From IMG/VR virus record IMGVR_UViG_3300020020_000002, positions 1 to 64,000 of that record: a stretch of 64,000 nucleotides of DNA; one strand, 5' to 3'. Under the pieces are notes generated by a model. That model ran no database searches. It worked only from the letters and a program-made list of their open reading frames with translations, and had not been told where the DNA came from. Made by a program: the position numbers and the translations under genes. This DNA comes from a virus. Shown here piece by piece: positions 1-64,000 of this stretch; position 1 is the first letter of the stretch, and every line of letters starts with the position of its first letter.

Positions 1-426
1 TTCGTTGGCGATCCGGTCCTGCTCGCGCTGGTAACCGGCGAGGAGTTTCTCGACCCGGGCGATCTCTTCGAGCGCCGCCTTGCTCTCTTTCTTTGCGATC
101 TCGTCGATCGCCTTGCCTGCGTTCCAAAAGGGCCGCTTGACCTCTTCCCGGCTCCGCTCGACGCCTTGCGTGAAGGCCTTGAGTATGCTGACGCTCTCGA
201 TGGCCATGGCTTGGTCGTCCGGCCCGTCGATCGCGGTGATGAGGCTGGCCGTTTCGAGGGCCTCCTGCTTGCGATCGATCGCTCCCGGTTTGAAGGTGAC
301 GACCATGTCGCCGACCTTGGCGACCTCGATCGAAAGATCGTCGTATTCGTCGACGTTCTCGAAGTCGAGCGAGACGCTGATGTCGCCTTCGGGCTTGAGG
401 TCGATGGATGTGTGAGTTTTTGGCAT
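1..426 (-). CDS. hypothetical phage protein, 5' portion (3' end beyond window edge)
   Basis: Hand translation of minus strand from ATG 424-426 (MPKTHTSIDLKPEGDISVSLDFENVDEYDD...) stays open to nt 1; G/C-rich third positions; absent from track only because no stop lies in the window. Confidence 0.6.
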   Translation of the reverse strand, partial: MPKTHTSIDLKPEGDISVSLDFENVDEYDDLSIEVAKVGDMVVTFKPGAIDRKQEALETASLITAIDGPDDQAMAIESVSILKAFTQGVERSREEVKRPFWNAGKAIDEIAKKESKAALEEIARVEKLLAGYQREQDRIANE

Positions 427-428
427 GG

Positions 429-731
429 CTAGTTTTTGGCGGGCGCGATGATGACGTGATTGGCGTAGCAGTCGAACAGCTCGCCGCAATTCTCGCGCTG
501 GAGAGTGAGCTTGAGGTCGCCGTCTTTGACGTAGACTGCGCGGACCCGGGCGTAGTCGCCCCAGTAGGCCCACGCACCGCGCGCCTCGTGTTTGTTGCGC
601 TCGCAAAATTCCTTTTGCATCGCGTTGAGTTTATCGGGGTCGGATCCGATGACGACGCGCACTCGCTCGTCGATGAGTGAGGTTGCTACGCCGCCCTTGC
701 CGGGCTTGGTGATTTTCGGTGTGGTGCTCAT
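429..731 (-). CDS. hypothetical protein (100 aa)
   Basis: Track ORF MSTTPKITKPGKGG...; balanced composition; stop lies 3 nt before the next start. Confidence 0.7.
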   Translation of the reverse strand: MSTTPKITKPGKGGVATSLIDERVRVVIGSDPDKLNAMQKEFCERNKHEARGAWAYWGDYARVRAVYVKDGDLKLTLQRENCGELFDCYANHVIIAPAKN

Positions 732-736
732 GGTCG

Positions 737-1012
737 TTATTCTTGAGTTGCGTTGTCGACGGCAGTCAGCACGTCGTCGAGTTCGTTGATGATGTTGTCG
801 AGGCCGTCGACTGCGGTCTGCAGCTCGCTCGCGCCTTCCTCGATCTTCTGGCCCTTCTCGCCCTGCTGGAGGCCTTCGGGAATGTTGTCGAACTTCTCCT
901 GCTCGGCCTCCTGCTCGGTTTCGATCAGGCCCTTGAGCTGGTCGAGTTCGGTCTTCACGTCGTCGAGACGCTTGTGGATCTTGGCGAGGTCTTCGCGCTG
1001 CTGTTTGTTCAT
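737..1012 (-). CDS. acidic coiled-coil protein (91 aa)
   Basis: Track ORF 737..1234 trimmed to internal ATG 1010-1012 (MNKQQREDLAKIHKRLDDVKTELDQLK...); discarded extension is R/P/H-rich; promoter-like module directly upstream. Confidence 0.65.
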   Translation of the reverse strand: MNKQQREDLAKIHKRLDDVKTELDQLKGLIETEQEAEQEKFDNIPEGLQQGEKGQKIEEGASELQTAVDGLDNIINELDDVLTAVDNATQE

Positions 1013-1060
1013 GTGTCGAGGTTGGTAGGTTTGGTGCAACGGCTTGCTGTTAGCAAGTGG
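1013..1060 (-). promoter_or_regulatory. promoter-like module P10 (looser; 15-nt leader)
   Basis: Minus strand: TTGCTA-17 nt containing GCAAGCCGTTGC-CAAACC-15 nt-ATG(1012). Confidence 0.35.
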
Positions 1061-1062
1061 TT

Positions 1063-1284
1063 TTATGCGGGGATGCTGAAAATGTCTCCGAGGAGCGTGT
1101 GCGAGTCGAAGGCCTCGCGGATCCCGTCGCGCTGCATGTCGTCGAACATCGAGGCGCTGATGACGTAGAAGTGACCGGGCCGGGTGCGGGCCACGATGAT
1201 CGGCTCGCCGTGGCGGGCCTTGGTCCACTTGCATTCGAGGCCTGCGGCGCGGAAGGTGCCGACGGTATAGGTGAGTTTTGACAT
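1063..1284 (-). CDS. hypothetical protein (73 aa)
   Basis: Track ORF 1063..1485 trimmed to ATG 1282-1284 (MSKLTYTVGTFRAAGLECKW...); upstream part is R-rich shadow sequence. Confidence 0.65.
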   Translation of the reverse strand: MSKLTYTVGTFRAAGLECKWTKARHGEPIIVARTRPGHFYVISASMFDDMQRDGIREAFDSHTLLGDIFSIPA

Positions 1285-1301
1285 GGTGAGTTGTGGTTGA
1301 A

Positions 1302-1634
1302 TTAGAGCGGCCCGCGCACGGCGCTGTAAGCCGAAACGGGCAGGTTGAATTGCCGGTCGATTTTGTCCTGCTCGGCGACGAGGTTCGCGCCGTAAGCGAT
1401 GCACGTGTCGATCGCTGCGGCCAGCGCCTTGACCGAGGGCAGGCGGATGAAGCCGGTCACGCCGTAGTTGTGGCCACCGTAGCAAACGTGCAGCCCGAAG
1501 CCGTTCTTGTAGGGGTTTGCTGATGCGATCACCACGAAGAGCGGCGCGACGTGCAGAGTGACTGACTTGTAGTTCTCGCGGGAGGAGCAGGCGAGGGCGA
1601 GGGTGATCTCAGCGGGCGTTGGTGTGTTGGTCAT
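1302..1634 (-). CDS. hypothetical protein (110 aa)
   Basis: Track ORF 1302..1748 trimmed to ATG 1632-1634 (MTNTPTPAEITLALACSS...). Confidence 0.65.
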   Translation of the reverse strand: MTNTPTPAEITLALACSSRENYKSVTLHVAPLFVVIASANPYKNGFGLHVCYGGHNYGVTGFIRLPSVKALAAAIDTCIAYGANLVAEQDKIDRQFNLPVSAYSAVRGPL

Positions 1635-1654
1635 GGTCGTTGGTGGTAAAGGTT

Positions 1655-1679
1655 GCCCGCGGGGATCGAACCCGCGGGC
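1655..1679 (-). terminator. GC-rich hairpin with tRNA T-loop-like loop (intercistronic)
   Basis: Minus strand GCCCGCGGG-TTCGATC-CCCGCGGGC, 9-bp stem; no U-tract; 20 nt upstream of ATG 1634. Confidence 0.45.
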
Positions 1680-1692
1680 GGTGTTGGTGAAA

Positions 1693-2298
1693 TTAGCGCC
1701 AAGGACTGACTGCGTAGCCGTGACGCTCGGCCTGCTCTTCCATCGCATAACCGTGCAGGCGCTCTTCGAGGCTGTCGCTGTTGTCGACGTAGGGTTCCCA
1801 GTAGGCCAGATCGATCACGATGTTGTTCTTGATCTTGTCGGCGAACCGCTGGGCGATCTCGCGGGTGTTGCGGATCTTGCGAGCGTTGGCGTAAAACGCC
1901 TTGTGGATCAGCTTCGTGCCGTCGGACAACGTGGCACCCACGAGGCAGTCGAACGTGATCTGCTCCTCGCCGTTCTCGTCGATGAACGAATAGAGCTGGC
2001 CTTCGAGCGGGTAAGCGTCGACCGCTCCGCGCAGGCCTGCGTCCTTGGCTGCCTTGCTGGCCGGGGTGTGCACTGCCACCTCCCAGTTGAACTTCGCCCG
2101 GCGTGCGGCGCTCTGCAGGCCGTCGTGGTCGTTGCCCCTGAGGGGCAGTGCGCAGTAGGCGATCCATGGCCCGTAGGCGGCGAGGCCATCCGGCCCTTTG
2201 CGAAACGCTTCGACGAAGTTGGCGATCGCGTCAGGGTTGATGATGTCGGCCGTGACGACCTTGATCGCTTCGATTCCGGTGATGTTGGTGTTGCTCAT
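1693..2298 (-). CDS. hypothetical protein (201 aa), MSN-type gene behind promoter cassette
   Basis: Track ORF 1693..2346 trimmed to ATG 2296-2298 (MSNTNITGIEAIKVV...); preceded by conserved -35/17 nt/-10/6 nt/ATG cassette. Confidence 0.7.
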   Translation of the reverse strand: MSNTNITGIEAIKVVTADIINPDAIANFVEAFRKGPDGLAAYGPWIAYCALPLRGNDHDGLQSAARRAKFNWEVAVHTPASKAAKDAGLRGAVDAYPLEGQLYSFIDENGEEQITFDCLVGATLSDGTKLIHKAFYANARKIRNTREIAQRFADKIKNNIVIDLAYWEPYVDNSDSLEERLHGYAMEEQAERHGYAVSPWR

Positions 2299-2355
2299 GT
2301 TGGGAGAATGACCCAAGCCGTTGCGGTCGTCAACACCAAATCGCACTTTTTGCGA
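2299..2355 (-). promoter_or_regulatory. promoter cassette P1 (leaderless-type)
   Basis: Minus strand: TCGCAAAAAGTGCGA-7-TTGACG-17 nt (GCAACGGCTTGG)-CATTCT-6-ATGAGCAAC. Confidence 0.6.
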
Positions 2356-2361
2356 AAAGAC

Positions 2362-2386
2362 TCAACTGCGTTTAAAACGCAGTTGA
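2362..2386 (+). promoter_or_regulatory. 25-nt perfect palindrome, copy 1 (TCAACTGCGTTTAAAACGCAGTTGA + T6)
   Basis: Read directly; intergenic between the HNH-like gene stop (2400) and promoter cassette P1. Confidence 0.9.
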
Positions 2387-2399
2387 TTTTTTAAGCGGC

Positions 2400-2762
2400 T
2401 TACGACACTACGCCCCAGTCATTTGCGCTGGCCAGAAGACCGAGTTTGCGCGCCAGCTCGGGATTGTCGTGCGGCCACTCCCGGCACGCCCGGCAGGTCG
2501 GTGCGAAGTAGCGCGTGTCCCACAAAAGCGATCCGTTTCGGCCGCGCATGTGGTGGATCTCGCTCGATCGCATGGAGACACCGAACACAATCGTGCAGAC
2601 CCGGCAGTGCCGGTGGATGCGCAGGTATTCGCGCCGGACTTTCACGTAGATCGCGTCGCGCGTTTTCTGCTTCGCGCTTTTCTTCGCGAGTGGCGTGCGC
2701 TTCAGCTCGGAGGTGCCGCGCTTCATCGGCGTCTTGCGCCGCAGTGATGTGCGCCGGTTCAT
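2400..2762 (-). CDS. small Cys/His-rich nuclease-like protein (HNH/Zn-finger type, tentative)
   Basis: Track ORF trimmed to ATG 2760-2762 (MNRRTSLRRKTPMKRGTSELKRTPLAKK...); basic N-terminus then CRVC...HHMRGR...CRAC cluster as in small phage HNH proteins; ATGA overlap with upstream stop. Confidence 0.4.
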   Translation of the reverse strand: MNRRTSLRRKTPMKRGTSELKRTPLAKKSAKQKTRDAIYVKVRREYLRIHRHCRVCTIVFGVSMRSSEIHHMRGRNGSLLWDTRYFAPTCRACREWPHDNPELARKLGLLASANDWGVVS

Positions 2763-3883
2763 AGCTGATCGCAATACCAGCCGCCGCGCTGCAGGTCGCT
2801 GATCTGCGCGAAGGCCATGGTGTATTGACCCGAGAGATTCCACATCGAGAAGCGATGCGCGGCGACATTGCGGATCACGTCGCGATCCCAGTCGGGGCCT
2901 TTCGTGATAGCCTTCTCGACCGCCGTGATCCAGTCGTCCAGCGTGCGTGGCAGCCAGCCATTGAAGCCGTCCTGAATGTATTCAGGAAACGCTCCGAATG
3001 CAGACGCGATCACGGGTGTGCCGCAGAGCAGTGCCTCGACCGCTACACCACCGAACGGCTCGACGTAGCGCGTTGGACAAATCACGGCGTGCGCGTTGCC
3101 GAGATAATTCGCTCGACCCTCGCTCGGTGGACCGTGGAAGGGCGAAACCGGGTAGACGTTTTTCCTCACCCATGGCGAAGGATCGCCTTGCCCGCAGATC
3201 GTGAAATCGACATGCGGCATTCTCTTCGCGATCTCCTCGATGATCCGCAGGCCCTTGTCCTCGTTGAGTCGACCCATAAACGCGATCGTGGGTTTTTCGT
3301 TGCTGGGCATTTTGCCGATTCCGAGCGGCCAATCCTCGGGCTCGTAGTAGTTCGGGATCGTGAACCAGTAGTCGTAACCCATCACCACGCCGTTCGGAGT
3401 CTCCCGGCCGAGGTGCACGTTCATCCACGCATTGCTCTCGTAGATCCGGTGTCGGGTGAAGGCCTGCCGGTAGCCAATGCCTGTCTCGACCCAAAAGGCC
3501 ATCTTGCAGCGCGGCCCGGTGAGTGCCTCCATGTGCGCCGTGCCGAACGGCAGGCAGATGATGTCACCCGGCTCGACCCGCGCCTCCAGCTCCTGCCCGA
3601 GGTGCCCATTGAACTCTTGATAGAGCTTCGATCCGATCTGCGCGGAGTTGCCATATTGCTCATCGCCCGGCTCGCAGCCGCCGAGCTTTTTGTATTCCTC
3701 CGCGTCGAGGATCTCGACCTGCTCTTTCGCGCCACTCTCGCTGCCTGCATTGCCGTAGTGGATCACGTGGTGGCCCTCATACTGCATCATCGGCGAGAAC
3801 CGGAGCACCTTGCCGGTGAAGGCGCAGCAGGAAAACGATGGGTGGGTGTAAGTGTGCGGGATTCCGAGCAGATGTAGCTTCAT
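2759..3883 (-). CDS. glycosyltransferase, GT-B fold (GT4-like)
   Basis: Track ORF 2759..4567 trimmed to ATG 3881-3883 (MKLHLLGIPHTYTH...); C-terminal EPFGGVAVEALLCGTPVIASAFGAFPEYIQDGFNG matches the GT4 E-x7-E nucleotide-sugar region; promoter cassette upstream. Confidence 0.75.
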   Translation of the reverse strand: MKLHLLGIPHTYTHPSFSCCAFTGKVLRFSPMMQYEGHHVIHYGNAGSESGAKEQVEILDAEEYKKLGGCEPGDEQYGNSAQIGSKLYQEFNGHLGQELEARVEPGDIICLPFGTAHMEALTGPRCKMAFWVETGIGYRQAFTRHRIYESNAWMNVHLGRETPNGVVMGYDYWFTIPNYYEPEDWPLGIGKMPSNEKPTIAFMGRLNEDKGLRIIEEIAKRMPHVDFTICGQGDPSPWVRKNVYPVSPFHGPPSEGRANYLGNAHAVICPTRYVEPFGGVAVEALLCGTPVIASAFGAFPEYIQDGFNGWLPRTLDDWITAVEKAITKGPDWDRDVIRNVAAHRFSMWNLSGQYTMAFAQISDLQRGGWYCDQL

Positions 3884-3942
3884 CGCCTGTCGTCTACCGC
3901 AACGGCTTGCCAGTGTCAAACCGCGCGACCGAGCGCGGTCTG
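3884..3942 (-). promoter_or_regulatory. promoter cassette P9 (leaderless-type) overlapping the fibre gene 3' end
   Basis: Minus strand: ACCGCGC-N6-GCGCGGT inverted repeat, TTGACA (3914-3919, overlaps fibre stop)-17 nt (GCAAGCCGTTGC)-TAGACG-7-ATG(3883). Confidence 0.5.
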
Positions 3943-6798
3943 GAGGTTCTGTGTGGCTGTGTAGAACGCGGCCGCCTCGGCATCGGTCAGGCCCAGCCCG
4001 ATCGACGCCATGCCTAAATATCCGCCATAGGGATAGAGCGGCGAGCCCGCGTTGTTGCGTGCGCCGATGAAGATCGGCCCACCCAGCGGCGTGGGTGGCG
4101 AAACCGTCGTGACCTTGGTCGCCACCGCGACGCCTCGGTTGAAACCTGCGGCGCTGCTGAGCGATCGGCGCGTGACGATGTTGTGCGAGAGTGCATTGGT
4201 CCACGAGCCCGCCATGCGACCGTCGGAAATGAGGTTGCAGTCGAAAGTCACCGAGGTGGCCGTGGCGATGAAGATGCCCTCCATGCTGATGATCGACTGG
4301 TTGCCGTCGTAGAGCCCGATAATGTCGCACGCCGATCCGAAGGCGCTGCGCGCGTAGACTGAAACGTGGAAGTCGGCGAGGTTCATAAACGCCGAGGAGT
4401 TGACCACCGGGTTGCCGTAGCCAGTCGTGCCGTTGAGTAGCACGCCGTTCAAGTCGTGCGTGACGCCGCCGACCCACGTCATCGGGTAACTCGACGACTT
4501 GAGGTTTTGCGCGTGTGTTGCTCCCGTGCCGCCAACAAACGGCCAAAGTGCCTGCATCTTGGTCCACACGCCAGCCGCCTTGAGTTCCGAAATGTAGACG
4601 TTGATTGCCGCCTTCGTTGTGGGTCCAGTGATGCCAGCGCGGGTGAAGAAATCAGCCGCCTCGGCGTGCATCGGAGAGATCGGCACAATGACCTGCACGA
4701 AACCCTGCGTGCCGTTGCCGCCTGCGCCGCTCGGCGTGCCGTTCACACCGCACCCACCGCCACCGCCGCCCGCACCGTAGCCGATACCGTTCGCGCCCGC
4801 GCCGCCCGCGATGCCGCTGCCGCCGCACCTGCCGCCACCGCCGCCAAGGCCGAAGCAATAAACCAAGTCGTTAGAGTTGGCCTGCCCTCCCGGCGTGCCT
4901 TGCGTGGTCAAGCCGCCGATGCCTCCCGGTAAAAGGGTCGAATTGCCGCTGCCCAAGGTGCCCGCGTTGCCGCCGTCGCCGCCGACATTTCCCGTGGTGA
5001 GCCCGCTGCCGCCACCGCCGCCCGTGGTTGCCATAAAAATCGGGATGTCGGCACCCCAACCCGGGGAACCTTGCCCGCCCGCGCCGCCGCCGGACGTGGA
5101 AAGTGCCGCGCCGTAGATGACGATGCCGCTCGTGAGACTCGCGCCGCCTGCCGGGTTGCCACCGCTGCCGCCGCCAGTGCCGAACCCGCCACCCTTGGCT
5201 TGCATGGTCGCGAAAACGCTCGTGCCACCCGCGACGCCGTTGATTCCGTCCGTGCCGGATGCCGCCTGCGCTGCGCCGCCCGCGCCTGCTGGACCGACGG
5301 TAACCGTCACCGTGGATGGCAAAAGCGAAACTTTCATGCGGGTTATCACGACGCCTGCGCCCGCGCCACCTGCGCCGCCTGTTCGCGCCGTGCCCGATCC
5401 ACCCACGCGCCCGCTGCCGCCGCCACCACCGCCGCCGACGAGCGTGACGTCAGCGTATGCGCTAGGGTTAGCGTTCGCCGGTTTCACCCACGTTCCACTT
5501 GTCGTGAAAGTCTGAATGTTCAGGCCCTCGACCGTGTCGACCGATGCACTGCTACCGCTTGGTCCTGTCGCGCCCGTTGGGCCGGTTGCACCCACGCCGC
5601 CTGCCGCGCCGCTTGGTCCCGTTGGGCCGGTCAATCCGGTTGGACCGACGACGCCTTGGATGCCCTGTGGTCCCGTCGCACCCGTCGTGCCCTTGATCCC
5701 GGTGGGTCCGGTCGCGCCACTGGGACCGCTCACGCCTTGTATTCCTTGCGGGCCTTGCAGACCTGTCGGGCCGGTCGGTCCTACCGCGCCCGCTGTTCCT
5801 GTCACGCCCGTTGGCCCGGTTGGACCGGCGACGCCTTGAGGGCCTTGGATGCCGGTCGGTCCCGTTGGTCCTGCCGGGCCTGCGCCACCCGGTGCGCCTG
5901 CCGTGCCGCTCGGGCCAGCCGGGCCGGTTGCGCCAGATGGTCCGATCGCACCTTGAGGGCCTTGAATTCCTGTCGGACCAGTGGGTCCGGCGACCCCTTG
6001 GGGCCCGGTTGGACCCACTGCGCCCGCTGTGCCAGTTACGCCGGTTGGACCCGTCGGACCCGCCGCTCCAGCGGGCCCTTGGGGCCCTGTGGGCCCTACT
6101 GCACCGGCAGGGCCGGTTGCGCCTGTGGGACCGGGCACAGTCGAGTTTGCTCCGGTTGGTCCCTGCGGGCCGGTTGCACCGCTCGGGCCGATCGCACCTT
6201 GGATGCCCTGCGGGCCGGTTGGTCCAGTCGCGCCGGTCAAGCCGATCGGACCAGTCGGACCTACTGGGCCGGTGGCTCCGATCGGACCCGTCACGCCGGT
6301 CGGTCCCATCGGGCCTTGGATGTTGCCCGCGTCGATCCATGTCGCGGTATCGGCATCCCAAATCCAAAGGTGGTCGTTGTCCTCGGACACGTAGGCGTCG
6401 CCATCCTCCATTCCGGCCGTCGGCAGGTCGCCCGCCGTCGGCACGGTGCCTTTGACGTTGATCCCGGTGCCTGCCGCGCCGGTTGCGCCGGTTGGGCCTT
6501 GCGCTCCGCTGGGGCCTTGTGGGCCGGTTGGCCCCTCGGGACCAGTCGCGCCCGTCAACCCGGTTGCCCCGGCTGGCCCGGTTTCACCGATCGGACCAGT
6601 CGCACCTGCCGGGCCGGTTGGTCCAGTCGGTCCTGCGCCGCCTGCGCCACCGCCGCCGAACGGCTCGATGTTGCCCAGCCAGTCGATCGTGTAGAACTCG
6701 TAGTCGGCCTTGCTGAGAAAGACGCGCTTGCGGCCGGTGGCGGGCAGGCTGGGGGGCTTGTTGACCGATTCCCACGTGATTGAGGTTTGTGGATCCAT
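3916..6798 (-). CDS. tail fibre: collagen-like G-X-Y repeats + glycine-rich domain + C-terminal lectin/LamG-like domain
   Basis: Track ORF; two long Gly-X-Y blocks separated by [26 protein letters not shown] (motif common in collagen-like phage fibres), a poly-Gly-rich block, then a ~270-aa globular C-terminus; ATG 6796-6798 shares one nt with the stop of the giant ORF (TGATG); GTG 6799-6801 is an alternative start. Confidence 0.8.
5556..6318 (-). repeat. collagen-like Gly-X-Y triplet repeat block 2 (coding)
   Basis: Continuous GPTG/GATG/GPQG triplets in the fibre translation; 9-nt periodic GGN-CCN-NNN DNA; boundaries approximate. Confidence 0.8.
6463..6657 (-). repeat. collagen-like Gly-X-Y triplet repeat block 1 (coding)
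   Basis: [52 protein letters not shown] in the fibre N-terminal region; boundaries approximate. Confidence 0.8.
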
Positions 6799-9700
6799 CA
6801 CCGAGCAAGGGCACCCTTTTTAGGCTTACCCTTGCCCTCGGACAACTTCAAACCACGCAGCGCAGGCTCCTTACCTTTGGCGCTCGGCGCTAGTCTTCCT
6901 CGTCCCTGTCCTGACCCGGGATTAGGCCTGTCTCCATAACGTAGATTTCCTCCAACGTCATCACCTCGCCGCGCTCGGCCATCGCCTTTTGCGACGCCTT
7001 TAGGTTCTCCACCATGGCTGGCTCTAGCCCACGCTGGAGTAGCGATTCCTCTTCCGATAAGTTGTTGTCGAGCTTTGGCATCAGGAAGAGCTTGCCATGT
7101 TCCGCGCGCCTTTGCAACCGCTGCCTTGTCGCGCCGCATCTTTGGCGAGTAGAGCCCGCGGATCGCTTCCCACGTGATGCTCTGCATCTGCCGGGGCAGA
7201 AGTCCGCGCTCCTCGGCCGCTTTTTTGTAAGCGTCGAGGTAGAGATGGTAGGATCCAGAGATCCCGAGCCCCTCACTGCCGGGCATACCCTTGGATCCGA
7301 AATTGTGCGTGACCTCCAGCGCCGAGGATCCGAGCGGCAGGATGTGCGCGGCCGCGACCGCGTGGGTGTCCATCGTGGCGTCGCCAAACGGCGTGTTGGG
7401 CGCGATGATGTTGTTGTAGAAATTGCGGACCTTGTGCTCGTTCGAGAGGTTGTCCGAAATGCTCGTGAGATCCCCGTTTTTGAGCATGCGCACGCCCTTC
7501 TTGATTTCCTCCATCGAGCCCCAGCCGTTGCGCTGCGGGGTGCCGTCGTCTTTCGCTGCCAGATGCATTGGATCGCCGTCGGGTGACACGACCCGGTAAT
7601 CCCGGCCGTGCAGGCTCTGCGCCAGCGCGCGGATCGCCCACGCCTGCAGGTGCGGATCTGCATCCAGCTCGGCGACACTCTTGCCGAGCATTTGCTCCAA
7701 CAGGGCGCGCCGTTTGTCGCGCGCCTTCTCGTGCAGTTGCTCGTTGTGGCTGCGTCGGCGCAGCGCCCCCACTTTTGTTTCGCCCGGCTTCGCCTTGCGT
7801 AGCTCTCCCGGCTTCGCCACGGCACCGCTAATCATGTCCTCCAGCTCCGCGCCGACTAATTCCGGCGTGATCTTGGTGTCTTGGTGGTTCTTCCACACGT
7901 TCATCAATTGCTCGGCTTGCGCCACGTTCATGAACCAGTCTTTCTGCGGACTGAGCGCCGCCAGCACGCCCGCGGCCTGCTCGGGTGTGTAGCCAAAGCG
8001 GCCGCCAAAGTCCTTCGCGATCTTATTCGCACCATCATACCACCGCGTGGCCGCAGCGCGCACCTCGGCCGGGAATGCGTCGTGCAGCGCGAGCAGGTTT
8101 TTCACCATCCAGTCGATGGTCTTTTGCCGCTTTACCTGCGGATCTTTTTCGCCGCGGATCTCCTGCGAGAGGTGTGGGTAGTTGAAGGCCTCCATCTGCC
8201 GAGCGAGCAGCTCGGGTGGCACGATGCCACCGTGGATGTTCGAGTCCTGCGGGGTTGGCGCTGGCTTGGCCGAGGTGCCTAGCTTGGCGGTGCCGACGCG
8301 CAGCGGATCGTCGACCGGGCTGGGCTCGCTGATCTTGGCCTCGCCGCCACCCGGCATGAGCTGTGCCTCGGGGGCTGTCGCTCTGATTGCATCCCGCGCC
8401 GCGACCGCGTCGTCGTAGCTCTCGTGCAGCGGCACCTGCTCGCGCTCTGCGTTGTAGTCGTAGTTGGGATCAACCGGTCGATTCGGATCGCGCGTCATGA
8501 ACACGATGTCCGGCTCGCCTGCTTTGTCATACGGCCAGCCCTCGGGCGCGTATTCGCGGTTGAACTTAATTCGGCCCGTGGGGCGGAACCCGATGTTCTG
8601 ATACAGGTTGGGGAGAAATCCGTTGATGTCGTAGGCGTCGAGCGTCTCGGCTCCCTGCTCTACCGCCTCTTTCAGGTGGTCGAGAATCTTTGCTTTTGAT
8701 CCCGGCTTTTTGAAGACCGAGACGAGATCCCCATCCGGTGTCACCGCGACGCCTGCGGTGTCGTCGTCTGCAAGGATGAGCTTGTAGCCCTCCTTTTGGT
8801 ATTCGCTTACGTCTTTGATTTCGACGGCGGCACCGAGCGGGTGACCTGCGACAGCTTCTGTGATCGCGCGGTGGAAGCGGTCACCTGTTTCAGCTCCTCC
8901 TGCGTGAGTTCGATACCCAGTGCCAGCGCGTTGTCCGACATCTTGGCCTTGATCTCCTCGGGGCTGTGTTTCTTGGCTGGTTTTTGTGGCTTGCTCATTT
9001 GGTCGAATTGTTTCGGCGGGCACTGTAGCACCTGTGTCAACGGCTTGCGCTAGCGCGCCCTTCTTGGCGGGAAGCGCCATCAGTTGATCGGGCGCGTAGG
9101 AGTCCAGTTCTTGCAGGCTGGTGATTTTGTGTGACGTTTCGTCCTGCTCGTGGAACGCGTAGATCTCCTCGCCCTCGCTCCAGCGACGGTGCGCGTCTTC
9201 CCGGTTCGAGATCGGCTCGCCCTCGCCGCCCCCGGGCATGAAATTGACCTCCTGCTGGCGCGTCATTCGCTCGATCGCTGCGCGCCGCATCTCCGCATCT
9301 CCGCGGGTATAGCTGACGGTCTTGATGCCCTGCTTTTCGAGCATCGATCGCAGCGCGGGATCAATCGAATCGGGCACGACCGCGGCCGCGAATTTTTTAC
9401 CCTCCAGCGGCACGATGTCGGACACCTTGCCCTCGAAATACTCGGTGGGCAGTTTTCGGATCTTGTCGAGAAACTCCTGCGTCATGGCAGCCATGTTCTC
9501 GTAGTTATCGCCGTAGACATTGCGCAGGTGCTTCTCATCACCCTCGATGAAATCGATCACGTCCCGCTCGGTCGTCTCGGGATCCATCTCCTGATCCTCG
9601 CGAATCGATTCGAGGTCTTCGCGCAGGCGTGCGAATTCGCGCGCCGCTTTCTTGGTGACGTTGGTCATCTCCTCCCTTGGGATCACTCTCTCACGGTCTG

Positions 9701-12700
9701 CGCCCATCTCTTCGAGTGCACCGTAGCCCTTGGCCACTCGCGCCCGCATGCCGCCCGCACCAAAGCCTTCACCTTCGCCACCGCGCAACTTTTCCGCCTT
9801 CATCACCGCCATGACGTTGTCGAGCGTGTGCTCGATGTCGGGCTTGCCTTCGACCTTGATGACATCCTTCGGTTTCGCGCCAGCTTCGTCCACCTTTTGC
9901 TGGATCCACTCGGCGACCTTTTCACGTTGGCCGGTCAGTTTTCCGATGAGTTGCATACGCAGCTCGTGCTCCTCCAGCTTCGTCGACGGGGCCTCCAAGA
10001 GCCCGTGCTCGCGCAGGTAGGCGTATTCACCTAGGTGGTTCCAGCTCGCTTCATCGAAGCCTCTGCGATTGATCGAATCGACGATCGATTGCGGCGTCCA
10101 TTCCTTGGGGCCATACGGGTTCTTCTGCGTGATCGGCCGGATCTCTTGCGCGTATTTCTCAAAGGCGTTGGCCACCTTGCTTGCGTTCTCGCCTTCATAC
10201 GTGGCCATCGTGTGCGGATAGCGCGGGCTGTAAATGTCGGCGTCAAACCACTTCATCGCCGGGTTTTTCTGCGGGTCGACCAAGTCCTTCCCGCCGATCA
10301 GCGTGATCTCGCCAAAGCCGCCGAACTTGCTGCGATCGAGCCGCACGCCTGCGACACTAGGCATCGCCAGCCCGCCCATCTTGAATGCGTGACGCAGGGC
10401 ATCCTCGCTTAGGTTGTGCACGGCCCCCATGTTCCGGCGCGCGTCGGCCTCTTCGAGATTCCACTGGTCGGCCACTTTTTGTGCGTCGGCCGCGGTTTCG
10501 CCTTGATAGACAGGTTCTGTCTCGCCCTCGACCTCGACGAAGTGCTTGTCGCCTTTCTTGACCACCTTCGCGATCTCGACCTCGGGTTCCAGTGCACCCT
10601 TCTTGGCTTCGCCATCGCCGCCGCCGGGCATGTAGCTGAAATCGGGCAGCACCTTGCTCGACACGTCGGAATAGGCGACGTCGCCGCGGGCATCGCTTTC
10701 GCTCTCCCTGAATTCGGTGGGGAAGAGTTTATTTCGCACCTTGAACGCTTCTTTCGATGTGACCCACGAGGTTAGTGTGTCCTTGCCTAGGCGCTGCATC
10801 TCCTTGGCCATCTCGCGATACAGCGCCTCGCCGTAGCCCTTGCCGCGGGCGAAGGCCTCGACGTGCGAGCTGTTGACTTGGACGGTCCCGTCCGGCCGGT
10901 GCGTGTAGGCGATGTAGCCGACATCCTTCCCGCTGTCGTCTTGGATCTTGATCTCACCCCAGCCGCGCTTGGTGTCTTCCCGGGTGCTGGTCGTGTAGGG
11001 TGGCAGCTTGGCTTTGCGCTCATCGAGGGCCCGTTGCGATGGACCGCCGAACTCCTCGCCTGCCAACGTGCCTTTCGGCCGCTCTGCGATCGCTTCACCG
11101 CCGCCGGGCATGAAGCCAGCAGCGACGTTGCCCCAGTTGATGCCCTCGGGCGAGAACTCACCGGCCGGTGCTTCGAGGCCGACCTTGCGCACGATCGCAG
11201 GCTCGCCGCTCGGTGCGGTGCGCACGTCCTCGATCATGTCGGGGCTCAGATTCTCCCACACGCTTTCGAGAATGTCGCCCGTGCCAACGCGCGTCTCACC
11301 CGCCTTGTTCGTGTAGGTGAACTTGCCGCCTTTGTTGAGCATTGCGCGGAACGGATTGACGTCACCCGTTTGGTCGTCGACCGCCCACTGGTTTTCCTTG
11401 GCCACGCGTTGCGCGTCCTCGGCCTTGAGTTGCGTTTGCGGCTGCAGCGCGGGACGCTTGCGCACCTTGACGCCCGTCGCCCGGGCTGCTTCGTCGGCTG
11501 CGAGCTTGCGGGCGTGCTCGGCTGGCTTGCCGCTGATGTCGTAGTTCAGCGCCGCGTTGAGAATATCGAAGCGGCCGCGCTCGATCGGTATCGGCACGCC
11601 GGTTTGCGTCATGCCCTCCACCGGCCCGCTGCCGTCACCCTTGTAGCCGTTCTTGTGGTTCTCGACGTAGGCCTTGATGTCCTCGCGGATCGCCGGGTCG
11701 TTGATGTCGGCGTAGATCTTGGCCTTGGCTTGCTGCTCCGGTGTCAGGTGCGTCTTCGCTGCGCCGAGAAGTTTCGAGAGGTTGGCGACCAGCTTGTCGA
11801 GGCTGATGCCCCGCTGCAGCACCTTGCCGTTTTTCGTCACCTCGACGCCCGTGAAAACGATGCCCTTGTTTTCCTGCATGAGCTGGCGCGACTTTTTGCC
11901 TTTATCCAGCTCGTAGTCGCGCTTGCGTTCCTTGCCGGTGATGTCGTCGGGATCCACCGCCTTCTCCGCGCTCCAGTAGTCGACGTAGCGGATGTCGCCG
12001 CCCGAGTCGGCTGCTTGGATCTTCGCGATGTCGCCCTCGCCCATGCCGAGCTGCCGCACGAGCGCCCGGTGCTCGGGTTTGTTGAAGTCGAGGCGGCCGC
12101 TGTAGGCCACCCGGCCGGTGAGCGGATCTGTGCGACGCTGGAAAAGCCGTGGATCGCCCTCGGCGGCCTGATTGGCGAGATCGAGCGCCGCCTGATTGCC
12201 ATCGGGCGCGGCCTTGATGAGCGAATCGGCCGCATCGTCGTCGACCGTGCGTGCTGGCAGGATCCCGGTGGGTCTTCCGACGCCTTCCGATGGTGCTTCG
12301 GCCGGTGCAGGCGAAATTTGGGCCTCTTCGGCCGGTTTTGGCGCTGGGGGTGCCTCGCTGGAAGGGGTCACAGGCTCGCTAGGGCTCGATTCTGACGCTT
12401 TTGGCGCATTTTCCGGTGCTAGAGCGCCCTGACGGGGCTGGGAGGCCATTTCTGGCACCCCACCGGCCAGTGCTCCGCGCCCAAACGGCCCCACGCCGGT
12501 CGGTGTGGGCATTGGAGGCACAGGAACGCGTGCCGGGGCCGCTGGTGGCGCGGCTGGAGGCACCACAGGCGGCGCACCGGGGGCAGGCGGCCCGCCGGTT
12601 GGCGTCGGCGCTGGGGTTGGTCCCGCTGGCGGTGGCGTCGACGGGTCGACATTGAGCGCGGTGCGCGCCGCGGGTGACACGATCTGGCGCAGCGCATCGA

Positions 12701-15104
12701 GGTAGATGCCGGTGACCTCGGCGTTTTCCTTGTGGTTGAAATACGATCGTCCTCCGACCTCCCGCGGATCGATGCCAATCTTGCCGCCGAAAAACTCACC
12801 GATGCCGCGCTGGATCTTGTCGCGGATCCCTTCGGGAATGACGAGATCGGCCGTGCCCTTGGTCGAGAAAATGCGGCCCGCGGTTTCGGCGACGAACTCG
12901 TCGATCGCCTGCGCGTCGGTGAGCGGCCGCGCGCCGCTCTTTGTGAGTTCCTTGTTGTAGCCGTCGATGAACTGCTGGAATTCAGGCGTCGGCTTGCCGC
13001 TTTTGTCGGTGAGCTGCGCCTTGATCTTGCCCATTACGCCGTCGTAGAGCGGGCCTCCCTTGCCGCTGAACGCGCGCAGGATGTTTTGCGCGACGTGGCC
13101 ACCCATCTCGTGGCCTGCGACGTGGCCGAAGACACCTTTGCCCTCGGGCCCCATCATGCTCGGGTGCTCCGCGTTCACGTAGGCCTTGCCGTTATGCATC
13201 GCGAGGCCGCGATCGTTGCCTGCGGGCAGGCCGCGCTCGGCTTTGAAGGCGGCGTAATCGGCCGCGCTCAACGGCACGATCTCGCTCACGCCTTTTTGAC
13301 CCTGCGGGCCGGTCGTTTCCATGCCGCCCAGTGCGTCCGTCAATTCGTAGACCATGTTCTTTCCCGCCTCGGGCAGCCGTTGCACATAGCGTGCGCTGGC
13401 CTGACTCCACTTGTCGCCCCGCTGCGCCATCTCGGTGAAGCGCGCTTGGCCGTTCGCACGCATCGACGGCAGGATCGCCTTGGTGAACTGCGGCTTGAGC
13501 CCGCCGGTCAAGCTGCCCATCGCGCCGAACAGCGGTGCACCCTCGGAGAGCGCCGCAAAGTTACCCCAAAAGTTTTCTTTGTCGCCCGCCGCCATCGCGA
13601 GGTTGAGCGGTGCCGCACCGACTGGCGTCGCCAGCATGTCGATCACCGTGTTGCTGGCTCGCACCTTGGCGTTGGGGATCGCAGTCTTGGCGAATTTCGT
13701 GAGGGCTGGTGCGCCTGCGGTGGCCCGGGCTGCCTTGGCCGCCGCCTCGGTGGCTGGCGCGACCCACGTGCCGTTGGTCAGGGCTTCAAATCCCTGTTGG
13801 CGCAAAACCTTCGCTGCGCCGCCGATCTTCGCCAGCGCGCCCGCGGCGAGGATGCCCGCGCCGATCTTGCCCGCATTCTTCCAGTCGCCCTCGATGATCT
13901 TTTGCGCCGCGGCATAACCACCGCCCGCGGCCGCACCGCCGAGCACCAGCCTGCCGCCTTTCGTTGCGAGCACTTCCCCGGTGCCACCCAAGGCTGTGGC
14001 GAGCGCGCCACCCACGCGGCGCATGCCGGGCAGGCCGGGCGTTTTGATGAGCATGAGGTTCGTCGGATCCATGATCGCGCCGATCGCGGCTGTCGCACCC
14101 GGGTCGACCGGTTCCGCGCCGATGCGTTTCAGGTTTTCGGGCCCAAGGATTTCACTCACCGGCACGCCTTCGTTTCTCCACTTCATGTAGTCGGCCACCG
14201 CGCCTTCATCGAGCGGGATGCCGCTCGCGAGTTTGATGTCTTTGCGCGTCGCGCCGACGGTCTGGCCGAACTTGTTTTTCAGCGCCTCGCGTTTCGCGTC
14301 TTCGGGTTCCAATTGCGCGACCATTACGTTGACCTCGGCGCTTTCCTTGGGCGTCAGCGGCTTGCCTGCGCGCGCTTTCATGAGCGCGGTCGTGAGCATC
14401 GGGCCGTAGATCTGCGCGTAGGGCACCTTCTTGCCCGCCTGCAGGATCTCGCCGCGTCCTTTCAAATAATCGGGCAGCACGCCGACCGCTGCGTCGATGC
14501 GCGCCGGATCGGCCGCGAATTTCTTTTGCGCATAGTCGAGCGGCAGTTGTTCGCCCCAATCGAGCAACCCGCGAGCGAGCCGCTCGCCGCTTTGGCCCGC
14601 CATTTGCACGCCGATCACGTTCTCGGCCGTGGTGGTCGCTGCGTTCGGGTCGCTGAGAATTGCTTGGCCCGCTTGCTTGAACAAGCGCGGCACGCTCATT
14701 GCCATGCCGCGGCCCCAGCTCCCGAATCCGCTGGCCACGTCACCAAACGTCATCTTGTGGCTGTAGTGCGGGTAGGTCTTGCCCTCGGGATCCTTGAAGC
14801 CGCGCGCCGCCCGCGCTTCGTGGACCTTGAACGCGAGATCCTGACTGGCCGGATCCTCATACTTCGCGGCGAACGTGATCTCGTCAAAATTCGGATCGTC
14901 GATCGTCTTTTGCAGGTCGTCCGGTTTTTCGCCGAGCAGATCCTCCAGACTTTGCGACGGTTTCGCCGGGGGTGGGAATTTTTCCTGCGCCGCGGCGGTG
15001 CCTTTGCCGCCTGTGGCGAGGTCGAGTTCAGCGATGTCGGTGATCGGCTCCTGTGGTAGGTCGGCCGCTAGATCATCGTCGAGCAAAGAGGAAAGTTGAG
15101 GCAT
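6798..15104 (-). CDS. giant multidomain virion/ejection (polyvalent-type) protein; 2768 codons as one open frame, 3' limit and internal continuity uncertain
   Basis: Track ORF. Gly/Ala-rich glycine-zipper-like stretch (about 13690-13980), Pro-rich linker (about 12400-12700), GNAT-type motif [15 protein letters not shown], second acetyltransferase-like module ([18 protein letters not shown]...YAPEGW), conserved C-terminal module (RWYDGAN...ALSPQKDW..N; KVRNFYNNI). Sits where T7-like phages place internal core proteins, between internal proteins and the fibre. Confidence 0.7.
6890..7081 (-). CDS. small acidic protein (63 aa) overlapping the 3' end of the giant ORF in another frame
   Basis: C-terminal part of track ORF 6890..7825 from ATG 7079-7081 ([63 protein letters not shown]); natural composition and better G/C third positions than the overlapping giant-ORF frame. 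Confidence 0.5.
   Translation of the reverse strand: MPKLDNNLSEEESLLQRGLEPAMVENLKASQKAMAERGEVMTLEEIYVMETGLIPGQDRDEED
8807..8998 (-). CDS. alternative-frame ORF inside the giant gene (63 aa; [38 protein letters not shown]...)
   Basis: Track ORF 8807..9040 from ATG 8996-8998. Over its first 40 codons I count 31/40 G/C third positions versus 13/40 for the giant-ORF frame over the same DNA. Confidence 0.35.
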   Translation of the reverse strand: MSKPQKPAKKHSPEEIKAKMSDNALALGIELTQEELKQVTASTARSQKLSQVTRSVPPSKSKT

Positions 15105-15108
15105 AGGA

Positions 15109-17193
15109 TCATCGTGCTGGCGTTTTGGGTGTCAGTCGCTCGATTTGCGCACGGATCCGCGCTGCCTCCTCGGGCGTGATCGCTCGACCTTCGTGCATGC
15201 CGGTTGTCAAGATTTCCGTGAGTGCAGTGAGCCGTTGATCGGGGGCCATCGCTGCTGGCTTGGTCGCTGCAGTCTCAGGGACGCCGCCGCTCGTAGCGTT
15301 CTTTTGCATCTCCTCATACCACTTGATCGCCTTGGCTGGGACGCCCACGCGCTGCGGTGTGGTTTTGACTTCCTTCGCGGCCTCGATCGTATCACCGATG
15401 TTCTCCATGTAGTCGCGCTTGGCTGCCTCGTGCACGAGCGTCACCGTGTCGTAGATATCTTTCATCTGCTGCGGCGTCGCCTGCTCGCCGGATTGCGCTT
15501 TTTCCCACGCGAGCTGGATCTGATCGCCGAGGCCGAGGGTGTCGGCCGCTGCCTTGTATTCTCCGCTCAACACTGCGCTGTTGCGATCGTTGAGCTTGTT
15601 CATCTGGAAAACAAACGTGCGCTGCTGCTGCTTGTTTTTGATGTTCTCAAAGCTGTTGCCGTTTTTCGCGAGCATCTCATCGAGCGTTTTCTTGATGTCG
15701 TCGATGCCCTGCATTTGGCCGGATCCGAACAGCGCGACCGTGCTCGGTTGCTTGTAGTAGCCTTCGCGGATGCTGTGGATCGCCGAGATCTTTTCTGCGG
15801 GCTTGAGCGGCACGCTGGTTTCCAAGATCGACGACATCTCCTCCTCGGTCATGCCCTCGGGATTCTTGCCGCGGGCGATCACCGCTTTCTTCAGCGCGAG
15901 GTGCGCAGGCGAATCTTTCCGCGCTGCTTTTTCCATGATCGCCTTGCGCTGATCCTCGCTCATCGACGCGACCTCTCGCGCCGTGTGGCCCTGCTTCATG
16001 ATCGTCTCGTCTTCGAGCTTGCGCAGATCGGCCGAGGTATCTTTGACCGCGGTGACTTTTTTGTCGCCCGGCCGCAGCACTCCGGTCGTCAGGCCGTTGG
16101 TGCGCTCGACGATCGGTTCCATCCGTTTCGGCACCCGGCGCGCGTCCGCACCATCCGAGGCGTAGAAGTAGCCGTTGTCACCAAAGACCGATGGCGGCTT
16201 GACCGTGGGCGGGAGCGCGGCCGGTGCCCTTACCGGTGCAGGTGCGACCTGCGCGGCTGGGCGGGCCGCTGGTGTGGGTGCGACCGCGTTGGCGGGCACG
16301 GGTGGCAGTTCCTCGATGTCGCCTTGGCCCTGCTCTTCGACCGCAGGCGGTGTGACCTGCGCGAGCTGGGCGGCCTCTGCCACTTTCACGTAGGGGCTGG
16401 GATCGATCCGCTGCGCGAGCGGTTGCACGGGCCCGGTGAACTCTTCCGACCCGGGCTTGAGCGCGGCGAGTGTGCCGTTGGCGGCTGCCTCTTGGCCGAT
16501 CTGTGCGAGCGCCTGCTGGCCCTGCGGCGTCTGCGCTGCGGCGAGCGCGGGCTGGGCTGCGGCCGCTTCGGCCGTCGGCGCACCTTTCGGCACTGCAGGC
16601 TCGGGCGGCGGGTTGTAAAAAAGCGCGCTGTCTTGGTCGGTCGCGCTGGCCGGGGCGGCGGATGGTATTTCCGCGCCGATCTCGGGCGAGCTGGTGAGAT
16701 CCGTCGCGGCCGCGGGGAGTTCAGTGGCATCGGTGCCGCCTAGACCTCCGAGCACGTCGATCGGGTAGACCGGCTGCGAGCCACGCATCGCCTTGGCCGC
16801 CTGTGCGCGCCGATATTGAGCGTTGGTGATCGCCTCGTCGTATTTGAGCTGCCGCAGGAGCGGATCCACCGGCTTGTAGCTGATCGTGTCGTCAGCTCCG
16901 AAGGTGAAATCTTCCAGTGCCTTTCCGCCCTCACCAAGTTTGCCCATCTTGTATTCGTGGGCGGCTCGGGCCTGTGTCCGCGTGCGACCGGCCTGCTCGG
17001 CCTTGCTCAACAGCTCGGGTAATTTCGCGATCGTTTCGGCGGCCATGTTCATCGTGGCCGCGCTGCCTGCCAAGGTGGCTGCGCCACGCAGGTCCGGCAC
17101 GATCTCAGTGGGTGTGAACGTGCCCGTTTTCGGCGCGACGTAACGCACGCCGGGCAGGCTGTAAGGTTTGAGGCCGGATCCGAGTTCAGGCAT
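15109..17193 (-). CDS. internal virion protein candidate (694 aa, Ala/Pro/Gln-rich centre)
   Basis: Track ORF; position between a TM-anchored protein and the giant protein; low-complexity middle, helical charged C-terminal half. Confidence 0.45.
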   Translation of the reverse strand: MPELGSGLKPYSLPGVRYVAPKTGTFTPTEIVPDLRGAATLAGSAATMNMAAETIAKLPELLSKAEQAGRTRTQARAAHEYKMGKLGEGGKALEDFTFGADDTISYKPVDPLLRQLKYDEAITNAQYRRAQAAKAMRGSQPVYPIDVLGGLGGTDATELPAAATDLTSSPEIGAEIPSAAPASATDQDSALFYNPPPEPAVPKGAPTAEAAAAQPALAAAQTPQGQQALAQIGQEAAANGTLAALKPGSEEFTGPVQPLAQRIDPSPYVKVAEAAQLAQVTPPAVEEQGQGDIEELPPVPANAVAPTPAARPAAQVAPAPVRAPAALPPTVKPPSVFGDNGYFYASDGADARRVPKRMEPIVERTNGLTTGVLRPGDKKVTAVKDTSADLRKLEDETIMKQGHTAREVASMSEDQRKAIMEKAARKDSPAHLALKKAVIARGKNPEGMTEEEMSSILETSVPLKPAEKISAIHSIREGYYKQPSTVALFGSGQMQGIDDIKKTLDEMLAKNGNSFENIKNKQQQRTFVFQMNKLNDRNSAVLSGEYKAAADTLGLGDQIQLAWEKAQSGEQATPQQMKDIYDTVTLVHEAAKRDYMENIGDTIEAAKEVKTTPQRVGVPAKAIKWYEEMQKNATSGGVPETAATKPAAMAPDQRLTALTEILTTGMHEGRAITPEEAARIRAQIERLTPKTPAR

Positions 17194-18172
17194 AGTATTT
17201 TCCTACGGGTTGCCAAGTTGTTCCGCCGGGGTAAAGCGCCCGCGAGGGTCGGACAGCTCCGCTCACGCTGGTCGCGGCCGGTTGCCTTGTGGCACTCGTC
17301 GCGCCTGCGCCGTATTTCGAGCCATAGGCACCCGCACCCGCTTGCAGGGCGGTCGTAGCTGCGGAGGCGATCGCCGCGTTGCGTGCCGCATCTGCCTCGG
17401 CTTGCGCTTTCGCCATCGCGTTTTGCGAGGTCATCGCCGCGTTGGACTGCTCCATCGCCTGACCGACGCGTGCTTTCTCCGCTTCAAACTCGCGTTCGTA
17501 GTTCGCGGCGGCCCACGCATTTTTGTTCTCCACGTCGGCGATCGAGCTTTGCACGTAGTCCTGACCGGTCATGCCGAAGGTGCGGCGTGGGAAGATCTCC
17601 TCGGCCATCGAGAGTGACTTTTGCCGGTTGGTCCGGTTGCGGTCCTGAAAGCCCATGATGTCGAGCCCAAGGTGCCGGGCGACGTTGGCCTCGCCCGCGC
17701 TGCCCGGGGCCAGCACGCTGCCTGCGCCGGTCGTGCCGAGGCTGCCGAGCGTGTCGGCGATCCCGGCGCGCATGAACTCGCTCTGCAGTTGCGGCATCAG
17801 CTCGTGCTCGCCTGCCCAGTCCTTCGCGACTTCGGCCTCGAAGGCTTTCTCTGCGCCGACGATCGGCTTGTGCCGCTTGCGGAAGTCGGCATCGCTGCGC
17901 GCGTAGGCGTTGGCGTCTTCCTCGATCGCGCGTGCTTGGTTCGACTTGAAATTCCACGGCTGATAACCCGGCAGCTCCGGTGGCGTGAAGAGCGGTTGCC
18001 CCGCGATCGCCGCTTGGCTTTGCGCATTCGTCGCAGCCGCCTGTTTCTTGGCGTCCTTGGCCTGTTTGTTCGCCATGACTGCGCCACCGACGGCCGTGAC
18101 CACCGTGACGCCTGCCATGACCCATGTGAACCACCCACCGATCGTGAAAAAGCGTTTCCAGAAAATGCTCAT
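17186..18172 (-). CDS. internal virion/ejection protein candidate with N-terminal TM helix (328 aa)
   Basis: Track ORF MSIFWKRFFTIGGWFTWVMAGVTVVTAVGGAVMA...; hydrophobic N-terminus, Ala/Gln-rich tail; overlaps neighbours by 4-8 nt. Confidence 0.45.
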   Translation of the reverse strand: MSIFWKRFFTIGGWFTWVMAGVTVVTAVGGAVMANKQAKDAKKQAAATNAQSQAAIAGQPLFTPPELPGYQPWNFKSNQARAIEEDANAYARSDADFRKRHKPIVGAEKAFEAEVAKDWAGEHELMPQLQSEFMRAGIADTLGSLGTTGAGSVLAPGSAGEANVARHLGLDIMGFQDRNRTNRQKSLSMAEEIFPRRTFGMTGQDYVQSSIADVENKNAWAAANYEREFEAEKARVGQAMEQSNAAMTSQNAMAKAQAEADAARNAAIASAATTALQAGAGAYGSKYGAGATSATRQPAATSVSGAVRPSRALYPGGTTWQPVGKYYA

Positions 18173-18705
18173 GCGAGTGCTGGTTTGAGTTGAGTTTTGG
18201 AGGCGAGCAGAACCGCCTCGGTGGTGTTGCGATCGATCAGGCGATCTTCGAGGGTCGCCGTGTCACGACAGTCGTCAGGGTTGGCGTGGATGGTCTGCCA
18301 ACGGCAGGTTTGAAGGACGACGAACATCTTGAGCACGCCCGCACCACTGACGAAGACCTGCGGCGCGTGCAGGGTGGCCGGTTTGCCATTTTCGTCGATG
18401 TAGCGAATCGAGCCGGTGAGCATGATGTTGAAATGCTCGGTTTTGTGCCGCTTGCCGAGGATGAAGGTGCCGAAGGGCATCTCGATCTCGCGCAGGTAGA
18501 CGCCCGGTGCCCAGCGTTCGATCACCGGGCACTTGGCCTGCGGCTCCTTGACGAGTTGAGCGCCCAACGCGAGGGACGCGCCAACCTCGGCGTGTTCGAG
18601 CAACAGCTTGTCGATCGATTCCCGCTGCTTGCGGGTCAATTTTCTCAACTGCGTTTTAAACGCAGTTGATTTTTGTGGTGCCGTAAGTGGTTTGTTGCTG
18701 CTCAT
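18169..18705 (-). CDS. hypothetical protein (178 aa), possible small beta-barrel fold
   Basis: Track ORF 18169..18855 trimmed to ATG 18703-18705 (MSSNKPLTAPQK...), ATGA overlap with the tail-collar gene stop; a palindrome copy lies inside codons 13-20, so a start downstream of it cannot be excluded. Confidence 0.5.
   Translation of the reverse strand: MSSNKPLTAPQKSTAFKTQLRKLTRKQRESIDKLLLEHAEVGASLALGAQLVKEPQAKCPVIERWAPGVYLREIEMPFGTFILGKRHKTEHFNIMLTGSIRYIDENGKPATLHAPQVFVSGAGVLKMFVVLQTCRWQTIHANPDDCRDTATLEDRLIDRNTTEAVLLASKTQLKPALA
18645..18669 (+). promoter_or_regulatory. 25-nt perfect palindrome, copy 2
   Basis: Read directly; TTTCTCAACTGCGTTTTAAACGCAGTTGATTTTT; lies 33 nt below the tail-collar stop, inside the 5' end of ORF 18169..18705. 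Confidence 0.9.
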
Positions 18706-19379
18706 TTGCTGCGGACGATCCAGTTGATGACGAGGTGCGGAGGCATCGCCCGGGTGTAATTTGTGCCGGTCACCCCCGTGTAGACCATGACGTCGCCGGG
18801 GTTGGTGTTGGCCGCAGGTTGGCCGACGTGCTTGCTGTTGAGCCGCCGGGGCCATTCGAGGCCGTCGAATTGGTGCAGGAGCATCTCGCGCATCAGGCCG
18901 CCGGGCACACCTGCGGTGGCGAGCGGGTTGTAGTCGCCCTGCCCTGCGCCGAAAAACGTGCGCCCAGCCATGTTCGGCACGCGGAAGTGCGTGTCGTCAC
19001 CGCTCTCGGTCGATTTGATATAGGTCTTGCCGATCAGCGCGTAGAGTTCCTTGTAGTCGGCCACCAAATGTTGCCCGCCATCGAGCAGGAGATAGTTGGC
19101 CGGAACGACCGAGCCTAGGTAGGGCAGGATCGAGCCGATCGGATGCGTGTTGATCGGCTGATAGGTCGAGGTGTCGGCGTCCCACGTGTAGAGATACGGC
19201 CCGTCGATGTAGAGGCCGACGTTGCTGGTCGGCATCGCGCCGCCGATTTGGCCGGTCATGAAGTCGCCGCTCGCTTGGAAGGTCAGCGTGCTGAAGATCT
19301 GCTGCCTAAACTCGTCCGGCGTGCCCTCCCAGCCCTCGGGGAGTGGCACGCTGATCGGGATGATATTGATGTTGCCCAT
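18702..19379 (-). CDS. tail fibre protein with phage tail-collar domain
   Basis: IGSILPYLGSVVPANYLLLDGGQHLVADYKELYALIGKTY...FRVPNMAGRTFFGAGQG matches the tail-collar pattern (G.I..f.....P.gwl.cdGq.l....y..Lf.liG..y....F.lPd.rGr). Confidence 0.7.
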   Translation of the reverse strand: MGNINIIPISVPLPEGWEGTPDEFRQQIFSTLTFQASGDFMTGQIGGAMPTSNVGLYIDGPYLYTWDADTSTYQPINTHPIGSILPYLGSVVPANYLLLDGGQHLVADYKELYALIGKTYIKSTESGDDTHFRVPNMAGRTFFGAGQGDYNPLATAGVPGGLMREMLLHQFDGLEWPRRLNSKHVGQPAANTNPGDVMVYTGVTGTNYTRAMPPHLVINWIVRSK

Positions 19380-19382
19380 AGG

Positions 19383-20870
19383 TCAGGTGAGGACTCGGTT
19401 CCATGTTTTGCTGAAGCGCACATTGAGGGCCACCTCGGCAGTCTTGGCCTGCTTGACATCGAACTTGAAAGCGAATGGGAAGGTCGAGCTGCCCACATCG
19501 AAGATACCTAGCACCCACCACGCGGTGCCGATCGCGTCGTTGACCCCAAACGTGCCCGTGTAGAGGCGCGTGAAATCGTCGGCCACGTAGGGCTCGGCGG
19601 TCATTTGCACCGTGGCTGCGCCTGCGCCTCGATCGTGCGAGACACCGCCACCCATCACTGCGAGCGTGGCATTGAGCGGGCTGAACCCGGCGCTGGCGGG
19701 ATCGGCCGGTTCCAAGCTGGTGAAGGTTAGATTGCTCGTGCCGTCGTTGTTGACCGAACTCAAAGCTAGGCGCTCGATCGTGTATTTGCCCGACTTGTTG
19801 CCGCTCATCACGTCGGTCGGGTCGCTGATGTTTGCGTTGCCATTCTCGATCGTGATCGGTGAGACAGTGACGTCGAGCTTGTAGGTCACCCGCAATTGCA
19901 TGCTCGGTGCGATCGGCGTTGGTCCCGAGACGTAGATCGGCGCGGAGTTGCCGGATCCATCTTCGAGGCGCACGCGGATGTTGAGGTTGTCGCCTGCGGT
20001 GCCGGTGTGGCTGAATCCGATCTCGCCGTAGTTGATGCCCGGGTAAAGCTCGATCGCGCCAGACGCACCCGCGGAGGTGTAACCGCTGGCTAGCACCACG
20101 GTCGTGGCGTTGGTCACGCTGGCAATGAAGCCGCCTTGGTTAGCGGTGACAAAATGCAGGTATTTGCCTTTGTCGGCCACAGTGAAATCGCGGGCTCCCG
20201 AGCTGCGCGTGACCGTGGCGGTCGCCTGCGAATAGTTGCCGGTCACGACCTCCTTCGGTGTGGTCTGCGCCGGGAAGATGAAGGTGCGCTGCATCGTGCG
20301 CTTGCCGGTCGAAAGCGAGTCGGTCGTCTTGTTGTGGCCGGTCACGCCGCTGTAGTCGTTCGTGCGTGCGCCGAACTCGGCGTCGAGGCCTTTCTGATGC
20401 ACCGAGTAGAGGACGACATCCAACCCGGTGAGATTCGCCAGCACACCGCTCTCGCCCACCGGCCGCACGTAGGCGTTGTCGGCATCGGTGACCGCAGTGA
20501 TAATGCCCTCGATTTTCGCGCCCGTGGTGAACTTGGCTAGCTTTCCGATGTCGCCTTGTGGCTCGCCCGGCACTACCGCGGTGGTGAAGGGTCGACCGCC
20601 GGTTGCAAGGGTGCGGGCGAGATTGCCCGCGATCGTCAGGTTGTAGTTGTTCGAGGTTGGCAGCGCCTCTCGCGTCCGGCTTGTGCCGGTGCCGCCCACT
20701 GCCCACTCGAAGAGCTGCGCGATGTGGTGGTCCGCTAGGTTATTCAGGCCTTGGTCGAGAATGAGGTTGGGCTGCCACGGGCGCTCCTCGATGACCTTGC
20801 CAGCGTGATCGATGACCTCGACCTTGACTTGGCCTTGTAGACCGATGGTGGCTTTTTGCGTGGTTTTCAT
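19383..20870 (-). CDS. tail fibre/spike-like structural protein (495 aa)
   Basis: Track ORF; Thr/Gly/Ser/Val-rich beta-type composition; adjacent to the tail-collar fibre gene. Confidence 0.5.
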   Translation of the reverse strand: MKTTQKATIGLQGQVKVEVIDHAGKVIEERPWQPNLILDQGLNNLADHHIAQLFEWAVGGTGTSRTREALPTSNNYNLTIAGNLARTLATGGRPFTTAVVPGEPQGDIGKLAKFTTGAKIEGIITAVTDADNAYVRPVGESGVLANLTGLDVVLYSVHQKGLDAEFGARTNDYSGVTGHNKTTDSLSTGKRTMQRTFIFPAQTTPKEVVTGNYSQATATVTRSSGARDFTVADKGKYLHFVTANQGGFIASVTNATTVVLASGYTSAGASGAIELYPGINYGEIGFSHTGTAGDNLNIRVRLEDGSGNSAPIYVSGPTPIAPSMQLRVTYKLDVTVSPITIENGNANISDPTDVMSGNKSGKYTIERLALSSVNNDGTSNLTFTSLEPADPASAGFSPLNATLAVMGGGVSHDRGAGAATVQMTAEPYVADDFTRLYTGTFGVNDAIGTAWWVLGIFDVGSSTFPFAFKFDVKQAKTAEVALNVRFSKTWNRVLT

Positions 20871-21880
20871 TAGGTAATTTCCCCGCCGACCAGCGCCACG
20901 CTTAGGCTCGTCGATTCGACTGTCGGCGTCGTGTCGTAATCGATGAGCGGTTTGATGATTGTTCCGCCATCCACCTTGATGTCAATCTTTGCCTGATCGA
21001 CAACGAGGATCTCGGGCGTGTCGATCGTGACGTGATAGACGCCACCATCCTCGCCGGGATCTCCGTTGAGGTCGCCAAATCCGATGCCCAAAAAGGCGCT
21101 TTCGGCGAAAGTCGGAATATGTTCCGCCGTGGTTAGCGTGACATCCCGGCCGCGCACGCTGAGCGCATAGAGTGCCACCTTGCCGCCGATCAGAGCATCC
21201 TCGATCGTCACGACGTTGATGAGCTGCGCAAGACCTAGGCGCAGCGCAGGCATGACGATCCGCTCGGTCGCGAATCCTTCGCTCTCGAAGCGCGCGTAGA
21301 GCACCCTCGGCATCTCGGGGTGCAAGTAGTAGCAGACGAGCTGGCCTTCGCTCGGGTCGCCGTGCAGGACGTGCCCGCTGTAGTAGAGCACGGGCGATCG
21401 GCCGCGCCATGCATAGGTCGCGATCGTGCCTGCGTCGTCGACGTATTGCTTCAGCTCGATGTTGTCCTTGTCCTTCTGGATCGCGATCGCGAGATCGCCC
21501 TTGCCGTTCCACGCGTGGGTCAGTTCCTCGGGCTTAACTTTTAAGTAAAGTGACGAATTCTCACCGAGATCGTTGGCCGGTGGATCCACGTGATCGGCCT
21601 GCCCCACGCGCACACCGATCGTGCCCACCCATACGGCCCACGAAGTGAAGTATGGCTTAGTTTGATTGCCGCGCTGGTCCGGCCCGATGCTGTAGCTAAC
21701 TGTCGCCGGTTGCGTGAAGATCTCGCTCTCCTTGTCGTGCGGCCAAACGCACAGCTCGGTGAACGGCAGCAGGCCATACCACTCGTTGCCGCTTTCCGGC
21801 TCGCAGCCCTCGCGCCCGACGATGGCGTCGTAGTCCATCGGTCGGGGGCGGGGCGTGTAAGTGGCGAAACTCTTGTTCAC
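20870..21880 (-). CDS. structural-module protein (336 aa)
   Basis: Track ORF; 1-nt overlaps with both neighbours. Confidence 0.6.
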   Translation of the reverse strand: MNKSFATYTPRPRPMDYDAIVGREGCEPESGNEWYGLLPFTELCVWPHDKESEIFTQPATVSYSIGPDQRGNQTKPYFTSWAVWVGTIGVRVGQADHVDPPANDLGENSSLYLKVKPEELTHAWNGKGDLAIAIQKDKDNIELKQYVDDAGTIATYAWRGRSPVLYYSGHVLHGDPSEGQLVCYYLHPEMPRVLYARFESEGFATERIVMPALRLGLAQLINVVTIEDALIGGKVALYALSVRGRDVTLTTAEHIPTFAESAFLGIGFGDLNGDPGEDGGVYHVTIDTPEILVVDQAKIDIKVDGGTIIKPLIDYDTTPTVESTSLSVALVGGEIT

Positions 21881-22134
21881 TAGGCAGAGACGTCGGGCGG
21901 TTCGGTTTTGGGTGCCGGTGCTTCCGGCGCTTCGTCACCCACGGCCGAGATGTTGATGAGATACTCCTCGTTGATCTTGAAGCGGCCCTGCTCGCTTTCG
22001 TTGGTGATCTGCAGGTCGATCGTGCCGGTGGGCGATCCGTCGCCACCCTCGGCTTTCAGCGTGACCCACTCCTGCGGGTCAGGGCCCTCGGTGATGTCCG
22101 TGTTGATGCACTTGAATTTGACTTTTAGATACAT
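21880..22134 (-). CDS. small structural-module protein (84 aa)
   Basis: Track ORF MYLKVKFKCINTDITEGPDPQEW...; natural composition. Confidence 0.6.
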   Translation of the reverse strand: MYLKVKFKCINTDITEGPDPQEWVTLKAEGGDGSPTGTIDLQITNESEQGRFKINEEYLINISAVGDEAPEAPAPKTEPPDVSA

Positions 22135-22168
22135 GGCTCTGCGTTTGGTTTACTGGTTGGTTTTGTGG

Positions 22169-22405
22169 TTAGGTTTGGCAGGGGCGAAATTCCACGATAT
22201 AGAACTTGCCGACTTGGAACGTCCCTTTCGCGCCGGGTTGGCTGATCGGGATGGTGATGACCGCGTTGGGCGGCGTGCTCTTGTTGCAGAACGTGTCGTT
22301 CTCGCGGCTGTCGGTGACACTGTTTGTGCCAAGGCTCACCGCTTCGTCGGCACCGCTCGGCGTGACCGCCGTGCACTTCACTTTCATTCGGATTCGATTA
22401 GTCAT
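22169..22405 (-). CDS. small structural-module protein (78 aa)
   Basis: Track ORF MTNRIRMKVKCTAVTPSG...; ATGA overlap with upstream stop; competing frames are R-rich. Confidence 0.6.
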   Translation of the reverse strand: MTNRIRMKVKCTAVTPSGADEAVSLGTNSVTDSRENDTFCNKSTPPNAVITIPISQPGAKGTFQVGKFYIVEFRPCQT

Positions 22406-24132
22406 GATTTGATGGTGTCGCCGCGCTCGCTCACGGCGTTGTGGCTGTCACTCTCGTCGGACGAGCACTGGCCCTTGGTGTCCTTGGGTCCACCGACTGG
22501 ATCGATAAAGAGTCGCACCTCGCGGATCCCCATGCGTCCGCGCCACTGCAGCAGCGTGCTGAAGGCCTTGTCCTGCCCGGCGATGTATTCGCTCTCGGGT
22601 CCGCATTCACCGACGGCCGTCTGGCTGGTCCACTCCTCGCTCTTGACCGTGCGCGCTTGCGGCTTGAAGGCGCGCAGCGTGTCGGTCGTGGTGAACGTCT
22701 CCTGATAGACGCTGCCCATGCTGCCTTTCTCGGCCTGCATGTCGGCTGTGCCCGAGAGATGCCACGGGCCTTTGCTCCCGCCCATGAACATTTCGAGGTG
22801 CACCTTGCCGAGCATCTCGACGACCTCCAGCTCGGTGTATTTGAAGCTCATCGTTTCGTCGTTCGCGATCGGGGCCAGCTCGACTTGGCAATCGATCTGC
22901 CCACCCTCGTCCTCCCGGCGCTCATCGAAGGCCTCCCAAATGTGAATGTGTGTGTCGTTGAAGGGTGAGCGGTCATAGCTAGCAAAGAAGCACCGGTCCT
23001 TGCCGCCGACATAACCGGTCGCCCACTGCACCGGCCGCACGCCGGTCCACACGCCCTGCCACGCCTGCTCGCGTCGGCCGTTCATCACCGACTTGTCGAG
23101 CACCCATGTGTGCGAGTTGTATTTGTCGGCGTAGGGCACGCTCATCAGCAGGTAGTTCTCGAACGCACACCCGGCCGTGCCGCCTAGGTATGGCGAGAGG
23201 CACCGCTTGCTGCGCATCATCGCGCCATCGATGACATCGATGGTCGAGCTTTGCGTCGAGTTGAGCGCCGCGTTCAGGCTGATGATGCCGCCCCGGGTCA
23301 TCCAGTAGGTTTCGCCGTAGGAGTTGACCAAGCTGCGGCCCGCGACGCAACCGATCCCCGGGATGATGACTTTCTGGAAGTCGGGCGTCACGGGCCACTC
23401 AGTGCGATCGAGGATGTTGGCCTTGATGGCGCTCGTGTCGTTCTGGCTGAAGGCCAGCAGGCCGCGCTCATCGGCCGTTTTCATCAGCCCGGTGCAATCG
23501 TCCGGCAGATCCAGCGCACCACGCTCGGCGATGTATTGCTGCTCGCTCCATGCCATCGGGTTGACGAGGTCGCTGGCGAAGACGCGGTTGCCTTGGGATG
23601 CCCACAGGCGGGATCCGATCCACTCCATCCACAGGCAGCCCGACGGCGCGCCGTATTGCGGTGCCGTGGGATCCAGCGATCCGCCGGTCGAGCCCTGCCA
23701 CCAGTGCATCCGGCTCTTGCCGTCGGTGAACATCAGCGTCGGCATCGGCGTGATGAGTTTGATCGAGCCGTCCTCGTTGAGTTTTGCGCTCTGAATGGTC
23801 CGCTCCATCACCACGAACTCGGCGATCGGATCCATCGAGATCCCCGAGATCTGGCTTGGCCCGTAGAGCGGGTATTCGAGCTGGTAGCCCTTGCCGTCCA
23901 CCACCGCCACGAGGCGCGAGGTGCTGTTGCGTGGGGTGAATAATGCAAGCCCTTGCAAACGCTCGCCTGCGATCGAGGCGATCACCCGGTAACCCGGCCG
24001 GGTTTGGATCACCCCACCACGATTGACGACGTTCTCACCCCACGCAAACTGCCCGTCACGCAAATCGGCCGGATGGACCGAGGTGTCGACTCCGTTGATC
24101 CATGCGCGCTGCGTTTTGAAGGTCCGACCCAT
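22402..24132 (-). CDS. tail/nozzle structural protein candidate (576 aa)
   Basis: Track ORF; large beta-rich protein in the post-capsid module. Confidence 0.5.
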   Translation of the reverse strand: MGRTFKTQRAWINGVDTSVHPADLRDGQFAWGENVVNRGGVIQTRPGYRVIASIAGERLQGLALFTPRNSTSRLVAVVDGKGYQLEYPLYGPSQISGISMDPIAEFVVMERTIQSAKLNEDGSIKLITPMPTLMFTDGKSRMHWWQGSTGGSLDPTAPQYGAPSGCLWMEWIGSRLWASQGNRVFASDLVNPMAWSEQQYIAERGALDLPDDCTGLMKTADERGLLAFSQNDTSAIKANILDRTEWPVTPDFQKVIIPGIGCVAGRSLVNSYGETYWMTRGGIISLNAALNSTQSSTIDVIDGAMMRSKRCLSPYLGGTAGCAFENYLLMSVPYADKYNSHTWVLDKSVMNGRREQAWQGVWTGVRPVQWATGYVGGKDRCFFASYDRSPFNDTHIHIWEAFDERREDEGGQIDCQVELAPIANDETMSFKYTELEVVEMLGKVHLEMFMGGSKGPWHLSGTADMQAEKGSMGSVYQETFTTTDTLRAFKPQARTVKSEEWTSQTAVGECGPESEYIAGQDKAFSTLLQWRGRMGIREVRLFIDPVGGPKDTKGQCSSDESDSHNAVSERGDTIKS

Positions 24133-24134
24133 GG

Positions 24135-24947
24135 TTAAAGCAGTGGCCCTCCCACGGGTTCAGGCTCTGGCACGACGATCGTCTCGCCGCAGGCGCACCG
24201 CAGGCTCCTGCTGGCCTCCACCTTGGCGATTTGCCCTGCAGTGGGACTCTCCGCTGACGATACCATGGCCGAGATCTGTAAAAGCCCCGGCATAGTCAAA
24301 TCCTGCATCTCACCGGGTTGCAGGTTGAAGAGGATTAAGACGTCACCTTCATAGATATCCAACGCAAGCTGTCCGGTGTTGTGCACGCGCGACACCTTGG
24401 CTAGCCGGTTGGCTGGCAGGATCGGTGTGGTTTGCGTCGACTCCACGACCACGGGCTGGAACGAGATTTCGAGGTAGTTGGTATTGCTCGGCAGGTTGAC
24501 GTTGCTGTAGTAGACGTTGTGCAACCAGCCGTTGAAGCTGGTCAGTTCTGGATAGTGCACGCCGAGGTCTGCACGGGTGAGTTCAAACTGAATATCGTCA
24601 GACATCGGCGGGAGCGTGAATTCTTTGACGAGGCCGGTGAAGTCGTCGTTGTAGAAGAATCGGAGGATGGTAGACGTCACTGTTTTGTAGACCCGAGCGT
24701 AGATCTCCAGCGTGTCTAGGGCGGGACCAACCACGCTCGTGGTTTCGATGGTGAAAGCATCGCGTGGGCTGCCGCCAAGGATGGCCTCGTAGTCGCCGAG
24801 CTGCAGGACGATCGGCTCGGTGTGGATCTCGACGCCGCTATCGCAGGTCATCAGGCACCGCAATTTTTGGATCTTCGGATAGATCATGCGCAGCCAGTGA
24901 TTGGCGGGCGGCCGGTAGAGCGGCATGATGTGCTGCGTAGAAATCAT
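24135..24947 (-). CDS. structural-module protein (270 aa)
   Basis: Track ORF; 4-nt overlap with the upstream gene. Confidence 0.6.
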   Translation of the reverse strand: MISTQHIMPLYRPPANHWLRMIYPKIQKLRCLMTCDSGVEIHTEPIVLQLGDYEAILGGSPRDAFTIETTSVVGPALDTLEIYARVYKTVTSTILRFFYNDDFTGLVKEFTLPPMSDDIQFELTRADLGVHYPELTSFNGWLHNVYYSNVNLPSNTNYLEISFQPVVVESTQTTPILPANRLAKVSRVHNTGQLALDIYEGDVLILFNLQPGEMQDLTMPGLLQISAMVSSAESPTAGQIAKVEASRSLRCACGETIVVPEPEPVGGPLL

Positions 24948-27241
24948 TGGACGTTGCCGGTAAAACCCGGGGCTGTTGACTCGTCGAATTGAAACATGCC
25001 AGTGACGCTCGGGCCGATGTTGATGCGCTCGTCGCGCAGGTAGTTCAGTGCAGTCGCCTCGAATTGCGCGGCGAGCTGTGGTTCGCCTGCGCTCTTGATC
25101 GCGCGCAGTTGCTGCTCGATCGCGAAGCGCGAACGCAGTGGGATCGGCTCGGTGAGGCTGGTCACCTTGGGCGTGCGTTTGCGATACGCCACGCGGATTC
25201 GCTTAGGTGCCGCGTGTGGTAGCTTAATTGCGCGATACTTGGGTTCCAGCTCGTCGGGATACCACATTCCGAACAGATCGTCCGTCACCCACAAAGCAGG
25301 CACACCAATCGTGCCGGGAATTTCCGCGATGTTGCGCACGGTTTCATCGCCGAAGATCACCGTGACTTGGAAGCTGTAATCGCCCCACGCCACCAGCGTC
25401 GGCGCGTTGAGTGCCAGCACTTGGTTGTGCACGTAGACGTCGCCAGCGTCGCCCACCGAGGCGTAGAGGTGCACGGTGCCCGGGCCGCTCGTGTTGCTGA
25501 AGACGAACGTCACGTCGCGCGGGATCATCGGGTCGAGCGGCCACGTCGGCTCGATCTCGACGATGCGATCGGCCCCGTTTGTGTAGTCGATGGGCGTGCC
25601 CATGAACGTCCACTGCGTGATGACCGTCTGCACGTTGGCTGTCGGCACCTCGGGCACCTCGGGTGTTCCGGTGGTCGTAAAGAGCCGGATGAATCCCCTG
25701 CTCTCGCCTTTGGTGATCCGCTCGATCGAGGTGAAGAGCGGCGCGTGGATCCCCGGGTTGTAGTTGCCCGGGATGCACGGGCAAGCCCATCCGCGCTTGC
25801 CGCCGCGCCAGACCTCAACATCGCGATCATTGAGGTCGCGCTCGGTGCCGTAGAGCATGACCGGCACGTTCTCGTCCACCGGGTCGTCGGGCACCGCCAC
25901 GAACTGGAGCGGCAGCGGGCGGCGTTTTTTCGGCTCTTCCAGCGGGTTGAGTGGCCACTTGCGAATGATGCACGTCTCGCCTTGGTCATCCCACGTGTGG
26001 CAGGACGAGCGATCGCGCATGCCACCGTCGCCGTTCATGTGGAACTCGAACCAGCGGTTGCGCGGGATCGATGCGCCGCAGCGATCGGTGATCGCCACTG
26101 GGATCTCGACGTGGCGTGGCAGGACATAGTAGCCATGGCCCTTGCCGTTCTGAGCCAGTGGCGTGTCGTAGGTCACCTCGCCGCGGTTGTCGGCGCTGAA
26201 CACATCGACCCAACCGAGCCGCGCGTCCCATTGCCCGCGGTTGCTCAAGATCTCGATCGCGCTGGTGATCTTATCGAAGAGCTTGCGCTTGCCGATCGGC
26301 CCGAAGATCTCGGCCGCCACGTCGTAGACGTCGGCCACGATGATCGAGTCGCGCACGTAGGTCGAGGCGTCGATCGCCGGTTGCGTCTCCTGATTCTCGG
26401 CGATCGTGTTGTGCTCCTCGCGGCTGGCCTGCTCCTCCTTGAGGAACATCTCGGCCATCGTCAGCGAAGCGGCGGCTTTGTCGTTCTCGTCGGTGCCCAT
26501 GAAGCGCACCGCCTTGCACGCTTGGATGACCGCCAGCTCCGAGTGCATCGGGATGAAGTCGTCCAGCGTCTTCAGTGTGAATACGTGCCGCCGGAACATC
26601 ACCCGCACGTTGCTCGCGCTCTTGCTTAGCTTGATGACCCGATACTCGGGCGTCAGCTCGTCGCCGTAGTATTGCGCGGCGAGGTTCGTGCCGTTGCAGA
26701 GCAGGAACGTCTCTCCGATCGTCTCCAGCCGCTGCACAACCTCGATCCGATGGAAGATCTTCTCACCTGCGTTTGTGCCTTCGCGCGTGCCGCTGAGAGA
26801 CTCGATGACCGTCCGACCATTCTCGTCCTTGCCGGTGACGATGATCGTCTTGCCGATATCGGCGTCATTGGTCACTTGGTAGGCCAGCGTGCCCGGCAGC
26901 GCCTTTTCGTTCTGAATGGGCGAGTAGCCCCGATCGCTCCAGCTTAGGCCCGGCTCCTCGCCGATCTGCGTGCCCATCGAGTTGATGTGGAACTCGTAGA
27001 TCCGCGAGCGCGAGAAGGTCGGCTCCTTGTTGATGTTGACCCGCAGCGGTGTTTTGACCTCCCGAGGCAGCGCGACAAAGAAGTCGTTGCTAACCGAGAA
27101 GTCGAAATAGCCAACCAAGGGATCGATGAGGCCCTTGTTGGCTAGCAACTGCACGGCGCGCGTGATCGTTTTAATCGCAAACGCGTCGCTGCATTTGCCG
27201 ATGCCTTCCTTGACCTCATCGATGATTTCCCTGACGAGCAT
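24944..27241 (-). CDS. large structural protein built from two homologous halves (765 aa)
   Basis: Track ORF; internal repeat seen by eye (FFVALPREV..SRSRIYEFHINSMG..DELTPEYRVIKL versus YYVLPRHV..PRNRWFEFHMNGDG..DELEPKYRAIKL). Confidence 0.6.
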   Translation of the reverse strand: MLVREIIDEVKEGIGKCSDAFAIKTITRAVQLLANKGLIDPLVGYFDFSVSNDFFVALPREVKTPLRVNINKEPTFSRSRIYEFHINSMGTQIGEEPGLSWSDRGYSPIQNEKALPGTLAYQVTNDADIGKTIIVTGKDENGRTVIESLSGTREGTNAGEKIFHRIEVVQRLETIGETFLLCNGTNLAAQYYGDELTPEYRVIKLSKSASNVRVMFRRHVFTLKTLDDFIPMHSELAVIQACKAVRFMGTDENDKAAASLTMAEMFLKEEQASREEHNTIAENQETQPAIDASTYVRDSIIVADVYDVAAEIFGPIGKRKLFDKITSAIEILSNRGQWDARLGWVDVFSADNRGEVTYDTPLAQNGKGHGYYVLPRHVEIPVAITDRCGASIPRNRWFEFHMNGDGGMRDRSSCHTWDDQGETCIIRKWPLNPLEEPKKRRPLPLQFVAVPDDPVDENVPVMLYGTERDLNDRDVEVWRGGKRGWACPCIPGNYNPGIHAPLFTSIERITKGESRGFIRLFTTTGTPEVPEVPTANVQTVITQWTFMGTPIDYTNGADRIVEIEPTWPLDPMIPRDVTFVFSNTSGPGTVHLYASVGDAGDVYVHNQVLALNAPTLVAWGDYSFQVTVIFGDETVRNIAEIPGTIGVPALWVTDDLFGMWYPDELEPKYRAIKLPHAAPKRIRVAYRKRTPKVTSLTEPIPLRSRFAIEQQLRAIKSAGEPQLAAQFEATALNYLRDERINIGPSVTGMFQFDESTAPGFTGNVQ

Positions 27242-27253
27242 GGGCGTGAGTGG

Positions 27254-27601
27254 TTAGACCAGTTCCTCCTCCTCTGCAGCACCCTTGCCGGTGAGGTAGC
27301 TGTCGATCGCCTCCTCGGCCGAGGCGTCGCTCGGTTCACCGCTGGGCGTGAGACTGACCAGTTCCAGCTCGACGTTGCCGTCTTCGCCGATCGAGGTGAC
27401 GCGGAAGGCTCCGGTGCCGTTGAAGTCGTCGCCGACCGCGTAGTCACGCGCGATCGGTGCGGCCAATTCGCCGCTTAGGCTGATCGTCGGTGCGGCCGGG
27501 GTGATCGGGGAGAGCGGCGTGATCGGCTCCTCCTCGGAGACGCCTGCGACCAGCGCGGGGCCGGGGGCGGTGATGGGTTCTTTTTTGGCAAATGCGTTCA
27601 T
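27254..27601 (-). CDS. acidic structural-module protein (115 aa)
   Basis: Track ORF MNAFAKKEPITAPGP... Confidence 0.6.
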   Translation of the reverse strand: MNAFAKKEPITAPGPALVAGVSEEEPITPLSPITPAAPTISLSGELAAPIARDYAVGDDFNGTGAFRVTSIGEDGNVELELVSLTPSGEPSDASAEEAIDSYLTGKGAAEEEELV

Positions 27602-27606
27602 GGTGG

Positions 27607-27837
27607 TTAGCGTTGTTTGAAGTTATCGAAACGAAGGCGCTGGTCGACGACTAGGCGCGTCGTGTCCCTCGGTTCCGGTGCTGTGAACACCGGGCTGCCC
27701 GAGACATTGACTAGGCCCCATTGCGTAATGCTCAAACCCCGGGAGCGTAGGCTGCCGGATTCCGAGTCGTTCCGCCCGGCGCAGCCGGTTAGCAATGCAA
27801 TGGCGATGGTGATGATGGTGGAGCGTGTGTAGTTCAT
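27607..27837 (-). CDS. small lipoprotein (possible o-spanin)
   Basis: MNYTRSTIITIAIALLTGCAGRNDS: signal peptide with L-T-G-C lipobox; lies directly downstream of a TM plus coiled-coil gene. Confidence 0.55.
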   Translation of the reverse strand: MNYTRSTIITIAIALLTGCAGRNDSESGSLRSRGLSITQWGLVNVSGSPVFTAPEPRDTTRLVVDQRLRFDNFKQR

Positions 27838-27897
27838 GGGAGCTGTTGTTTAGAGCAACAGCTTGCCGTGAAATGTAGATGATAGGCAAGGGCGCAG

Positions 27898-28206
27898 TCA
27901 TTTGGGTTTGCCGTTGCGGTTTTCGTAGGACTCCAGCCGCCTACTTAGGATTGCGACCTCGCCGCGGATCTTCGCCAGCTCGGTGCGCAGCTCGATCGCC
28001 TCGTTGCGGATCAGGTTGCCTTTCTCGATGAGTTCCGCGCGCGAGAACTGGCCGGTCTTGAGATGGGCCAGCTCGGTCTTCACCTCGATCATCGACTTGG
28101 TGAGATAGATGCCGAGTGGCACCATCACCGCGGCGAGAAGCGCGTCGCCGATCGCGATCAGAAACGTGTTAAAGGATCCTCGTTTGCTTTGTTCCTCGGG
28201 CGTCAT
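27898..28206 (-). CDS. N-terminal TM + coiled-coil protein (possible i-spanin)
   Basis: Track ORF trimmed to ATG 28204-28206 (MTPEEQSKRGSFNTFLIAIGDALLAAVMVPLGIYL... then heptad-like EL/IR-rich helix); ATGA overlap with upstream stop. Confidence 0.5.
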   Translation of the reverse strand: MTPEEQSKRGSFNTFLIAIGDALLAAVMVPLGIYLTKSMIEVKTELAHLKTGQFSRAELIEKGNLIRNEAIELRTELAKIRGEVAILSRRLESYENRNGKPK

Positions 28207-28571
28207 CCTTTCACATAGGTAGCGATCGTGACGCTGGTGGGAAATCCGAAGTCGATCGTGACCGTGATCTTGCCCTTGCCGGACAGTGGGCTCGCCCACG
28301 TCCCTGCGGTCTTGAGTTTATACACGAGCACGTCGTCCTCGAAGATGTTTGCCGGGTTGTCAAACCGGTTGGTGACGAGCGTCTTCACGGCTCGGTCGTT
28401 CGGTGCCCGTTGGGCCGGTGATACGTCGGTGATGTCGTGCTCGATCTTTTCGATCCCGATGTATTCCTCGCGCAGGATGTCATCCAGCAGGCGCACCTCG
28501 CCGAGGATCTCGCGCAAGGCTTGGTTGTCGTCCATCTCCTCGGCGATGGTTGCTGTTTCGATGGTGTGCAT
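28203..28571 (-). CDS. hypothetical head-module protein (122 aa)
   Basis: Track ORF MHTIETATIAEEMDDNQALREILG...; first gene after the capsid terminator hairpins. Confidence 0.6.
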   Translation of the reverse strand: MHTIETATIAEEMDDNQALREILGEVRLLDDILREEYIGIEKIEHDITDVSPAQRAPNDRAVKTLVTNRFDNPANIFEDDVLVYKLKTAGTWASPLSGKGKITVTIDFGFPTSVTIATYVKG

Positions 28572-28587
28572 AGTTAGTTAAAGATCG

Positions 28588-28636
28588 CCCGCCACCGCTT
28601 TGCGTGTTCCCCATGAGAACGCTAGGCGGTGGCGGG
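28588..28636 (-). terminator. second hairpin downstream of the capsid gene (11-bp stem, 27-nt loop)
   Basis: CCCGCCACCGC ... GCGGTGGCGGG; on the minus strand followed by CGATCTTTAACTAACT then ATG 28571. Confidence 0.45.
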
Positions 28637-28648
28637 TTTGTATTGCAT

Positions 28649-28679
28649 AGCCCCTGACGGCTCGACTCCGTCAGGGGCT
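28649..28679 (-). terminator. strong hairpin immediately after the capsid stop
   Basis: AGCCCCTGACGG-7 nt-CCGTCAGGGGCT, 12-bp stem, 13 nt below stop 28692. Confidence 0.6.
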
Positions 28680-28691
28680 AGCGGCAAGCGA

Positions 28692-30080
28692 TTAGAGTGA
28701 ACCGGTGGCGCTCCAGTCACCGAAGTCGGTGATCGGAACGAGGCCGAAGTCGGTCTGCTTGCGAGCGTAGGCCACGGCGCAAACCGCGTGCGGACGCTCG
28801 GGCTTGTAAGCCCGGCTGAACTGGTAGTAGTGGCGACCAAAGTCCTGCCAGACGTTGCGGTCGTTGTCCGCAAGGTTGCGCCACATCAGCTCGCCGCTGA
28901 TGCCCTGCGCCGGGAACTTGAAGCTGCCCTCGCCCGTGTAGGTTTCGGGTGCCAGCTTGCGGAAGGATCCCTTGCCGATCACGAGCAGCACCTCGTATTT
29001 GGCGTGCACCCATGCGGCGCTCGGCCGACTGCCGACCGAGTTGTCGACCTCGACCGCGATCTCGGGCTCGATGTAGACCGGCTGGCCGCTCGCGGTGACC
29101 GTGTTGAAGCGCAGCGGCTGTGGATCCACACCAAACGCCATGCCGCGGTAGGGGCCTTCCCACAGATAGCGGATGAGTGTGTTCTTGCCGAGGTCGTAGC
29201 TGCCCGCGGCAATGTAGCGGTGATCGTCGCGCACCTCGGCGTCGTCACGCAGGAAGTCGACGGCTTCGTGGCTCGCGATGACCTTCATCACCGGCTCGCC
29301 CTGCTTGCCTTCCCACGGTTCGACGAGCAGCACCTCGCGCATCATTCTGCATAGATGCTGCATAAGTTTGATCGTCGGCATCGCGTTCGGCAGGCCGATG
29401 TTCGGGAACGGGGTGTCGATCGACTGCATGTTGCCCTCGAACATGTCGGAAAACGACTTGCCTGCCTGCACGACCATTTTGCAACCCGAGCGGTCGACGA
29501 GCGTGATGCGCACGTCGGCGTTGTTGAGCTGCACGAGCTGGCCGCGGAGTGATTGCTCAGCCGCGGAGTAGGCGGTCTTGAAGGCCGACCACATGCCCTT
29601 GATGCAGACCAGCGGCCCCATGCCGCGATTGGTCGCCAGCTCATAGCTGTATTCGGTGCTGCCGACCTCGGCGCTGGGACCGACGGTGCCGCAGACATTG
29701 CGATCGAGGGTGAACGTGGGCCGCACGAGCGACTGGTTGAGCACGGCGCGCTCCTGCACGACCACGCGCTGCACGTCGCTGATGCCTGCCTCCAACGTGC
29801 CGCCCTCAAGGACGTCGACGTAGGGGCTCTTCTGCACGACGGCGCGGATGACTTGGCCGCGGATGCGGTTCTCGTCCTTGGCCGCGAAGTCGCTGACGTC
29901 GGCCGGGTCGATCGAATACGCGCCGCGGTTGCTGTCGCCGCTGCCGTAGTAGGTGTAACCGTAGGCCGGTGTTGGTGTGCCGATATAGCACGGAGCCGCG
30001 AGCAGGATTGCCGCGGCCAGAATGGTTTTTTGTTTCAAGATTGGATGCTTTGTAACGCGGATCCGATGCCGGGGATCCAT
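28692..30080 (-). CDS. major capsid protein candidate (462 aa; N-terminus and start uncertain)
   Basis: Position after portal/scaffold; own sigma70-like promoter with ~100-nt leader; two strong hairpins right after the stop; size fits HK97-type capsids. No family recognised by eye. N-terminus KQKTILAAAILLAAPC looks like a signal peptide; in-frame TTG at 30036-30038 is an alternative start. Confidence 0.5.
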   Translation of the reverse strand: MDPRHRIRVTKHPILKQKTILAAAILLAAPCYIGTPTPAYGYTYYGSGDSNRGAYSIDPADVSDFAAKDENRIRGQVIRAVVQKSPYVDVLEGGTLEAGISDVQRVVVQERAVLNQSLVRPTFTLDRNVCGTVGPSAEVGSTEYSYELATNRGMGPLVCIKGMWSAFKTAYSAAEQSLRGQLVQLNNADVRITLVDRSGCKMVVQAGKSFSDMFEGNMQSIDTPFPNIGLPNAMPTIKLMQHLCRMMREVLLVEPWEGKQGEPVMKVIASHEAVDFLRDDAEVRDDHRYIAAGSYDLGKNTLIRYLWEGPYRGMAFGVDPQPLRFNTVTASGQPVYIEPEIAVEVDNSVGSRPSAAWVHAKYEVLLVIGKGSFRKLAPETYTGEGSFKFPAQGISGELMWRNLADNDRNVWQDFGRHYYQFSRAYKPERPHAVCAVAYARKQTDFGLVPITDFGDWSATGSL

Positions 30081-30180
30081 TGCGGGGCGCGACTGCGCCT
30101 TTTACAAAGTCCGTTGTTGTGGTGGCGACTCACCCACCTTGCTCGATCGTTTGAGTAGAGTCGAGCGCGCTACTGATCCC

Positions 30181-30210
30181 GGTATAGAAGCGTTTCCTAG
30201 GAGTGGTCAA
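30181..30210 (-). promoter_or_regulatory. sigma70-like promoter for the capsid gene
   Basis: Minus strand TTGACC (30205-30210)-18 nt-TATACC (30181-30186), directly after terminator-oriented palindrome copy 3; about 100-nt leader to ATG 30080. Confidence 0.55.
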
Positions 30211-30222
30211 CGACCAAAAAAA

Positions 30223-30247
30223 TCAACTGCGTTTTAAACGCAGTTGA
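30223..30247 (-). terminator. 25-nt perfect palindrome, copy 3 (only copy with the T-run on the coding strand)
   Basis: Minus strand reads GAAATTCTCAACTGCGTTTAAAACGCAGTTGATTTTTTTGG, i.e. hairpin + T7, immediately upstream of the capsid promoter. Confidence 0.7.
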
Positions 30248-30359
30248 GAATTTCCGCTCGACGTCGCAGGATTTACGAATAACAGTGTCCTCATTAACGC
30301 CCGGCAGCGCGACTATGCTGCCGCGCTAGGTGCAGTCTATAGGCGCACCGCAGAGAGTT

Positions 30360-30398
30360 GAACGGCCCGGGTTTTTGCAAGCCCGGGCCGTTCTTTTT
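30360..30398 (+). terminator. canonical intrinsic terminator oriented on the plus strand (no plus-strand gene evident)
   Basis: GAACGGCCCGGG-10 nt-CCCGGGCCGTTC followed by TTTTT on the plus strand. Confidence 0.6.
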
Positions 30399-30491
30399 CC
30401 ACCGCTGGCAACCGAGATTAGGTGCCCACCCCGAGCGGATCACGGCGGGAGCACCGACTAGGCACATCGCTCCCCGCCCGAGGTGGACATT

Positions 30492-30626
30492 TCATTTGCG
30501 CTTTCGATGCGTGCCTTTGATCGTCCCTGCGTTTTGGCTCGCATGGAAGACCTGTTTCCCTTTTTTCGCGCCGTAAGTTTTCGTCATCGCTTTCTGGATC
30601 TTTTTGCCTTTGGGCGTGAGTGGCAT
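30492..30626 (-). CDS. small basic protein (44 aa)
   Basis: Track ORF trimmed to ATG 30624-30626 (MPLTPKGKKIQKAMTKTYGAKKGKQVFHASQNAGTIKGTHRKRK); strong SD GAGGAGGTG 7 nt upstream. Confidence 0.65.
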   Translation of the reverse strand: MPLTPKGKKIQKAMTKTYGAKKGKQVFHASQNAGTIKGTHRKRK

Positions 30627-30642
30627 GGTTCTCACCTCCTCT

Positions 30643-30993
30643 CTATTGTCCGTCGAGGAAACCACCGCTGCCGATGATCCGTTTGACCTCGTAGCGGTTG
30701 ACTGTGTCGAACACCGGGATCTTCTCACCGCTTTCGATGAGGTGGGCTAGTTCAATGAAACCGATCGCCAGTTCTTCGCGCTCGCCGTGGCAGGTCACAC
30801 GCGCCAGCACGATGCCCTCGCCTGCGATCGGTTTACCGTCGGCCCCGCCTTTGTGCATGGCGGTCGTTTCGAGCATGTAGGGCTGCTTGCGGCATTTCAC
30901 GCAGTAGAGGTGCCGCTGGCGCAGGTCCGGCCGCAGGCTCTTGAGATCGCTCGTGAAGTCTGCGGGCTGATCTTCGTGGATATCTTCGGGCAT
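30643..30993 (-). CDS. hypothetical protein (116 aa)
   Basis: Track ORF 30643..31815 trimmed to ATG 30991-30993 (MPEDIHEDQPADFTSDLKSLRPDLRQRHLYCVKCRKQ...); the long upstream extension is R/P/S-rich shadow. Confidence 0.6.
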   Translation of the reverse strand: MPEDIHEDQPADFTSDLKSLRPDLRQRHLYCVKCRKQPYMLETTAMHKGGADGKPIAGEGIVLARVTCHGEREELAIGFIELAHLIESGEKIPVFDTVNRYEVKRIIGSGGFLDGQ

Positions 30994-30995
30994 GA

Positions 30996-31367
30996 CTAAC
31001 CTCGGCGTGGATCTTGCGCTTCCTTTGGTGCCATTACTTCGGCGCACTTGCTGCAGTAGCGATCGAGCGGCACGTCGTGCGTGCACAGCGGCACCGGGTC
31101 CAGTTGGGTCACGGGCGGCACGTTGGCGAATCGCTTTTGCGCGGCCTTGATCCGCTCCTCCTGTGCTTGGATCTCCTCGACCGTGCGCAGCGCCATCCAC
31201 TTGCCGTGTGGATCCAGCGCGTGCTCGCGACCGCAGTCCTTGCAGGCGTAGTAGCGCACGCGGCCGTCGCGGATCGCTTTCTCGCGGTAGCGCAGCGCGG
31301 TGATGATGACGCCCATCAGGAAGCTGATGCAGGCGATGGTCAGTGGGTGGTCGAGGTATGGGTTCAT
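30996..31367 (-). CDS. membrane-anchored Cys-rich protein (123 aa)
   Basis: Trimmed to ATG 31365-31367 (MNPYLDHPLTIACISFLMGVIITAL...CKDCG...CSKC); ATGA overlap with upstream stop. Confidence 0.6.
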   Translation of the reverse strand: MNPYLDHPLTIACISFLMGVIITALRYREKAIRDGRVRYYACKDCGREHALDPHGKWMALRTVEEIQAQEERIKAAQKRFANVPPVTQLDPVPLCTHDVPLDRYCSKCAEVMAPKEAQDPRRG

Positions 31368-32935
31368 GGGATGTAGATCGAGAGCATGCGCGGATTGATG
31401 TAGAGGGCGGCGGTCGCCATATTGCTCGCTGGGTGGATGAGTGCAACGGCTTTTGACATGATAAGCACCTCGACGAAACAATTGATCGCGTCCTCGAATG
31501 TTTGGGGGTTTTCCACGTGGAAATCGTGCGCGCGATTCTCCGACCGGCGGGTCTTCGTGTAGGTCGCCGCGTTGAACTCCTTGGCGAAGTGCTGGAGCGT
31601 CTCCTCGTCGCTCGCGGCCACGAAGACGCGGGGCACGACGCCGAGGTCGCGCTTAGCCACGACCAGTGCGGCGCGGATCGCACCCTCGTATTGCTCGATC
31701 GTCTGCAGGTTGCCGGTGATCTGCTCGTTGGCGTGGTTGGCGCTCGCGCGGATCTGCACCGCGATGTAGGGCTTGTTGCCGAAGGCTGCGTCGGTGAAGG
31801 CCTCGGCCTCGGCAACCAGCTCGTCGCGCACCTGCCAGCCTAGCCAGTGCTGGTGGTAGATTTGTCGCCACGGGTCGTTCTTGTTCAAGTAGTGATCGGC
31901 CACGTATTGCGCGGTGAGGTGCCAGTCGGGATACATCGTGAGCAGCTCGAAGTTGTCGCGCGTGAAATCGAGCTGGCCCTTGGCTGGGTTGTTCGCGAAG
32001 AGCACGTCCCACAGGTTGCTCTTGTCCTCGGTGGCGTAGAGGTGATCGCCGGACCAGTTGACCAGCACGTTGTCGAAGATCTCGCAGCAGGTGGCCACGT
32101 TGTTGACGAGGCTGAAGAGCCCGCCTTCGTGGGGTTGAATGACGCAGTTGCGCATGACGTGTTTCTCTTTGTGTTTGGAGTAGACGCGGTGGTAGCCGCG
32201 GCTGGTCTTGGCGTTGGCGGCGAGCGTGCCGTCCTCGTGCATCTCGCGCACGAAGCGCACCGCGTTGGGCCCTTTGGCCCCGTGGAAGAGCGCCGGGATC
32301 GTGCCGTTCTTGCGCACTGCCTGCAGGTCGTCGCGGGTGTATTTGGTGATGTGGTAGTGCTGCACGATCGCGTCGACGTCCTCGCCGATCGAGAGCATCA
32401 GATGCCCGTGGAAGTGATCCCAGCCGCGGCGCAGGTTGGTCCCGTTGAGCTGCGGGTAGGTGCGCAGCAGGCCGATGCGGAAGATCGCGTTGCCGTTCAA
32501 GTGATCGACCGGCATGTTGTGCCCGTGGCCGACGGCCAGCTTGCCCCGGGCCTCGGCGTCCTTCCAGCAGGCCTTGAGCACGTCGATCCAGTCGCTGCGC
32601 AGCGGCACGCAGTCCGGCTCGAAGGTCAGCACACCGGTCTGGCTGCGATCCTTTTTGAAGGCCATCGAGATCCGCATCATCGTCTCGGCCCACAGGTCGT
32701 TCGGGCCCTCGGGCCAGCCCACGCCTGCGCGCTCGCCCTTGACGGACATCACCGTGCCGAATTTGGTCGAAGCTGCCCGGCACATTTCGCTGATGTGGAC
32801 CGGGTCGGTGTCGCGACGGTGTGCGACGCAGAAGACGTCGTCCTTGCGCATCGTGGGCTCGATGTCGCAGATCAGGCGCGTGAGTTCGACAGCTTGCGCG
32901 CTATCGGTTGGGCAGCATTGCAGGGCGAGGATCAT
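31364..32935 (-). CDS. two-domain glycosyltransferase-like protein (523 aa)
   Basis: Trimmed to ATG 32933-32935 (MILALQCCPTD...). C-terminal half (KPYIAVQIRASANH...VFVAASDEE...EVLIMSKAVALIHPASNMATAA) resembles fucosyltransferase/NodZ-type GT-B motifs; N-terminal half unassigned; ATGA overlap. Confidence 0.45.
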   Translation of the reverse strand: MILALQCCPTDSAQAVELTRLICDIEPTMRKDDVFCVAHRRDTDPVHISEMCRAASTKFGTVMSVKGERAGVGWPEGPNDLWAETMMRISMAFKKDRSQTGVLTFEPDCVPLRSDWIDVLKACWKDAEARGKLAVGHGHNMPVDHLNGNAIFRIGLLRTYPQLNGTNLRRGWDHFHGHLMLSIGEDVDAIVQHYHITKYTRDDLQAVRKNGTIPALFHGAKGPNAVRFVREMHEDGTLAANAKTSRGYHRVYSKHKEKHVMRNCVIQPHEGGLFSLVNNVATCCEIFDNVLVNWSGDHLYATEDKSNLWDVLFANNPAKGQLDFTRDNFELLTMYPDWHLTAQYVADHYLNKNDPWRQIYHQHWLGWQVRDELVAEAEAFTDAAFGNKPYIAVQIRASANHANEQITGNLQTIEQYEGAIRAALVVAKRDLGVVPRVFVAASDEETLQHFAKEFNAATYTKTRRSENRAHDFHVENPQTFEDAINCFVEVLIMSKAVALIHPASNMATAALYINPRMLSIYIP

Positions 32936-33150
32936 TTTTTCTTTTTGGGTTTGTGGTTTTGGTGGATCTTCATCAGGCCGCAGATGATCTCGATGCCAGC
33001 CTCGGAGAAGCACGCCCTGACGGCTGCTGCGCGCCGGAACTCTTCGTCTAACCACGGCGTCGACGCGTTGGCAATGTGCACATTGTAGGCACGGTCCAAC
33101 GCATCGATCGCCGTTTCACAGTCTGCGGGCAGGATGATCGGCCCGCTCAC
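32932..33150 (-). CDS. hypothetical protein (72 aa)
   Basis: Track ORF MSGPIILPADCETAIDALDRAYNV... Confidence 0.6.
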   Translation of the reverse strand: MSGPIILPADCETAIDALDRAYNVHIANASTPWLDEEFRRAAAVRACFSEAGIEIICGLMKIHQNHKPKKKK

Positions 33151-33153
33151 GGG

Positions 33154-33606
33154 TTAGAGCTTGAGGTTGTCGGCCGTCGGCTCGATGCGCGGCGAGTCGG
33201 GGTTGTAACTCTCGGGGTATGGGTTCGCGCCGATGCCTGTCTCGTCCTTGATGCGCTTGAGGTCCATACCTAACCACATGACGCCTTCCTGCAGCTTCAT
33301 GATGGCGGCGCTGCGCTCGGGTGTGTTCACCATCGCGCGCAAGGTTTGGATGATTTGATCGATGTTGACCCGCGCTTGCTTGATGGCGCGAATCTCGTTC
33401 TCGATCGGGTTGGTTTCGGGGCGTGGTAGCTCGTTGGATACTTCGGTTTCTTCGCTCATGGTGTTGGTTGGTTGATTGGCGCACTCTTCGGATTGGAGGA
33501 ACGTGCCGGGTCTTTGGTCGTAGTCGGACGAGCCGCACGCGTAGACGGTTCGTGGGCTATTATGATCGATCTCTGCGGCTCCGCAGCTTGGGCAGGTGTC
33601 GGGCAT
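33154..33606 (-). CDS. Zn-ribbon + helical-hairpin protein (150 aa); C-terminal half resembles the N4 gp49/Sf6 gp66 (Acb2-like) family
   Basis: N-terminal CPSCG...YACG; C-terminal RSAAIMKLQEGVMWLGMDLKRI...NPYPESYNPDSPRIEPTADNLKL recalls the T.LEEA.MW motif of that family (from memory, unverified); internal ATG at 33457-33459 is an alternative start. Confidence 0.4.
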   Translation of the reverse strand: MPDTCPSCGAAEIDHNSPRTVYACGSSDYDQRPGTFLQSEECANQPTNTMSEETEVSNELPRPETNPIENEIRAIKQARVNIDQIIQTLRAMVNTPERSAAIMKLQEGVMWLGMDLKRIKDETGIGANPYPESYNPDSPRIEPTADNLKL

Positions 33607-33608
33607 GG

Positions 33609-33785
33609 CTAGTATTGCTCGCCTTTGTAGGTGCCGTTGTTGATCTCCCGGGCGTATTTGATCGCGGTCGCAGCGCGCGACATCTGGCGCTCGGCCTCGC
33701 CGTAGTCAGGCAGCTCTTTCTGCATCGCGATCGCGGCGGCTTCGAGACAGATCGCCGCCTCCCGTTCGTATTGCTTGGCCTTCAT
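33609..33785 (-). CDS. small helical protein (58 aa)
   Basis: Last 58 codons of track ORF 33609..34511 from ATG 33783-33785 (MKAKQYEREAAICLEAAAIAMQKELPDYGEAERQ...); the rest of that ORF is R/P-rich; TAATG junction. Confidence 0.55.
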   Translation of the reverse strand: MKAKQYEREAAICLEAAAIAMQKELPDYGEAERQMSRAATAIKYAREINNGTYKGEQY

Positions 33786-34969
33786 TAGACCGGCTCGGGG
33801 AAGTAGGCGAAGTTGCCGAGGTGCGCGACCCAGCAGCCGAGGTCGAGATAGCTTTGGTGGCCTGCTTCCTTGGCTAGCTTGCAGAAGGCTGCGTCCTCGC
33901 CGCCTCGGCCGACCTCGTGGCCGAAGAAATTCCACGGTGCCTCGGGATTCTCGGGCGCGAGATCCGGCCGGGAGCGTTTGATGTCGTCGTAGACGCTGCG
34001 GTGCACGAGCAGGCACCCGGTGGCGCACCAGTCGACCTCCAAGAGCTTGTCCTTCGGCCCGCGCGATCGGATCGAGCTGATCGCGTCCTTCTCGTCGAGC
34101 GATGGCTGCGGCCGCAGGTCGGCCGGTGAGCAGATCGCACCCTTCACCCGGCGCTGCTGGTAGACTGCGCCGACGATCTTGCGGCCGTGCTTCATCAGGC
34201 GCTCCAGCGTCTTCTGCCGCAGGAAGTCGGGCGAGATCCGGTTCTGCGGGATCGCGAGGCGCTTCAGGTCGTAGAAGAAGGCCGGGTCGCCCCAGCTCGG
34301 CACGATATCGCCGTCGACCCACCACGACCACTCGGCCTCGCTCTTGAGGAAGTGATGCGCGCACAGGTTGCGCGCCTTCTGCACCAGCGTGTCGGTTTCT
34401 TGGAAGTAGCCAAGCCACGGCTGGCTTCGCAGTTGCGCCATGTGGGCGAAGTGCACCCACGGCAGGATCGGTAGCGCGAGCGGGGTGAGCATCATCGCCT
34501 TGCGCGACCACGAGCCGTTGAGCACCGCCTCCAGCACCGCGGCGAGGTTGTCGCTGCCGTTGAGCCGGACCTTGGGCCGCAGCTTGTCGATCAGCTCGGT
34601 GAGATCGCTGATCTTGTCAGCGTGCATCGGGATCGGCTCGTCCTTCGGTGCCGGTGGGAACTTCTCCTCCGGTGGGTGAAGGCCCGCTTGCGTCTCGCCT
34701 TCCGCTTCGAGGTCGAAGTCGTCGGCGTTAGGATTGAACTTGCTCTCGGTTTGCTCGGGTGTGTTGGGCTCGGGTGTGTCGGGCAACGTGTCGAGCACTG
34801 ACTGGGCCAGCTCGTAATTGACGATGACCTGCGCGGCGTCGACGCCGGGCTCGATCTTTTTCAGCCACGCCGCCGTCGGCTTGGCGCGCATGTTGAAGAA
34901 TACTTTCGCAGCGTCGGGATCGGTCATCACCCGGTCGCTGATATCTTGATAGAGGTCTTTGAGTGGCAT
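33785..34969 (-). CDS. glycosyltransferase-like protein (394 aa)
   Basis: Trimmed to ATG 34967-34969 (MPLKDLYQDISDRV...). C-terminal half has WWVDGDIV (DxD-like) and GEDAAFCKLAKEAGHQSYLD, as in GT-A type transferases. Confidence 0.45.
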   Translation of the reverse strand: MPLKDLYQDISDRVMTDPDAAKVFFNMRAKPTAAWLKKIEPGVDAAQVIVNYELAQSVLDTLPDTPEPNTPEQTESKFNPNADDFDLEAEGETQAGLHPPEEKFPPAPKDEPIPMHADKISDLTELIDKLRPKVRLNGSDNLAAVLEAVLNGSWSRKAMMLTPLALPILPWVHFAHMAQLRSQPWLGYFQETDTLVQKARNLCAHHFLKSEAEWSWWVDGDIVPSWGDPAFFYDLKRLAIPQNRISPDFLRQKTLERLMKHGRKIVGAVYQQRRVKGAICSPADLRPQPSLDEKDAISSIRSRGPKDKLLEVDWCATGCLLVHRSVYDDIKRSRPDLAPENPEAPWNFFGHEVGRGGEDAAFCKLAKEAGHQSYLDLGCWVAHLGNFAYFPEPV

Positions 34970-34974
34970 GGGAT

Positions 34975-35253
34975 TTACTTGGTTAGTTTTTCGTTGGTGA
35001 TGACACGCACAGCGTCGCCCATGCCTTCCGGCCATGGGCCAGCTTCGAGCAGGTTCACGTAGGGCGAGCTGCGCGTGATGGTTTTGATGAGGTCGCCTTT
35101 CAGTGGGTTGGCGACCACGATGTCCCACACAGTCATGCGCCGAGCAGGAGCCGTCACCTTGGCCAGCTCGACTAGCTGCGGCGCTAGTTTGGCCGCAACC
35201 GGTGCGCCGCAGATGACGGCAGCTAGCTTGAAGATGAAGCCCCGGCGATTCAT
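34975..35253 (-). CDS. 92-aa protein with twin-arginine-like signal; paralog of the capsid N-terminal segment
   Basis: Trimmed to ATG 35251-35253 (MNRRGFIFKLAAVICGAPVAAKLA...); ATGA overlap with scaffold stop; KGDLIKTITRSSPYVNLLEAGPWPEGMGDAVRVITNEK aligns with capsid RGQVIRAVVQKSPYVDVLEGGTLEAGISDVQRVVVQER. Confidence 0.6.
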   Translation of the reverse strand: MNRRGFIFKLAAVICGAPVAAKLAPQLVELAKVTAPARRMTVWDIVVANPLKGDLIKTITRSSPYVNLLEAGPWPEGMGDAVRVITNEKLTK

Positions 35254-36749
35254 GCGCGTCGGCCGTATTTGTTTTCGAGGTAGGCGTCGGCTGCTTCCTC
35301 GGCCGTCACGTTGAGGTTGCTGTTGGGGATCTTGGTGCCGTCGACCGGCGCGCTCTCTTCGCGGGTCGGGTCGCTGATTCGCTGCACGCCGCGCGCGGTG
35401 TCCTCCAGCTCGGCGATGCGCTGCTTGGCTTGGTCGAGTTCGGCCTGCATCGAGGCGACCTGCCGGTGGGCGTGGTCGACCGCGTGTGCCTTGGCGATGT
35501 ATTCCATCGCGGCCGGGTCGCGACTCCACACTGCTTGGATCCCCTTGCGGATCTCGGGCACGATCACGTCGCGCAGGTGCGTGTTGTGCTTCTCTGCTTC
35601 GAGCTTGGCGGCCTCGTCCATGTCGGCGGTGATCGACTTGTAGTGGCCCCACTCGTAGCCCGGCTGATCGAAGAGGCTGATAAGCTTCTTGTCGGACTCA
35701 CCGGCCCAGCTCTTGCGCTCCTCCTCCTCGCGCTGCTGCTGGCCTTCCCAGTATTTGCCCGCCTTCTCTTGGATCTCGGCCAGCTTCTGCTCGTGGCCCT
35801 CGACCACCGCCTTGCGGTTGCGGAACATGTCCTTGACCCGGTCGAGCAAGAGCTGGTCGCCGGTCTTCGCGATCGCGTTCAGGATCCCGTTTATCATGTT
35901 CCGACCTTGCGGGCTGTCGAAGCCGATCGCCTTGAGCCTTGCGGCCTGATCCGCGGGCATCATGAGGTCTTCGTCGGTCGTCAGCACCTCGATGATCTTG
36001 TCCTCGGCCGAGTCGAGCGTCTTTTTGAACTCCTCGGCGATCTTCGGGTCACTCTGCGCCTCGAAAGTCGCCTTGAACTCACGCAGTTCGGCGAGTTCGG
36101 CCTCGACCTGCGGGTCGCTCTTCGGTCCTTTCTCCAATTCGGCGATCTTGGCCGACAATTCCTTGTTCCGGCCGATCGCGGCGCGGGTGATCTCCTTGAT
36201 CTCCTTGAAACCATTGAGCGTTTTTTCGCTCGCGTTGGGTTTGGGCTGGATCGCGTCGAGTTTTTTGAGCGCCGCCTCGGGATCGAAGGGTGCCGGGCCG
36301 CTGGGACCGCTCGCCCCGGCCGGTTTTGGCACTACCCCGCTTGGACCAGTCGCTCCAGAAGGGGCAAATGTGCCGTCTGCGCGCCTCGCCCTGCCCGTTT
36401 CGTCGACTTTTGGGCCCGTGGGGCCAGTCGGGGCGGTTTCAGGCGGTTTTTGCGGTTTTTGCGTCTCGCCCTTGGCCGGATCCGGCGCGGCCGGGATCTG
36501 ATCGGGCTGGCGATCGGGCGGCTGAGCCTGTTGGTGGTCGCCTCCCTCGCCGTATTTCTTGTCGAAGTCGCCCCAGTCGGGCTTTTGGTCGCCCGTGACC
36601 TCGCCGATGTCGGGGAAGTTGGTCACCGGTTGCACTGCAGGCGGATCGACGGCCGGTGGCGCTTCGCCCGGGCCAAAGGCCGGTTGCGGGCGTCCGATGT
36701 GGCAGGGCGGGATGAGTGAGCTTGCGCTAGTCGTGAGGATATTTTGCAT
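35250..36749 (-). CDS. scaffolding-like protein (499 aa)
   Basis: Track ORF; Pro/Gly-rich N-terminal third then long charged helical region (AELEKGPKSDPQVEAELAELREFKATFEAQ...); lies between portal and capsid. Confidence 0.45.
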   Translation of the reverse strand: MQNILTTSASSLIPPCHIGRPQPAFGPGEAPPAVDPPAVQPVTNFPDIGEVTGDQKPDWGDFDKKYGEGGDHQQAQPPDRQPDQIPAAPDPAKGETQKPQKPPETAPTGPTGPKVDETGRARRADGTFAPSGATGPSGVVPKPAGASGPSGPAPFDPEAALKKLDAIQPKPNASEKTLNGFKEIKEITRAAIGRNKELSAKIAELEKGPKSDPQVEAELAELREFKATFEAQSDPKIAEEFKKTLDSAEDKIIEVLTTDEDLMMPADQAARLKAIGFDSPQGRNMINGILNAIAKTGDQLLLDRVKDMFRNRKAVVEGHEQKLAEIQEKAGKYWEGQQQREEEERKSWAGESDKKLISLFDQPGYEWGHYKSITADMDEAAKLEAEKHNTHLRDVIVPEIRKGIQAVWSRDPAAMEYIAKAHAVDHAHRQVASMQAELDQAKQRIAELEDTARGVQRISDPTREESAPVDGTKIPNSNLNVTAEEAADAYLENKYGRRA

Positions 36750-36876
36750 GGCTTTTTTGGTATGTGCGGCGGCGGCCGCGGCGGCGCAGAAATGGGCGTG
36801 CGATCGCCCAAAGGGACATCACGATGCCGCCGAAGAGCGCGGCGATCGTCGCGACAATGGTGTAGTCGGCTCTCAT
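36727..36876 (-). CDS. small membrane protein (49 aa)
   Basis: ATG 36874-36876 in ATGA overlap with upstream stop; MRADYTIVATIAALFGGIVMSLWAIARPFLRRRGRRR; overlaps the scaffold start by 23 nt. Confidence 0.4.
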   Translation of the reverse strand: MRADYTIVATIAALFGGIVMSLWAIARPFLRRRGRRRTYQKSHAKYPHD

Positions 36877-37148
36877 TCGTTCTCTCTCCCGATGAAGGGT
36901 GAGTTTTCGGTGATGGTCGTGGCTCCGCTGGCGAGCTGGATGACTGCCTCGATCATGTGCTCCGCGCCGCGCACCTCGCTGCCGGACATGGCTCGTGCTT
37001 CGAGCGTCTCGGTGGTGGTGAAGCGCGGCCGTCGGGCGCGCATCGCGGGCAGGAACTTCGGGCTTTTGTCGAGATACGCGCGGAGAGCTTGCGCGTCGTT
37101 CTCCGTCCACACGATGTGAACGGGTTCGGGTCGAGTTTGTTCAGGCAT
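36873..37148 (-). CDS. hypothetical protein (91 aa)
   Basis: Track ORF MPEQTRPEPVHIVWTENDAQALRAYLDK...; preceded by palindrome copy 4 and a looser promoter cassette. Confidence 0.6.
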   Translation of the reverse strand: MPEQTRPEPVHIVWTENDAQALRAYLDKSPKFLPAMRARRPRFTTTETLEARAMSGSEVRGAEHMIEAVIQLASGATTITENSPFIGRENE

Positions 37149-37191
37149 ATCGAGGACCGACTATGTAAGGCAAGCCGTTGCTAGCTGGCAA
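37149..37191 (-). promoter_or_regulatory. promoter-like module P2 (short leader)
   Basis: Minus strand: TTGCCA-17 nt (GCAACGGCTTGC)-TTACAT-14 nt-ATG(37148). Confidence 0.4.
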
Positions 37192-37204
37192 GCCTAACGA
37201 ATTC

Positions 37205-37229
37205 TCAACTGCGTTTTAAACGCAGTTGA
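37205..37229 (+). promoter_or_regulatory. 25-nt perfect palindrome, copy 4
   Basis: Read directly; starts 6 nt after the portal stop codon (37235-37237), followed by a promoter-like module. Confidence 0.9.
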
Positions 37230-37234
37230 GTTTT

Positions 37235-39709
37235 TTACACCTTCGTCGCGGTCTGTCCCAAGTCGATCTTCGCCTCTTCGAGCCCTTGCGCTTTGCTGCC
37301 TTCCGCGGCCTTGGCGAGGATGCGCATGTTCTCCTGCTGGATCTGCAGCGCGTCCTTGTTCACTTGGTGGCCGAGCTTCGCTTCCTCGATCGACAGCTCG
37401 CGATCTTTTTGGTCGGCCTTCTTCGCTTCGAGGCCGAGGTAGCCTGCTTCGGTTTGCTGCTCGGGTGGCAGGCCGGGGGATCCCGGGGCAACCGGCTGCG
37501 CACCGGCACCCGCACCGGGCTGGCCCCCGGCTGCCATTTGGGCTTGAGCATCGGCCTGCGCTTTCTGCAGCGCCTGCTCGGCCTTGGTCACAATTTGGAA
37601 CCATCCGCGGATCACGTCCTCTTCCTGCTTCTTCTGCTCGGGCAGGAGCATCGGATCCATCTGGATGTGCATGTCGTAGTGCTGCAGGCAGAGCTTCGCG
37701 CCACCGATCAGCTCGGGCTGCGGGTTCTGCGCGATCGCCTGCACCATGCCGTCGAGGTTAGGTGCCAGTGCCTGCCGGTGGATCGCGTGGTTGTCGAATC
37801 CAACCACGGGCATCGGGTTGCCATCGAGCATCTCGGATAGCTCGATCGTCTGCTGGCGGATCGCGGCGTCGCGCACGTTGGTGTCCTCGTCGGGAATGAC
37901 CAGCTCGGTTGCCCGGGCCTCGCCGAGCACGATGCGCGCTTCCATCTGCGTCGCCTTGTTCTGATCGATGCGCGGGTTGATCTTGTTCGCGGCGATGAAT
38001 TGCAGCGTCGCTTGGTCCTTGGCTGCGCCCTCGTTCTCGTTGCTCGCGCCGGACGGCACCACGGCCAGCATGGCGATCTCCTCGATCGTCAGGCCGCTGT
38101 CCATCAGCTCGACCACCGCTTGCACTGCGGCTTCGTCGGCGATCGACGTCTCCATGATCGGCTCGACGCCCGGGGTTTTGCCGAAGGCTTTCTTGAGGAG
38201 TTTCCACGCCTGCTGGATCACGACCACGATCTTCGCGCTCATCTTGCGCTTTTTCTCCTCGTAGGCGCGCTTGCCCTCGCGCAGCACCAACGGGCTGAAC
38301 ATGCCGCGGACCATCATGTCGACTAGCTCTTTCGCTTGGTTAGTGAACCGGGTCAGCACGCCCTGCCTAACTGCGATGTCCCGCTCGGCTTTCTGCGCGG
38401 CCTCGATCTTCGTCTTGCTGCTGCCGCTTTGATCGACGTTGGGTGGAATGAACGCACCTGCGATCGATTCCGCGATGCCGACGAGCTTGTTGTCGAGGCC
38501 CTCGCTCGCTTCCCAGTTGATCTGAAAGTTTTCGACCAGCACGTCGGTGCCGGTGGGTGCGACCATGAACGGGTAGCGAAGCTGTAACTGCACCGCCGTC
38601 GGATCGTCACTCTTGAGCACGGGGAACCCGGCGAAGTTAATCTTGTCGGCCGTGAAGTTGCGGCCGCGCTCGATCGCCACATGCAGGTTGGTTAGGAGTC
38701 GGCCGAGGCCCTTGGATCCATAGAACTTTCGGTTGCCCGCCTGCATGGTGAAAAGCGTCATGCACTCAGGCATCGAGCCGTGCACGTTCTTCGCCTGCCG
38801 GACCTCGGTGCCGTCGTCCTCGCTCGTCGTCCAGAGATCGATCTCGCCTGTGTAGTCGCGCACCAGCACGTGAAAGCAGCGCACCTGCCGAGTTTGGTTC
38901 TCGGTCGCATAGCTGTAACCTAGTGGGCTCAGCTCGCGGATCGCGTCCTGCTCCTCCAGCGGCGTCTGCTCGGTGTTGTTGAACCCACCGGCCGTGTTGG
39001 CCGTCTTGATGCACCCGGCGTAGTTGTAGCCCGCGCGCTCGGCGATCATGCGATCGCGGAACAGGTCCATGAACTCGTGCATGAGGAAGGGCTGGCGGAA
39101 GGCGCAGACCTGCACCTTGCTCGCGTGCTGGCCGGTGCCCTCGGGCAGGAACACTTCGTCGTAGCGCCACATGCGCGGCCGCCAGTCTTCGCCCAGTTTC
39201 GTGGCGACCGCGTTCCCATGCGTGACGACCTCTTGGGCAAGGCCCGACAGGAAGTCTTTCCACTCGACCCATGCCCGAATGGTTTTGGTGCAAACCTCGT
39301 TGAACTTGCGGCTCTTCTTGACGCCTTCGGGGTGCCCGGGCGGAAGCGCCTTCTGGCAGAGGAGGTCGGCCACTTCGAGTGGCTCGGTGAGCTGGGGTTT
39401 CACCCGATCGATGATCGAGGCGAGGAAATTGGTGGAGAAATTGTTGCGCCAGCCTTGCCCGGTGCGCGTCAGATCTCGCGCGAAAAATGGTGGATCACCA
39501 TTGTAGGCCTTGCCGATGAACGCTGCCGTGCGCAGGCGTCCATCGATCGCGCGATCTCGCAAGCTCTTGGCGATGCCGTAGGCCTGCTTGCAGTTGTTGA
39601 TCGCTCTACTGGTCGGCTTGCCCGTTGCCGGACTTATGTTGGGCGGATTGAGCTGCTGATCTCCGGTTGGTTCCTTGTTGCTGTCCTGTGCTGGATAGAT
39701 CGCGCTCAT
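37235..39709 (-). CDS. portal protein candidate (824 aa)
   Basis: Size, position upstream of scaffold and capsid, central FYGSKGLGRLL region and long Gln/Ala/Glu-rich helical C-terminal tail as in podoviral connectors; no HMM run. Confidence 0.6.
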   Translation of the reverse strand: MSAIYPAQDSNKEPTGDQQLNPPNISPATGKPTSRAINNCKQAYGIAKSLRDRAIDGRLRTAAFIGKAYNGDPPFFARDLTRTGQGWRNNFSTNFLASIIDRVKPQLTEPLEVADLLCQKALPPGHPEGVKKSRKFNEVCTKTIRAWVEWKDFLSGLAQEVVTHGNAVATKLGEDWRPRMWRYDEVFLPEGTGQHASKVQVCAFRQPFLMHEFMDLFRDRMIAERAGYNYAGCIKTANTAGGFNNTEQTPLEEQDAIRELSPLGYSYATENQTRQVRCFHVLVRDYTGEIDLWTTSEDDGTEVRQAKNVHGSMPECMTLFTMQAGNRKFYGSKGLGRLLTNLHVAIERGRNFTADKINFAGFPVLKSDDPTAVQLQLRYPFMVAPTGTDVLVENFQINWEASEGLDNKLVGIAESIAGAFIPPNVDQSGSSKTKIEAAQKAERDIAVRQGVLTRFTNQAKELVDMMVRGMFSPLVLREGKRAYEEKKRKMSAKIVVVIQQAWKLLKKAFGKTPGVEPIMETSIADEAAVQAVVELMDSGLTIEEIAMLAVVPSGASNENEGAAKDQATLQFIAANKINPRIDQNKATQMEARIVLGEARATELVIPDEDTNVRDAAIRQQTIELSEMLDGNPMPVVGFDNHAIHRQALAPNLDGMVQAIAQNPQPELIGGAKLCLQHYDMHIQMDPMLLPEQKKQEEDVIRGWFQIVTKAEQALQKAQADAQAQMAAGGQPGAGAGAQPVAPGSPGLPPEQQTEAGYLGLEAKKADQKDRELSIEEAKLGHQVNKDALQIQQENMRILAKAAEGSKAQGLEEAKIDLGQTATKV

Positions 39710-39908
39710 GGTGGTGGTCCTTTGTAGCGGGATTTACTTCGCCACACCACTTCCAAAAACATAGCGCGCAGCAAAAGGCCCGCTCTTGCAATTCGGCAGG
39801 CAATCGCAATCCGCGGCCGTCGTCAATGCCGGTGACAAATATGCACGGCCCGAGGATGTCCTCGTTGCACATGTCGCAGACCTCGGGGTTAGCTTTCTTC
39901 CGACTCAT
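39606..39908 (-). CDS. Cys-rich small protein (100 aa; 3' end overlaps portal start by 104 nt)
   Basis: Track ORF MSRKKANPEVCDMCNEDILGPC...CCALCFWKWCGE; ATGA overlap with upstream stop; the C-terminal 35 aa look low-complexity, so the true end is uncertain. Confidence 0.4.
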   Translation of the reverse strand: MSRKKANPEVCDMCNEDILGPCIFVTGIDDGRGLRLPAELQERAFCCALCFWKWCGEVNPATKDHHHERDLSSTGQQQGTNRRSAAQSAQHKSGNGQADQ

Positions 39909-40351
39909 AGGTCAGTGCGTCGGCGAACGATAAGATCGGGCCCCAGTTCGTAGATCGCTCGATGCCAGTCGGGGTTTTCGATCCAGCGATAGCCGTCGGC
40001 GTCGACGGTGAGTTTGTGGCTTTCCAGCTCGACGTAGTTCTCCTCGTCGTTCTCCAGATCGATCGCCACGTTGACAAAGCGCGGCGGTGTGAGCTTCGGC
40101 GGCCGGGCGGCCTTCAGCAGCGCGAGGAAGGCCTGCGCGATCGCTACGCCCAGCCCGGGCACGGCCGAGGCAGCACCACCGCTCGTGCAGATGCGCACGC
40201 CTCGCACTGGGTTGAGGCCTTCGTCGGTCGTCGCAACGTAGAAGTCGCCATTGCCACCGAGGGTGATGTGCAAGACCTGACGCCTTTCTTGGTCGCGGTC
40301 GTCGGTTAGGTAGTGGACGGAGTGGATCGGGATGTCTTTTTCGGGGTTCAT
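39905..40351 (-). CDS. hypothetical protein (148 aa)
   Basis: Trimmed to ATG 40349-40351 (MNPEKDIPIHSVHYLTDD...); ATGA overlaps at both ends. Confidence 0.65.
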   Translation of the reverse strand: MNPEKDIPIHSVHYLTDDRDQERRQVLHITLGGNGDFYVATTDEGLNPVRGVRICTSGGAASAVPGLGVAIAQAFLALLKAARPPKLTPPRFVNVAIDLENDEENYVELESHKLTVDADGYRWIENPDWHRAIYELGPDLIVRRRTDL

Positions 40352-40974
40352 AGTGCTGAGTCTTGCGGCGGCACCCAGCATTCGATGGGCGCGTCGACGT
40401 GTCGGTTGGGTAGGAAGTCGCGGTCGAGGTGGACCGCACTAGGCAAGTGCAGGCGATGCAGTCGGCAGGCGCGCAGGGCCTCGTCCTCGGGCACGCTGCG
40501 CGCTTGGCGCAATAGATAGCTGCGGCGATGGATCTCGTCGTTGCAGGATCCGCAGCCTTCTGTTTCCCAGCGGATGTTCTGCGGGCAGAGCATGCAGACG
40601 ATCGCGCGCTTGTGTGCCTCCTCGTTGAGCACGAAGCGTGGCTTGGCCATGGCGGTGCGATCGCACCACTCGCGCATGTGTTGGATCATGGGTGTGATTT
40701 CTCGGACGCGCACCGAGCCCTTCACGCGGCCCTTCCAGCGATCGTTGGGTGGTGACACTTTCAGGATGAAGTCGCAGACGTCGCGGAATGGATCGCCCAG
40801 CTCGATCCCGGCGCTGACGCGGAAGTCGATGACCTGCTTGACCAGCACCTCGGCGCTCTTCGCGGATCCTTCAGCCGGGATCCGCCACGTCTCGCCTTGG
40901 TGGACCTGCAGGTAGCGCCAGCCGCCGCCGATCGGCTTGACGCCATCGATCACGCCAGCTTCGAGGAAATTCAT
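40348..40974 (-). CDS. hypothetical Cys-cluster protein (208 aa)
   Basis: Track ORF MNFLEAGVIDGVKPIGGGW...CMLCPQN...CGSCND. Confidence 0.65.
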   Translation of the reverse strand: MNFLEAGVIDGVKPIGGGWRYLQVHQGETWRIPAEGSAKSAEVLVKQVIDFRVSAGIELGDPFRDVCDFILKVSPPNDRWKGRVKGSVRVREITPMIQHMREWCDRTAMAKPRFVLNEEAHKRAIVCMLCPQNIRWETEGCGSCNDEIHRRSYLLRQARSVPEDEALRACRLHRLHLPSAVHLDRDFLPNRHVDAPIECWVPPQDSAL

Positions 40975-41399
40975 CCGAGGATGCGATCGACGATGCTGCC
41001 GCCAGCATCGCGGCGGTTAGCTTCGGCCAGCCGGGTGGCGAGTGCGGTGAGTAGGTTGCGGGCGTGGCCGCCGACGCCGTGCGGCACCAGCGCGCCCTTG
41101 GCGTCGAGGGAGAGCAGCGCCTCGGTGCAGGCGATCAAGTGCCGGTCGGTGCCTCTGAAGCTGTCGGGTGGCGGGCTGCTGAGTATGGCCATGAATTCGT
41201 TGTGCGGGTTGACGCCGGGCTTTTCGGTCGCGTCGTCGAAGGTCCAGTTGGGTTCGATGTCGGCGTAAGACCAGTCAGCCTTGCCGTCGACGTGCAGCTT
41301 GAAGCGGGGCTTTTCGGTCGGCATCTCGGGGTGGCCGATCTCCAAGAGGAGTCGTTCAATCTTCGCGGCGATGTAGCGTTTCTGTTGCAATGAGAACAT
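40971..41399 (-). CDS. hypothetical protein (142 aa)
   Basis: Track ORF MFSLQQKRYIAAKIERLLLEIGHPEM... Confidence 0.65.
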   Translation of the reverse strand: MFSLQQKRYIAAKIERLLLEIGHPEMPTEKPRFKLHVDGKADWSYADIEPNWTFDDATEKPGVNPHNEFMAILSSPPPDSFRGTDRHLIACTEALLSLDAKGALVPHGVGGHARNLLTALATRLAEANRRDAGGSIVDRILG

Positions 41400-41607
41400 A
41401 GCGTTTGGTTGGTGGTTTTATGGTGAGGTTGAGTTTGATTTTGCCGTAGCGATCGATCAGCGACATGCGCCAGATCGCGATCGTGGTTCCCTGCTCTACA
41501 CTGATCCCGCGCTGCTTGGCGATGACCTTCCCGACTAGCTTGAGGAAGTCGACGTCATACATCCCCCAGCCTTGGTCGTAGCAGTAGAGCAGTTGAGCTC
41601 CGGTCAT
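41356..41607 (-). CDS. hypothetical protein (83 aa)
   Basis: Trimmed to ATG 41605-41607 (MTGAQLLYCYDQGWGMYDVDFLK...); ATGA overlap with upstream stop; 44-nt overlap downstream. Confidence 0.55.
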   Translation of the reverse strand: MTGAQLLYCYDQGWGMYDVDFLKLVGKVIAKQRGISVEQGTTIAIWRMSLIDRYGKIKLNLTIKPPTKRYVLIATETLHRRED

Positions 41608-41888
41608 TCTTGCGTTTCTTGTCCCTCCTCGCCGGGGATCTCGGCGAAGCCGTCGGCTGCTTGGCGTGGGTCGTGGTGCTCGATGACGTCGACGCCTACC
41701 GGGTAAAAGGACCGCTTGAGCAGGTAGCACGGGCAGTAGGGCAGCTCGCGCACCGCCTCCTCGAATAGCTTGCGCGCTGCTCGGTAGGTGTAGAACGGGA
41801 TGCCGGGCGCGAAGTTTGATCCCGGGCTTACGGCGTAGCGCCAAAACGGCAGGACAGCGGCGATGTTGAATTGGTCGGGTGTTTTCAT
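41604..41888 (-). CDS. hypothetical protein (94 aa)
   Basis: Track ORF MKTPDQFNIAAVLPFWRYAVSPG... Confidence 0.6.
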   Translation of the reverse strand: MKTPDQFNIAAVLPFWRYAVSPGSNFAPGIPFYTYRAARKLFEEAVRELPYCPCYLLKRSFYPVGVDVIEHHDPRQAADGFAEIPGEEGQETQE

Positions 41889-42178
41889 TAGTCGACTGGG
41901 TAGCCAGTGCCTTGCACGGGCGGGTAAGCGTAACCACTGAGTTCGTTGAGTTCGCGCTTCGCGGGTTTTGGTGGTGCGACTTTGCTGCTGTAGCGGATCA
42001 GGATCTCAGTGCCTTCGGGCACGCTGAAGATCTCGGCCTTGCAGCCGTGGGGCACGAGGATGCGCACCGGGATGCTGGCCTGCGCGACGGTGATGCCCTT
42101 GGCTGGTGCGCGCTTGATCGTGATGCCCGCCTCCTCTTTGACGACGAGCGTGGCCAGTGGCTTTTCGCTGCGCTTCAT
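41888..42178 (-). CDS. hypothetical protein (96 aa)
   Basis: Track ORF MKRSEKPLATLVVKEEAGITIKR... Confidence 0.6.
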   Translation of the reverse strand: MKRSEKPLATLVVKEEAGITIKRAPAKGITVAQASIPVRILVPHGCKAEIFSVPEGTEILIRYSSKVAPPKPAKRELNELSGYAYPPVQGTGYPVD

Positions 42179-42450
42179 CGTGGTCCTCGTTGCATGACGG
42201 TGTCGACGGCGCGGTCGATCGCGGCCCAGCAGTCAGGGTCGGACTTCCACTCCTCCAGCGTCTCGCGGTCAGGCAGCGCGAGGCTCATGTCGGGCATGAA
42301 CACGGCGATCCCGGCGCAGCGGTTGCAGATGCTCGGGTCGCCCGGTTGTGGTCCTCGGTCGCCATCGTCGGCGTTGGTTGAGGAGTCGAGCAGCTTCCCG
42401 CAGTGCGGGCAGGGCGTCTCGTCGAAGGCTTTATCGTAGATCGTTTTCAT
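42175..42450 (-). CDS. Zn-ribbon protein (91 aa)
   Basis: Track ORF MKTIYDKAFDETPCPHCGKLLDSS...CNRCAG. Confidence 0.6.
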   Translation of the reverse strand: MKTIYDKAFDETPCPHCGKLLDSSTNADDGDRGPQPGDPSICNRCAGIAVFMPDMSLALPDRETLEEWKSDPDCWAAIDRAVDTVMQRGPR

Positions 42451-42617
42451 TTTCGGCGTTTTCTGGTGAGTGGTTTTCTTCGAGCGAAGTATCGGGCGCG
42501 CTCAGCCGCCCACGTGATGCAGGCCATCCAGTCGCTGCCGGTGTCCATGAACGACTCGTAGCACGAGTCGCACAGACGACCTTTTTTCAGCGGCGTCTCG
42601 CATACGACGCATTTCAT
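42447..42617 (-). CDS. small Zn-ribbon protein (56 aa, below track cutoff)
   Basis: Hand translation: MKCVVCETPLKKGRLCDSCYESFMDTGSDWMACITWAAERARYFARRKPLTRKRRK; ATGA overlaps at both ends (42614-42617, 42447-42450). Confidence 0.6.
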   Translation of the reverse strand: MKCVVCETPLKKGRLCDSCYESFMDTGSDWMACITWAAERARYFARRKPLTRKRRK

Positions 42618-42838
42618 GCTTTGGCTTCGTTCGCTTGGTAGAGCGCCAGCTCGACCACATAGGCGAGGTAGCGCGCGTCGTTCTCTTGGCCGAGGCGCGC
42701 GTTGATCGCTTTGAGGTTCGGCGCGATCACCTGCTCGGCCAGTCGGCGGGCGAATGTATTGTCGTCCTTGTGGTCGCGCCAGAGCTGCGTCGCGGTAAGG
42801 ATCGCTTCGTCAGTTTGCAGGATGTCGAGGATGGTCAT
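42614..42838 (-). CDS. hypothetical protein (74 aa)
   Basis: Trimmed to ATG 42836-42838 (MTILDILQTDEAILTATQLWRDHKDD...). Confidence 0.6.
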   Translation of the reverse strand: MTILDILQTDEAILTATQLWRDHKDDNTFARRLAEQVIAPNLKAINARLGQENDARYLAYVVELALYQANEAKA

Positions 42839-43046
42839 CGTTTGAAGGCTTGAAGTATTCGTCGAGTGTTTTGGATTGGCGCGGGTCAGCCGGGTAGACG
42901 TTGGCGACCGGCGCTCGGCAGCCGTGGCCGTCCTTGCAGATCTTCCAGAGCGAGATCCAGCCATCGCAGATCGGGTGCCCGGGGTTGTAGTAGTGGCAAC
43001 CATTGTAGCGCACCCAGCGGGGCAGTTTGTTGTCGGTGACGATCAT
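42810..43046 (-). CDS. Cys/His-rich protein (78 aa)
   Basis: Trimmed to ATG 43044-43046 (MIVTDNKLPRWVRYNGCHYYNPGHPICDGW...); ATGA overlap upstream. Confidence 0.55.
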   Translation of the reverse strand: MIVTDNKLPRWVRYNGCHYYNPGHPICDGWISLWKICKDGHGCRAPVANVYPADPRQSKTLDEYFKPSNDDHPRHPAN

Positions 43047-43204
43047 TCGAGTAGTCGAGCGGTTCTGATCTCCACGCAGAGATCGTATAGTTCGCGGATG
43101 CTGTAGCGTTCGGTTTGTCCGGTGTGAGTGCAGATGAAAAAGGCCACCGACAAATCGGGCCAGATGATTATCGAGGAGCCCTCGAAGTCGATGGTCACTT
43201 TCAT
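43043..43204 (-). CDS. hypothetical protein (53 aa)
   Basis: Trimmed to ATG 43202-43204 (MKVTIDFEGSSIIIWPDLSVAFFICTH...); ATGA overlap. Confidence 0.55.
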   Translation of the reverse strand: MKVTIDFEGSSIIIWPDLSVAFFICTHTGQTERYSIRELYDLCVEIRTARLLE

Positions 43205-43500
43205 GGCGTGTAGAACGGGTCGAGTCGTGGATCCGGTAGACACCACGCCGCATCGAGCTGGTTGATGCGGTCCTGCGAGTCGCGCAGGAGCAGCATGCGC
43301 TGCGTCTGGCTGTGGTGGCGGTTGCCAATGCCGATCACCTCGACCTCGGGACCGAGGCCTTGACCGCCCTCGGTGGGCCACGACTTGCGCAGCCGCAGCT
43401 TCATCCCGAGCGTGATGTTCGCCGCTTCTTCGCGGGTGATATAGGGCGGCTCGCCGGGCGGCGGATCGCGGGGCGGCGGGGCTTGGTCTTCGATGGGCAT
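43201..43500 (-). CDS. hypothetical protein (99 aa)
   Basis: Trimmed to ATG 43498-43500 (MPIEDQAPPPRDPPPGEPPYITREEAANITLGMK...). Confidence 0.55.
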   Translation of the reverse strand: MPIEDQAPPPRDPPPGEPPYITREEAANITLGMKLRLRKSWPTEGGQGLGPEVEVIGIGNRHHSQTQRMLLLRDSQDRINQLDAAWCLPDPRLDPFYTP

Positions 43501-43508
43501 GGTTTGGT

Positions 43509-43733
43509 TTAGCTGGACCCTCGCTGGCCGATCAGGATCGGTGTTTCGTAGCGCGCTTGGTGGCAGATTGTTTTCGCGTTGGGGATGACCATGCCGCCGA
43601 GGGTCAGTGTGTCGAAGCCGGGGCCAGTGTGGACCATCACCCACCAGTCGCGGGGTTCGTGGTAGTAGGCGATGAGCTTCTCGTCCTTCTCGATCGGCAT
43701 GCCGCAGGTCGGGCATTTGTTGAATTTGGCCAT
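43509..43733 (-). CDS. Zn-ribbon protein (74 aa)
   Basis: Track ORF MAKFNKCPTCGMPIEKDEKLIAYYHEPRDWW... Confidence 0.65.
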   Translation of the reverse strand: MAKFNKCPTCGMPIEKDEKLIAYYHEPRDWWVMVHTGPGFDTLTLGGMVIPNAKTICHQARYETPILIGQRGSS

Positions 43734-43739
43734 GGGATT

Positions 43740-43967
43740 CTATCTTTTCTGTTTTGGTTCGGTGACCTTCTCAAGGGTGAACCTGTGCTCTGCATCATCC
43801 CAAGGCAGGCCGAAGATGCATTCGGTGTGAATGGAGGCAACAGGCTTGCCGTGGCGACCTTTGCGAAACGCCCTGACCCGGTCGCAGCCATTGGTGCTGC
43901 GGTTGCAGACGATGCACATGTGCTCGTGCGTGGGAGGGTGCTCGGCGATGTTGGTGGTCTTGCTCAT
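43740..43967 (-). CDS. Cys/His-rich protein (75 aa)
   Basis: Track ORF MSKTTNIAEHPPTHEHMCIVCNRSTNGCD... Confidence 0.6.
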   Translation of the reverse strand: MSKTTNIAEHPPTHEHMCIVCNRSTNGCDRVRAFRKGRHGKPVASIHTECIFGLPWDDAEHRFTLEKVTEPKQKR

Positions 43968-44062
43968 GGGCGGCGGAAGATGGTGAAGGTGCAGGTGATG
44001 ATGATCGCGACCGAGCCGAGGCAGGCGGCGATGAAGAGGTAGAGGCCGTAGTCGTCGTTCAT
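43964..44062 (-). CDS. small membrane peptide (32 aa)
   Basis: ATG 44060-44062 in ATGA overlap; MNDDYGLYLFIAACLGSVAIIITCTFTIFRRP. Confidence 0.45.
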   Translation of the reverse strand: MNDDYGLYLFIAACLGSVAIIITCTFTIFRRP

Positions 44063-44388
44063 TGGATGTAGAGTGTGCCGTTCTTGGCGATGACGCGCTT
44101 GCCAGACGCGTTGCTGATGACTTTGGCGAGGAAGGCCCCGAACTCGATCTCGGCGCGGCGCTGGACCGATTTGGCGGCTTGGCTGCGGCCGTGCCGGTAG
44201 TCGGTGACCTTCACGTTGGCGAGGCCGAGGCGGTAGTTGACTTGGCCCTCGGTGTAGCCGGTTTCGCTGGCGATGTGCCGGGCGGCGAATCCGAGCATCC
44301 CGAGGAGGACGCAGCGGAGATCTTGGCGGTTGTCGAGGAAGTCGATTCCCCGGGTGGTCTGGCGCTTGTAGGCGGTAGGTGTGTGCAT
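44059..44388 (-). CDS. HTH DNA-binding protein (109 aa)
   Basis: Track ORF; GFAARHIASETGYTEGQVNYRL resembles a LuxR/sigma region-4 type helix-turn-helix. Confidence 0.5.
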   Translation of the reverse strand: MHTPTAYKRQTTRGIDFLDNRQDLRCVLLGMLGFAARHIASETGYTEGQVNYRLGLANVKVTDYRHGRSQAAKSVQRRAEIEFGAFLAKVISNASGKRVIAKNGTLYIQ

Positions 44389-44393
44389 GGGTT

Positions 44394-44651
44394 TTAGAAT
44401 TGGATGTGCTGCTGCTCGCCGAGGAGCAGCCTGCTGCTGCCGGTGCGCTGGCCGGTGTCCCAGCCGACGATCTTGCGGGCGACGGCGAAGGCGGTGGGCA
44501 GGTCTTTTTCGGCGCGCTCCTTGCGGATCCGGTTGGCCTCGGTGATCGCATCGGTCATCGTGCGGACTTGGAAGGTGGCGATCGGTTTCTTGATCGCGTA
44601 GACCGTGACCTGAAAGTCGCCGATCGTGTCGTTGTTGGTGATGGTGTTCAT
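44394..44651 (-). CDS. hypothetical protein (85 aa)
   Basis: Trimmed to ATG 44649-44651 (MNTITNNDTIGDFQVTVYAIKKP...); ATGA overlap. Confidence 0.6.
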   Translation of the reverse strand: MNTITNNDTIGDFQVTVYAIKKPIATFQVRTMTDAITEANRIRKERAEKDLPTAFAVARKIVGWDTGQRTGSSRLLLGEQQHIQF

Positions 44652-44857
44652 CGGAAGTTGATGAGGGCGGCGCGCTGGTCGACGGCCCGGCCGCGCAGCG
44701 CGCGGTAGCACAGGGCGTCCTTGCGGCAGGTGAACTTCTGGATCTCCTCGCCGGGGCCTTTCACGGCCCACTTGAGCGGGCGTTTATTTGGCCAGCCGCC
44801 GGGCGGCTTTTCGAGTTTGACGAGTCGGATAGTGGCGCGGACTTGGTGGTTGGGCAT
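44648..44857 (-). CDS. hypothetical protein (69 aa), paralog of 47708..47920
   Basis: Trimmed to ATG 44855-44857 (MPNHQVRATIRLVKLEKPPGGWPNKRPLKWAVKGPGEEIQKF...); 17 nt downstream of palindrome copy 5. Confidence 0.6.
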   Translation of the reverse strand: MPNHQVRATIRLVKLEKPPGGWPNKRPLKWAVKGPGEEIQKFTCRKDALCYRALRGRAVDQRAALINFR

Positions 44858-44874
44858 AAGGTCAGTCGATTTTC

Positions 44875-44899
44875 TCAACTGCGTTTAAAACGCAGTTGA
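44875..44899 (+). promoter_or_regulatory. 25-nt perfect palindrome, copy 5
   Basis: Read directly; 17 nt upstream of ATG 44857. Confidence 0.9.
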
Positions 44900-44903
44900 T
44901 TTT

Positions 44904-45110
44904 TTAGTTCCTGCCGGGCTTTGGGTTATGCGGCGGGTTGCTGTGTTTTACCGTCAATTCGCCCCCGGTTTCGCGGAAGGCCTGCTCGATCGCGACCTTG
45001 ATGACCCGGTAGCACAGGGCCTCGATGTGCGTCGCCTCGCCGGGCGGGCTCTGGATGGTGACGCCGAGGCCGCTGGGCTCCTGCTGGATGGTGATGAGGA
45101 CTTCGATCAT
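44904..45110 (-). CDS. hypothetical protein (68 aa), tandem paralog A
   Basis: Track ORF MIEVLITIQQEPSGLGVTIQSPPGEATHIEALCYRVIKVAIEQAF... Confidence 0.6.
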   Translation of the reverse strand: MIEVLITIQQEPSGLGVTIQSPPGEATHIEALCYRVIKVAIEQAFRETGGELTVKHSNPPHNPKPGRN

Positions 45111-45111
45111 G

Positions 45112-45321
45112 TCAGTTGCGTGCGGGGTTGGCTTTCATCTCCTTGGTCACTGGGATCTCGACCGGGTTGCCGCCCTGCATGGCCAGCATGACGTTCACGG
45201 CATGCGAGATCGACTGGTAGACGAGCTGCTCAAAGACCGTGGCTTGGCCCTCGGGCGACGAGAAGGTGACGTTCATCTGGCCGTCCTCGGCCTGTTCGAT
45301 GGTGATGGCGATGTGGATCAT
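45112..45321 (-). CDS. hypothetical protein (69 aa), tandem paralog B
   Basis: Trimmed to ATG 45319-45321 (MIHIAITIEQAEDGQMNVTFSSPEGQATVFEQLVYQSISHAVNVML...), clearly similar to 44904..45110. Confidence 0.6.
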   Translation of the reverse strand: MIHIAITIEQAEDGQMNVTFSSPEGQATVFEQLVYQSISHAVNVMLAMQGGNPVEIPVTKEMKANPARN

Positions 45322-45410
45322 TTCATGTCTCGGTTGATGGCGTAGCCGAAGGTGGCGAGGATCAGCATCAGGATCCACAGCACCAGTTCGCAGTCGCATT
45401 GGGCGATCAT
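45318..45410 (-). CDS. small membrane peptide (30 aa)
   Basis: Hand translation MIAQCDCELVLWILMLILATFGYAINRDMK; ATGA overlaps at both ends link the XRE gene to paralog B. Confidence 0.4.
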   Translation of the reverse strand: MIAQCDCELVLWILMLILATFGYAINRDMK

Positions 45411-45679
45411 TTGTTGGAGGTGTGGCCTGCGGCAGCGTGGCGGCGCACCATGGCGTCGCTACGGGCCTCGCTACGGCGCTTGCGCAGCCGGTCCATGGCC
45501 GTCTCGCTCTTGGTCGATTCGAGCAGCGGGATGATCCCATACTGCTCAATGCGGCTCGGTGGTTTCCCGTTCTCCCACGCCCACAGTTTGCGGGGTGAGA
45601 TGTCGAGGATCTTGGCGCACTCGGCTTGTGAGAGGCCGAGCTTCTCGCGCAGGGTTTTGATTTCTTTGGCGATGTTCAT
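45407..45679 (-). CDS. XRE-family HTH transcriptional regulator (90 aa)
   Basis: Trimmed to ATG 45677-45679; MNIAKEIKTLREKLGLSQAECAKILDISPRKLWAWENGK is a classic Cro/CI-type HTH. Confidence 0.8.
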   Translation of the reverse strand: MNIAKEIKTLREKLGLSQAECAKILDISPRKLWAWENGKPPSRIEQYGIIPLLESTKSETAMDRLRKRRSEARSDAMVRRHAAAGHTSNK

Positions 45680-45924
45680 TTGTGACGGTTGATGGTGTTG
45701 AAAGATTTGGCGATCGCGGTGCCGATCTTGGTCCTCGGCGTCCACGTGATGGTCTGCATCAGGATGACGCCCGGGTTGCTCTTCACGATGCCCTTGGCGC
45801 GGCGCTGGACGGCCGCCCACGCGCCCGAGGCGTGCTTGTGGTGCTGGCCGGTCGTCTCGTTGAGCCAGCCGGTGGCCAACTCGCGAATCGCCTCGACGCG
45901 TTTGATGATGCGGACAGTGGTCAT
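45676..45924 (-). CDS. hypothetical protein (82 aa)
   Basis: Trimmed to ATG 45922-45924 (MTTVRIIKRVEAIRELATGWLNETTG...); ATGA overlaps. Confidence 0.6.
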   Translation of the reverse strand: MTTVRIIKRVEAIRELATGWLNETTGQHHKHASGAWAAVQRRAKGIVKSNPGVILMQTITWTPRTKIGTAIAKSFNTINRHK

Positions 45925-46442
45925 TGGGCGAGGACGGTTGCGCCGAATAGCACGGCAGGCTGCGGGAGGTAGGGCTTCGAGCGCAGGCCACCCTGCGGGC
46001 ACCCGATCCACGTGACCTCGTTCTCGATCAGGATGGTCTGCCAGCGTTTCGACAGCGAGCGGTAGGCCACCGAGCGGTAGCGGCCGCCGGGATCCTCCAT
46101 CGACACCTCGTTGAGCGAGGTCGAGCCGTTGGGCATCTCGTATTCGATGAGCATGCGCAGACCATCCACGGCCAGCACGGTCGCGTCGCGGTCGCCTTGG
46201 TTGCGCTCGACAGTCAGCGGCTCGCCGACACGATACGCTTCGATCGTGTATTCGGCCGGGATCGTGCGGTGGAAGAAGAGATCGATCGCATTGTCGCTTT
46301 CCAGCACCACGCGCAGGTTGATCGGCGTAGTGGTCTTGCCGTTGGCGTCGGTCACCGGGTTGCAGGGGATGCGGTCCACCACAGTGAAGCGCGTGCCCTT
46401 CGTGTAGGTGGCCCAGTCTTTGATTAGGATGACGGTTTTCAT
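45921..46442 (-). CDS. hypothetical protein (173 aa)
   Basis: Track ORF MKTVILIKDWATYTKGTRFTVVDRIP... Confidence 0.65.
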   Translation of the reverse strand: MKTVILIKDWATYTKGTRFTVVDRIPCNPVTDANGKTTTPINLRVVLESDNAIDLFFHRTIPAEYTIEAYRVGEPLTVERNQGDRDATVLAVDGLRMLIEYEMPNGSTSLNEVSMEDPGGRYRSVAYRSLSKRWQTILIENEVTWIGCPQGGLRSKPYLPQPAVLFGATVLAQ

Positions 46443-46459
46443 AGCAGTTGTCGGTTGAA

Positions 46460-46771
46460 TTACTTGGCGACGCTGGCGGTGGGCCTGTCGACGAGGATAA
46501 CCCGGCCGTGAAAGTCGCGAGCCATCGAGGCGATGTAGCAGGTGTTGCCCGCGGCGACGTCTTTGAGCCAGATCGCCTTGGAGAGCGCGTAGACCGTGCC
46601 GTTCGGCTGGCGCTGGAGGGCTCCGTTCCAGATCCGGCCGAACTTATCGCTGAACGTGTAGTCGACGTTGTTGCGGGATTTGAAGCTGACGCGCAGCACG
46701 GTGTGCCCGGCGTCGGCGAGGGCCTTGGCGATCAGTGCTTTTGTTTCGGCGATGTTGGCGGTGTTGCTCAT
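46460..46771 (-). CDS. hypothetical protein (103 aa), MSN-type gene behind promoter cassette
   Basis: Trimmed to ATG 46769-46771 (MSNTANIAETKALIAKALADAGH...). Confidence 0.7.
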   Translation of the reverse strand: MSNTANIAETKALIAKALADAGHTVLRVSFKSRNNVDYTFSDKFGRIWNGALQRQPNGTVYALSKAIWLKDVAAGNTCYIASMARDFHGRVILVDRPTASVAK

Positions 46772-46830
46772 GTCGGTGAATGTGGTGCAAGCGGTTGCGG
46801 TATGCAAGATCTATTTCGCAAAAGTTGCGA
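46772..46830 (-). promoter_or_regulatory. promoter cassette P3 (leaderless-type)
   Basis: Minus strand: TCGCAACTTTTGCGA-8-TTGCAT-17 nt (GCAACCGCTTGC)-CACATT-7-ATGAGCAAC. Confidence 0.6.
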
Positions 46831-47046
46831 TTACTTGGTGTCAGATTCGTCGGCTGCTTTCTGCGCTCTCACGACGCGGAGATTCGCCCTCGTGGCAGCT
46901 TCGAGGATAGGGCCGTGCTTGGCGCACCACGAAAAACCGTGGCGCTTCTCGGCGCGGCGTGCGCATTGCTTGCCGGTGGTGAACATCGCGCAGCAGCGCC
47001 GGACGCCCTGTGCTTCGAGTTCCTTCCACGTGAGTGGGGTGCTCAT
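46831..47046 (-). CDS. Cys-rich protein (71 aa)
   Basis: Trimmed to ATG 47044-47046 (MSTPLTWKELEAQGVRRCCAMFTTGKQCARRAEKRHGFSWCAKHG...); ATGA overlap. Confidence 0.6.
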   Translation of the reverse strand: MSTPLTWKELEAQGVRRCCAMFTTGKQCARRAEKRHGFSWCAKHGPILEAATRANLRVVRAQKAADESDTK

Positions 47047-47378
47047 TGCGCGACCTCCCGCAGGATGGGGTGGAACCCTTTGGAGGTGACGGTGGTCACC
47101 TCGCCGAACTTGAGCGGGCTGCTGATCTCCCAGCGTTCCCACACGCACTCGCCCTTCTCGTTCTCGTCGACGCCGACGTAGAGGCGGCTCTTGAGCAGCC
47201 GGGCGGGGCGGGTGCCGCGGCCGGGGCCTTCGCCGAGCCACAGGGTGTGGGTCGCGCCGCGCTCGGCCGACCACGCGCAGGGTGCGCCTTCGCGGACCTC
47301 GTGGCGCTTGCCCCACGAGTTTTCGCGGACGATCGTGACGTTGTGCTTATCCATGGCGGTGGTGATGCGGTTGCTCAT
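47043..47378 (-). CDS. hypothetical protein (111 aa), MSN-type gene behind promoter cassette
   Basis: Trimmed to ATG 47376-47378 (MSNRITTAMDKHNVTIVRENSWGK...). Confidence 0.7.
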   Translation of the reverse strand: MSNRITTAMDKHNVTIVRENSWGKRHEVREGAPCAWSAERGATHTLWLGEGPGRGTRPARLLKSRLYVGVDENEKGECVWERWEISSPLKFGEVTTVTSKGFHPILREVAQ

Positions 47379-47436
47379 GTCGGGAAGGTGGCGCAAGCGG
47401 TTGCAGTGGTCAAACACTATTTCGCACTATTTGCGA
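47379..47436 (-). promoter_or_regulatory. promoter cassette P4 (leaderless-type)
   Basis: Minus strand: TCGCAAATAGTGCGA-8-TTGACC-17 nt (GCAACCGCTTGC)-CACCTT-6-ATGAGCAAC. Confidence 0.6.
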
Positions 47437-47695
47437 TCTGCCGGGCGTTTGCCCAGTTGATGTAGATGATGCTCGCGGCCTCGTCGCGGGTCTTGCCCAG
47501 CTTGCGCTGAGTCTTGGCGTCCTGCCAGCCGCCGTATGGCGAGCGGCTCACATAGCCGATCGTAAACTCGCTGATGTTGGTGATGTCGCGGTGCCTCCCG
47601 GGGATAATTTCGACGCTGTAGACCCCCTCGACGCCGCTCGGGCCGAAGCCGAAGCCGTAGATCTCTGCGTAGGTTTTGATGTTGATGCGTTTCAT
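47417..47695 (-). CDS. hypothetical protein (92 aa)
   Basis: Track ORF MKRINIKTYAEIYGFGFGPSGVEG...; its last codons contain the upstream inverted repeat of the next cassette. Confidence 0.65.
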   Translation of the reverse strand: MKRINIKTYAEIYGFGFGPSGVEGVYSVEIIPGRHRDITNISEFTIGYVSRSPYGGWQDAKTQRKLGKTRDEAASIIYINWANARQIANSAK

Positions 47696-47707
47696 GGTCG
47701 TGGTCGG

Positions 47708-47920
47708 TTAGGCAGTCATCGCGAACTTGCGGATCGCTTCGGTCTGCAGGCCGCTTTTGCGGCGGATCCGGCGGTAAATCTCGGAGTCGCGTTTGGTGGC
47801 GAAGAGCTGGCGCTCGCCCGCAGGTCCGACGACCTCCCAGCGCAGTGGCTTGTCGTGCCAGTCGCCCGAGAGGATGCCGTTGGGCAGTTTATTGATGATG
47901 ACGGTCGGTGTGTTGCTCAT
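47708..47920 (-). CDS. hypothetical protein (70 aa), MSN-type; paralog of 44648..44857
   Basis: Trimmed to ATG 47918-47920 (MSNTPTVIINKLPNGILSGDWHDKPLRWEVVGPAGERQLFATKRD...). Confidence 0.7.
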   Translation of the reverse strand: MSNTPTVIINKLPNGILSGDWHDKPLRWEVVGPAGERQLFATKRDSEIYRRIRRKSGLQTEAIRKFAMTA

Positions 47921-47979
47921 ACGGTGAAGGTGGCGCAAGCGGTTGCAGTGGTCAAATACTTTCTCGCATTATTTGCGAG
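47921..47979 (-). promoter_or_regulatory. promoter cassette P5 (leaderless-type)
   Basis: Minus strand: CTCGCAAATAATGCGAG-7-TTGACC-17 nt (GCAACCGCTTGC)-CACCTT-6-ATGAGCAAC; the stop codon of the upstream gene lies in the loop of the inverted repeat. Confidence 0.6.
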
Positions 47980-48241
47980 GCATCTTTGAGTGCCGCCAGC
48001 CCATCCACGCGTGACGCTTCTTGGCCTGCTTGGCGATCGCGGGCGCGCAGTCCTTGCAGTCGCAGCGCATGACCTGCTCGCGGTAGGCCTGCGCCCGGGT
48101 GGGCTCGTGGATCGCGTGCACCGGGCCGTCAGGATCGCTGGCGCACTTGTAGCCGGGCTTGAGCAGGATCCAGTAGCCGTCGTCGCCTTCGGTCCACTGC
48201 TCCTTGATGTGCCGGGCGTGGAGTTTGATCGGGTTACTCAT
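47969..48241 (-). CDS. Cys-rich protein (90 aa)
   Basis: ATG 48239-48241 (MSNPIKLHARHIKEQWTEGDDGYW...CDCKDC) in ATGA overlap with upstream stop; ATG at 48256 is an alternative start. Confidence 0.6.
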   Translation of the reverse strand: MSNPIKLHARHIKEQWTEGDDGYWILLKPGYKCASDPDGPVHAIHEPTRAQAYREQVMRCDCKDCAPAIAKQAKKRHAWMGWRHSKMPRK

Positions 48242-48456
48242 TGGATCTCGGGCCATGAGGCGCGTTTTTCTGCCACGGCTGCGGCCATGTAGCAGATCGG
48301 CTCGACGCCCAGTTCCTTCAGCGCCTCGCAGTAGCGCCGGTGGGCGGTGATGAGCGACTGGTGCTCGACGGATCCTTCGTCTTTCCTCGGCCAGTAGTGG
48401 AGGTCGGAGGCGGCTCGCTGTTGCGCGAGCTGCAGGGCTCGGGTGACGTGTTTCAC
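48238..48456 (-). CDS. hypothetical protein (72 aa, GTG start)
   Basis: Track ORF 48238..48510 trimmed to GTG 48454-48456, which overlaps the upstream TGA (GTGA); VKHVTRALQLAQQRAASDLHYWPRKDEG... Confidence 0.5.
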   Translation of the reverse strand: MKHVTRALQLAQQRAASDLHYWPRKDEGSVEHQSLITAHRRYCEALKELGVEPICYMAAAVAEKRASWPEIQ

Positions 48457-48638
48457 TTGGCGGCAATGTCGGGTTTGGGCTTGGGATCGACCGAGTCGAC
48501 GACGCTCCACGACTCGATGTAAGCGCGCGAATCGCTTTGGTTGGCGACTTTCTTGGCTCTGCGGCGCGCACCCTCGATGGTGCTGCTTGTGGCGACGATC
48601 TCGCCGAGGACGGTGATGCGGTATTCTGGCATTTTCAT
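48453..48638 (-). CDS. hypothetical protein (61 aa)
   Basis: Trimmed to ATG 48636-48638 (MKMPEYRITVLGEIVATSSTIEGARRRAKK...). Confidence 0.6.
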   Translation of the reverse strand: MKMPEYRITVLGEIVATSSTIEGARRRAKKVANQSDSRAYIESWSVVDSVDPKPKPDIAAK

Positions 48639-48898
48639 GGTGTTGGTTTTGGTGAGTTGAGGTTGGTTTTGGTGCGGGTGATCTTGTGGTAGTAGCGGCC
48701 GTCGTCGCCGAGGATGATCGACAGCTCGTCGCGTGGGACCATCTGCTCGGTGAGCCATTTGATCGTGCTGCGGAACATGCGCTCCTGCGAGGGTGACATG
48801 GCCTTGTAGCTCGGGCGGTAGCCCAGTGGTGGTTCGTATTTGGTGCTCATTGTGTCAGGATTTATCCACTCGAATCGCGCCCATGATTCGATAGTCAT
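48635..48898 (-). CDS. hypothetical protein (87 aa)
   Basis: Trimmed to ATG 48896-48898 (MTIESWARFEWINPDTMSTKYEPPLGYRP...); ATGA overlap. Confidence 0.6.
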   Translation of the reverse strand: MTIESWARFEWINPDTMSTKYEPPLGYRPSYKAMSPSQERMFRSTIKWLTEQMVPRDELSIILGDDGRYYHKITRTKTNLNSPKPTP

Positions 48899-49110
48899 TT
48901 GCGCTCGGTGATGATGTAGGTGTCGCGGCCTGCGCGCTGCAGAATGTAGGTTTTTGGTGGCGGTGGTTTCTGGATCTCCTCGATCGTCTCGTTGGCCCAC
49001 TTGGTGACCGCAGGTGCGGCTTTAGTGAGGCCTTGGGCGATGAGGACCATGACACCGATGATAAGGTATCCGACGACGATCCCGGCGAGGATCACGAGGG
49101 CGTCCTTCAT
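48895..49110 (-). CDS. membrane protein (71 aa)
   Basis: Trimmed to ATG 49108-49110 (MKDALVILAGIVVGYLIIGVMVLIAQGL...); ATGA overlap. Confidence 0.6.
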   Translation of the reverse strand: MKDALVILAGIVVGYLIIGVMVLIAQGLTKAAPAVTKWANETIEEIQKPPPPKTYILQRAGRDTYIITERK

Positions 49111-49391
49111 GCCGCTACCTCCACGAGCTTGGCCCGCAGTTTGGCGAGCGTGTCGCCATAGATTACCTTGTCGTTGACCACTGCGGCCCAGCCCTGCGCC
49201 TTGAAATAGTTGTGGTGACGCCCGAGAACCACCGCCCAAGTGTATTCAAAGATCTTCACGGCGATGACGTCGCCGATCAGGCGCTCGCCGCGCAGATCAA
49301 AACCGAGCCGCGCGAGGCGCGGGTGCTTGACGCCTAGCGCGGCGCGGTAGGCGATCTCGTGCTCGAAGTCGCGGATCTTGAGAAGTGGCAT
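49107..49391 (-). CDS. hypothetical protein (94 aa)
   Basis: Trimmed to ATG 49389-49391 (MPLLKIRDFEHEIAYRAALGVKHPRL...). Confidence 0.6.
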   Translation of the reverse strand: MPLLKIRDFEHEIAYRAALGVKHPRLARLGFDLRGERLIGDVIAVKIFEYTWAVVLGRHHNYFKAQGWAAVVNDKVIYGDTLAKLRAKLVEVAA

Positions 49392-49417
49392 GGTCGTGGT
49401 GAAGTTGAGGTGGCGAT

Positions 49418-50041
49418 TTAGATTTTCCCGGCGATCGCCTTGATGGCGTCCTTGAATCCGCCTTCGCCCTTCAGCTCGGCGGTCACCTTGCGGCTCGCCT
49501 CGTCCCAGCGGATCGCGCGCCATTCGGTGATGATGCGGGCCTTCTTGAAGCGGTCGGTAGGCTTGTGGCGGAAGGTGGACACGTAGAGGTGTAGGTTCCC
49601 GCTTTGGTAGTGGCGCTCGGTGCCGCTCTTGCGGCCCGTGCGGCTGTCACTGACCTTGGTGAACTTCTCGACCGGAGCGGCCGCGCCGCCGTTGTTGCAG
49701 ATCAGGCGAACGGTGGTCGTCGTGACGACTTCGTTCGGGGCCGGGACCACCGCCAGCTTGCCCGTGCCGTGGCAGCGGGAGCAGCAGTGTGAGTCGGGAT
49801 CGGAGCGGCGAACCGAGCGGGAGAAGTCGCGGCTGAATGCGCCCAGTCCGTCGCAGTCTTCGCATTCGGTCACTGGCGCGTCCACCACTTCGATCTCGAC
49901 CTCACAGGACCACGAGTGGCGGAAGTCTTCGGCTTTGGTGCCGGGGCGAAGGGCGAGGGCCTCGGCGGCTGTCTTGGCCTCGAAGGCCCGGCCGTTGAAG
50001 TAGAGGCCGGTGCTGGTCGCTTTTGCGTAGGTGTTGCTCAT
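49418..50041 (-). CDS. protein with DnaJ-type CxxCxGxG zinc-finger pair (207 aa), MSN-type
   Basis: Trimmed to ATG 50039-50041 (MSNTYAKATSTGLYFNG...); CEDCDGLG ... CSRCHGTG; promoter cassette upstream. Confidence 0.65.
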   Translation of the reverse strand: MSNTYAKATSTGLYFNGRAFEAKTAAEALALRPGTKAEDFRHSWSCEVEIEVVDAPVTECEDCDGLGAFSRDFSRSVRRSDPDSHCCSRCHGTGKLAVVPAPNEVVTTTTVRLICNNGGAAAPVEKFTKVSDSRTGRKSGTERHYQSGNLHLYVSTFRHKPTDRFKKARIITEWRAIRWDEASRKVTAELKGEGGFKDAIKAIAGKI

Positions 50042-50099
50042 GGGGTGACCTTGGCGCAACCGCTTGCCCCTGTCAACACCCATGTCGCATTTTCTGCGA
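50042..50099 (-). promoter_or_regulatory. promoter cassette P6 (leaderless-type)
   Basis: Minus strand: TCGCAGAAAATGCGA-8-TTGACA-17 nt (GCAAGCGGTTGC)-CAAGGT-6-ATGAGCAAC. Confidence 0.6.
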
Positions 50100-50100
50100 A

Positions 50101-50337
50101 TTATTTTCGGGTGACCTCGATCACCACGTGCGGCTCGTAGTAGCTGGGCGGGTTCGGCACGAAGAGCACGCGCAGGCGCTTATCACCCTTGTAGGCCTTG
50201 CGTGCCACGGCCACGAGTGCGGCCTCGGCCGTCGGGTAGCGGCGCGTGATCGTCTGCCAGTGGTGCCGATACGCCTGCCTGCGCTGGCCGATGTAGCGGC
50301 CGGGCGTCCGTAGGATGTGGATCGTCGGCTCGATCAT
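50101..50337 (-). CDS. hypothetical protein (78 aa)
   Basis: Trimmed to ATG 50335-50337 (MIEPTIHILRTPGRYIGQRRQAYRHHW...); ATGA overlap. Confidence 0.6.
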   Translation of the reverse strand: MIEPTIHILRTPGRYIGQRRQAYRHHWQTITRRYPTAEAALVAVARKAYKGDKRLRVLFVPNPPSYYEPHVVIEVTRK

Positions 50338-50513
50338 TTGCGTGGTCTTCGGAAAAGCATCGTCGTCTTGTAGCCGAGCGCATCCTCTTTGATGACCATG
50401 CACGGCTCCCATTCATCGAGTGATAGCTCGTTCACTTTCTGGATCCCGCTGCCGTTGCGGTTGAGGAAGTCGAGCGCGGGCTCAAGCCGGTATTCCCAAA
50501 TGATCGTGTTCAT
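50334..50513 (-). CDS. hypothetical protein (59 aa, below track cutoff)
   Basis: Hand translation MNTIIWEYRLEPALDFLNRNGSGIQKVNELSLDEWEPCMVIKEDALGYKTTMLFRRPRK; ATGA overlap downstream. Confidence 0.5.
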   Translation of the reverse strand: MNTIIWEYRLEPALDFLNRNGSGIQKVNELSLDEWEPCMVIKEDALGYKTTMLFRRPRK

Positions 50514-50973
50514 AGTCAGGGGCGTGGAATGCTTGCAGAATCACGGCGCGATCGGCGACCGCGGTGGATGAGATGATGAGGTTAATCATCCAGTCGTGGA
50601 CCTGCTCCTTGGTGATCTCGTAGAACTTCGCCCGGGGCATCTCCTTCGCATCGAAGACGAGGAAGCGATGGAAGCGTCTGAGCCCTTTCATGAACGCGTC
50701 GAAGCTGAAGTTGCGGCCGACTCCCTTCGCGGCCGACTCGCTGAAGGCCACGTGATCGGTCAGCACGCGCAGCTTGTAGATCACGCCCGCGCGCCGGAAT
50801 AAGTGCCCTGAGAGGTTCGGGAGTTTTTGGAACCCGTGGCAGGCTAGGTAGTCGCCTGCATACATGATCGCCTTGCGGCCGTCTTCGCGCATCGAGATGT
50901 ATTCGTCGATCGTGATGCCGAGGCCCCGGGCTGCCTCGCTCGGGTCCACGTCCATGGTGGCGATCGGGATCAT
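50482..50973 (-). CDS. hypothetical protein (163 aa)
   Basis: Trimmed to ATG 50971-50973 (MIPIATMDVDPSEAARGLGITIDEYISMRE...); ATGA overlap. Confidence 0.6.
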   Translation of the reverse strand: MIPIATMDVDPSEAARGLGITIDEYISMREDGRKAIMYAGDYLACHGFQKLPNLSGHLFRRAGVIYKLRVLTDHVAFSESAAKGVGRNFSFDAFMKGLRRFHRFLVFDAKEMPRAKFYEITKEQVHDWMINLIISSTAVADRAVILQAFHAPDYEHDHLGIPA

Positions 50974-51599
50974 GTCTCCTGCATGTGGCCGAGGTTGCGA
51001 TCGAGGCCTTGCTGGCGCAGCTTCTCGGCCGTCTCGGCCTGCCGCATCAGCTCGCCGCTGGGATCCGCCGTGCTGCACATGTGGAGCATCGCGGCGACCT
51101 TCTCGCCCGCGGTAGCGAAACCATCGAGGGCCTTGCGGCGATCGAGTAGCCGCTCGATGTCGGCGTATTTGTTCGCTGGCCCTTCGAGTTCTTTGATCCG
51201 ATCGCGCTGGGCCACGATCGTCGCGCCGAGCAGATCCTCGGTGCCGCCGCTGGCCAAGTCGTCGCGCAGGTTTGAGATCTCGTGCGAGAGTTCGGCGCAA
51301 CGGTTTTCGAGTCGCTGGATCGTCTTGAGCTGCCCGTCGATGACCTGCGCGCTGAAGGCGTCGCTGAACGGGCGTTTGCCCTTGTCGAGGCTTTCCTTGT
51401 AGTAGACGAGGTCGGCGTTGCACTTCTCGACGATCTTCTCGCAGTCCTCCTCAGTCTTGCGGATCGCCTCGATGGCTTTCTGCCAGCTCGCGACCATGAA
51501 CTTCACGCGCTCCTCGATCGGGCGATCGGCGTAGTATGTCTCGGGGATCAGCTTGGTGATCGCTTCGAGCGTTTCGCTGGGTTGGTAGGCGCTATCCAT
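50970..51599 (-). CDS. coiled-coil protein (209 aa)
   Basis: Trimmed to ATG 51597-51599 (MDSAYQPSETLEAITKLIPETYYADRPIEE...). Confidence 0.6.
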   Translation of the reverse strand: MDSAYQPSETLEAITKLIPETYYADRPIEERVKFMVASWQKAIEAIRKTEEDCEKIVEKCNADLVYYKESLDKGKRPFSDAFSAQVIDGQLKTIQRLENRCAELSHEISNLRDDLASGGTEDLLGATIVAQRDRIKELEGPANKYADIERLLDRRKALDGFATAGEKVAAMLHMCSTADPSGELMRQAETAEKLRQQGLDRNLGHMQET

Positions 51600-51852
51600 T
51601 TGCGGCGAGGTGGCGGGTGGCTGGTTTCGGAGCGGGGCAATTGCTTTGGCGCTCGTTGCATTTGGCGCAGCGCAGGCCGCTGTCGACCTCGTCGGACATA
51701 GGATGCGTGGCATTGCGCACGACGCGCTTGCACAGGCTGATGTTGTCCGCGCCTTTGAAGTAGTGGAAGATCCGCACGGCGTGGCGCGGTTTGGCGCGGC
51801 CGAGGGACCAGCCGGGGCCCATGGTGTTGGTTGGTGCTGTTGTCGAGTTCAT
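51592..51852 (-). CDS. Cys-rich protein (86 aa)
   Basis: Track ORF MNSTTAPTNTMGPGWSLGRAKPRHAVRIFHYFKGADNISLCKR...CAKC. Confidence 0.55.
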   Translation of the reverse strand: MNSTTAPTNTMGPGWSLGRAKPRHAVRIFHYFKGADNISLCKRVVRNATHPMSDEVDSGLRCAKCNERQSNCPAPKPATRHLAANG

Positions 51853-51859
51853 TTGAAAG

Positions 51860-52042
51860 TTAGCCGGGACCGGGCGCGCGGGACATCAGCATGTTCGTGA
51901 ATTGCGCCGTGGTCATGATGAGGTCGAGGACTTGGTTGCCGTCCTTGGTGATGCTGGCCGCGATGCGGTCGAGCGCGGTTAGGTGAACGACTTTCACTTT
52001 GTAGCCGTCACCCTCGTATTGGAATGTTTCGTCGTCTTTCAT
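51860..52042 (-). CDS. hypothetical protein (60 aa)
   Basis: Trimmed to ATG 52040-52042 (MKDDETFQYEGDGYKVKVVHLTALDR...); ATGA overlap. Confidence 0.55.
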   Translation of the reverse strand: MKDDETFQYEGDGYKVKVVHLTALDRIAASITKDGNQVLDLIMTTAQFTNMLMSRAPGPG

Positions 52043-52251
52043 TTGATGTGTTGCATCCATGCCTCTTGTTCGCCGCAAGCGAAGAGGAACTCTTTCAGAA
52101 CTTTGATCGCATCTTCACGCTGCATGCTGGACACGTAGCTAAGCTTTCCACCAGCGCCGAGCGGGGCCGTGAGCAGGATGAATGCGTGGTTGTCCGGCAG
52201 GTGTTGCTCGATCGCTTTGGCTGCATCTTTGAGGTAAGTTTTATCGGGCAT
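52039..52251 (-). CDS. hypothetical protein (70 aa)
   Basis: Trimmed to ATG 52249-52251 (MPDKTYLKDAAKAIEQHLPDNHAFILLTAPLGAGG...). Confidence 0.55.
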   Translation of the reverse strand: MPDKTYLKDAAKAIEQHLPDNHAFILLTAPLGAGGKLSYVSSMQREDAIKVLKEFLFACGEQEAWMQHIK

Positions 52252-53629
52252 CAGGTGGCGCGGTTGCGTCGAGTGGTTTGTCTGGCACCTCGGCGATCGG
52301 CTCACCGCCGGGTTGATAGTCTTCAATGCATAGGTGGCCCAGCCATCGAGCAGTGTAGTCGACGATCGAGTTGGCGACCCTGATGTCGGGGTTGGTGGTG
52401 ATCCCGCGGGGCTCGAACTTATGCCACGCGAACATGCGCGCGATCTCCCTGACCGGCACGCCGTATTGCAGGAGCATGCTTAGGCTGCGCGCCCACGCGT
52501 CGGCGAAACCCTGCAGGGTTGAGCCCTGCTTCTGGATCACGATGAAGACCTCGCCCGGGCGGCTTGGATCCACGTCGTCGCCCTCGCCGTAAAAGCCCAC
52601 GGTGATGTAGCCCTTCTGCCCGGCGATATCGAACTTGTGGGTGACCGCGTTGCGTGTGTCGGGCAGGCGGTGCCGTTGCTCGATCGGCGCAGGCCCGTCC
52701 GCTTGCACGGGCATCGTCTCGGTGAGTTGCTGGGCGAGGCCCTTGGTGAAGACCTGCCCACAGTTGTGGCATTGCACGACCCTGTTGAACTCGTTCCAAA
52801 AGATCGGGCCGACCTCGATGTCGTGGATCGGGTAGCCACAGCACGGCGTTACCCCGGTGCGCTTGATTGCGTTCGGGTTGGCGGCTTCGGCGGCGGTGCG
52901 GGCGGGGCGCTGTTGGCGCAGGTCGGCTTCAACGTAGTTTTTAATCGCGCTATCGAGCCCGTCATCGTCGCGCACCATGTTGGTCAGGTTTTTGATCGTG
53001 CACGCGTTGATGCGATGATCGAAGTCGCGGCGCGTGCATGGATCGCCCAAGTAGCGCCCGCCGATCTCGCCCTGCGGGCCTACCGGGCCTCGGGCGTCGT
53101 TCCAGCCGTCCCAGTCCATCACCTCGAAGCCGAGCAGCGTGGCCCACACCTCGGGCAGCAGGAGCACGTCCGGCGTGAGCTTGTCGACGTTGATCCGCGA
53201 GCCACGGCGCAGCTTTAACTTTTTGACCTCTTCGCGCATTTCACCGAATGCGTCGCAGATGTCCTCGACGCACTCGGCCAGCGGGATCGAATTCCCACCG
53301 CGCTCTTTCTCCCACCCGACCCGGTCGAGCGCCGCGCCGATGCGCTTGGCGATGTGACCCAGCACGATCGCTGCGCCGTGGTCGTCGAACTGCAGCTCGC
53401 CTAGGTCGAAGGCATGCGTGACGTCGATCTGCTTGTTCATCGCGCTGGTGGGCGTGCGGCGGTTGATGACCGGCACGATCGCGGTGTAGCCGGTGACGCG
53501 GACGCGGGTGCCGGGCGAGATCTCAGGATCTCTCGCGGTCAGCACGGTGGCGATCGGATCTTGAAAGCGTGGCGGTCCTACTTCGAGGTTGAGTGGGTCG
53601 GGTGGTGTTTGCATCGGTTGAGTGTTCAT
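52241..53629 (-). CDS. protein with stand-alone NrdJ C-terminal (TSCPD-like) domain, Zn-ribbon and novel N-terminal region (462 aa)
   Basis: C-terminal THKFDIAGQKGYITVGFYGEGDD...PGEVFIVIQKQGSTLQGFADAWARSLSMLLQYGVPVREIARMFAWHKFEPRGITTNPDIRVANSIVDYTARWLG parallels the C-terminal segment of long class II (B12) ribonucleotide reductases; no catalytic barrel upstream. Confidence 0.6.
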   Translation of the reverse strand: MNTQPMQTPPDPLNLEVGPPRFQDPIATVLTARDPEISPGTRVRVTGYTAIVPVINRRTPTSAMNKQIDVTHAFDLGELQFDDHGAAIVLGHIAKRIGAALDRVGWEKERGGNSIPLAECVEDICDAFGEMREEVKKLKLRRGSRINVDKLTPDVLLLPEVWATLLGFEVMDWDGWNDARGPVGPQGEIGGRYLGDPCTRRDFDHRINACTIKNLTNMVRDDDGLDSAIKNYVEADLRQQRPARTAAEAANPNAIKRTGVTPCCGYPIHDIEVGPIFWNEFNRVVQCHNCGQVFTKGLAQQLTETMPVQADGPAPIEQRHRLPDTRNAVTHKFDIAGQKGYITVGFYGEGDDVDPSRPGEVFIVIQKQGSTLQGFADAWARSLSMLLQYGVPVREIARMFAWHKFEPRGITTNPDIRVANSIVDYTARWLGHLCIEDYQPGGEPIAEVPDKPLDATAPPDAR

Positions 53630-54336
53630 AAGCTTCCTGCCTCCATTTCATCGATCGATTTGTCGCCGCTAGTGAGCGGCAGCGGGCCGACGGTCTTGAC
53701 GTGGCCGTTGCTGCCGGTGGAGATGTTGTTGGTGATGGCCTGAAAGATCAGTGTCTGCATCCGGTTCTCAGTGAGCTTGGCCTCGTCCTCCCCCTTCTCG
53801 TTGATCCCGATGCCTAGTAGCTTGCGGGCCTGCTCGGTGACTTTCACGATCGTCTCGGCCGCCTTGGCCTGCTCGGCGAATGCGTTCTCATCGAGCACCT
53901 CGACCTCCATCCCGAATTGCTTCACCACCCGCTTGACGTAGAGCGGTCCCTGCGCGCCCTCAACCGTGTTGGTGGCGATCGGCAGGAACTCGCGGATGAT
54001 GCTTTCGAGCCTAGGCAGCGCGATGGCGAGATAGGCATCGCGCTGATCCGCGATCGACTCCTTGCGATAGGTGACGGCCCCGCGGATGAACCCGGCGATC
54101 GTTGTGTGCGAGGGCACGATCTGGAGGTTGAATTTCTTGGCCAGCGCCTGCGCGATATCGCGCTGGTGCCAGCCCTTGGTGACTAGGTCAAAGCAGAACT
54201 CTTGAAACTCGACGCGGCGCTCGTCCTCGCCAGTGCCGTTCGGTGCGCCGGGCAGGTGCTCCTTTTTTTGCACGACTGCCTTGCCTTGGTTGTTACCTTT
54301 ATTCGGCGGCTTTTTGCTGTCCTTCTTTTTGGCCAT
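53626..54336 (-). CDS. HTH DNA-binding protein, possible small terminase subunit (236 aa)
   Basis: Track ORF; Lys-rich N-terminus, HTH-like GWHQRDIAQALAKKFNLQIVPSHTTIAGFI, helical centre, acidic C-terminus; about 4.4 kb from terL, so the assignment is weak. Confidence 0.3.
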   Translation of the reverse strand: MAKKKDSKKPPNKGNNQGKAVVQKKEHLPGAPNGTGEDERRVEFQEFCFDLVTKGWHQRDIAQALAKKFNLQIVPSHTTIAGFIRGAVTYRKESIADQRDAYLAIALPRLESIIREFLPIATNTVEGAQGPLYVKRVVKQFGMEVEVLDENAFAEQAKAAETIVKVTEQARKLLGIGINEKGEDEAKLTENRMQTLIFQAITNNISTGSNGHVKTVGPLPLTSGDKSIDEMEAGSL

Positions 54337-54673
54337 CGGTGTCGAGAGATGGGTTGCTAGGCACGAAGTCGGAGAGGTAGAGATCGGCGTAGAGGTAGCC
54401 TTTGCAGTCTTTGCGCGGGCAGTTGATCCGCACCTCCAGCCGGTCCTCCTGATCGGTCTTGTGCACGCTTAGGTCGGCGATCAGTTGGTGGCGCGGGATG
54501 TTGCGCCTGCAGGTGGGGCAGTTGATCGCGCCGGGATCCTGACACGGGCAGGTCTGGCCGGGCTTGATGATCGCGCCGCAGCCTAGGCAGAGGCGCGAGA
54601 CGTTCTTGGCGGCGCGGATGGCCATCTCGGCCGCGGTGACCGACTGGCCGGTGAAGTTGAGATTGAGCGGCAT
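54299..54673 (-). CDS. Cys-rich Zn-finger protein (124 aa)
   Basis: Track ORF MPLNLNFTGQSVTAAEMAIRAAKNVSRLCLGCG...CPCQ...CPTC...CPRKDC. Confidence 0.6.
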   Translation of the reverse strand: MPLNLNFTGQSVTAAEMAIRAAKNVSRLCLGCGAIIKPGQTCPCQDPGAINCPTCRRNIPRHQLIADLSVHKTDQEDRLEVRINCPRKDCKGYLYADLYLSDFVPSNPSLDTDGQKEGQQKAAE

Positions 54674-54718
54674 AAAAAGGATGCGGGTTTATTGAGCGAG
54701 AGCGCCGGAAAACCCGCA
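54674..54718 (-). terminator. intrinsic terminator-like hairpin + U-tract
   Basis: Minus strand TGCGGGTTT-19 nt-AAACCCGCA followed by TCCTTTTTATG; lies between stop 54733 and ATG 54673. Confidence 0.5.
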
Positions 54719-54732
54719 AAACGGCGACGTGG

Positions 54733-55293
54733 TTAGCGCCGTGGACGTGCGCCGCGGGATTTGGCTTTCTCGACCGCCTTGCTGCGCTTGGCGGCCGCCT
54801 TGGCCTTCTTGTTGGCCTCGCGGTTGCGATCGGCCGTGCTGGGCACGGTGTTCGCCCGGGTGCCTGCCTTCTCGGGCTCTTCCTCCTCCAGCACCGGCTT
54901 GTCACCCCCGGCGAGTCGGCCGTCCTTGTTGTCGTCACGGCCGACGGGCGTGCGCACCGGCTGATCGGCCTGCGCGTTCGCTTGACTCCCGTCGCGGTTG
55001 TCGGGGTCGTCGCCGCCCTCTTGGTGGATCCCCCGGTGCTGCTCGCTGAACGTGATCGTGCCCCCGGTGGAGCGCACCACGCGGTCGATCTCCGCGGCGA
55101 TCGCGGCCCCGGCCTTGACTAGGTTGCGCACGTATTCCTGCGGGTTGGCAGGATCCGCCTCGTCGAGGTAATGCTCGGCGAGGTCGGTTAGCTCACCGTT
55201 GATGAGTTCGTTGTCGTGCTCATCGGTGAAGGTGAACGTCGGGCCGCGCTGCCGTGAACGCTCTTCTTGGATTAGGACAATTCCGCTTTTCAT
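54733..55293 (-). CDS. hypothetical protein with basic disordered tail (186 aa)
   Basis: Track ORF MKSGIVLIQEERSRQRGPTFTFTDEHDNELINGELTDLAEHYL... Confidence 0.6.
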   Translation of the reverse strand: MKSGIVLIQEERSRQRGPTFTFTDEHDNELINGELTDLAEHYLDEADPANPQEYVRNLVKAGAAIAAEIDRVVRSTGGTITFSEQHRGIHQEGGDDPDNRDGSQANAQADQPVRTPVGRDDNKDGRLAGGDKPVLEEEEPEKAGTRANTVPSTADRNREANKKAKAAAKRSKAVEKAKSRGARPRR

Positions 55294-55333
55294 GTTGGTA
55301 TGTTGGTTTGTTTTTAACTCTCGAACGCTGCGA

Positions 55334-55735
55334 TCATACGCAGATTTTCGGCGGTGCGGGCAGCTCTTTGTTGATCGGCCTCCAAAGGTGCAAAACGTGA
55401 TCGTGCACGTTCACATAGTTCTCCTCGGGCGGGTGGTATTGCACGACCGTTTCGTGGCGCTCCCAAAAGAGCTGCTTGACCTTGCACATCTCGTCCCACG
55501 TGGGGATGCGCGCCTCGATCGAGCCATCGAGCTTGGGCTGCCTAGCATGCACTGAGACGTGCTCCCACTCGCCGGTTTCGAGTGTATTGGGGTCGCCGTC
55601 GGTGGCGATCATGACGAGGGTGACGCCGTTGTCCATGAGGTGCGAGAAAACACCGAACGTGTCGCCGGTCTTGCTTGACCACGGGCCGTTCTGGCGCACG
55701 CGATCGCCTTCGAGGTGAGTCCAGTCTTTCTTCAT
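55334..55735 (-). CDS. conserved phage protein (133 aa)
   Basis: Track ORF; WEHVSVHARQPK...IPTWDEMCKVKQLFWERHETVVQYHPPEENYVNVHDHVLHLW resembles a widespread phage DUF (from memory). Confidence 0.6.
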   Translation of the reverse strand: MKKDWTHLEGDRVRQNGPWSSKTGDTFGVFSHLMDNGVTLVMIATDGDPNTLETGEWEHVSVHARQPKLDGSIEARIPTWDEMCKVKQLFWERHETVVQYHPPEENYVNVHDHVLHLWRPINKELPAPPKICV

Positions 55736-55965
55736 GCGACCTTTTTGAACACGTAGTTGCCCTTGATGTATTTCTGGAAATAGCTGCCCTTGCTGGGTGC
55801 ACGCATCAGCTCGGTGTAAGTCTCGGCCGCGACGTTGTCGTAGATGTAGACGGATGAGGATGTCTGCCCGGCGAAAGGTTTGAACTCGATCTCCAGACGC
55901 AGGATGCTGGGGTCATAGCCGATCGACAGGATCTGGCTGCTATTTGCTACGGGTATGCGTTCCAT
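55732..55965 (-). CDS. KTSC-domain protein (77 aa)
   Basis: Trimmed to ATG 55963-55965; SSQILSIGYDPSILRLEIEFKP....VYIYDNVAAETYTELMRAPSKGSYFQKYIKGNYVFKK fits the KTSC pattern (S.I..vgYd...L.veF....Y.Y..V....y..l..A.S.G.yf...I). Confidence 0.65.
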   Translation of the reverse strand: MERIPVANSSQILSIGYDPSILRLEIEFKPFAGQTSSSVYIYDNVAAETYTELMRAPSKGSYFQKYIKGNYVFKKVA

Positions 55966-56269
55966 TGGTTGTGACTGGTTGCTTTGGGCACTTGGCAAAT
56001 CCGCTGACGTGCACCCATGCGTTCTCTTCGTAAGTTTGGACGCCGCCGCACTTGGGGCAGACGCGTTTTTCGGGCTCGTGTTTGACCCACGGGCGCTTGG
56101 GCCGCGTGGATTTGGTTTTGCTGTGCCGGGCCTTCGCACCTAGCTTGCCGATCTTCTTGTAGAAGCTGGCAGGCCGACGCTTGGCCTTGCCGGTGCCTGC
56201 TTTGCCGCCCATGCGGCCAAACGCAGACGCCGCGGCGCTGATATCGGGGTTGATCTCGGGCTCATTCAT
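55940..56269 (-). CDS. basic Zn-ribbon protein (109 aa)
   Basis: Trimmed to ATG 56267-56269 (MNEPEINPDISAAASAFGRMGGKAG...CPKCGG); promoter cassette upstream. Confidence 0.6.
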   Translation of the reverse strand: MNEPEINPDISAAASAFGRMGGKAGTGKAKRRPASFYKKIGKLGAKARHSKTKSTRPKRPWVKHEPEKRVCPKCGGVQTYEENAWVHVSGFAKCPKQPVTTNGTHTRSK

Positions 56270-56305
56270 AGATGGATAGCTAGTGCAAGCGGTTGCTTGT
56301 GTCAA
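56270..56305 (-). promoter_or_regulatory. promoter cassette P7 (leaderless-type)
   Basis: Minus strand: TTGACA-17 nt (GCAACCGCTTGC)-TAGCTA-7-ATG(56269). Confidence 0.55.
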
Positions 56306-56676
56306 TGCGCCGCCTGACGTCGTGACTTGCGTGGTGGTGTCACTTGGGGTGGCGGTGATTGGCGTGGTTTGTCGCGGTGAATGCGTCGCTTTACAGGTCG
56401 GCGCAGGTAGGCCTCCAGCTCGGGCGTGAACTTGATGCGCAGGATCCGGCCGGTCGAGCCATACTCGGCGTAGAATGCCGGGCAAGACGCCGAGTAGATG
56501 CGGCGGTGGAGCGTGTTGGCCCGCAGATCGCATCGCTTGGCGACGTCCTGCGGCGTGAGCATGTGGCCCGGCGCGTCCTTGGGCGGCAGGCATACCCAGC
56601 CGTGGGTTTGCAGGATGTGGATGGCGAGGCGGATTACTTCGCCCTCGTCGGTGTGGACCGGCGGCTTGGTGCTCAT
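56302..56676 (-). CDS. HTH (excisionase/MerR-like) DNA-binding protein (124 aa)
   Basis: Trimmed to ATG 56674-56676; MLTPQDVAKRCDLRANTLHRRIY resembles an HTH_17-type motif; ATGA overlap. Confidence 0.45.
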   Translation of the reverse strand: MSTKPPVHTDEGEVIRLAIHILQTHGWVCLPPKDAPGHMLTPQDVAKRCDLRANTLHRRIYSASCPAFYAEYGSTGRILRIKFTPELEAYLRRPVKRRIHRDKPRQSPPPQVTPPRKSRRQAAH

Positions 56677-56906
56677 AGCGGGAGTTTCGGGTTGTTCGCT
56701 TGGGTTGTCTCCACGGGCGTGGCGATCTTGAGGCTGTAGACGTAGCCAGCCCGGGTGCGCCAGTTGCTGCCGCAGCGCAGGCAGCGGACCTCCGAGTATT
56801 CGCTGGGCGTCCACTTGTAGCCGTTGAAGGCGCTGTGATTGCAGCGGTATTGCGTGACCCGCCAGTAGCGGCGGGATTTACAGGTGCAGGCGACGCCTTG
56901 GCTCAT
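56673..56906 (-). CDS. Cys-rich protein (77 aa)
   Basis: Trimmed to ATG 56904-56906 (MSQGVACTCKSRRYWRVTQYRCNHSAFNGYKW...CLRCGS); ATGA overlap. Confidence 0.6.
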   Translation of the reverse strand: MSQGVACTCKSRRYWRVTQYRCNHSAFNGYKWTPSEYSEVRCLRCGSNWRTRAGYVYSLKIATPVETTQANNPKLPL

Positions 56907-57106
56907 CGGTAGAGTTTCCGGTAGTAGCGGATGTCGAGGTTGCGCCCGGCCTTGTTGGCCGATTGCTGCGACTCGCCGAGTTGGTTGCCGTCGATGTCGA
57001 CGACCCGGGTGAACCACACGCGGCAGTGACGGTCATACCACCACTCGATGGTGACGCCGCTTTTGCCTGCGGGCTTGCGGTAGATCTTCCACGGTGCGGT
57101 GCTCAT
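56903..57106 (-). CDS. hypothetical protein (67 aa)
   Basis: Trimmed to ATG 57104-57106 (MSTAPWKIYRKPAGKSGVTIEWWYDRHCRVWF...); ATGA overlap. Confidence 0.6.
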   Translation of the reverse strand: MSTAPWKIYRKPAGKSGVTIEWWYDRHCRVWFTRVVDIDGNQLGESQQSANKAGRNLDIRYYRKLYR

Positions 57107-57426
57107 GTCAGGAGAGGTTGCTTGAGACGCTTCTCGGCCCGGTCGAGAGCCCGGCGCTCCCGGGCGGCGGCTTTGCGCTCCTTGGTGGCCCGTGCGCGCT
57201 CCAGAAGGGCCCGGTTGGCCTGCGCCCGCAGTGCGGAGCGGTAAACGTCGCACAGGGCGATCTGGACGCCTCTACGGGTGCCCTCAGGTCGGAGTTCGAT
57301 CAGGTCAGGCACGTCGTCGGTGCCGGGGATCAGGGTGGCGACCAGCCTGCGACGCTTGTCGAGGCCGAAGGAGCCATCGAGGGCGTTATTCGACCGGCGG
57401 CTGATTTTGCTTTTGAGCGGTGTCAT
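57103..57426 (-). CDS. hypothetical basic protein (107 aa)
   Basis: Track ORF MTPLKSKISRRSNNALDGSFGLDKRRRLVATLIPG... Confidence 0.55.
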   Translation of the reverse strand: MTPLKSKISRRSNNALDGSFGLDKRRRLVATLIPGTDDVPDLIELRPEGTRRGVQIALCDVYRSALRAQANRALLERARATKERKAAARERRALDRAEKRLKQPLLT

Positions 57427-57580
57427 GTGATTGCTGGCGAAGGATGGCGGCGGCTGCGGCGTAGTCGCCGGACAGTTCGGTTTGACTGCGAGCGATGCTG
57501 TCGCAGTAGGCGATGGCAGCTTCGCGGCTGGATAGGTCGGTCAGGCAGCAACGGGCGATTTCGTTTGGTGATGATCTCAT
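57386..57580 (-). CDS. hypothetical protein (64 aa)
   Basis: Track ORF MRSSPNEIARCCLTDLSSREAAIAYCDSIARSQ...; 41-nt overlap downstream. Confidence 0.5.
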   Translation of the reverse strand: MRSSPNEIARCCLTDLSSREAAIAYCDSIARSQTELSGDYAAAAAILRQQSHDTAQKQNQPPVE

Positions 57581-57928
57581 TTATCGGAGTGCTTTGCGAT
57601 GTTCGGTGTCGGCCACGTGCTGGAACCATTTGTCGACGGCCTCTTCGACCGGCAGGCCCATGCCGTGATACATGTGCGCGTTGGCCCACATGCCCATCTT
57701 CCAGCGGGACGGGTCGATCTTCGCGGCGAGGCACCGCTTGCGAAACGCGTCCTCGAACGCGTAGAGGTATTTGGTTTTTTCGTCGTTGAGCATGTGCTTT
57801 GGTTCGTTGATCGGCAGCCACCCGCAGAAGGGCGCTCCGAGGTCACTGTTGTGCCACGCGAGCCAGCCGTGCTTCTTGCTGAAGCCGTATTTGCGGCCCT
57901 TGTGCCGGTGGATTTGGGTGACCTTCAT
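57581..57928 (-). CDS. hypothetical protein (115 aa)
   Basis: Track ORF MKVTQIHRHKGRKYGFSKKHGWLAWHNSDLG... Confidence 0.65.
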   Translation of the reverse strand: MKVTQIHRHKGRKYGFSKKHGWLAWHNSDLGAPFCGWLPINEPKHMLNDEKTKYLYAFEDAFRKRCLAAKIDPSRWKMGMWANAHMYHGMGLPVEEAVDKWFQHVADTEHRKALR

Positions 57929-57931
57929 GGA

Positions 57932-58276
57932 TTACTTGCGGGAGACACGCTTGTGGTTGAAGTCGAGCAGGCCGAGGCTCTGGCGATCGGCGCGCCACTG
58001 CAGGTGATCGTAGGCCTCCTGCATGTTGTCGTAGTAGTTCCCGCAGTAGTAGGCCGCACCGTCGGTGAAAGGATCGGTTTCGGTGTGCACCACGTAGGGC
58101 GTCGTCGCGTTGCCACGCAGGAGGCGCAGCACGTAGCGGAACGGCCGGGTGGCCTCGGTGGCGGGGTGGATCTCGGAGCTGCCGAGGATGTCCTTGGCTT
58201 GGTCGGCCGCGGCGTTTTCCTTCGCGCGGTCGGCGATCGACTTGAAGTTGTCGGAGAGTTTGACGGTGTTTTTCAT
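57932..58276 (-). CDS. hypothetical protein (114 aa)
   Basis: Track ORF MKNTVKLSDNFKSIADRAKENAAADQAKD... Confidence 0.65.
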   Translation of the reverse strand: MKNTVKLSDNFKSIADRAKENAAADQAKDILGSSEIHPATEATRPFRYVLRLLRGNATTPYVVHTETDPFTDGAAYYCGNYYDNMQEAYDHLQWRADRQSLGLLDFNHKRVSRK

Positions 58277-58293
58277 GGTGTGAGAAAGAGGTT

Positions 58294-58318
58294 GGGGCGG
58301 GGGATTGAACCCCGCCCC
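58294..58318 (-). terminator. GC-rich hairpin with tRNA T-loop-like loop (intercistronic)
   Basis: Minus strand GGGGCGGGG-TTCAATC-CCCCGCCCC; followed by AACCTCTTTCTCACACC then ATG 58276; same layout as the hairpin at 1655. Confidence 0.45.
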
Positions 58319-58329
58319 GGGTGAGAGTG

Positions 58330-58719
58330 TTAGCCGACGATCATCAGCGACTGGGCGATCAGCTTGCGCATCGCTGGGGTCTTGGGGAGGATGCGCTTCG
58401 AGAAGCGGATCTCGGTGTCGGTGATCGTCACCTCGGCGAAGTTGGAGTTGTCGAGGCAGGCGCTGAAGGGCTCGAACTTGTTCAGGAGGCGAATGTCGGC
58501 GCGGTAGAGGAAGTAGACGCCGTCGCTGGTGACGAACGCTTCGCCGCTCTTGCAGTCTGTGCCGAACATGCGGTGGCCGCGCTCGGTGTTGGCGATCGTG
58601 CGCTTGGCCTCGGCCTCGTTGTAGGAGAGGTCCATGCCGCTCGCGGCGACTGCCTCGCCGAGGCTGGCGTGGCGGCTGATGATTTGGATCGCGGTGTTGG
58701 TCTTGGTCGTGTTGCTCAT
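58330..58719 (-). CDS. hypothetical protein (129 aa), MSN-type gene behind promoter cassette
   Basis: Last 129 codons of track ORF 58330..60009 from ATG 58717-58719 (MSNTTKTNTAIQIISRHASLGEAVAASG...); the rest of that ORF is an R-rich shadow of terL. Confidence 0.7.
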   Translation of the reverse strand: MSNTTKTNTAIQIISRHASLGEAVAASGMDLSYNEAEAKRTIANTERGHRMFGTDCKSGEAFVTSDGVYFLYRADIRLLNKFEPFSACLDNSNFAEVTITDTEIRFSKRILPKTPAMRKLIAQSLMIVG

Positions 58720-58778
58720 GGGGTGACTATGGGGGCAAGCCGTTGTGCTTGCAAGCCCTTTTTCGCTTTTTTTGCGAA
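58720..58778 (-). promoter_or_regulatory. promoter cassette P8 (leaderless-type)
   Basis: Minus strand: TTCGCAAAAAAAGCGAA-7-TTGCAA-17 nt (ACAACGGCTTGC)-CATAGT-6-ATGAGCAAC; begins 7 nt after the terL stop. Confidence 0.6.
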
Positions 58779-58784
58779 TTCTTT

Positions 58785-60641
58785 TTAGATGCCGCTTTCG
58801 GTGGGCATCCAGACCACGTTGTCGACGTCCCGGGGATCGAACTGCAGGCCTCGATCGCGGCGCTTGACGTCGGTCATCGCGGGCTTGGGTGCTTTGCCGT
58901 GCTGGCCGGTGCGGATCTTGTGTAGCCAGATCGAGAAGCTGTCGGCGTAGTCCGGCGATCGGCCGAGCCGCTTCTTGTATTCCTTCTTGTCCTCGACTTT
59001 CAGCGTCTCCCCGGTGCCGAGCTTGTAGCGTCGGCCGACCAGCTCGCGCTCCAGCTCGGTGCTCGATGCGGTCGGGGAGATCGCGAGGTAGCCGAACTCG
59101 CCCCAGCGTGTGATCGCGAAGAGCACCTCGGAGACGAGGCCGTCGAACTGCTGCGCCGCGGTCAGGCGATCCTCTTCGAGAATACGCAGCTCGGTGGCGT
59201 CGTCGCCGAAGCGGATCCCGCTGACTTTCGGCGACCAAAAGGTGTCGGTGTGCAGGAGGAGGAACACGGGCTCGCCGTTGCCGGTCGCGTCGAGCATGAA
59301 CCACTCCGGTGCGATGCGCAGTTGCAGGCAGTGTTTTTTGAACTCGCTGGCGACGATCTCGGTGCTGCCCTTTTTGACGATGAACTGCTGGTCGAGCTGG
59401 GCCACGAGGCGCTCGCGCTTGAAGGTCACGAGCTGGCGGATCAGCTCGCCGTCGGGACCGCGCTTCATCGCGTTGAAAGCCCGGGCGAGGCCGAACCGGC
59501 CGACCGAGAAGATCGCGTCGTCGCGGCCGTCGATCGCGGTATCCCCGCCGCCGACCGTGGTGGTCGGGCCGCTGAAGATGAACTCGCCGCGCATGGCCGT
59601 CAGCACGCGCTGGGGCGTGACGGTGTTCAACGCCGAGTCGGGTGGATAGCAGCCACGGCCGAAGACGTAGGAGTGCTGCGAATTCCCGCCGTCGCGCTCC
59701 TCGTAGCCGCGGAAGGCCTCGTAGGTCTGGAACCCGGGATAGACCTCGCGGCGCTGCTCGATGTTCTCCGTTTTTTTCGGGTCGAGGCGGATCACATACC
59801 AGCCCTGCGTGGAGATCCACTCGTCGCTGCCCCGCACGCCCGTCTCGACGTCGAACTCGCCCCAGCCGCCGGGCGGCTCGGCGAAGCGCGCGGGCGGTGC
59901 CGTGATGTCCTTGGGGTTGTAAAACGCCATGACTTTCACGTGGTGCTTGTCGCCTGCTGCCTCGGCATTCGCGACGCCGGTCCAGACGCCGCCCGGGATG
60001 CCCTCGCACTCATCCAAGGCCGCCAGCACGCTCGTGGTCGCGCCAAAGATCGGGTGGGGTGGTCCGATCCTTGGCAGCGGGTGAAAGCCCTGCAGCACCT
60101 CGCTGTTGTCCTCGCCCTGCCGGATCCGCACGATCTGGATCCCGGCCCGCTTGTCGCCCTCATGGAAGGCGATTTGGTCGCTGCCGATCACGCCCGGCAT
60201 CTTGACGCAGGTCGCCTCGAAGAGCCGCTTCATCGTGCCCATGATGTTGCTCTCGGTGTGGCGGCCGGTGGTCGAGATCAGCTTGATCGTTGTGCCCTCA
60301 GGATCCTGCCACCAGCGCGTCGCGAGCCAGCAGACGGCCGTATACGTTTTGCCCTCGGCCGCGCCTCCCGGGATGATGATTTTCTGATGCGCATTGAGTC
60401 CTTTCCAGACGGTGCGGACGACGCGCGGCCGCGGGTTGAAGACGCTCTCGCCCCACAGGACCAGCCCGGCGCTGGCGGTCTTGCCTGCCATGAGCAGGCT
60501 CTGCACGTAGAGCCGGATCAGCGGCGCAGCCTCCTCGTCGGTCGTGCACGACGGGTTGAGATACTTGCCCGCCTCGGTGAGGCCGTGCGTTTCGAGGTAG
60601 CGCCGGAACTCTAGTGCACCGTTAGGCTTTTGGGTTGGCAT
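58785..60641 (-). CDS. terL: terminase large subunit
   Basis: Walker A IIPGGAAEGKTYTA, Walker B VLAALDE, nuclease-domain acidic motifs GGGDTAIDGRDD, MLDATGNG, RSPDYADS; start set at ATG 60639-60641 (MPTQKPNG..., TAATG junction with upstream stop); track start 60668 is possible. Confidence 0.85.
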   Translation of the reverse strand: MPTQKPNGALEFRRYLETHGLTEAGKYLNPSCTTDEEAAPLIRLYVQSLLMAGKTASAGLVLWGESVFNPRPRVVRTVWKGLNAHQKIIIPGGAAEGKTYTAVCWLATRWWQDPEGTTIKLISTTGRHTESNIMGTMKRLFEATCVKMPGVIGSDQIAFHEGDKRAGIQIVRIRQGEDNSEVLQGFHPLPRIGPPHPIFGATTSVLAALDECEGIPGGVWTGVANAEAAGDKHHVKVMAFYNPKDITAPPARFAEPPGGWGEFDVETGVRGSDEWISTQGWYVIRLDPKKTENIEQRREVYPGFQTYEAFRGYEERDGGNSQHSYVFGRGCYPPDSALNTVTPQRVLTAMRGEFIFSGPTTTVGGGDTAIDGRDDAIFSVGRFGLARAFNAMKRGPDGELIRQLVTFKRERLVAQLDQQFIVKKGSTEIVASEFKKHCLQLRIAPEWFMLDATGNGEPVFLLLHTDTFWSPKVSGIRFGDDATELRILEEDRLTAAQQFDGLVSEVLFAITRWGEFGYLAISPTASSTELERELVGRRYKLGTGETLKVEDKKEYKKRLGRSPDYADSFSIWLHKIRTGQHGKAPKPAMTDVKRRDRGLQFDPRDVDNVVWMPTESGI

Positions 60642-61111
60642 TAAGTATCCCAATGGGCGTGCGCCCAATCGCCCAAGCGTTCATCCATTTCGTCGTTGCT
60701 TTCAGGTGTTAGGTGCATGTCGTCGCACGCCATGTAGTAGAACTGCCGCCAGCGTTCGGCAAAGCGATTGTCGGGGTGTTTGTAGCCGAGGATTTGCGCG
60801 CCGTGCATTAGGTGCATCACGAAGTGGTGCGGCAAGCTGTCGACGGTGTGGAAAAACGCCTTCACCGCCGCGATCCAACCGTCGGTGTCGGCAAAGACGT
60901 TGAGGCCCATGAAACTGTCGGCTTTCTCGCCAAACTTGAGCAGCCGACCATATTTGGCCGCGAGGAAAACCGTGCCGCGGTAGGCACGCTGGATCTCTTT
61001 GCAAGGATGGTCCTTCGCAATTCCATCGGGGCCGCGGGCGGCGAGCAAGAGGACGCTTTGCTGTTGCAACGGCAAGGCCGTGCACCAATCGGGCTGGACT
61101 GATTTGTGCAT
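60641..61111 (-). CDS. hypothetical protein upstream of terL (156 aa)
   Basis: Trimmed to ATG 61109-61111 (MHKSVQPDWCTALPLQQQSVLLLAARGPDG...); the position could fit a small terminase but no motif supports it. Confidence 0.55.
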   Translation of the reverse strand: MHKSVQPDWCTALPLQQQSVLLLAARGPDGIAKDHPCKEIQRAYRGTVFLAAKYGRLLKFGEKADSFMGLNVFADTDGWIAAVKAFFHTVDSLPHHFVMHLMHGAQILGYKHPDNRFAERWRQFYYMACDDMHLTPESNDEMDERLGDWAHAHWDT

Positions 61112-61113
61112 AA

Positions 61114-62241
61114 TTAGAGGTTGGCACCGTCGCGGACGAGCATGATGACGCACGAGGCCTCATCGGTAAATGTGCAAAGCATATTGCGATCGGGCAGGTA
61201 GCTCATCGTGATCTCGTCGGCGGTGGAAGTGGCGATCAGCTCGGCTAGGTAGCGCGCGTTGCAGCGCAGGTGGTGGTCGGTGCCATACATCGTCGCAGCG
61301 ACCTCGTGACCTAGTTTTGCGCCGTGCTGGTTGTCGCCGATCACCTCCACGCCCATCGCCGAGAGTTTGATCGAGAGGATCCGGCCGTCTTGGAAACCGA
61401 GCGGGGCCGCGGTGCGCACGGCGCGCAGCAGTTCGTGGCGCAGGCAGGTGAAGCGGTTGGGGTAGACGACGGCGGCCGGTGGGATGACCGAGGACATGTC
61501 TGGCGGCTGGTCCTCGCTCAGCGGCAGGTGCGCCTCGGTGTCGCTGGTGATGACGTGCAGCACGCCGTCGCTGAAGCTCAAGCTGACCCGGCAGTCGTCG
61601 TCGGTCAGGATCTTTTGGATCGCGGCGATCGAGTCGTTCACGATCATGTGGCCGTTGTCCTTCGTGCCGTTCGGATTCACCGGGGCGTAGACGCCCTCGA
61701 TGTAGGCGATGTGCACCCGCTTGCGATCGACGCCGAAGAGCGTGAGGTCTTCGTTTTGCACGCGCAGGCACAGGCCGGAAAACTTGGGTTCGTGCACGGC
61801 GTTGGCGGCCGCGGGCGAGGCGATCTTGATCCACTTGAGAAGATCGCTCGCGGTGAAGCTAAGCGAGTCGCCTTCGGTGGCTGGCACTGGCGGCGGCAGC
61901 AGCTCGGCCTCGGGGAACTGATTCAGCTCGGCCTTGGTCTTGTTGCTGCGGATCACGAGCGCCTTGCCGTTGTTCTCGATCGACGTCTCTTCCCCCGGCA
62001 TGGCGAGGATCGCGTCGTGCAGGAGTTGGTAGTCGACGCCGCACTGGCCTGACTCGAAGGCCTCGCACTCGATGTCGATCGCCACCGAGGCGTGTGGGGT
62101 GGTGCGCCGTAATCGCACACTGAAGTCGTCGGATTCGATCACGACCGCCTGCGTGGCGAGGTTGGTGCTCTGGATCCCGGGCACGACCGCCAGACGAGCG
62201 AGCGCCTTGCGTAAAGTGTCGGTGTTTATGCTCAGTTTCAT
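61114..62241 (-). CDS. dnaN: DNA polymerase III beta-type sliding clamp
   Basis: 375 aa; collinear by eye with E. coli DnaN along its length (KALVIRSNKTKAELNQFPEAELLPPP vs ERMLVRSGRSRFSLSTLPAADFPNL; LFGVDRKRVHIAY vs TVATDGHRLAV; LRCNARYLAELI vs IGFNVSYVLDVL; C-terminal VIMLVR vs YVVMPMRL). Confidence 0.8.
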   Translation of the reverse strand: MKLSINTDTLRKALARLAVVPGIQSTNLATQAVVIESDDFSVRLRRTTPHASVAIDIECEAFESGQCGVDYQLLHDAILAMPGEETSIENNGKALVIRSNKTKAELNQFPEAELLPPPVPATEGDSLSFTASDLLKWIKIASPAAANAVHEPKFSGLCLRVQNEDLTLFGVDRKRVHIAYIEGVYAPVNPNGTKDNGHMIVNDSIAAIQKILTDDDCRVSLSFSDGVLHVITSDTEAHLPLSEDQPPDMSSVIPPAAVVYPNRFTCLRHELLRAVRTAAPLGFQDGRILSIKLSAMGVEVIGDNQHGAKLGHEVAATMYGTDHHLRCNARYLAELIATSTADEITMSYLPDRNMLCTFTDEASCVIMLVRDGANL

Positions 62242-62259
62242 GGGTGTTCAATCGAGATT

Positions 62260-62284
62260 TCAACTGCGTTTAAAACGCAGTTGA
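62260..62284 (+). promoter_or_regulatory. 25-nt perfect palindrome, copy 6
   Basis: Read directly; 18 nt upstream of the sliding-clamp ATG (62241). Confidence 0.9.
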
Positions 62285-62288
62285 TTTT

Positions 62289-62507
62289 TTACTTCTTGGT
62301 TTTGTTGGTTTTACGCTGGAGTGGCCGGACGAACTCGGGGATGTAGGACCGTCGCTGACGCTCGCGTGGCAGGCGGATCATCCAGCAGCCCGAGTCGCGA
62401 GCGTGCAGGTATGGGACGGTGCCGATGTAGTTGGCCGCTACCCACTGGTCCCGGGTGGGATCGTAGACCTCGCAGGCTTCGCCGATTTTTGGTTTCCAGT
62501 TGCTCAT
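62289..62507 (-). CDS. hypothetical protein (72 aa)
   Basis: Track ORF MSNWKPKIGEACEVYDPTRDQWVAANYIG...; ATGA overlap with upstream stop. Confidence 0.6.
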   Translation of the reverse strand: MSNWKPKIGEACEVYDPTRDQWVAANYIGTVPYLHARDSGCWMIRLPRERQRRSYIPEFVRPLQRKTNKTKK

Positions 62508-63244
62508 TTCTTGGATTTGGCTTTGTGGATCGCGTAGTCCTCGACGTTGCGGAGCGTGACGCGCCGGTTCTCGTCGCGCAGGATGCGACTGCTGATGCGG
62601 GCGTCCAGCTCGCGCTCGATGCCCTCGATGTCAGCGTTCGCGGTTAGGATAGTCCAGCGCCGGGCGTGCCTAGCTTCGATGATGTCGAACAGCTTGGTGG
62701 CGCTCATCTCGCGCAGCTTGGAACTCTCGGCAAGGATGTCGTCGATCGCGAGGAAGTAGTCGTTGCGATAGAATCCCATCCGCGTGTAGTCGCCGCTGTC
62801 GAGCATCTCGCGCAGAGCGACGCCCCACTCAGCGAGGCCTCCCTTCATCCGCCAGTCATTGCCATTGCCGCTGATCGCGTTGTCGCGCATGTCGCTGCGA
62901 TCGCACATGAACTCTTGGAAGAAGCGATCGACCAGCTTCGCGAGGAAACTCTTTCCGACGCCCGGGACACCGAGGATCGTCAGGCAGTAGGGCGTGCGGT
63001 CGTTATACATGTCCTCCAGAAATTGCGCGACTAGGTTGCGCGCCTTCACGAGGTCAGGGCAGTAGGCGTCGAACGATTTCAGCGGGTGCTTGATCGCGCT
63101 GGCGGCAGTCCACTGCGTGCCGTCCTTACGCGTCCTCCACGCCTTTGTAGATTCCTTGCCGCATGTGGGTGGAGTTGCGAGGATTTTGGGCAGCAGCTTT
63201 TTGGGTTCCGTTGGTTCTTTCATGGGTAGTTTTGACGATCTCAT
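62504..63244 (-). CDS. DnaC/IstB-like AAA+ helicase loader
   Basis: Walker A ILGVPGVGKSFLA, Walker B YFLAIDDI, sensor region WTILTAN; start uncertain (63244, or ATG at 63223) because it overlaps the initiator 3' end. Confidence 0.75.
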   Translation of the reverse strand: MRSSKLPMKEPTEPKKLLPKILATPPTCGKESTKAWRTRKDGTQWTAASAIKHPLKSFDAYCPDLVKARNLVAQFLEDMYNDRTPYCLTILGVPGVGKSFLAKLVDRFFQEFMCDRSDMRDNAISGNGNDWRMKGGLAEWGVALREMLDSGDYTRMGFYRNDYFLAIDDILAESSKLREMSATKLFDIIEARHARRWTILTANADIEGIERELDARISSRILRDENRRVTLRNVEDYAIHKAKSKK

Positions 63245-63881
63245 CTTGCCAGCGGCCTTGGTTGAGCCACGTGGCTGGGTGTGGAATGAAGCGGGGCTCT
63301 TCGGTGCGGAACATGCCAGCGCGCTTCTGCTCGGCGAGCGCGGGCAGGATGACGTCGGCCTTGTTGTCGAGGTTCATGCGCGTCCACGAGCGCAGCGCGG
63401 CGTCCTTGCCGGTGTGGCGTGGGTAGAGGCGGTAGAAGGCCTCGAAGGGTGGTTCTGGAGGATTACCGTCGGCATCGCCGAACTCGCTGTCAGGCGCGCC
63501 AGCGCCGGTAGTGTTATTTTTGCGGTTAGCTTTATTGGTTAAGCATGGTGGCCGCACGGGTGCGGCTAGGGTGGCCGCAGAGCTTTGCGGCTGGGGTGGC
63601 CGCACTGGTGCGGCTACCCCGGGGAGCAAATAGGCGTTGGAGGTCTTGTCGCCTTTGTCGCTAGTGCGGGGCTCCTTGATGAGCAAACCGCGCTCGCAAA
63701 GGAGCGCGATCTTGCGGTCCACGGTGTCGACTGTGCGGTCGATGTATTCGGCCAGACGCTTGCGGCCGGGCCAGCAAACGCCGTCGTGATTGCAGTGGTT
63801 AGCGATGCCGATGAGCAACAGCTTAGCGATAGGGTCGCCGACCTTTTGTTTGAATGCCCACGTCAGTGCTTCGACGCTCAT
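63126..63881 (-). CDS. replication initiator/organiser with N-terminal winged-HTH
   Basis: Trimmed to ATG 63879-63881 (MSVEALTWAFKQKVGDPIAKLLLIGIANHCNHDGVCWPGRKRLAEYIDRTVDTVDRKIALLCERGLLI = HTH_36-like); C-terminal FIPHPATWLNQGRWQDE as in phage O/DnaD-like proteins; iterons lie inside its linker. Confidence 0.7.
   Translation of the reverse strand: MSVEALTWAFKQKVGDPIAKLLLIGIANHCNHDGVCWPGRKRLAEYIDRTVDTVDRKIALLCERGLLIKEPRTSDKGDKTSNAYLLPGVAAPVRPPQPQSSAATLAAPVRPPCLTNKANRKNNTTGAGAPDSEFGDADGNPPEPPFEAFYRLYPRHTGKDAALRSWTRMNLDNKADVILPALAEQKRAGMFRTEEPRFIPHPATWLNQGRWQDEIVKTTHERTNGTQKAAAQNPRNSTHMRQGIYKGVEDA
63509..63546. other. AT-rich block adjacent to iterons (candidate unwinding element)
   Basis: TAGTGTTATTTTTGCGGTTAGCTTTATTGGTTAAGCA stands out in GC-rich DNA; encodes the N/K-rich linker TNKANRKNNT of the initiator. 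Confidence 0.45.
63547..63617. repeat. three tandem ~24-bp iteron-like repeats, each an inverted repeat (candidate origin)
   Basis: GGTGGCCGCACGGGTGCGGCTAG / GGTGGCCGCAGAGCTTTGCGGCTGG / GGTGGCCGCACTGGTGCGGCTAC at 63547, 63570, 63595; GCCGCAC/GTGCGGC dyads; inside the initiator gene. Confidence 0.55.
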
Positions 63882-64000
63882 GTTGGTAGAAAAAAATACC
63901 CGCCCCCGGTGGTCGAAAGCTTGCACACGATCGACCGCCCGAGGACGGGCGTTATGGCAACAATTGGTATACGCGGTGCAAGGCGCGCCCGGCCTCGTGC

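What the first reader, a model, noticed from the sequence alone, without database searches (positions are those of the whole stretch)
8807..9060. Coding signal leaves the giant-ORF frame for about 115-190 nt: embedded ORF, fusion scar, frameshift or indel
Between about 9050 and 8880 the giant-ORF frame encodes an odd Q/T/G/R-rich stretch ([45 protein letters not shown]). I count only 13/40 G/C third positions there.

A different minus-strand frame starts at ATG 8996-8998 and reads [39 protein letters not shown].... It has natural composition and 31/40 G/C third positions.

Just upstream, the giant frame reads ..[10 protein letters not shown]. This resembles the real C-terminus KKGALAR-stop, and the Gln codon CAA is one transition from TAA.

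Downstream of about 8880 the giant frame again looks like genuine coding sequence ([24 protein letters not shown]...).

Possible explanations:
- two ancestral genes fused by stop loss plus an indel, leaving an out-of-frame fossil
- an overprinted small gene
- programmed frameshifting
- a pair of assembly indels
Basis: seen in the sequence. Interest (0 to 1): 0.6.

Follow-up and report, generated by a model that had tools for sequence, protein, structure and literature searches.

The report
Small genes hidden inside giant gene
In the spacer between two working parts of a giant phage protein gene, a second reading frame most likely carries its own small gene; a second, better-supported hidden gene lies at the gene's tail, the pattern is kept in many related uncultivated phages, and what the small proteins do is unknown.

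Summary
Over about 9050-8870 the 2768-codon giant ORF (minus strand, 6798-15104) loses its codon signature (12/40 G/C third positions; none of 1028 background windows has 13 or fewer). The +1 frame gains it (31/40).

The same switch occurs at the giant ORF's tail (about 7130-6890).

It is not an assembly error. Contigs from two other soil studies cover the stretch without indels.

Best reading: two 63-codon genes are overprinted in the +1 frame, on a stop-free linker and on the tail of a phage polyvalent protein.

The tail ORF (6890-7081) belongs to a small-protein family found at the end of DUF7178 modules in dozens of viral contigs:
- substitutions there switch to the +1 pattern;
- the ORF is a separate gene in a few contigs;
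- 514 database clusters match its sister type;
- the giant frame stays stop-free over it in 49 of 50 loci (4.1 expected).

- relatives keep a +1 ORF there, with +1-type substitutions (49:32:24 against 74:50:212);
- a strain variant puts a +1 stop three codons before its ATG;
- a copy of the phage's gene-start motif lies 38 nt upstream.

Expression is untested and the function is unknown.

The parts
6798..15104 (-). Giant ORF (2768 aa), a multidomain polyvalent-type virion protein; this is 'frame 0'.
   Evidence: Pfam hits: GNAT at residues 1377-1449, PBECR5 at 1555-1746, DUF7178 at 2325-2403. 77 giant homologues carry the same modules.
8883..9065 (-). Frame-0 linker (residues 2014-2074, from 'KKGALAQ' to the start of the module). 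It is polar, stop-free and has atypical codons.
   Evidence: GC3 of 0.30-0.47. Negative codon-usage score in frame 0. Homologues have unalignable polar linkers here.
8807..8998 (-). Small ORF 1, the subject of the finding: +1 frame, 63 codons plus TAA. Only about the first 40 codons look coding; the rest overlaps the conserved start of the next module.
   Evidence: Relatives keep a +1 ORF with a Met at the same place. Substitution pattern in relatives. Strain variants.
8939..8941 (-). Second in-frame ATG of small ORF 1 (codon 20), a possible alternative start.
   Evidence: Its position, 20 codons before the module, matches the Met of relatives at -20 to -26. GAGGAG lies 12 nt upstream.
9050..9052 (-). 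TAG stop in the +1 frame that opens the small-ORF-1 frame. It is also the point where a strain variant swaps the upstream module.
   Evidence: In one search, X4 replaces 9051-9222 (172 nt) with 76 nt, a difference of 32 codons that stays in frame.
9035..9056 (-). Copy of the phage's gene-start cassette motif GCAAGCCGTTG (9048-9038). It is flanked by the palindrome GCGCTAGCGC (9056-9047) and overlaps a TTGACA (9040-9035).
   Evidence: The exact 11-mer occurs 5 times in the window. With one mismatch allowed there are 14 hits against 2.1 expected. Most full copies lie 14-24 nt before a gene's ATG. Here the distance is 38 nt and the usual upstream TTGAC is missing.
8357..8882 (-). Acetyltransferase-like module (residues 2075-2250), translated in frame 0.
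   Evidence: 46-55% identical to the same module in many viral contigs. Annotated as 'acetyltransferase' in Streptomyces phages. No Pfam or PDB sequence match.
7029..8132 (-). DUF7178 module, ending at the conserved 'P-x-W' (W2692).
6890..7081 (-). Small ORF 2: +1 frame, 63 codons plus stop, acidic, predicted three-helix domain.
   Evidence: 59% identical to the +1 ORF of L091, against 42% for frame 0 on the same DNA. Family alignment A4. AlphaFold2 pLDDT 78, core 85-91.
6798..7028 (-). Frame-0 tail after DUF7178. It is Gly/Arg-rich and read across small ORF 2; its last ~30 codons regain a frame-0 codon signature and end in 'KKGALAR'.

Best explanation
The stretch 8807-8998 (minus strand) is most likely a small protein-coding gene overprinted in the +1 frame. 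It lies on the disordered linker that joins two modules of a giant phage polyvalent (virion-packaged, probably ejected) protein.

Two products are read from the same DNA.

1. Ribosomes on the giant frame pass straight through. Here that frame only has to stay free of stop codons and polar, so its amino-acid sequence is a by-product of the other frame. That explains the odd Q/T/G/R-rich stretch and the A/T-rich third positions.
2. Ribosomes that start at ATG 8998 (or at ATG 8941) make a short peptide of about 40 meaningful residues: a Lys-rich start followed by an apparently amphipathic segment (not modelled). Its remaining ~23 codons run into the conserved start of the acetyltransferase-like module and are probably by-product.

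A second, better supported instance sits at the tail of the same gene (6890-7081). It encodes a folded acidic three-helix protein from a family that accompanies DUF7178 modules in many phages.

**Shown**
- The frame switch in codon signature.
- Purifying selection on +1 in relatives.
- Selection for an open giant frame over the tail ORF in related loci.
- Absence of assembly error.

**Inferred**
- Independent initiation, possibly helped by a degenerate copy of the phage's own gene-start cassette 38 nt upstream.
- That the peptide is made at all.

**Speculative**
- That each small protein is a partner (chaperone, inhibitor or regulator) of the module it travels with.
For: **In the window**
- GC3 is 12/40 in the giant frame and 31/40 in +1. 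None of 1028 background windows is that low.
- The codon-usage score switches to +1 from about 9050 to 8870 and back.
- By position in the +1 frame, G+C is about 0.60 / 0.33 / 0.75. That is the genome's normal coding periodicity.

**Near-identical strains in two other soil studies** (codon positions worked out by hand)
- There are no indels over 8318-9050.
- Inside the ORF one change was seen, at 8969. It is synonymous in +1 and changes the residue in the giant frame.
- The change at 8807 turns the +1 stop TAA into TAG, and changes Ser to Gly in the giant frame.
- Variant X4 has TAA in the +1 frame at 9010-9008, three codons before the retained ATG.
- In the flanking single-coding DNA, 9 of 10 changes are at giant-frame third positions.

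**Relatives**
- Among the relatives whose module is at least 46% identical, the +1 stretch is 57-147 codons long. It has an ATG 13-50 codons before the module in nearly all of them, often just after a +1 stop. +2 stretches are mostly short and carry no ATG.
- In 10 related pairs, substitutions in the 30 codons before the module fall 49:32:24 on giant-frame positions 1:2:3. Inside the module they fall 74:50:212 (chi-square p = 5e-12). Position 1 exceeds position 3 in 8 of 9 informative pairs.
- Codon by codon, the +1 residues Y, S and A-L-T-L-Q are kept through synonymous changes, while giant-frame third positions do not vary.

**Local gene-start features**
- An exact copy of the 11-mer GCAAGCCGTTG is present. 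Elsewhere this motif sits before gene starts.
- The start reads ATGAGCAAG, like the ATGAGCAAC of the cassette genes.
- Most genes of this phage lack a Shine-Dalgarno site, so its absence here is not a problem.

**The sister ORF at 6890-7081 shows the phenomenon is real in this gene family**
- The +1 diversity pattern appears in five independent clusters. One example: p1 0.43, p2 0.11, p3 0.02, against 0.12 / 0.01 / 0.54 upstream.
- It is a separate gene in L113, L152 and L154.
- 514 called small-protein clusters match the sister-type (type B) profile.
- The giant frame is stop-free over it in 49 of 50 loci, against 4.1 expected.
Against: - There is no expression or peptide evidence of any kind.
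- The small-ORF-1 peptide is poorly conserved between distant relatives. Smith-Waterman scores for +1 (30.6) barely exceed those for the giant frame (27.6) and +2 (26.2).
- No homologue was found by phmmer in 1.8 billion representatives, and there is no Pfam or PHROG family.
- Profile comparison with the tail-ORF family is not significant.
- Long +1 open stretches are common in these giant ORFs. The per-locus empirical p has a median of 0.18. A +1 frame over a polar linker is also stop-poor by composition alone.
- In this high-G+C window the giant frame would stay open by chance about a quarter of the time.
- Against a uniform spread, the 49:32:24 skew reaches only p of about 0.01.
- The strain data rest on one or two substitutions, and the low diversity could reflect recent recombination.
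- The cassette motif copy is incomplete (no upstream TTGAC, and 38 nt rather than about 15 nt to the ATG).
- No structure was predicted for small ORF 1.
Confidence: 0.72

Rival explanations
1. Relic or non-protein constraint. Under this reading the +1 signal is either the fading trace of an ancestral reading frame (a compensated pair of frameshifts, or a gene fusion) or reflects selection on an RNA or DNA element such as an internal promoter or operator. No separate peptide is made.
For: - The small-ORF-1 peptide is weakly conserved.
- It has no homologues.
- A regulatory-motif copy lies at its 5' edge.
- A module boundary sits at 9050.
- In the near-strain comparison diversity is lower than single-frame +1 coding alone predicts.
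Against: - The layout persists in relatives down to about 46% module identity and across 45-63% G+C. A relic would have decayed.
- Conserved +1 residues are kept through synonymous codon changes.
- Substitution counts follow the +1 order: third > first > second position.
- The window's +1 codon usage is fully that of the phage.
Confidence: 0.14
2. Programmed +1 ribosomal frameshifting. A fraction of the ribosomes on the giant frame would shift into +1 after 'KKGALA' and stop at 8807, giving a truncated isoform with a special C-terminal peptide.
For: - The +1 frame opens (TAG 9052-9050) just after a module boundary.
- Phages commonly use frameshifts to make two isoforms. This rests on established knowledge of lambda G/GT and T7 10A/10B.
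Against: - No slippery or stall motif is visible by eye between 9050 and 8998.
- Variant X4 has a +1 TAA at 9010-9008, leaving only three codons before the ATG.
- Relatives have a Met shortly after a +1 stop.
- The sister ORF has its Met directly after a +1 stop in many loci, and stands alone as a gene in L113, L152 and L154.
Confidence: 0.07
3. Artefact: either two compensating assembly indels, or a chance fluctuation in composition.
For: This is a single metagenome-derived record. The giant frame is open by chance with probability of about 0.26 given the +1 protein.
Against: - Contigs from two other studies cover 8318-8974 and 8683-9050 with 0 gaps.
- None of 1028 background windows has so low a GC3.
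- The same pattern occurs twice in this gene and in many independent viral contigs.
Confidence: 0.02

Closest known systems
Rz1 embedded in Rz (phage lambda spanin genes)
   Same: A small gene lies wholly inside a larger one in the +1 frame, has its own start, and is kept across many phages. This comparison rests on established knowledge.
   Different: Rz1 is a lipoprotein with a signal sequence, and both partners form one lysis complex. Here the small proteins have no lipobox or signal peptide. The host gene is a giant multidomain virion protein, and the host frame over the overlap is only a stop-free spacer or tail.
Overprinted genes of phiX174 and other small viruses (E in D, K and B in A), and overprinting on disordered regions in general (review PMC8227390, seen only as an abstract)
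   Same: One DNA stretch codes in two frames. One frame carries the constraint and the other is compositionally odd and disordered.
   Different: Those cases are in tiny genomes under size pressure. This one is in a genome of over 64 kb, and it recurs at module junctions of polyvalent proteins and moves with the module.
Polyvalent proteins of phages and conjugative elements (Iyer et al. 2017, PMC5512222)
   Same: The host gene has the defining look: many unrelated effector-type domains (GNAT, PBECR5, DUF7178 and others) in one giant polypeptide, shuffled between relatives.
   Different: A term search of that paper found no mention of frameshifts, overlapping genes, linkers or small proteins. 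Embedded genes in the linkers appear not to have been described there.
Programmed-frameshift isoforms (lambda G/GT, T7 10A/10B, dnaX)
   Same: A second frame that becomes coding partway through a gene.
   Different: Those need a slippery site and have no separate start. Here there is a Met after a +1 stop, stand-alone versions exist, and no slippery site was seen.
Toxin domain plus adjacent immunity gene cassettes of polymorphic toxin systems
   Same: A small gene stays glued to one particular enzymatic module and is exchanged together with it. This is an analogy only.
   Different: Immunity genes lie after the toxin gene, not inside it. No binding or neutralising activity has been shown for these small proteins.

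Membership tests
Overprinted (embedded, out-of-frame) protein-coding gene | ORF lies inside another gene on the same strand in a different frame | tested here: met
   8807-8998 and 6890-7081 are both +1 relative to the giant ORF 6798-15104.
Overprinted (embedded, out-of-frame) protein-coding gene | Purifying selection acts on the embedded frame (changes concentrate at its third positions) | tested here: met
   Tail ORF: clear in 5 clusters. ORF 1 position: 49:32:24 against 74:50:212, p = 5e-12, plus the codon-level view. In the window's own lineage only 1-2 informative changes were seen.
Overprinted (embedded, out-of-frame) protein-coding gene | Own translation start | tested here: inconclusive
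   There are ATGs at 8998 and 8941. A +1 stop lies just upstream in variant X4 and in many relatives. Shine-Dalgarno-like motifs occur in some relatives. None is present in the window, but most genes of this phage lack one. A partial gene-start cassette motif lies 38 nt upstream.
Overprinted (embedded, out-of-frame) protein-coding gene | The product is made | not testable with these tools
   No run on record as RNA holds the stretch. No proteomics data are available.
Small-protein family at the end of DUF7178 modules (alignments A4 and A5; unnamed) | Sequence similarity to family members, and the same position overlapping the 'P-x-W' end of DUF7178 | tested here: met
   This holds for small ORF 2 only. 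It is 59% identical over 51 residues to L091 and 16-50% identical to the 18 other members of A4, at the same position. Types A and B are not linked significantly by profile comparison.
Small-protein family at the end of DUF7178 modules (alignments A4 and A5; unnamed) | Membership of small ORF 1 (the finding itself) | tested here: not met
   hhalign of A6 against A4 gives E = 0.12 over 8 columns. Small ORF 1 sits before the acetyltransferase-like module, not after DUF7178. It is treated here as a separate positional family (A6).
Programmed ribosomal frameshift site | Slippery or stall sequence, with the alternative frame open from the shift site | tested here: not met
   No such motif was seen by eye in 9050-8998. 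Variant X4 closes the +1 frame until three codons before the ATG.
Polyvalent protein (host gene) | Several unrelated conflict-type domains in one polypeptide, shuffled among relatives | tested here: met
   Pfam finds GNAT, PBECR5 and DUF7178. Homologues combine the same modules with ART-PolyVal, LPD38 and others in different orders.

The most novel reading that the evidence does not exclude
Modules of phage polyvalent proteins may carry their own small partner genes, written in the +1 frame of the adjoining linker. A module and its partner would then travel as one cassette when modules are shuffled. The partner could be a chaperone, an inhibitor that keeps the enzyme silent in the producing cell, or a packaging adaptor. 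The giant frame over the partner gene would be kept only as a stop-free tether. On this reading the giant 'single genes' are compact operons read in two frames, and a widespread class of small phage proteins has been missed because gene callers do not report ORFs inside longer ones.
Probability: 0.3. Interest if true: 0.8.

Novelty: new variant of a known kind. Interest (0 to 1): 0.66.

Why it matters
- Gene callers report the giant ORF and hide what lies inside it. The full-length database hits came mostly from short contigs where the giant gene is cut off.
- If the small proteins are made, phage polyvalent proteins are not single-product genes. Hundreds of uncultivated phages would then carry an unannotated small-protein family tied to DUF7178, and probably a second one tied to the acetyltransferase-like module.
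- The system is a clean natural example of dual coding in which both constraints can be measured: the amino-acid sequence in one frame, and mere openness in the other.
- It gives a concrete, testable handle on how multi-effector virion proteins are handled before packaging.
- It is also a practical warning for annotation and for engineering. Changes that are 'silent' in the linker of the giant gene are not silent in the small ORF.

Tried and rejected
**Searches that found nothing**
- blastn of 8300-9700 against GenBank phages gave no match.
- tblastn of the two tail-ORF types against the same collection gave no match. No cultured relative is at hand.
- phmmer of small ORF 1 against 1.8 billion representatives gave only one repetitive hit, judged spurious.
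- A word-based search with small ORF 2 found no candidates.
- Pfam and PHROGs scans of the small ORFs found nothing above noise.
- Foldseek of the small-ORF-2 model against the PDB gave no match with E <= 0.001. A three-helix bundle is a generic fold.
- The Atlas look-up gave only an unnamed 52-aa viral cluster for the stand-alone version, and nothing usable for the window's ORF.
- PDB sequence searches with the two module profiles found nothing.
- The sigma-70 consensus promoter scan of 6600-9400 found none.

**Tests that were not decisive**
- Profile comparisons of type A against type B, and of the ORF 1 family against type A, were not significant.
- Frame-wise Smith-Waterman scores among distant relatives did not separate the frames in the linker.
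- Length of the +1 open stretch, taken alone, is not unusual per locus.
- A resemblance seen by eye, between +1 ORFs of distant loci ('SYDQEF') and an in-frame tail ('SYDDEF') in other giant proteins, was not supported by BLAST.

**Not available**
No result exists.
- No RNA holder is listed for the stretch.

**Considered and dropped**
- Low-G+C horizontal origin of the two stretches was considered. First and second codon positions are G+C-rich there, so this was dropped.
- A DNA-level repeat as the source of 'KKGAL' was considered. The three copies use different codons, so this was dropped.
Full report
**What is there**

The window is a virus record with 62.5% G+C. Its minus strand carries a 2768-codon ORF at 6798-15104. 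Pfam finds GNAT, PBECR5 and DUF7178 in it. Seventy-seven giant homologues combine the same modules in other orders. This is the architecture of phage polyvalent proteins (PMC5512222).

The finding concerns the linker between a short module ending in 'KKGALA' (residue 2014) and an acetyltransferase-like module starting at residue 2075 (window 8882).

- In the giant frame, 12 of 40 third positions are G/C over 9014-8895. In the +1 frame from ATG 8998, 31 of 40 are.
- Among 1028 windows of 40 codons from convincing genes of this phage, the minimum is 15.
- A codon-usage log-likelihood trained on the phage's own genes puts +1 above the giant frame from about 9050 to about 8870, then reverses.
- Read in +1, the G+C by codon position (about 0.60 / 0.33 / 0.75) is the genome's normal coding periodicity. 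Read in the giant frame it is not.
- An unconstrained linker would drift towards uniform high G+C at all three positions. The periodicity therefore needs selection, present or recent, in +1.
- The same switch occurs at about 7130-6890, over a second 63-codon +1 ORF at the tail of the giant gene.

**It is not an assembly error**

- Contigs from soil metagenomes of two other studies cover 8318-8974 and 8683-9050 with no gaps.
- Viral contigs with about 50% G+C, whose module is about 50% identical, show the same layout. The giant frame is continuous and the +1 ORF starts with an ATG at the corresponding place.

**The tail ORF shows that the phenomenon is biological**

I fetched 80 viral loci with the C-terminal half of DUF7178. 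In most of the 56 non-redundant ones (35-68% G+C), the +1 frame at the conserved 'P-x-W' end of the domain encodes a recognisable small protein with its own Met. That Met often follows a +1 stop directly. Some loci have Shine-Dalgarno-like motifs upstream.

Two sequence types exist:
- A type with 'LP(L/V)TRENYL'.
- The type to which the window's ORF belongs. The window's ORF is 59% identical over 51 residues to the +1 ORF of a 45% G+C contig, while the giant frame on the same DNA is 42% identical.

Nucleotide diversity by codon position switches at the domain end. Upstream, variation sits at giant-frame third positions (for example 0.12 / 0.01 / 0.54). Fifteen to 29 codons after the W it sits at giant-frame first positions (0.43 / 0.11 / 0.02), which are +1 third positions. 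Four further clusters show the same switch.

Further support:
- In L113, L152 and L154 the DUF7178 ORF stops right after 'P-x-W', and the small protein follows as a separate gene.
- A profile of the type-B family finds 514 clusters of called 55-85-aa 'hypothetical proteins' with no Pfam family.
- AlphaFold2 folds the window's tail ORF as a three-helix domain, with pLDDT 78 overall and 85-91 in the core.

The giant frame is also under selection there. I redrew synonymous codons of each small ORF from the locus's own usage. This leaves the giant frame stop-free in an expected 4.1 of 50 loci. It is stop-free in 49. So this is true dual coding: amino-acid sequence in +1, openness in frame 0.

In the window, the last ~30 codons of the giant frame regain a coding signature and end in the recurrent 'KKGALAR' motif. 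That gives a reason for reading through.

I fetched 80 viral loci with the acetyltransferase-like module.

- Among the relatives whose module is at least 46% identical, the +1 stretch over the last 20 linker codons is 57-147 codons long. It has an ATG 13-50 codons before the module in nearly all of them, often just after a +1 stop. +2 stretches are mostly short and carry no ATG.
- Openness alone is weak evidence. Such +1 stretches are common in these ORFs, and a polar linker has few T at second positions, so it has few +1 stops.
- The substitution data are stronger. In ten related pairs, the 30 codons before the module changed at giant-frame positions 1:2:3 as 49:32:24. Inside the module the counts are 74:50:212 (p = 5e-12). 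Position 1 exceeds position 3 in 8 of 9 informative pairs.
- Codon by codon, seven divergent loci keep the +1 residues Y, S and A-L-T-L-Q through synonymous changes, while the giant-frame third positions there do not vary. One giant-frame Phe is also invariant, which points to a constraint in both frames.
- The peptide as a whole is poorly conserved and has no database relatives.

In the window's own lineage (codon positions worked out by hand):
- One substitution was seen inside the ORF, at 8969. It is synonymous in +1 and changes the residue in the giant frame.
- The change at 8807 keeps the +1 stop (TAA to TAG) and changes Ser to Gly in the giant frame.
- Variant X4 has five changes just upstream of the ATG that create a +1 TAA three codons before it.
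- Nine of ten changes in the flanking single-coding DNA are at giant-frame third positions.

**How it may be expressed**

- Most genes of this phage have no Shine-Dalgarno site but A/C-rich leaders, as does ATG 8998.
- About ten genes are preceded by a cassette: TTGAC, 4 nt, a 12-nt near-palindrome GCAA(G/C)(C/G)G(C/G)TTGC, then 14-24 nt to the ATG. Six of those genes begin ATGAGCAAC.
- An exact copy of the 11-mer GCAAGCCGTTG lies at 9048-9038, 38 nt before ATG 8998, and small ORF 1 begins ATGAGCAAG.
- This copy lacks the upstream TTGAC. A TTGACA overlaps its 3' end instead.
- I take this as a hint of independent expression, not as proof.
- The strain variant swaps the upstream module exactly at 9050/9051, two bases before this motif, and stays in frame (172 nt replaced by 76 nt). 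So motif, small ORF and module behave as one cassette. In the ~50% G+C relatives, too, similarity begins just before the linker and the upstream modules differ.

**Rivals**

- *Frameshifting* is disfavoured by the +1 stops just before the Met, the stand-alone versions of the sister ORF, and the lack of a slippery site.
- *A relic frame* is disfavoured by persistence across deep divergence and by the synonymous-change pattern.
- *Artefact* is excluded as far as sequence data allow.

**Function**

- Function is unknown. There is no Pfam, PHROG or PDB match, and no cultured phage carries it.
- My working guess is that each small protein is a partner of the module it accompanies. This rests only on linkage.
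- The one available binding prediction could not be run.

**Comparison with known systems**

- The nearest known things are embedded genes such as Rz1 in Rz and the overprinted genes of small phages.
- What differs is the setting. The small genes sit in linkers and tails of giant multi-effector virion proteins, the host frame is reduced to a stop-free tether, the arrangement recurs at module junctions, and it moves with the module.
- A term search of the main survey of polyvalent proteins found no mention of overlapping genes, linkers or small proteins. 'DUF7178' occurs in no held paper.
- I class it as a new variant of a known kind.

Noticed in passing
window 9051-9222 (minus strand): A near-identical strain in another soil metagenome (run X4) replaces these 172 nt, the short module before 'KKGALA', with 76 other nt. 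The difference is 32 codons and stays in frame. This shows module swapping at strain level, with one breakpoint exactly at 9050/9051.
   Followed up: partly
window, about 10 sites (for example 56296, 50067, 47946, 47404, 46798, 37181, 3910, 2324, 1047; minus strand): Gene-start cassette: TTGAC, 4 nt, the near-palindrome GCAA(G/C)(C/G)G(C/G)TTGC, then 14-24 nt to the ATG. Six of the genes begin ATGAGCAAC. The spacing suggests very short or absent leaders and a dedicated factor that reads the palindrome.
   Followed up: partly
window 6801-6890 and residues 1501, 2014, 2762 of the giant ORF: 'KKGAL' recurs three times with different codons, each time near a module end, and four 'MPGGG(E/D)' motifs mark module starts. 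Together they look like punctuation of the polyprotein, possibly processing or docking sites.
   Followed up: no
L055, L057, L062, L054, L061, L066, L075, L079 (30-90 codons before the acetyltransferase-like module): Distant relatives carry other discrete +1 ORFs of 44-91 codons, bounded by stops and with a Met near the start, many ending in '...GF' followed by a stop. Between L057 and L062 the +1 peptide differs at 3 of 30 residues where the giant frame differs at 10 of 30. Embedded ORFs at module junctions may therefore be more varied than the two families described.
   Followed up: partly
L113:2053-2208, L152:2030-2209, L154:1973-2200: These are the loci where the DUF7178 ORF ends at 'P-x-W' and the small protein is a free-standing gene. 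The L113 version lacks the disordered first ~20 residues. This suggests that the part overlapping DUF7178 elsewhere is a dispensable leader.
   Followed up: partly
L006-L037, giant ORFs outside the junction studied: Other +1 open stretches of 90-220 codons exist inside the homologous giant ORFs. They were not examined for coding signal.
   Followed up: no
L127, L134, L128, L139 (about 10 nt before the small-ORF ATG): The conserved DUF7178 residues 'L-(E/D)-E-A-R-N-E' are encoded by GAGGAGGC.CG.AATGAAG. This doubles as a Shine-Dalgarno-like site plus the start codon of the small ORF. Part of that 'protein motif' may therefore be kept for translation initiation in the other frame.
   Followed up: no

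Follow-up and report, generated by a model that had tools for sequence, protein, structure and literature searches.

The locus raises the question of why a virus would keep glycosyltransferase-like genes inside its putative head-morphogenesis module, and which molecule the encoded enzymes would modify. The window analysed here comprises 64,000 nucleotides (positions 1 to 64,000 of IMG/VR record IMGVR_UViG_3300020020_000002). A preliminary description had placed a seven-gene block, including two large transferase-like proteins (here A and B), between a scaffold-like and a capsid-like gene. In the ORF listing all of these genes were present at the positions described, on the minus strand. They are packed tightly, the stop and start codons of neighbours overlapping, and their GC3 values (0.73-0.89) agree with that of the backbone. 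The count of seven holds if two small ORFs are excluded; it ranges from seven to nine depending on how 33609-33785 and 30492-30626 are treated.

Protein B (33785-34969, minus strand, 394 aa) had been described as glycosyltransferase-like, with a DxD-like motif, WWVDGDIV. Its AF2 model (pLDDT 86.5) consists of an N-terminal helical domain, a disordered acidic/Pro-rich linker and a catalytic domain in the C-terminal ~240 residues (approximately residues 150-394); the helical domain and linker were restricted to close relatives. In Foldseek searches the catalytic domain matched the GT domain of LH3 (E 1e-8), STIV A197 (1.6e-7) and Mimivirus R699 (3.5e-6), with ppGalNAc-T, A64R and viral GT-A proteins as further neighbours, and B also matched phrog_1574 (4.8e-11). 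D219/D221, R200/N201, TGCxLVHR and GEDxxF, including the WWVDGDIV and GEDAAF stretches, were at least 95% conserved in 80 diverse relatives. The assignment of B as a GT-A glycosyltransferase, as predicted from model and motifs, is thus well supported.

Protein A (31364-32935, minus strand, 523 aa; AF2 model pLDDT 85.8) is, on the same kind of evidence, well supported as a predicted fusion protein in which a GT8-like GT-A domain is joined to a FUT8/NodZ-like one, in agreement with the earlier view of a two-domain protein with a fucosyltransferase/NodZ-type C-terminal half. The N-terminal domain (A-N, residues 1-245, 32201-32935) matched Skp1 alpha-GalT (6.5e-7), glycogenin, LgtC, LARGE1 and COLGALT1 in Foldseek. 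Its motifs E106-x-D108, H145-x-N-G-N and H218-G-x-K221 were invariant or conserved, and the DxD/ExD and other motif residues were at least 95% conserved in 44 A-N-like ORFs. A-N shares its predicted GT-A fold, the acidic x-D motif and the later H-G-x-K motif with GT8 retaining transferases (glycogenin, LgtC, Skp1 alpha-galactosyltransferase, GlyE), but its first acidic residue is Glu (ExD) and no Pfam GT8 match was found. Several GT8 enzymes act on proteins or protein-linked glycans. The C-terminal domain (A-C, residues 260-523, 31367-32158) gave its best structural matches to the alpha-1,6-fucosyltransferases FUT8 (E 2e-9) and NodZ (8.5e-6), which belong to CAZy family GT23. A Gly-rich loop in the N-terminal part, a conserved Arg that follows a beta-strand and an S/T-containing motif towards the C-terminus are common to A-C and these enzymes; A-C differs in having only ~260 residues and no significant Pfam NodZ match. 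Invariant in the A-C family were H269, G272, L273, S275, N278, R396, D443, E445 and S504-T508, which fall into the motifs HxxGLxSxxN, Arg396, D443/E445 and SNMAT. In relatives A-N is encoded either by a gene of its own or in fusion with other GT domains; 12 relatives have the A-C counterpart as a separate protein of ~250 aa, and one of these gave a weak Pfam NodZ match (0.0038). The two genes are adjacent yet separate in contig L002, whereas they are fused in this phage. Neither A nor B matched Pfam, NCBIfam or PDB sequences above threshold, so their classification rests on predicted structures and conserved motifs.

A third transferase had been reported directly after the collagen-like fibre gene. 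It was recovered at 2759-3883, on the minus and not the plus strand, as a GT4-family (GT-B) glycosyltransferase matching Pfam Glycos_transf_1 (1.2e-17), Glyco_trans_1_4 (7.7e-18) and phrog_3408 (1.3e-41). It lies 32 nt downstream of the fibre gene (3916-6801, minus strand), which encodes a 961-aa protein containing long GPT/GAT/GXT repeats (Pfam Collagen, 5.9e-22), its C-terminal part being Gly-rich. This separate GT4 may modify the GXT-repeat fibre encoded beside it; GT4 homologues were found upstream of the portal-like gene in three related contigs (L016, L025, L039).

The remaining ORFs of the block, all on the minus strand, are small. At its upstream end, 34975-35253 encodes 92 aa with a Tat-signal-like N-terminus (MNRRGFIFKLAAV...); its residues 49-89 are similar to positions 71-111 of the capsid-like protein (BLASTP, 37% identity, E 4e-9), and the gene is kept in L001 and missing from most of the clade. 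A possible 58-aa ORF (MKAKQYERE..., 33609-33785), known from the ORF listing and translation, overlaps the stop codon of B and is uncertain. It is followed by a 150-aa protein (33154-33606) with an N-terminal CxxC zinc-ribbon-like motif and a weak match to the Acb2/Tad1 hairpin domain (Pfam PF24729, E 8e-4, 20 bits, under the cut-off of 27), and by a 72-aa protein of no assigned function (32932-33150), which had phmmer matches in L001, L002 and L003 and immediately precedes A-N-like genes in close relatives. Downstream of A, the 123-aa protein at 30996-31367 had been described as membrane-anchored and Cys-rich; one N-terminal TM-like segment (residues 7-25, KD19 1.95) and CxxC pairs in a zinc-ribbon-like region were indeed found, with weak zinc-ribbon Pfam matches and a homologue in L001. 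The Cys-rich 116-aa protein at 30643-30993 (CxxC...C-H) has no assigned function; its L001 homologue (130 aa, E 7e-23) is encoded directly upstream of the capsid-like gene. The status of the 44-aa Lys-rich ORF at 30492-30626 as a gene is uncertain; it has a strong GGAGG ribosome-binding site and a low GC content (50%).

The flanking genes, also on the minus strand, were labelled by position, and the portal-like gene also by size, since no homology match confirmed them. The portal-like protein (37235-39709, 824 aa), the first of the conserved module, had no match in Pfam, PHROG, PDB sequences or GenBank phages; members of its family precede B in nearly all of the related loci. For the scaffold-like protein (35250-36749, 499 aa) no family match was found. 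Its N-terminal half is Pro/Gly/Thr-rich with short GXT/GXS triplets, its C-terminal half helical and charged, and every related locus has an ORF of 420-510 aa at this position, immediately preceding B. The capsid-like protein (28692-30080, 462 aa) is the most conserved of the module, with 151 representative clusters at E <= 1e-3, and lies downstream of B or A-N in ~60 loci; together with 34 relatives it gave no Pfam, PHROG, PDB-sequence or GenBank-phage match. These positional labels were counted against the reading preferred below, as was the failure of A and B to reach curated HMM thresholds. A 23-bp perfect palindrome, CAACTGCGTTTWAAACGCAGTTG, occurs in six exact copies in the window (0 expected), all intergenic; one (37204-37230) lies upstream of the unit formed by the 91-aa, scaffold-like and GT genes. 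A further copy (30224-30246), with a T-run after it on the gene strand, lies in the non-coding spacer preceding the capsid-like gene (30223-30393), which also contains a 15-bp GC-rich hairpin (30360-30393). The presence of this hairpin-rich spacer between the block and the capsid-like gene was likewise counted against the preferred reading.

Relatives were found as ~70 IMG/VR and Logan contigs, a large clade of uncultivated phages absent from the GenBank phage collection searched. All of these loci have the same order on one strand: portal-like, scaffold-like, B-like, usually A-N-like, and capsid-like. The contigs are highly divergent, with capsid-like E-values down to ~1e-18 (partial ORFs) and B only ~25-39% identical. 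In many loci (e.g. L064, L024, L013 and L072) no gene other than the GT pair separates the scaffold-like gene from the capsid-like one; the gene immediately before the latter in L091 encodes a 736-aa GT with three domains. The shared order indicates that B-like and A-N-like genes are ancestral core genes of the head module, and the earlier term "inserted" does not fit them. Variation is confined to the fucosyltransferase-like domain and the small genes nearby, with variable genes accumulating around the GT-A core. The unrelated GenBank phage MW202496 encodes a B-like "putative glycosyltransferase" two genes past its annotated major capsid protein.

The variable genes include enzymes of sugar pathways. 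Gmd (GDP-mannose dehydratase) scored above the NCBIfam cut-off and was present in 8 loci, with an SDR partner in 16, and an Fcl-like GDP-L-fucose synthase reached 392 bits. FkbM methyltransferases were found in 9 loci and class-I methyltransferases in 13, L092 encodes a hexapeptide acetyltransferase and a CmcI-type methyltransferase, A-N is fused to a GT9-like domain in P0002-P0007, and extra transferase domains occur in these cassettes. The occurrence of these enzymes at the same position strengthens the earlier idea of a multi-sugar glycan. Neither Gmd nor Fcl is encoded in the 64-kb window itself, which was counted against the preferred reading. Non-glycan cargo also occurs, namely Acb3 (L002), Tad5 (L003), and SSB and ThyX, near B in L002 and L003; together with the weak Acb2/Tad1-like match here, it means that location gives no guarantee of a head function.

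With moderate confidence, we read A and B as soluble, active enzymes that form the conserved core of a glycan-building cassette in the head-morphogenesis module, a virion protein being the most probable acceptor. From its position, the capsid-like neighbour would be the first choice.

It is also conceivable that the transferases remodel a host envelope glycan (LPS core/O-antigen, capsule/EPS) late in infection, blocking superinfection or keeping progeny off debris, and that their place in the head module is incidental. GT8, GT9 and GT4 are classic LPS-core families, and the presence of GT8-like, GT9-like and GT4 members was counted against the preferred reading; O-antigen loci typically contain Gmd with Fcl, methyltransferases and acetyltransferases, and a membrane-anchored protein is encoded within the block. 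However, no TM segment was found in A, B or GT4, and no flippase, polymerase, GtrA/B-type or undecaprenyl-linked initiating-transferase gene was annotated in related cassettes. Host-conversion functions are usually mobile morons of temperate phages, and the position beside the capsid-like gene, deeply kept in ~70 contigs, is hard to reconcile with remodelling, which we consider unlikely. The conserved position, the TM-less transferases and the lack of flippase- or polymerase-type genes among the annotated neighbours would, indirectly, favour a cytoplasmic protein substrate.

The Acb3, Tad5, SSB and ThyX genes of related islands, the weak Acb2/Tad1 hairpin match and a weak match of GT4 to "GT4 in conflict systems" (1.6e-4, below cut-off) would agree with an accessory or anti-defence hot spot whose transferases target a host defence component or signalling molecule rather than the virion. 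The anti-defence genes occur sporadically, in contrast to B and A-N, which are nearly universal and in many loci stand alone between the scaffold-like gene and the capsid-like gene. Sugar pathways of several enzymes, with methylation and acetylation, also indicate a complex glycan rather than a single small-molecule modification, and the hot-spot reading is quite improbable. Glycosylation of phage DNA (hypermodified bases) during replication or packaging has precedent in the well-known T4 alpha- and beta-glucosyltransferases, and would be compatible with a location by packaging/head genes and with ThyX and SSB near B. It is nevertheless very improbable: the scan of window proteins revealed no hydroxymethylase-type thymidylate-synthase homologue and no other base-hypermodification gene, and B and A-N are closest to protein- or glycan-directed GT-A enzymes and A-C to FUT8/NodZ, not to GT-B DNA glucosyltransferases. 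That B and/or A are catalytically dead folds retained as structural or assembly proteins of the head would suit their conservation inside a morphogenesis module and the extra N-terminal domain and linker of B in this subclade, but is hardly credible, since motifs of metal- and nucleotide-sugar-binding type are at least 95% conserved among very divergent members, indicating selection for catalysis.

Virion glycosylation, the preferred reading, has a parallel in mycobacteriophages, where capsid and tail-tube glycosylation is reportedly carried out by transferases encoded beside an O-methyltransferase (Freeman et al. 2023, as cited in PMC11600133 and PMC11256854). As described there, Che8, Corndog (cluster O) and Myrna, like this phage, encode several glycosyltransferases, which are soluble and act in the cytoplasm, as A and B presumably do; the O-methyltransferase accompanies them in cluster O, and methyltransferases occur here in relatives. 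Decoration of capsid and tail-tube subunits is proposed or shown for those phages, whereas the present system is known from its genes. No sequence relationship was detectable, and structural similarity between the Che8 GT and B stays at the generic GT-A level (E 5e-3). Moreover, the mycobacteriophage sets are sporadic, whereas this cassette is ancestral to its whole clade, lies between scaffold-like and capsid-like genes, and includes a FUT8/NodZ-like domain, to which relatives add a GDP-fucose pathway. Chlorovirus PBCV-1 encodes transferases and GMD/GMER and builds a methylated glycan with fucose on Vp54, its major capsid protein. Its A64R and Q98454 are structural neighbours of B, at a generic GT-A level (E 5e-3 to 1e-6), and Gmd and Fcl-like genes occur in the related cassettes here; PBCV-1, by contrast, is a giant virus of eukaryotes, has a double-jelly-roll capsid and carries its glycan genes scattered rather than within a head operon. 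The top structural neighbours of B, also near A-N, are the protein-directed GT-A enzymes LH3/PLOD3, COLGALT1, Mimivirus R699 and L230-type proteins and STIV A197, with identities of only 12-15%. Collagen-like repeats are encoded by this phage, but no lysyl hydroxylase was found in it and the translated repeats have almost no Lys at Y positions. As the collagen-like triplets of the scaffold-like protein are confined to this window and L001, a collagen-specific role would not be general.

From the predicted folds, catalytic-type motifs, synteny and sugar-pathway neighbours, we infer activity, donor sugars, order of action and acceptor as follows. The cassette would be expressed late, together with the scaffold-like gene, and its enzymes would draw on cytoplasmic nucleotide sugars. 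B, structurally closest to protein-directed transferases, would place the first sugar on the protein acceptor; the GT8-like domain of A would extend the chain, and the FUT8/NodZ-like domain would add a terminal deoxyhexose, probably fucose from host GDP-fucose. The product would be a short, variable, fucose-containing oligosaccharide, most probably on a virion protein. Since Gmd, Fcl-like enzymes, methyltransferases, an acetyltransferase and extra GT domains vary around the conserved core in relatives, this glycan would differ between the phages of the clade.

Protein B (33785-34969, minus strand, 394 aa) had been called glycosyltransferase-like in the preliminary description on account of a DxD-like WWVDGDIV motif, and the structural analysis bore this out. 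Homologue searches returned 40 relatives of B, and an AF2 model was obtained from their alignment with a pLDDT of 86.5. AF2 and Foldseek revealed a single Rossmann-like alpha/beta/alpha nucleotide-sugar-binding domain of GT-A type at residues ~150-394, with a Foldseek probability of 1.0 to many GT-A structures and a best E value of 1e-8. The best PDB neighbours were the glycosyltransferase domain of human LH3 (1e-8), STIV A197 (1.6e-7) and Mimivirus R699 (3.5e-6), followed by polypeptide GalNAc-transferases (5e-4) and PBCV-1 A64R (5e-3). In BFVD, B matched GT-A proteins of uncultured tailed phages (4e-16), while a Megavirus procollagen-lysine dioxygenase, the SFV1 transferase, Ardmore gp87 and the Che8 transferase were more distant. 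The DxD motif D219-G-D221 was invariant in the 40 homologues and, together with R200/N201, TGCxLVHR and GEDxxF, was at least 95% conserved among 80 diverse relatives. At the sequence level nothing above cut-off was found for B in Pfam, NCBIfam or PDB sequences; Anp1 (GT62) was matched below threshold (13.5 bits, cut-off 28.8), and phrog_1574, a family of unknown function, was matched at 4.8e-11.

Protein A (31364-32935, minus strand, 523 aa) proved to be a two-domain protein with a NodZ-type fucosyltransferase-like C-terminal half, as proposed earlier. Its AF2 model, built from an alignment of 8 relatives of the N-terminal half and 12 of the C-terminal half, had a pLDDT of 85.8 and consisted of two domains, A-N and A-C, joined by a disordered linker (residues 246-259). 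A-N adopted a GT-A fold closest to GT8 structures, the Foldseek matches being Skp1 alpha-galactosyltransferase (6mw5, 6.5e-7), glycogenin, LgtC, 3tzt, LARGE1 and COLGALT1. E106-P-D108 and H218-G-A-K221 were conserved in A-N and were tentatively equated by eye, from alignments, with the GT8 DxD and HxxGxxKPW-like motifs; H145-x-N-G-N was also conserved. A-C, mostly above pLDDT 85 in residues 260-523, showed a fucosyltransferase-type variant of the GT-B fold with matches to FUT8 (2e-9) and NodZ (3siw, 8.5e-6). In the A-C family H269, G272, L273, S275 and N278 were invariant or nearly so, as were R396, D443/E445 and S504-T508 among 13 members, residues whose putative correspondence to the GDP-fucose-binding GT23 motifs I to III and to FUT8 R365 was read from alignments. 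The window protein matched neither Pfam NodZ nor Glyco_transf_8 nor any other Pfam family at E <= 0.1, and no match was found in PHROG, NCBIfam or PDB sequences; one of the 12 A-C homologues weakly matched Pfam NodZ (E 0.0038). Since A and B gave no above-threshold sequence matches, their classification rests on AF2 and Foldseek: structural matches were found for both proteins, but the curated Pfam and NCBIfam family models were unmatched.

The module containing these genes is read on the minus strand and is given here in the direction of transcription. The portal-like gene (37235-39709, 824 aa) was followed by a small ORF (36873-37148, 91 aa), the scaffold-like gene (35250-36749, 499 aa, Pro/Gly-rich then helical), g1 (34975-35253, 92 aa), B, a possible small ORF (33609-33785, 58 aa), g3 (33154-33606, 150 aa), g4 (32932-33150, 72 aa), A, g6 (30996-31367, 123 aa), g7 (30643-30993, 116 aa), a Lys-rich ORF (30492-30626, 44 aa), a non-coding spacer with hairpins (about 30081-30491, about 410 bp) and the capsid-like gene (28692-30080, 462 aa). 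Neighbouring genes of the block abutted or overlapped. Their third-position GC (0.73-0.89) was the same as that of the flanking genes, indicating no compositional sign of recent acquisition. One transmembrane segment was seen in g6, described earlier as membrane-anchored, and none in A, B or the GT4-family transferase encoded near the fibre gene.

The structural labels are putative and rest on size, gene order, downstream matches to tail-fibre and virion proteins (phrog_4176, phrog_3287) and the conservation of the capsid-like protein, which was the most conserved protein of the module (151 representative clusters). Its family was collected with a HMMER search of 1.84 billion representatives, and 35 diverse members were scanned with Pfam and PHROG. 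The capsid-like and portal-like proteins of the window and 34 diverse capsid-like relatives gave no match in Pfam, PHROG (E 0.1 for the window proteins), PDB sequences, including by profile searches for the window proteins, or GenBank phages; tblastn with two distant capsid-like family members likewise found none. The lineage had no detectable relative in 50,697 GenBank phage records, either at the DNA level or by tblastn with the portal-like and capsid-like proteins. A search for the host in GTDB genomes returned only five weak, unrelated MAG fragments.

Several features of the smaller genes and of the putative structural proteins were also recorded. Just after the scaffold-like gene, g1 has a Tat-signal-like N-terminus, MNRRGFIFKLAAV, and its C-terminal part was 37% identical to residues 71-111 of the capsid-like protein (E 4e-9), which makes g1 a partial paralogue of the N-terminal part of the capsid-like protein; it was kept in the related locus L001 and not in the wider clade. 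The N-termini of the scaffold-like (near 36749) and capsid-like (near 30080) proteins shared a motif in which a hydrophobic stretch leads into C-[HYI]-I-G-[RT]-P-[QT]-P-A-[FY]-G, both in the window and in L001 (7792 and 17281). Most capsid-family members elsewhere begin about 55 residues later and lack this motif, which may be a processing, targeting or lipobox-like signal. The Lys-rich ORF, which begins MPLTPKGKKIQKAMTKTYGAKKGK, had an unusually low GC content (50%) and the sole strong GGAGG ribosome-binding site of the region, just upstream of the hairpin-rich spacer. The N-terminal half of the scaffold-like protein carried short collagen-like GXT/GXS triplet runs, with more in L001 (7792-9330). 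Together with the LH3 and COLGALT1 matches these triplets suggested collagen-specific glycosylation of the scaffold-like protein; as a general role this was rejected, since outside the window and L001 the triplets were lacking in all 66 scaffold-like ORFs compared.

The B alignment, run against IMG/VR, brought up at least 385 relatives of B; in the best 80 loci, which were retained, every ORF was searched with the window proteins. About 70 of these loci, on contigs of up to 57-74 kb, had portal-like and capsid-like genes of the same families as the window. Gene order was always portal-like, scaffold-like, B-like, usually A-N-like and then capsid-like, on one strand, and an ORF of 420-510 aa always ended where B began. 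In many loci (e.g. L013, L024, L064, L072) the two transferase genes alone made up the interval from the scaffold-like to the capsid-like gene. The close relatives L001-L003 and L091 had the same layout with a longer interval, which also held SSB, ThyX, DUF2786, an FkbM methyltransferase, Acb3 and Tad5. B and A-N are thus ancestral core genes of the module with variable surroundings. The preliminary description had regarded the block as inserted between the scaffold and capsid genes; a recent horizontal insertion was rejected in view of this clade-wide distribution and of a third-position GC equal to that of the backbone.

Among the loci compared, the FUT8/NodZ-like domain was confined to the window and L002, and in L002 a separate, neighbouring gene encodes it. 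L091 showed a fusion of A-N to a GT9-like and another GT-A domain, and the gene for this 736-aa protein abutted the capsid-like gene. The GT-A and fucosyltransferase-like enzymes of the lineage would form new and highly divergent families, with two- and three-domain fusions among them. The small gene g3 encodes a zinc-ribbon-like N-terminus and gave a sub-threshold match to the Acb2/Tad1 hairpin domain (E 8e-4). Regions equivalent to g3 encoded an Acb3 family protein in L002 (12996-13748) and a Tad5 family protein in L003 (11206-11796), indicating that the scaffold-to-capsid interval is a landing site for anti-defence genes and also for SSB and ThyX.

ORFs between B and the capsid-like gene of the relatives were scanned with Pfam and NCBIfam. 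GDP-mannose 4,6-dehydratase (Gmd) was identified above cut-off (436-485 bits on TIGR01472). The adjoining SDR scored best by far with the GDP-L-fucose synthase model NF047922, whose strict equivalog cut-off it missed at 392 bits. Methyltransferases of the class-I SAM type and of the FkbM family were also present. By phmmer, Gmd occurred in 8 loci, its SDR partner in 16, the class-I methyltransferase in 13 and the FkbM methyltransferase in 9, and several families of 200-250 aa with no assigned function were found in 17-34 loci. In L092 a hexapeptide acetyltransferase and a CmcI/Methyltransf_24 enzyme lay beside an A-N/GT9-like fusion. Profile-profile comparison showed that parts of the cassette families x202 and x196 look A-N-like, while x250 and x249 gave no informative match to A-N, B or A-C; an apparent match between GTlike251 and A-N is probably an artefact of a multi-domain alignment member. 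Judged from these families, the gene content of the cassettes is that of a predicted maker of a decorated oligosaccharide with fucose or another 6-deoxyhexose, which fits the FUT8/NodZ-like domain in the window. Gmd and the Fcl-like gene occurred in relatives' cassettes and were absent from the loci with an A-C domain, and no Gmd or Fcl gene was found in the window by phmmer; the window phage would depend on host GDP-fucose.

A further transferase had been placed directly after the collagen-like fibre gene, and this was verified. The gene (2759-3883) lies on the minus strand, the plus-strand frame having stops, and is located 3' of the gene (3916-6801) for a 961-aa protein with long GPT/GAT/GXT collagen repeats. 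Its product exceeded the Pfam cut-offs for GT4 (PF00534, 64.4 bits vs 26.4; PF13692, 65.6 vs 27) and matched phrog_3408 'glycosyltransferase' (1.3e-41). Threonine residues in the collagen-like region of Bacillus anthracis BclA are reportedly glycosylated, and by analogy the GT4 enzyme may, speculatively, glycosylate the GXT-repeat fibre. With B and A between the scaffold-like and capsid-like genes, several glycosyltransferases lie within or near putative structural genes.

A giant gene (6798-15104, minus strand) that separates the tail genes from the collagen-like fibre gene encodes a 2768-aa protein with a weak GNAT acetyltransferase domain, a PBECR5 nuclease domain (2.5e-19) and DUF7178 (3.4e-24); this may be an internal virion protein that is ejected and bears modules resembling toxins or enzymes. 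Elsewhere on the minus strand a DNA polymerase III beta-clamp homologue was identified (61114-62241, Pfam 1.1e-6), and the 462-aa product of 52241-53629 has a TSCPD domain (3.3e-8). A 23-bp perfect palindrome, CAACTGCGTTTWAAACGCAGTTG, occurred in six exact copies in the window (2363-2385, 18646-18668, 30224-30246, 37206-37228, 44876-44898 and 62261-62283) against 0 expected by chance. All copies were intergenic and upstream of gene blocks, among them the capsid-like gene and the unit of scaffold-like and glycosyltransferase genes. Read on the gene strand, every copy came after an A-run (AAAAAT or AAAACT) and was usually followed by AGA; a T-run followed the copy at 30224 only. Possible readings of the palindrome are a regulatory site specific to the phage, an operator associated with promoters, an RNA-processing hairpin and a terminator.

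The fold, the catalytic-type residues, the position, the sugar-pathway neighbours and the lack of transmembrane segments in the transferases are observations, and A and B are very likely active glycosyltransferases forming a conserved head-module cassette. The enzymes would work in the cytoplasm late in infection, where B would start a glycan, the GT8-like domain would extend it and the FUT8/NodZ-like domain would cap it. The sugars would be attached to a virion protein, an acceptor to which we give about an even chance; the simplest candidate is the capsid-like protein, whose gene is adjacent. Circumstantially, a protein acceptor is suggested by the closest structural matches of B and A-N, enzymes that act on proteins or glycoproteins, by a B-like gene two genes after the annotated major capsid gene in an unrelated GenBank phage, and by another B-like gene in Pelagibacter phage HTVC023P, which adjoins a GT1 gene among tail genes. 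Remodelling of host-envelope glycans is rather unlikely: GT8, GT9 and GT4 belong to the LPS-core families, and similar accessory enzymes are found in O-antigen loci, but membrane components were absent, as were flippase and polymerase genes among the neighbours annotated, and the deep conservation beside the capsid-like gene would be left unexplained.

An anti-defence or other accessory function could draw on Acb3, Tad5 and the weak Acb2/Tad1-like match, which show that the region takes such cargo; such genes turn up only sporadically, while the transferases are a constant feature, and we consider such a function clearly improbable. Glycosylation of DNA is very improbable, with 0 base-hypermodification genes among the proteins scanned, and a structural role for catalytically dead enzymes is barely credible given the conservation of the motifs. 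If the target were the host envelope or DNA, the conserved head-module placement would need explaining. Going beyond a virion acceptor, we tentatively suggest, as a reading we hold to be rather doubtful, that glycosylation of the capsid or another head protein is ancestral and nearly obligatory in a large clade of worldwide distribution, with two core transferases fixed between scaffold and capsid. The hypervariable genes around them (sugar-pathway enzymes, methyl- and acetyltransferases, extra glycosyltransferases) would form a 'serotype locus', comparable to bacterial O-antigen or flagellin-glycosylation islands. If so, the virion glycan would be diversified, for instance to evade host defences that sense the capsid, to escape grazers or to avoid non-productive binding.

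A precedent comes from mycobacteriophages, whose capsid and tail-tube proteins are reportedly glycosylated by phage transferases encoded beside an O-methyltransferase (Freeman et al. 2023, as summarised in PMC11600133 and PMC11256854). No tblastn match to actinophage glycosyltransferases was found, and the Che8 transferase (5e-3) and Ardmore gp87 (3e-5) were only generic GT-A neighbours of B. Nothing specific was found in the literature on glycosyltransferase genes between scaffold and capsid genes. Chlorovirus PBCV-1, which has its own GMD/GMER and capsid glycans, is a functional analogue. To our knowledge, experimental proof of virion glycosylation in tailed phages is confined to a few actinophages, and the trait is treated as an oddity. 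The cassette described here is a variant form of virus-encoded glycosylation machinery associated with structural genes, clade-wide and with a GDP-fucose pathway in relatives. If it glycosylates a head protein, this would be a conserved, ancient trait of a whole environmental phage lineage, whose built-in variable region would predict diverse glycans, and would provide a testable system for asking what role phage surface glycans play.
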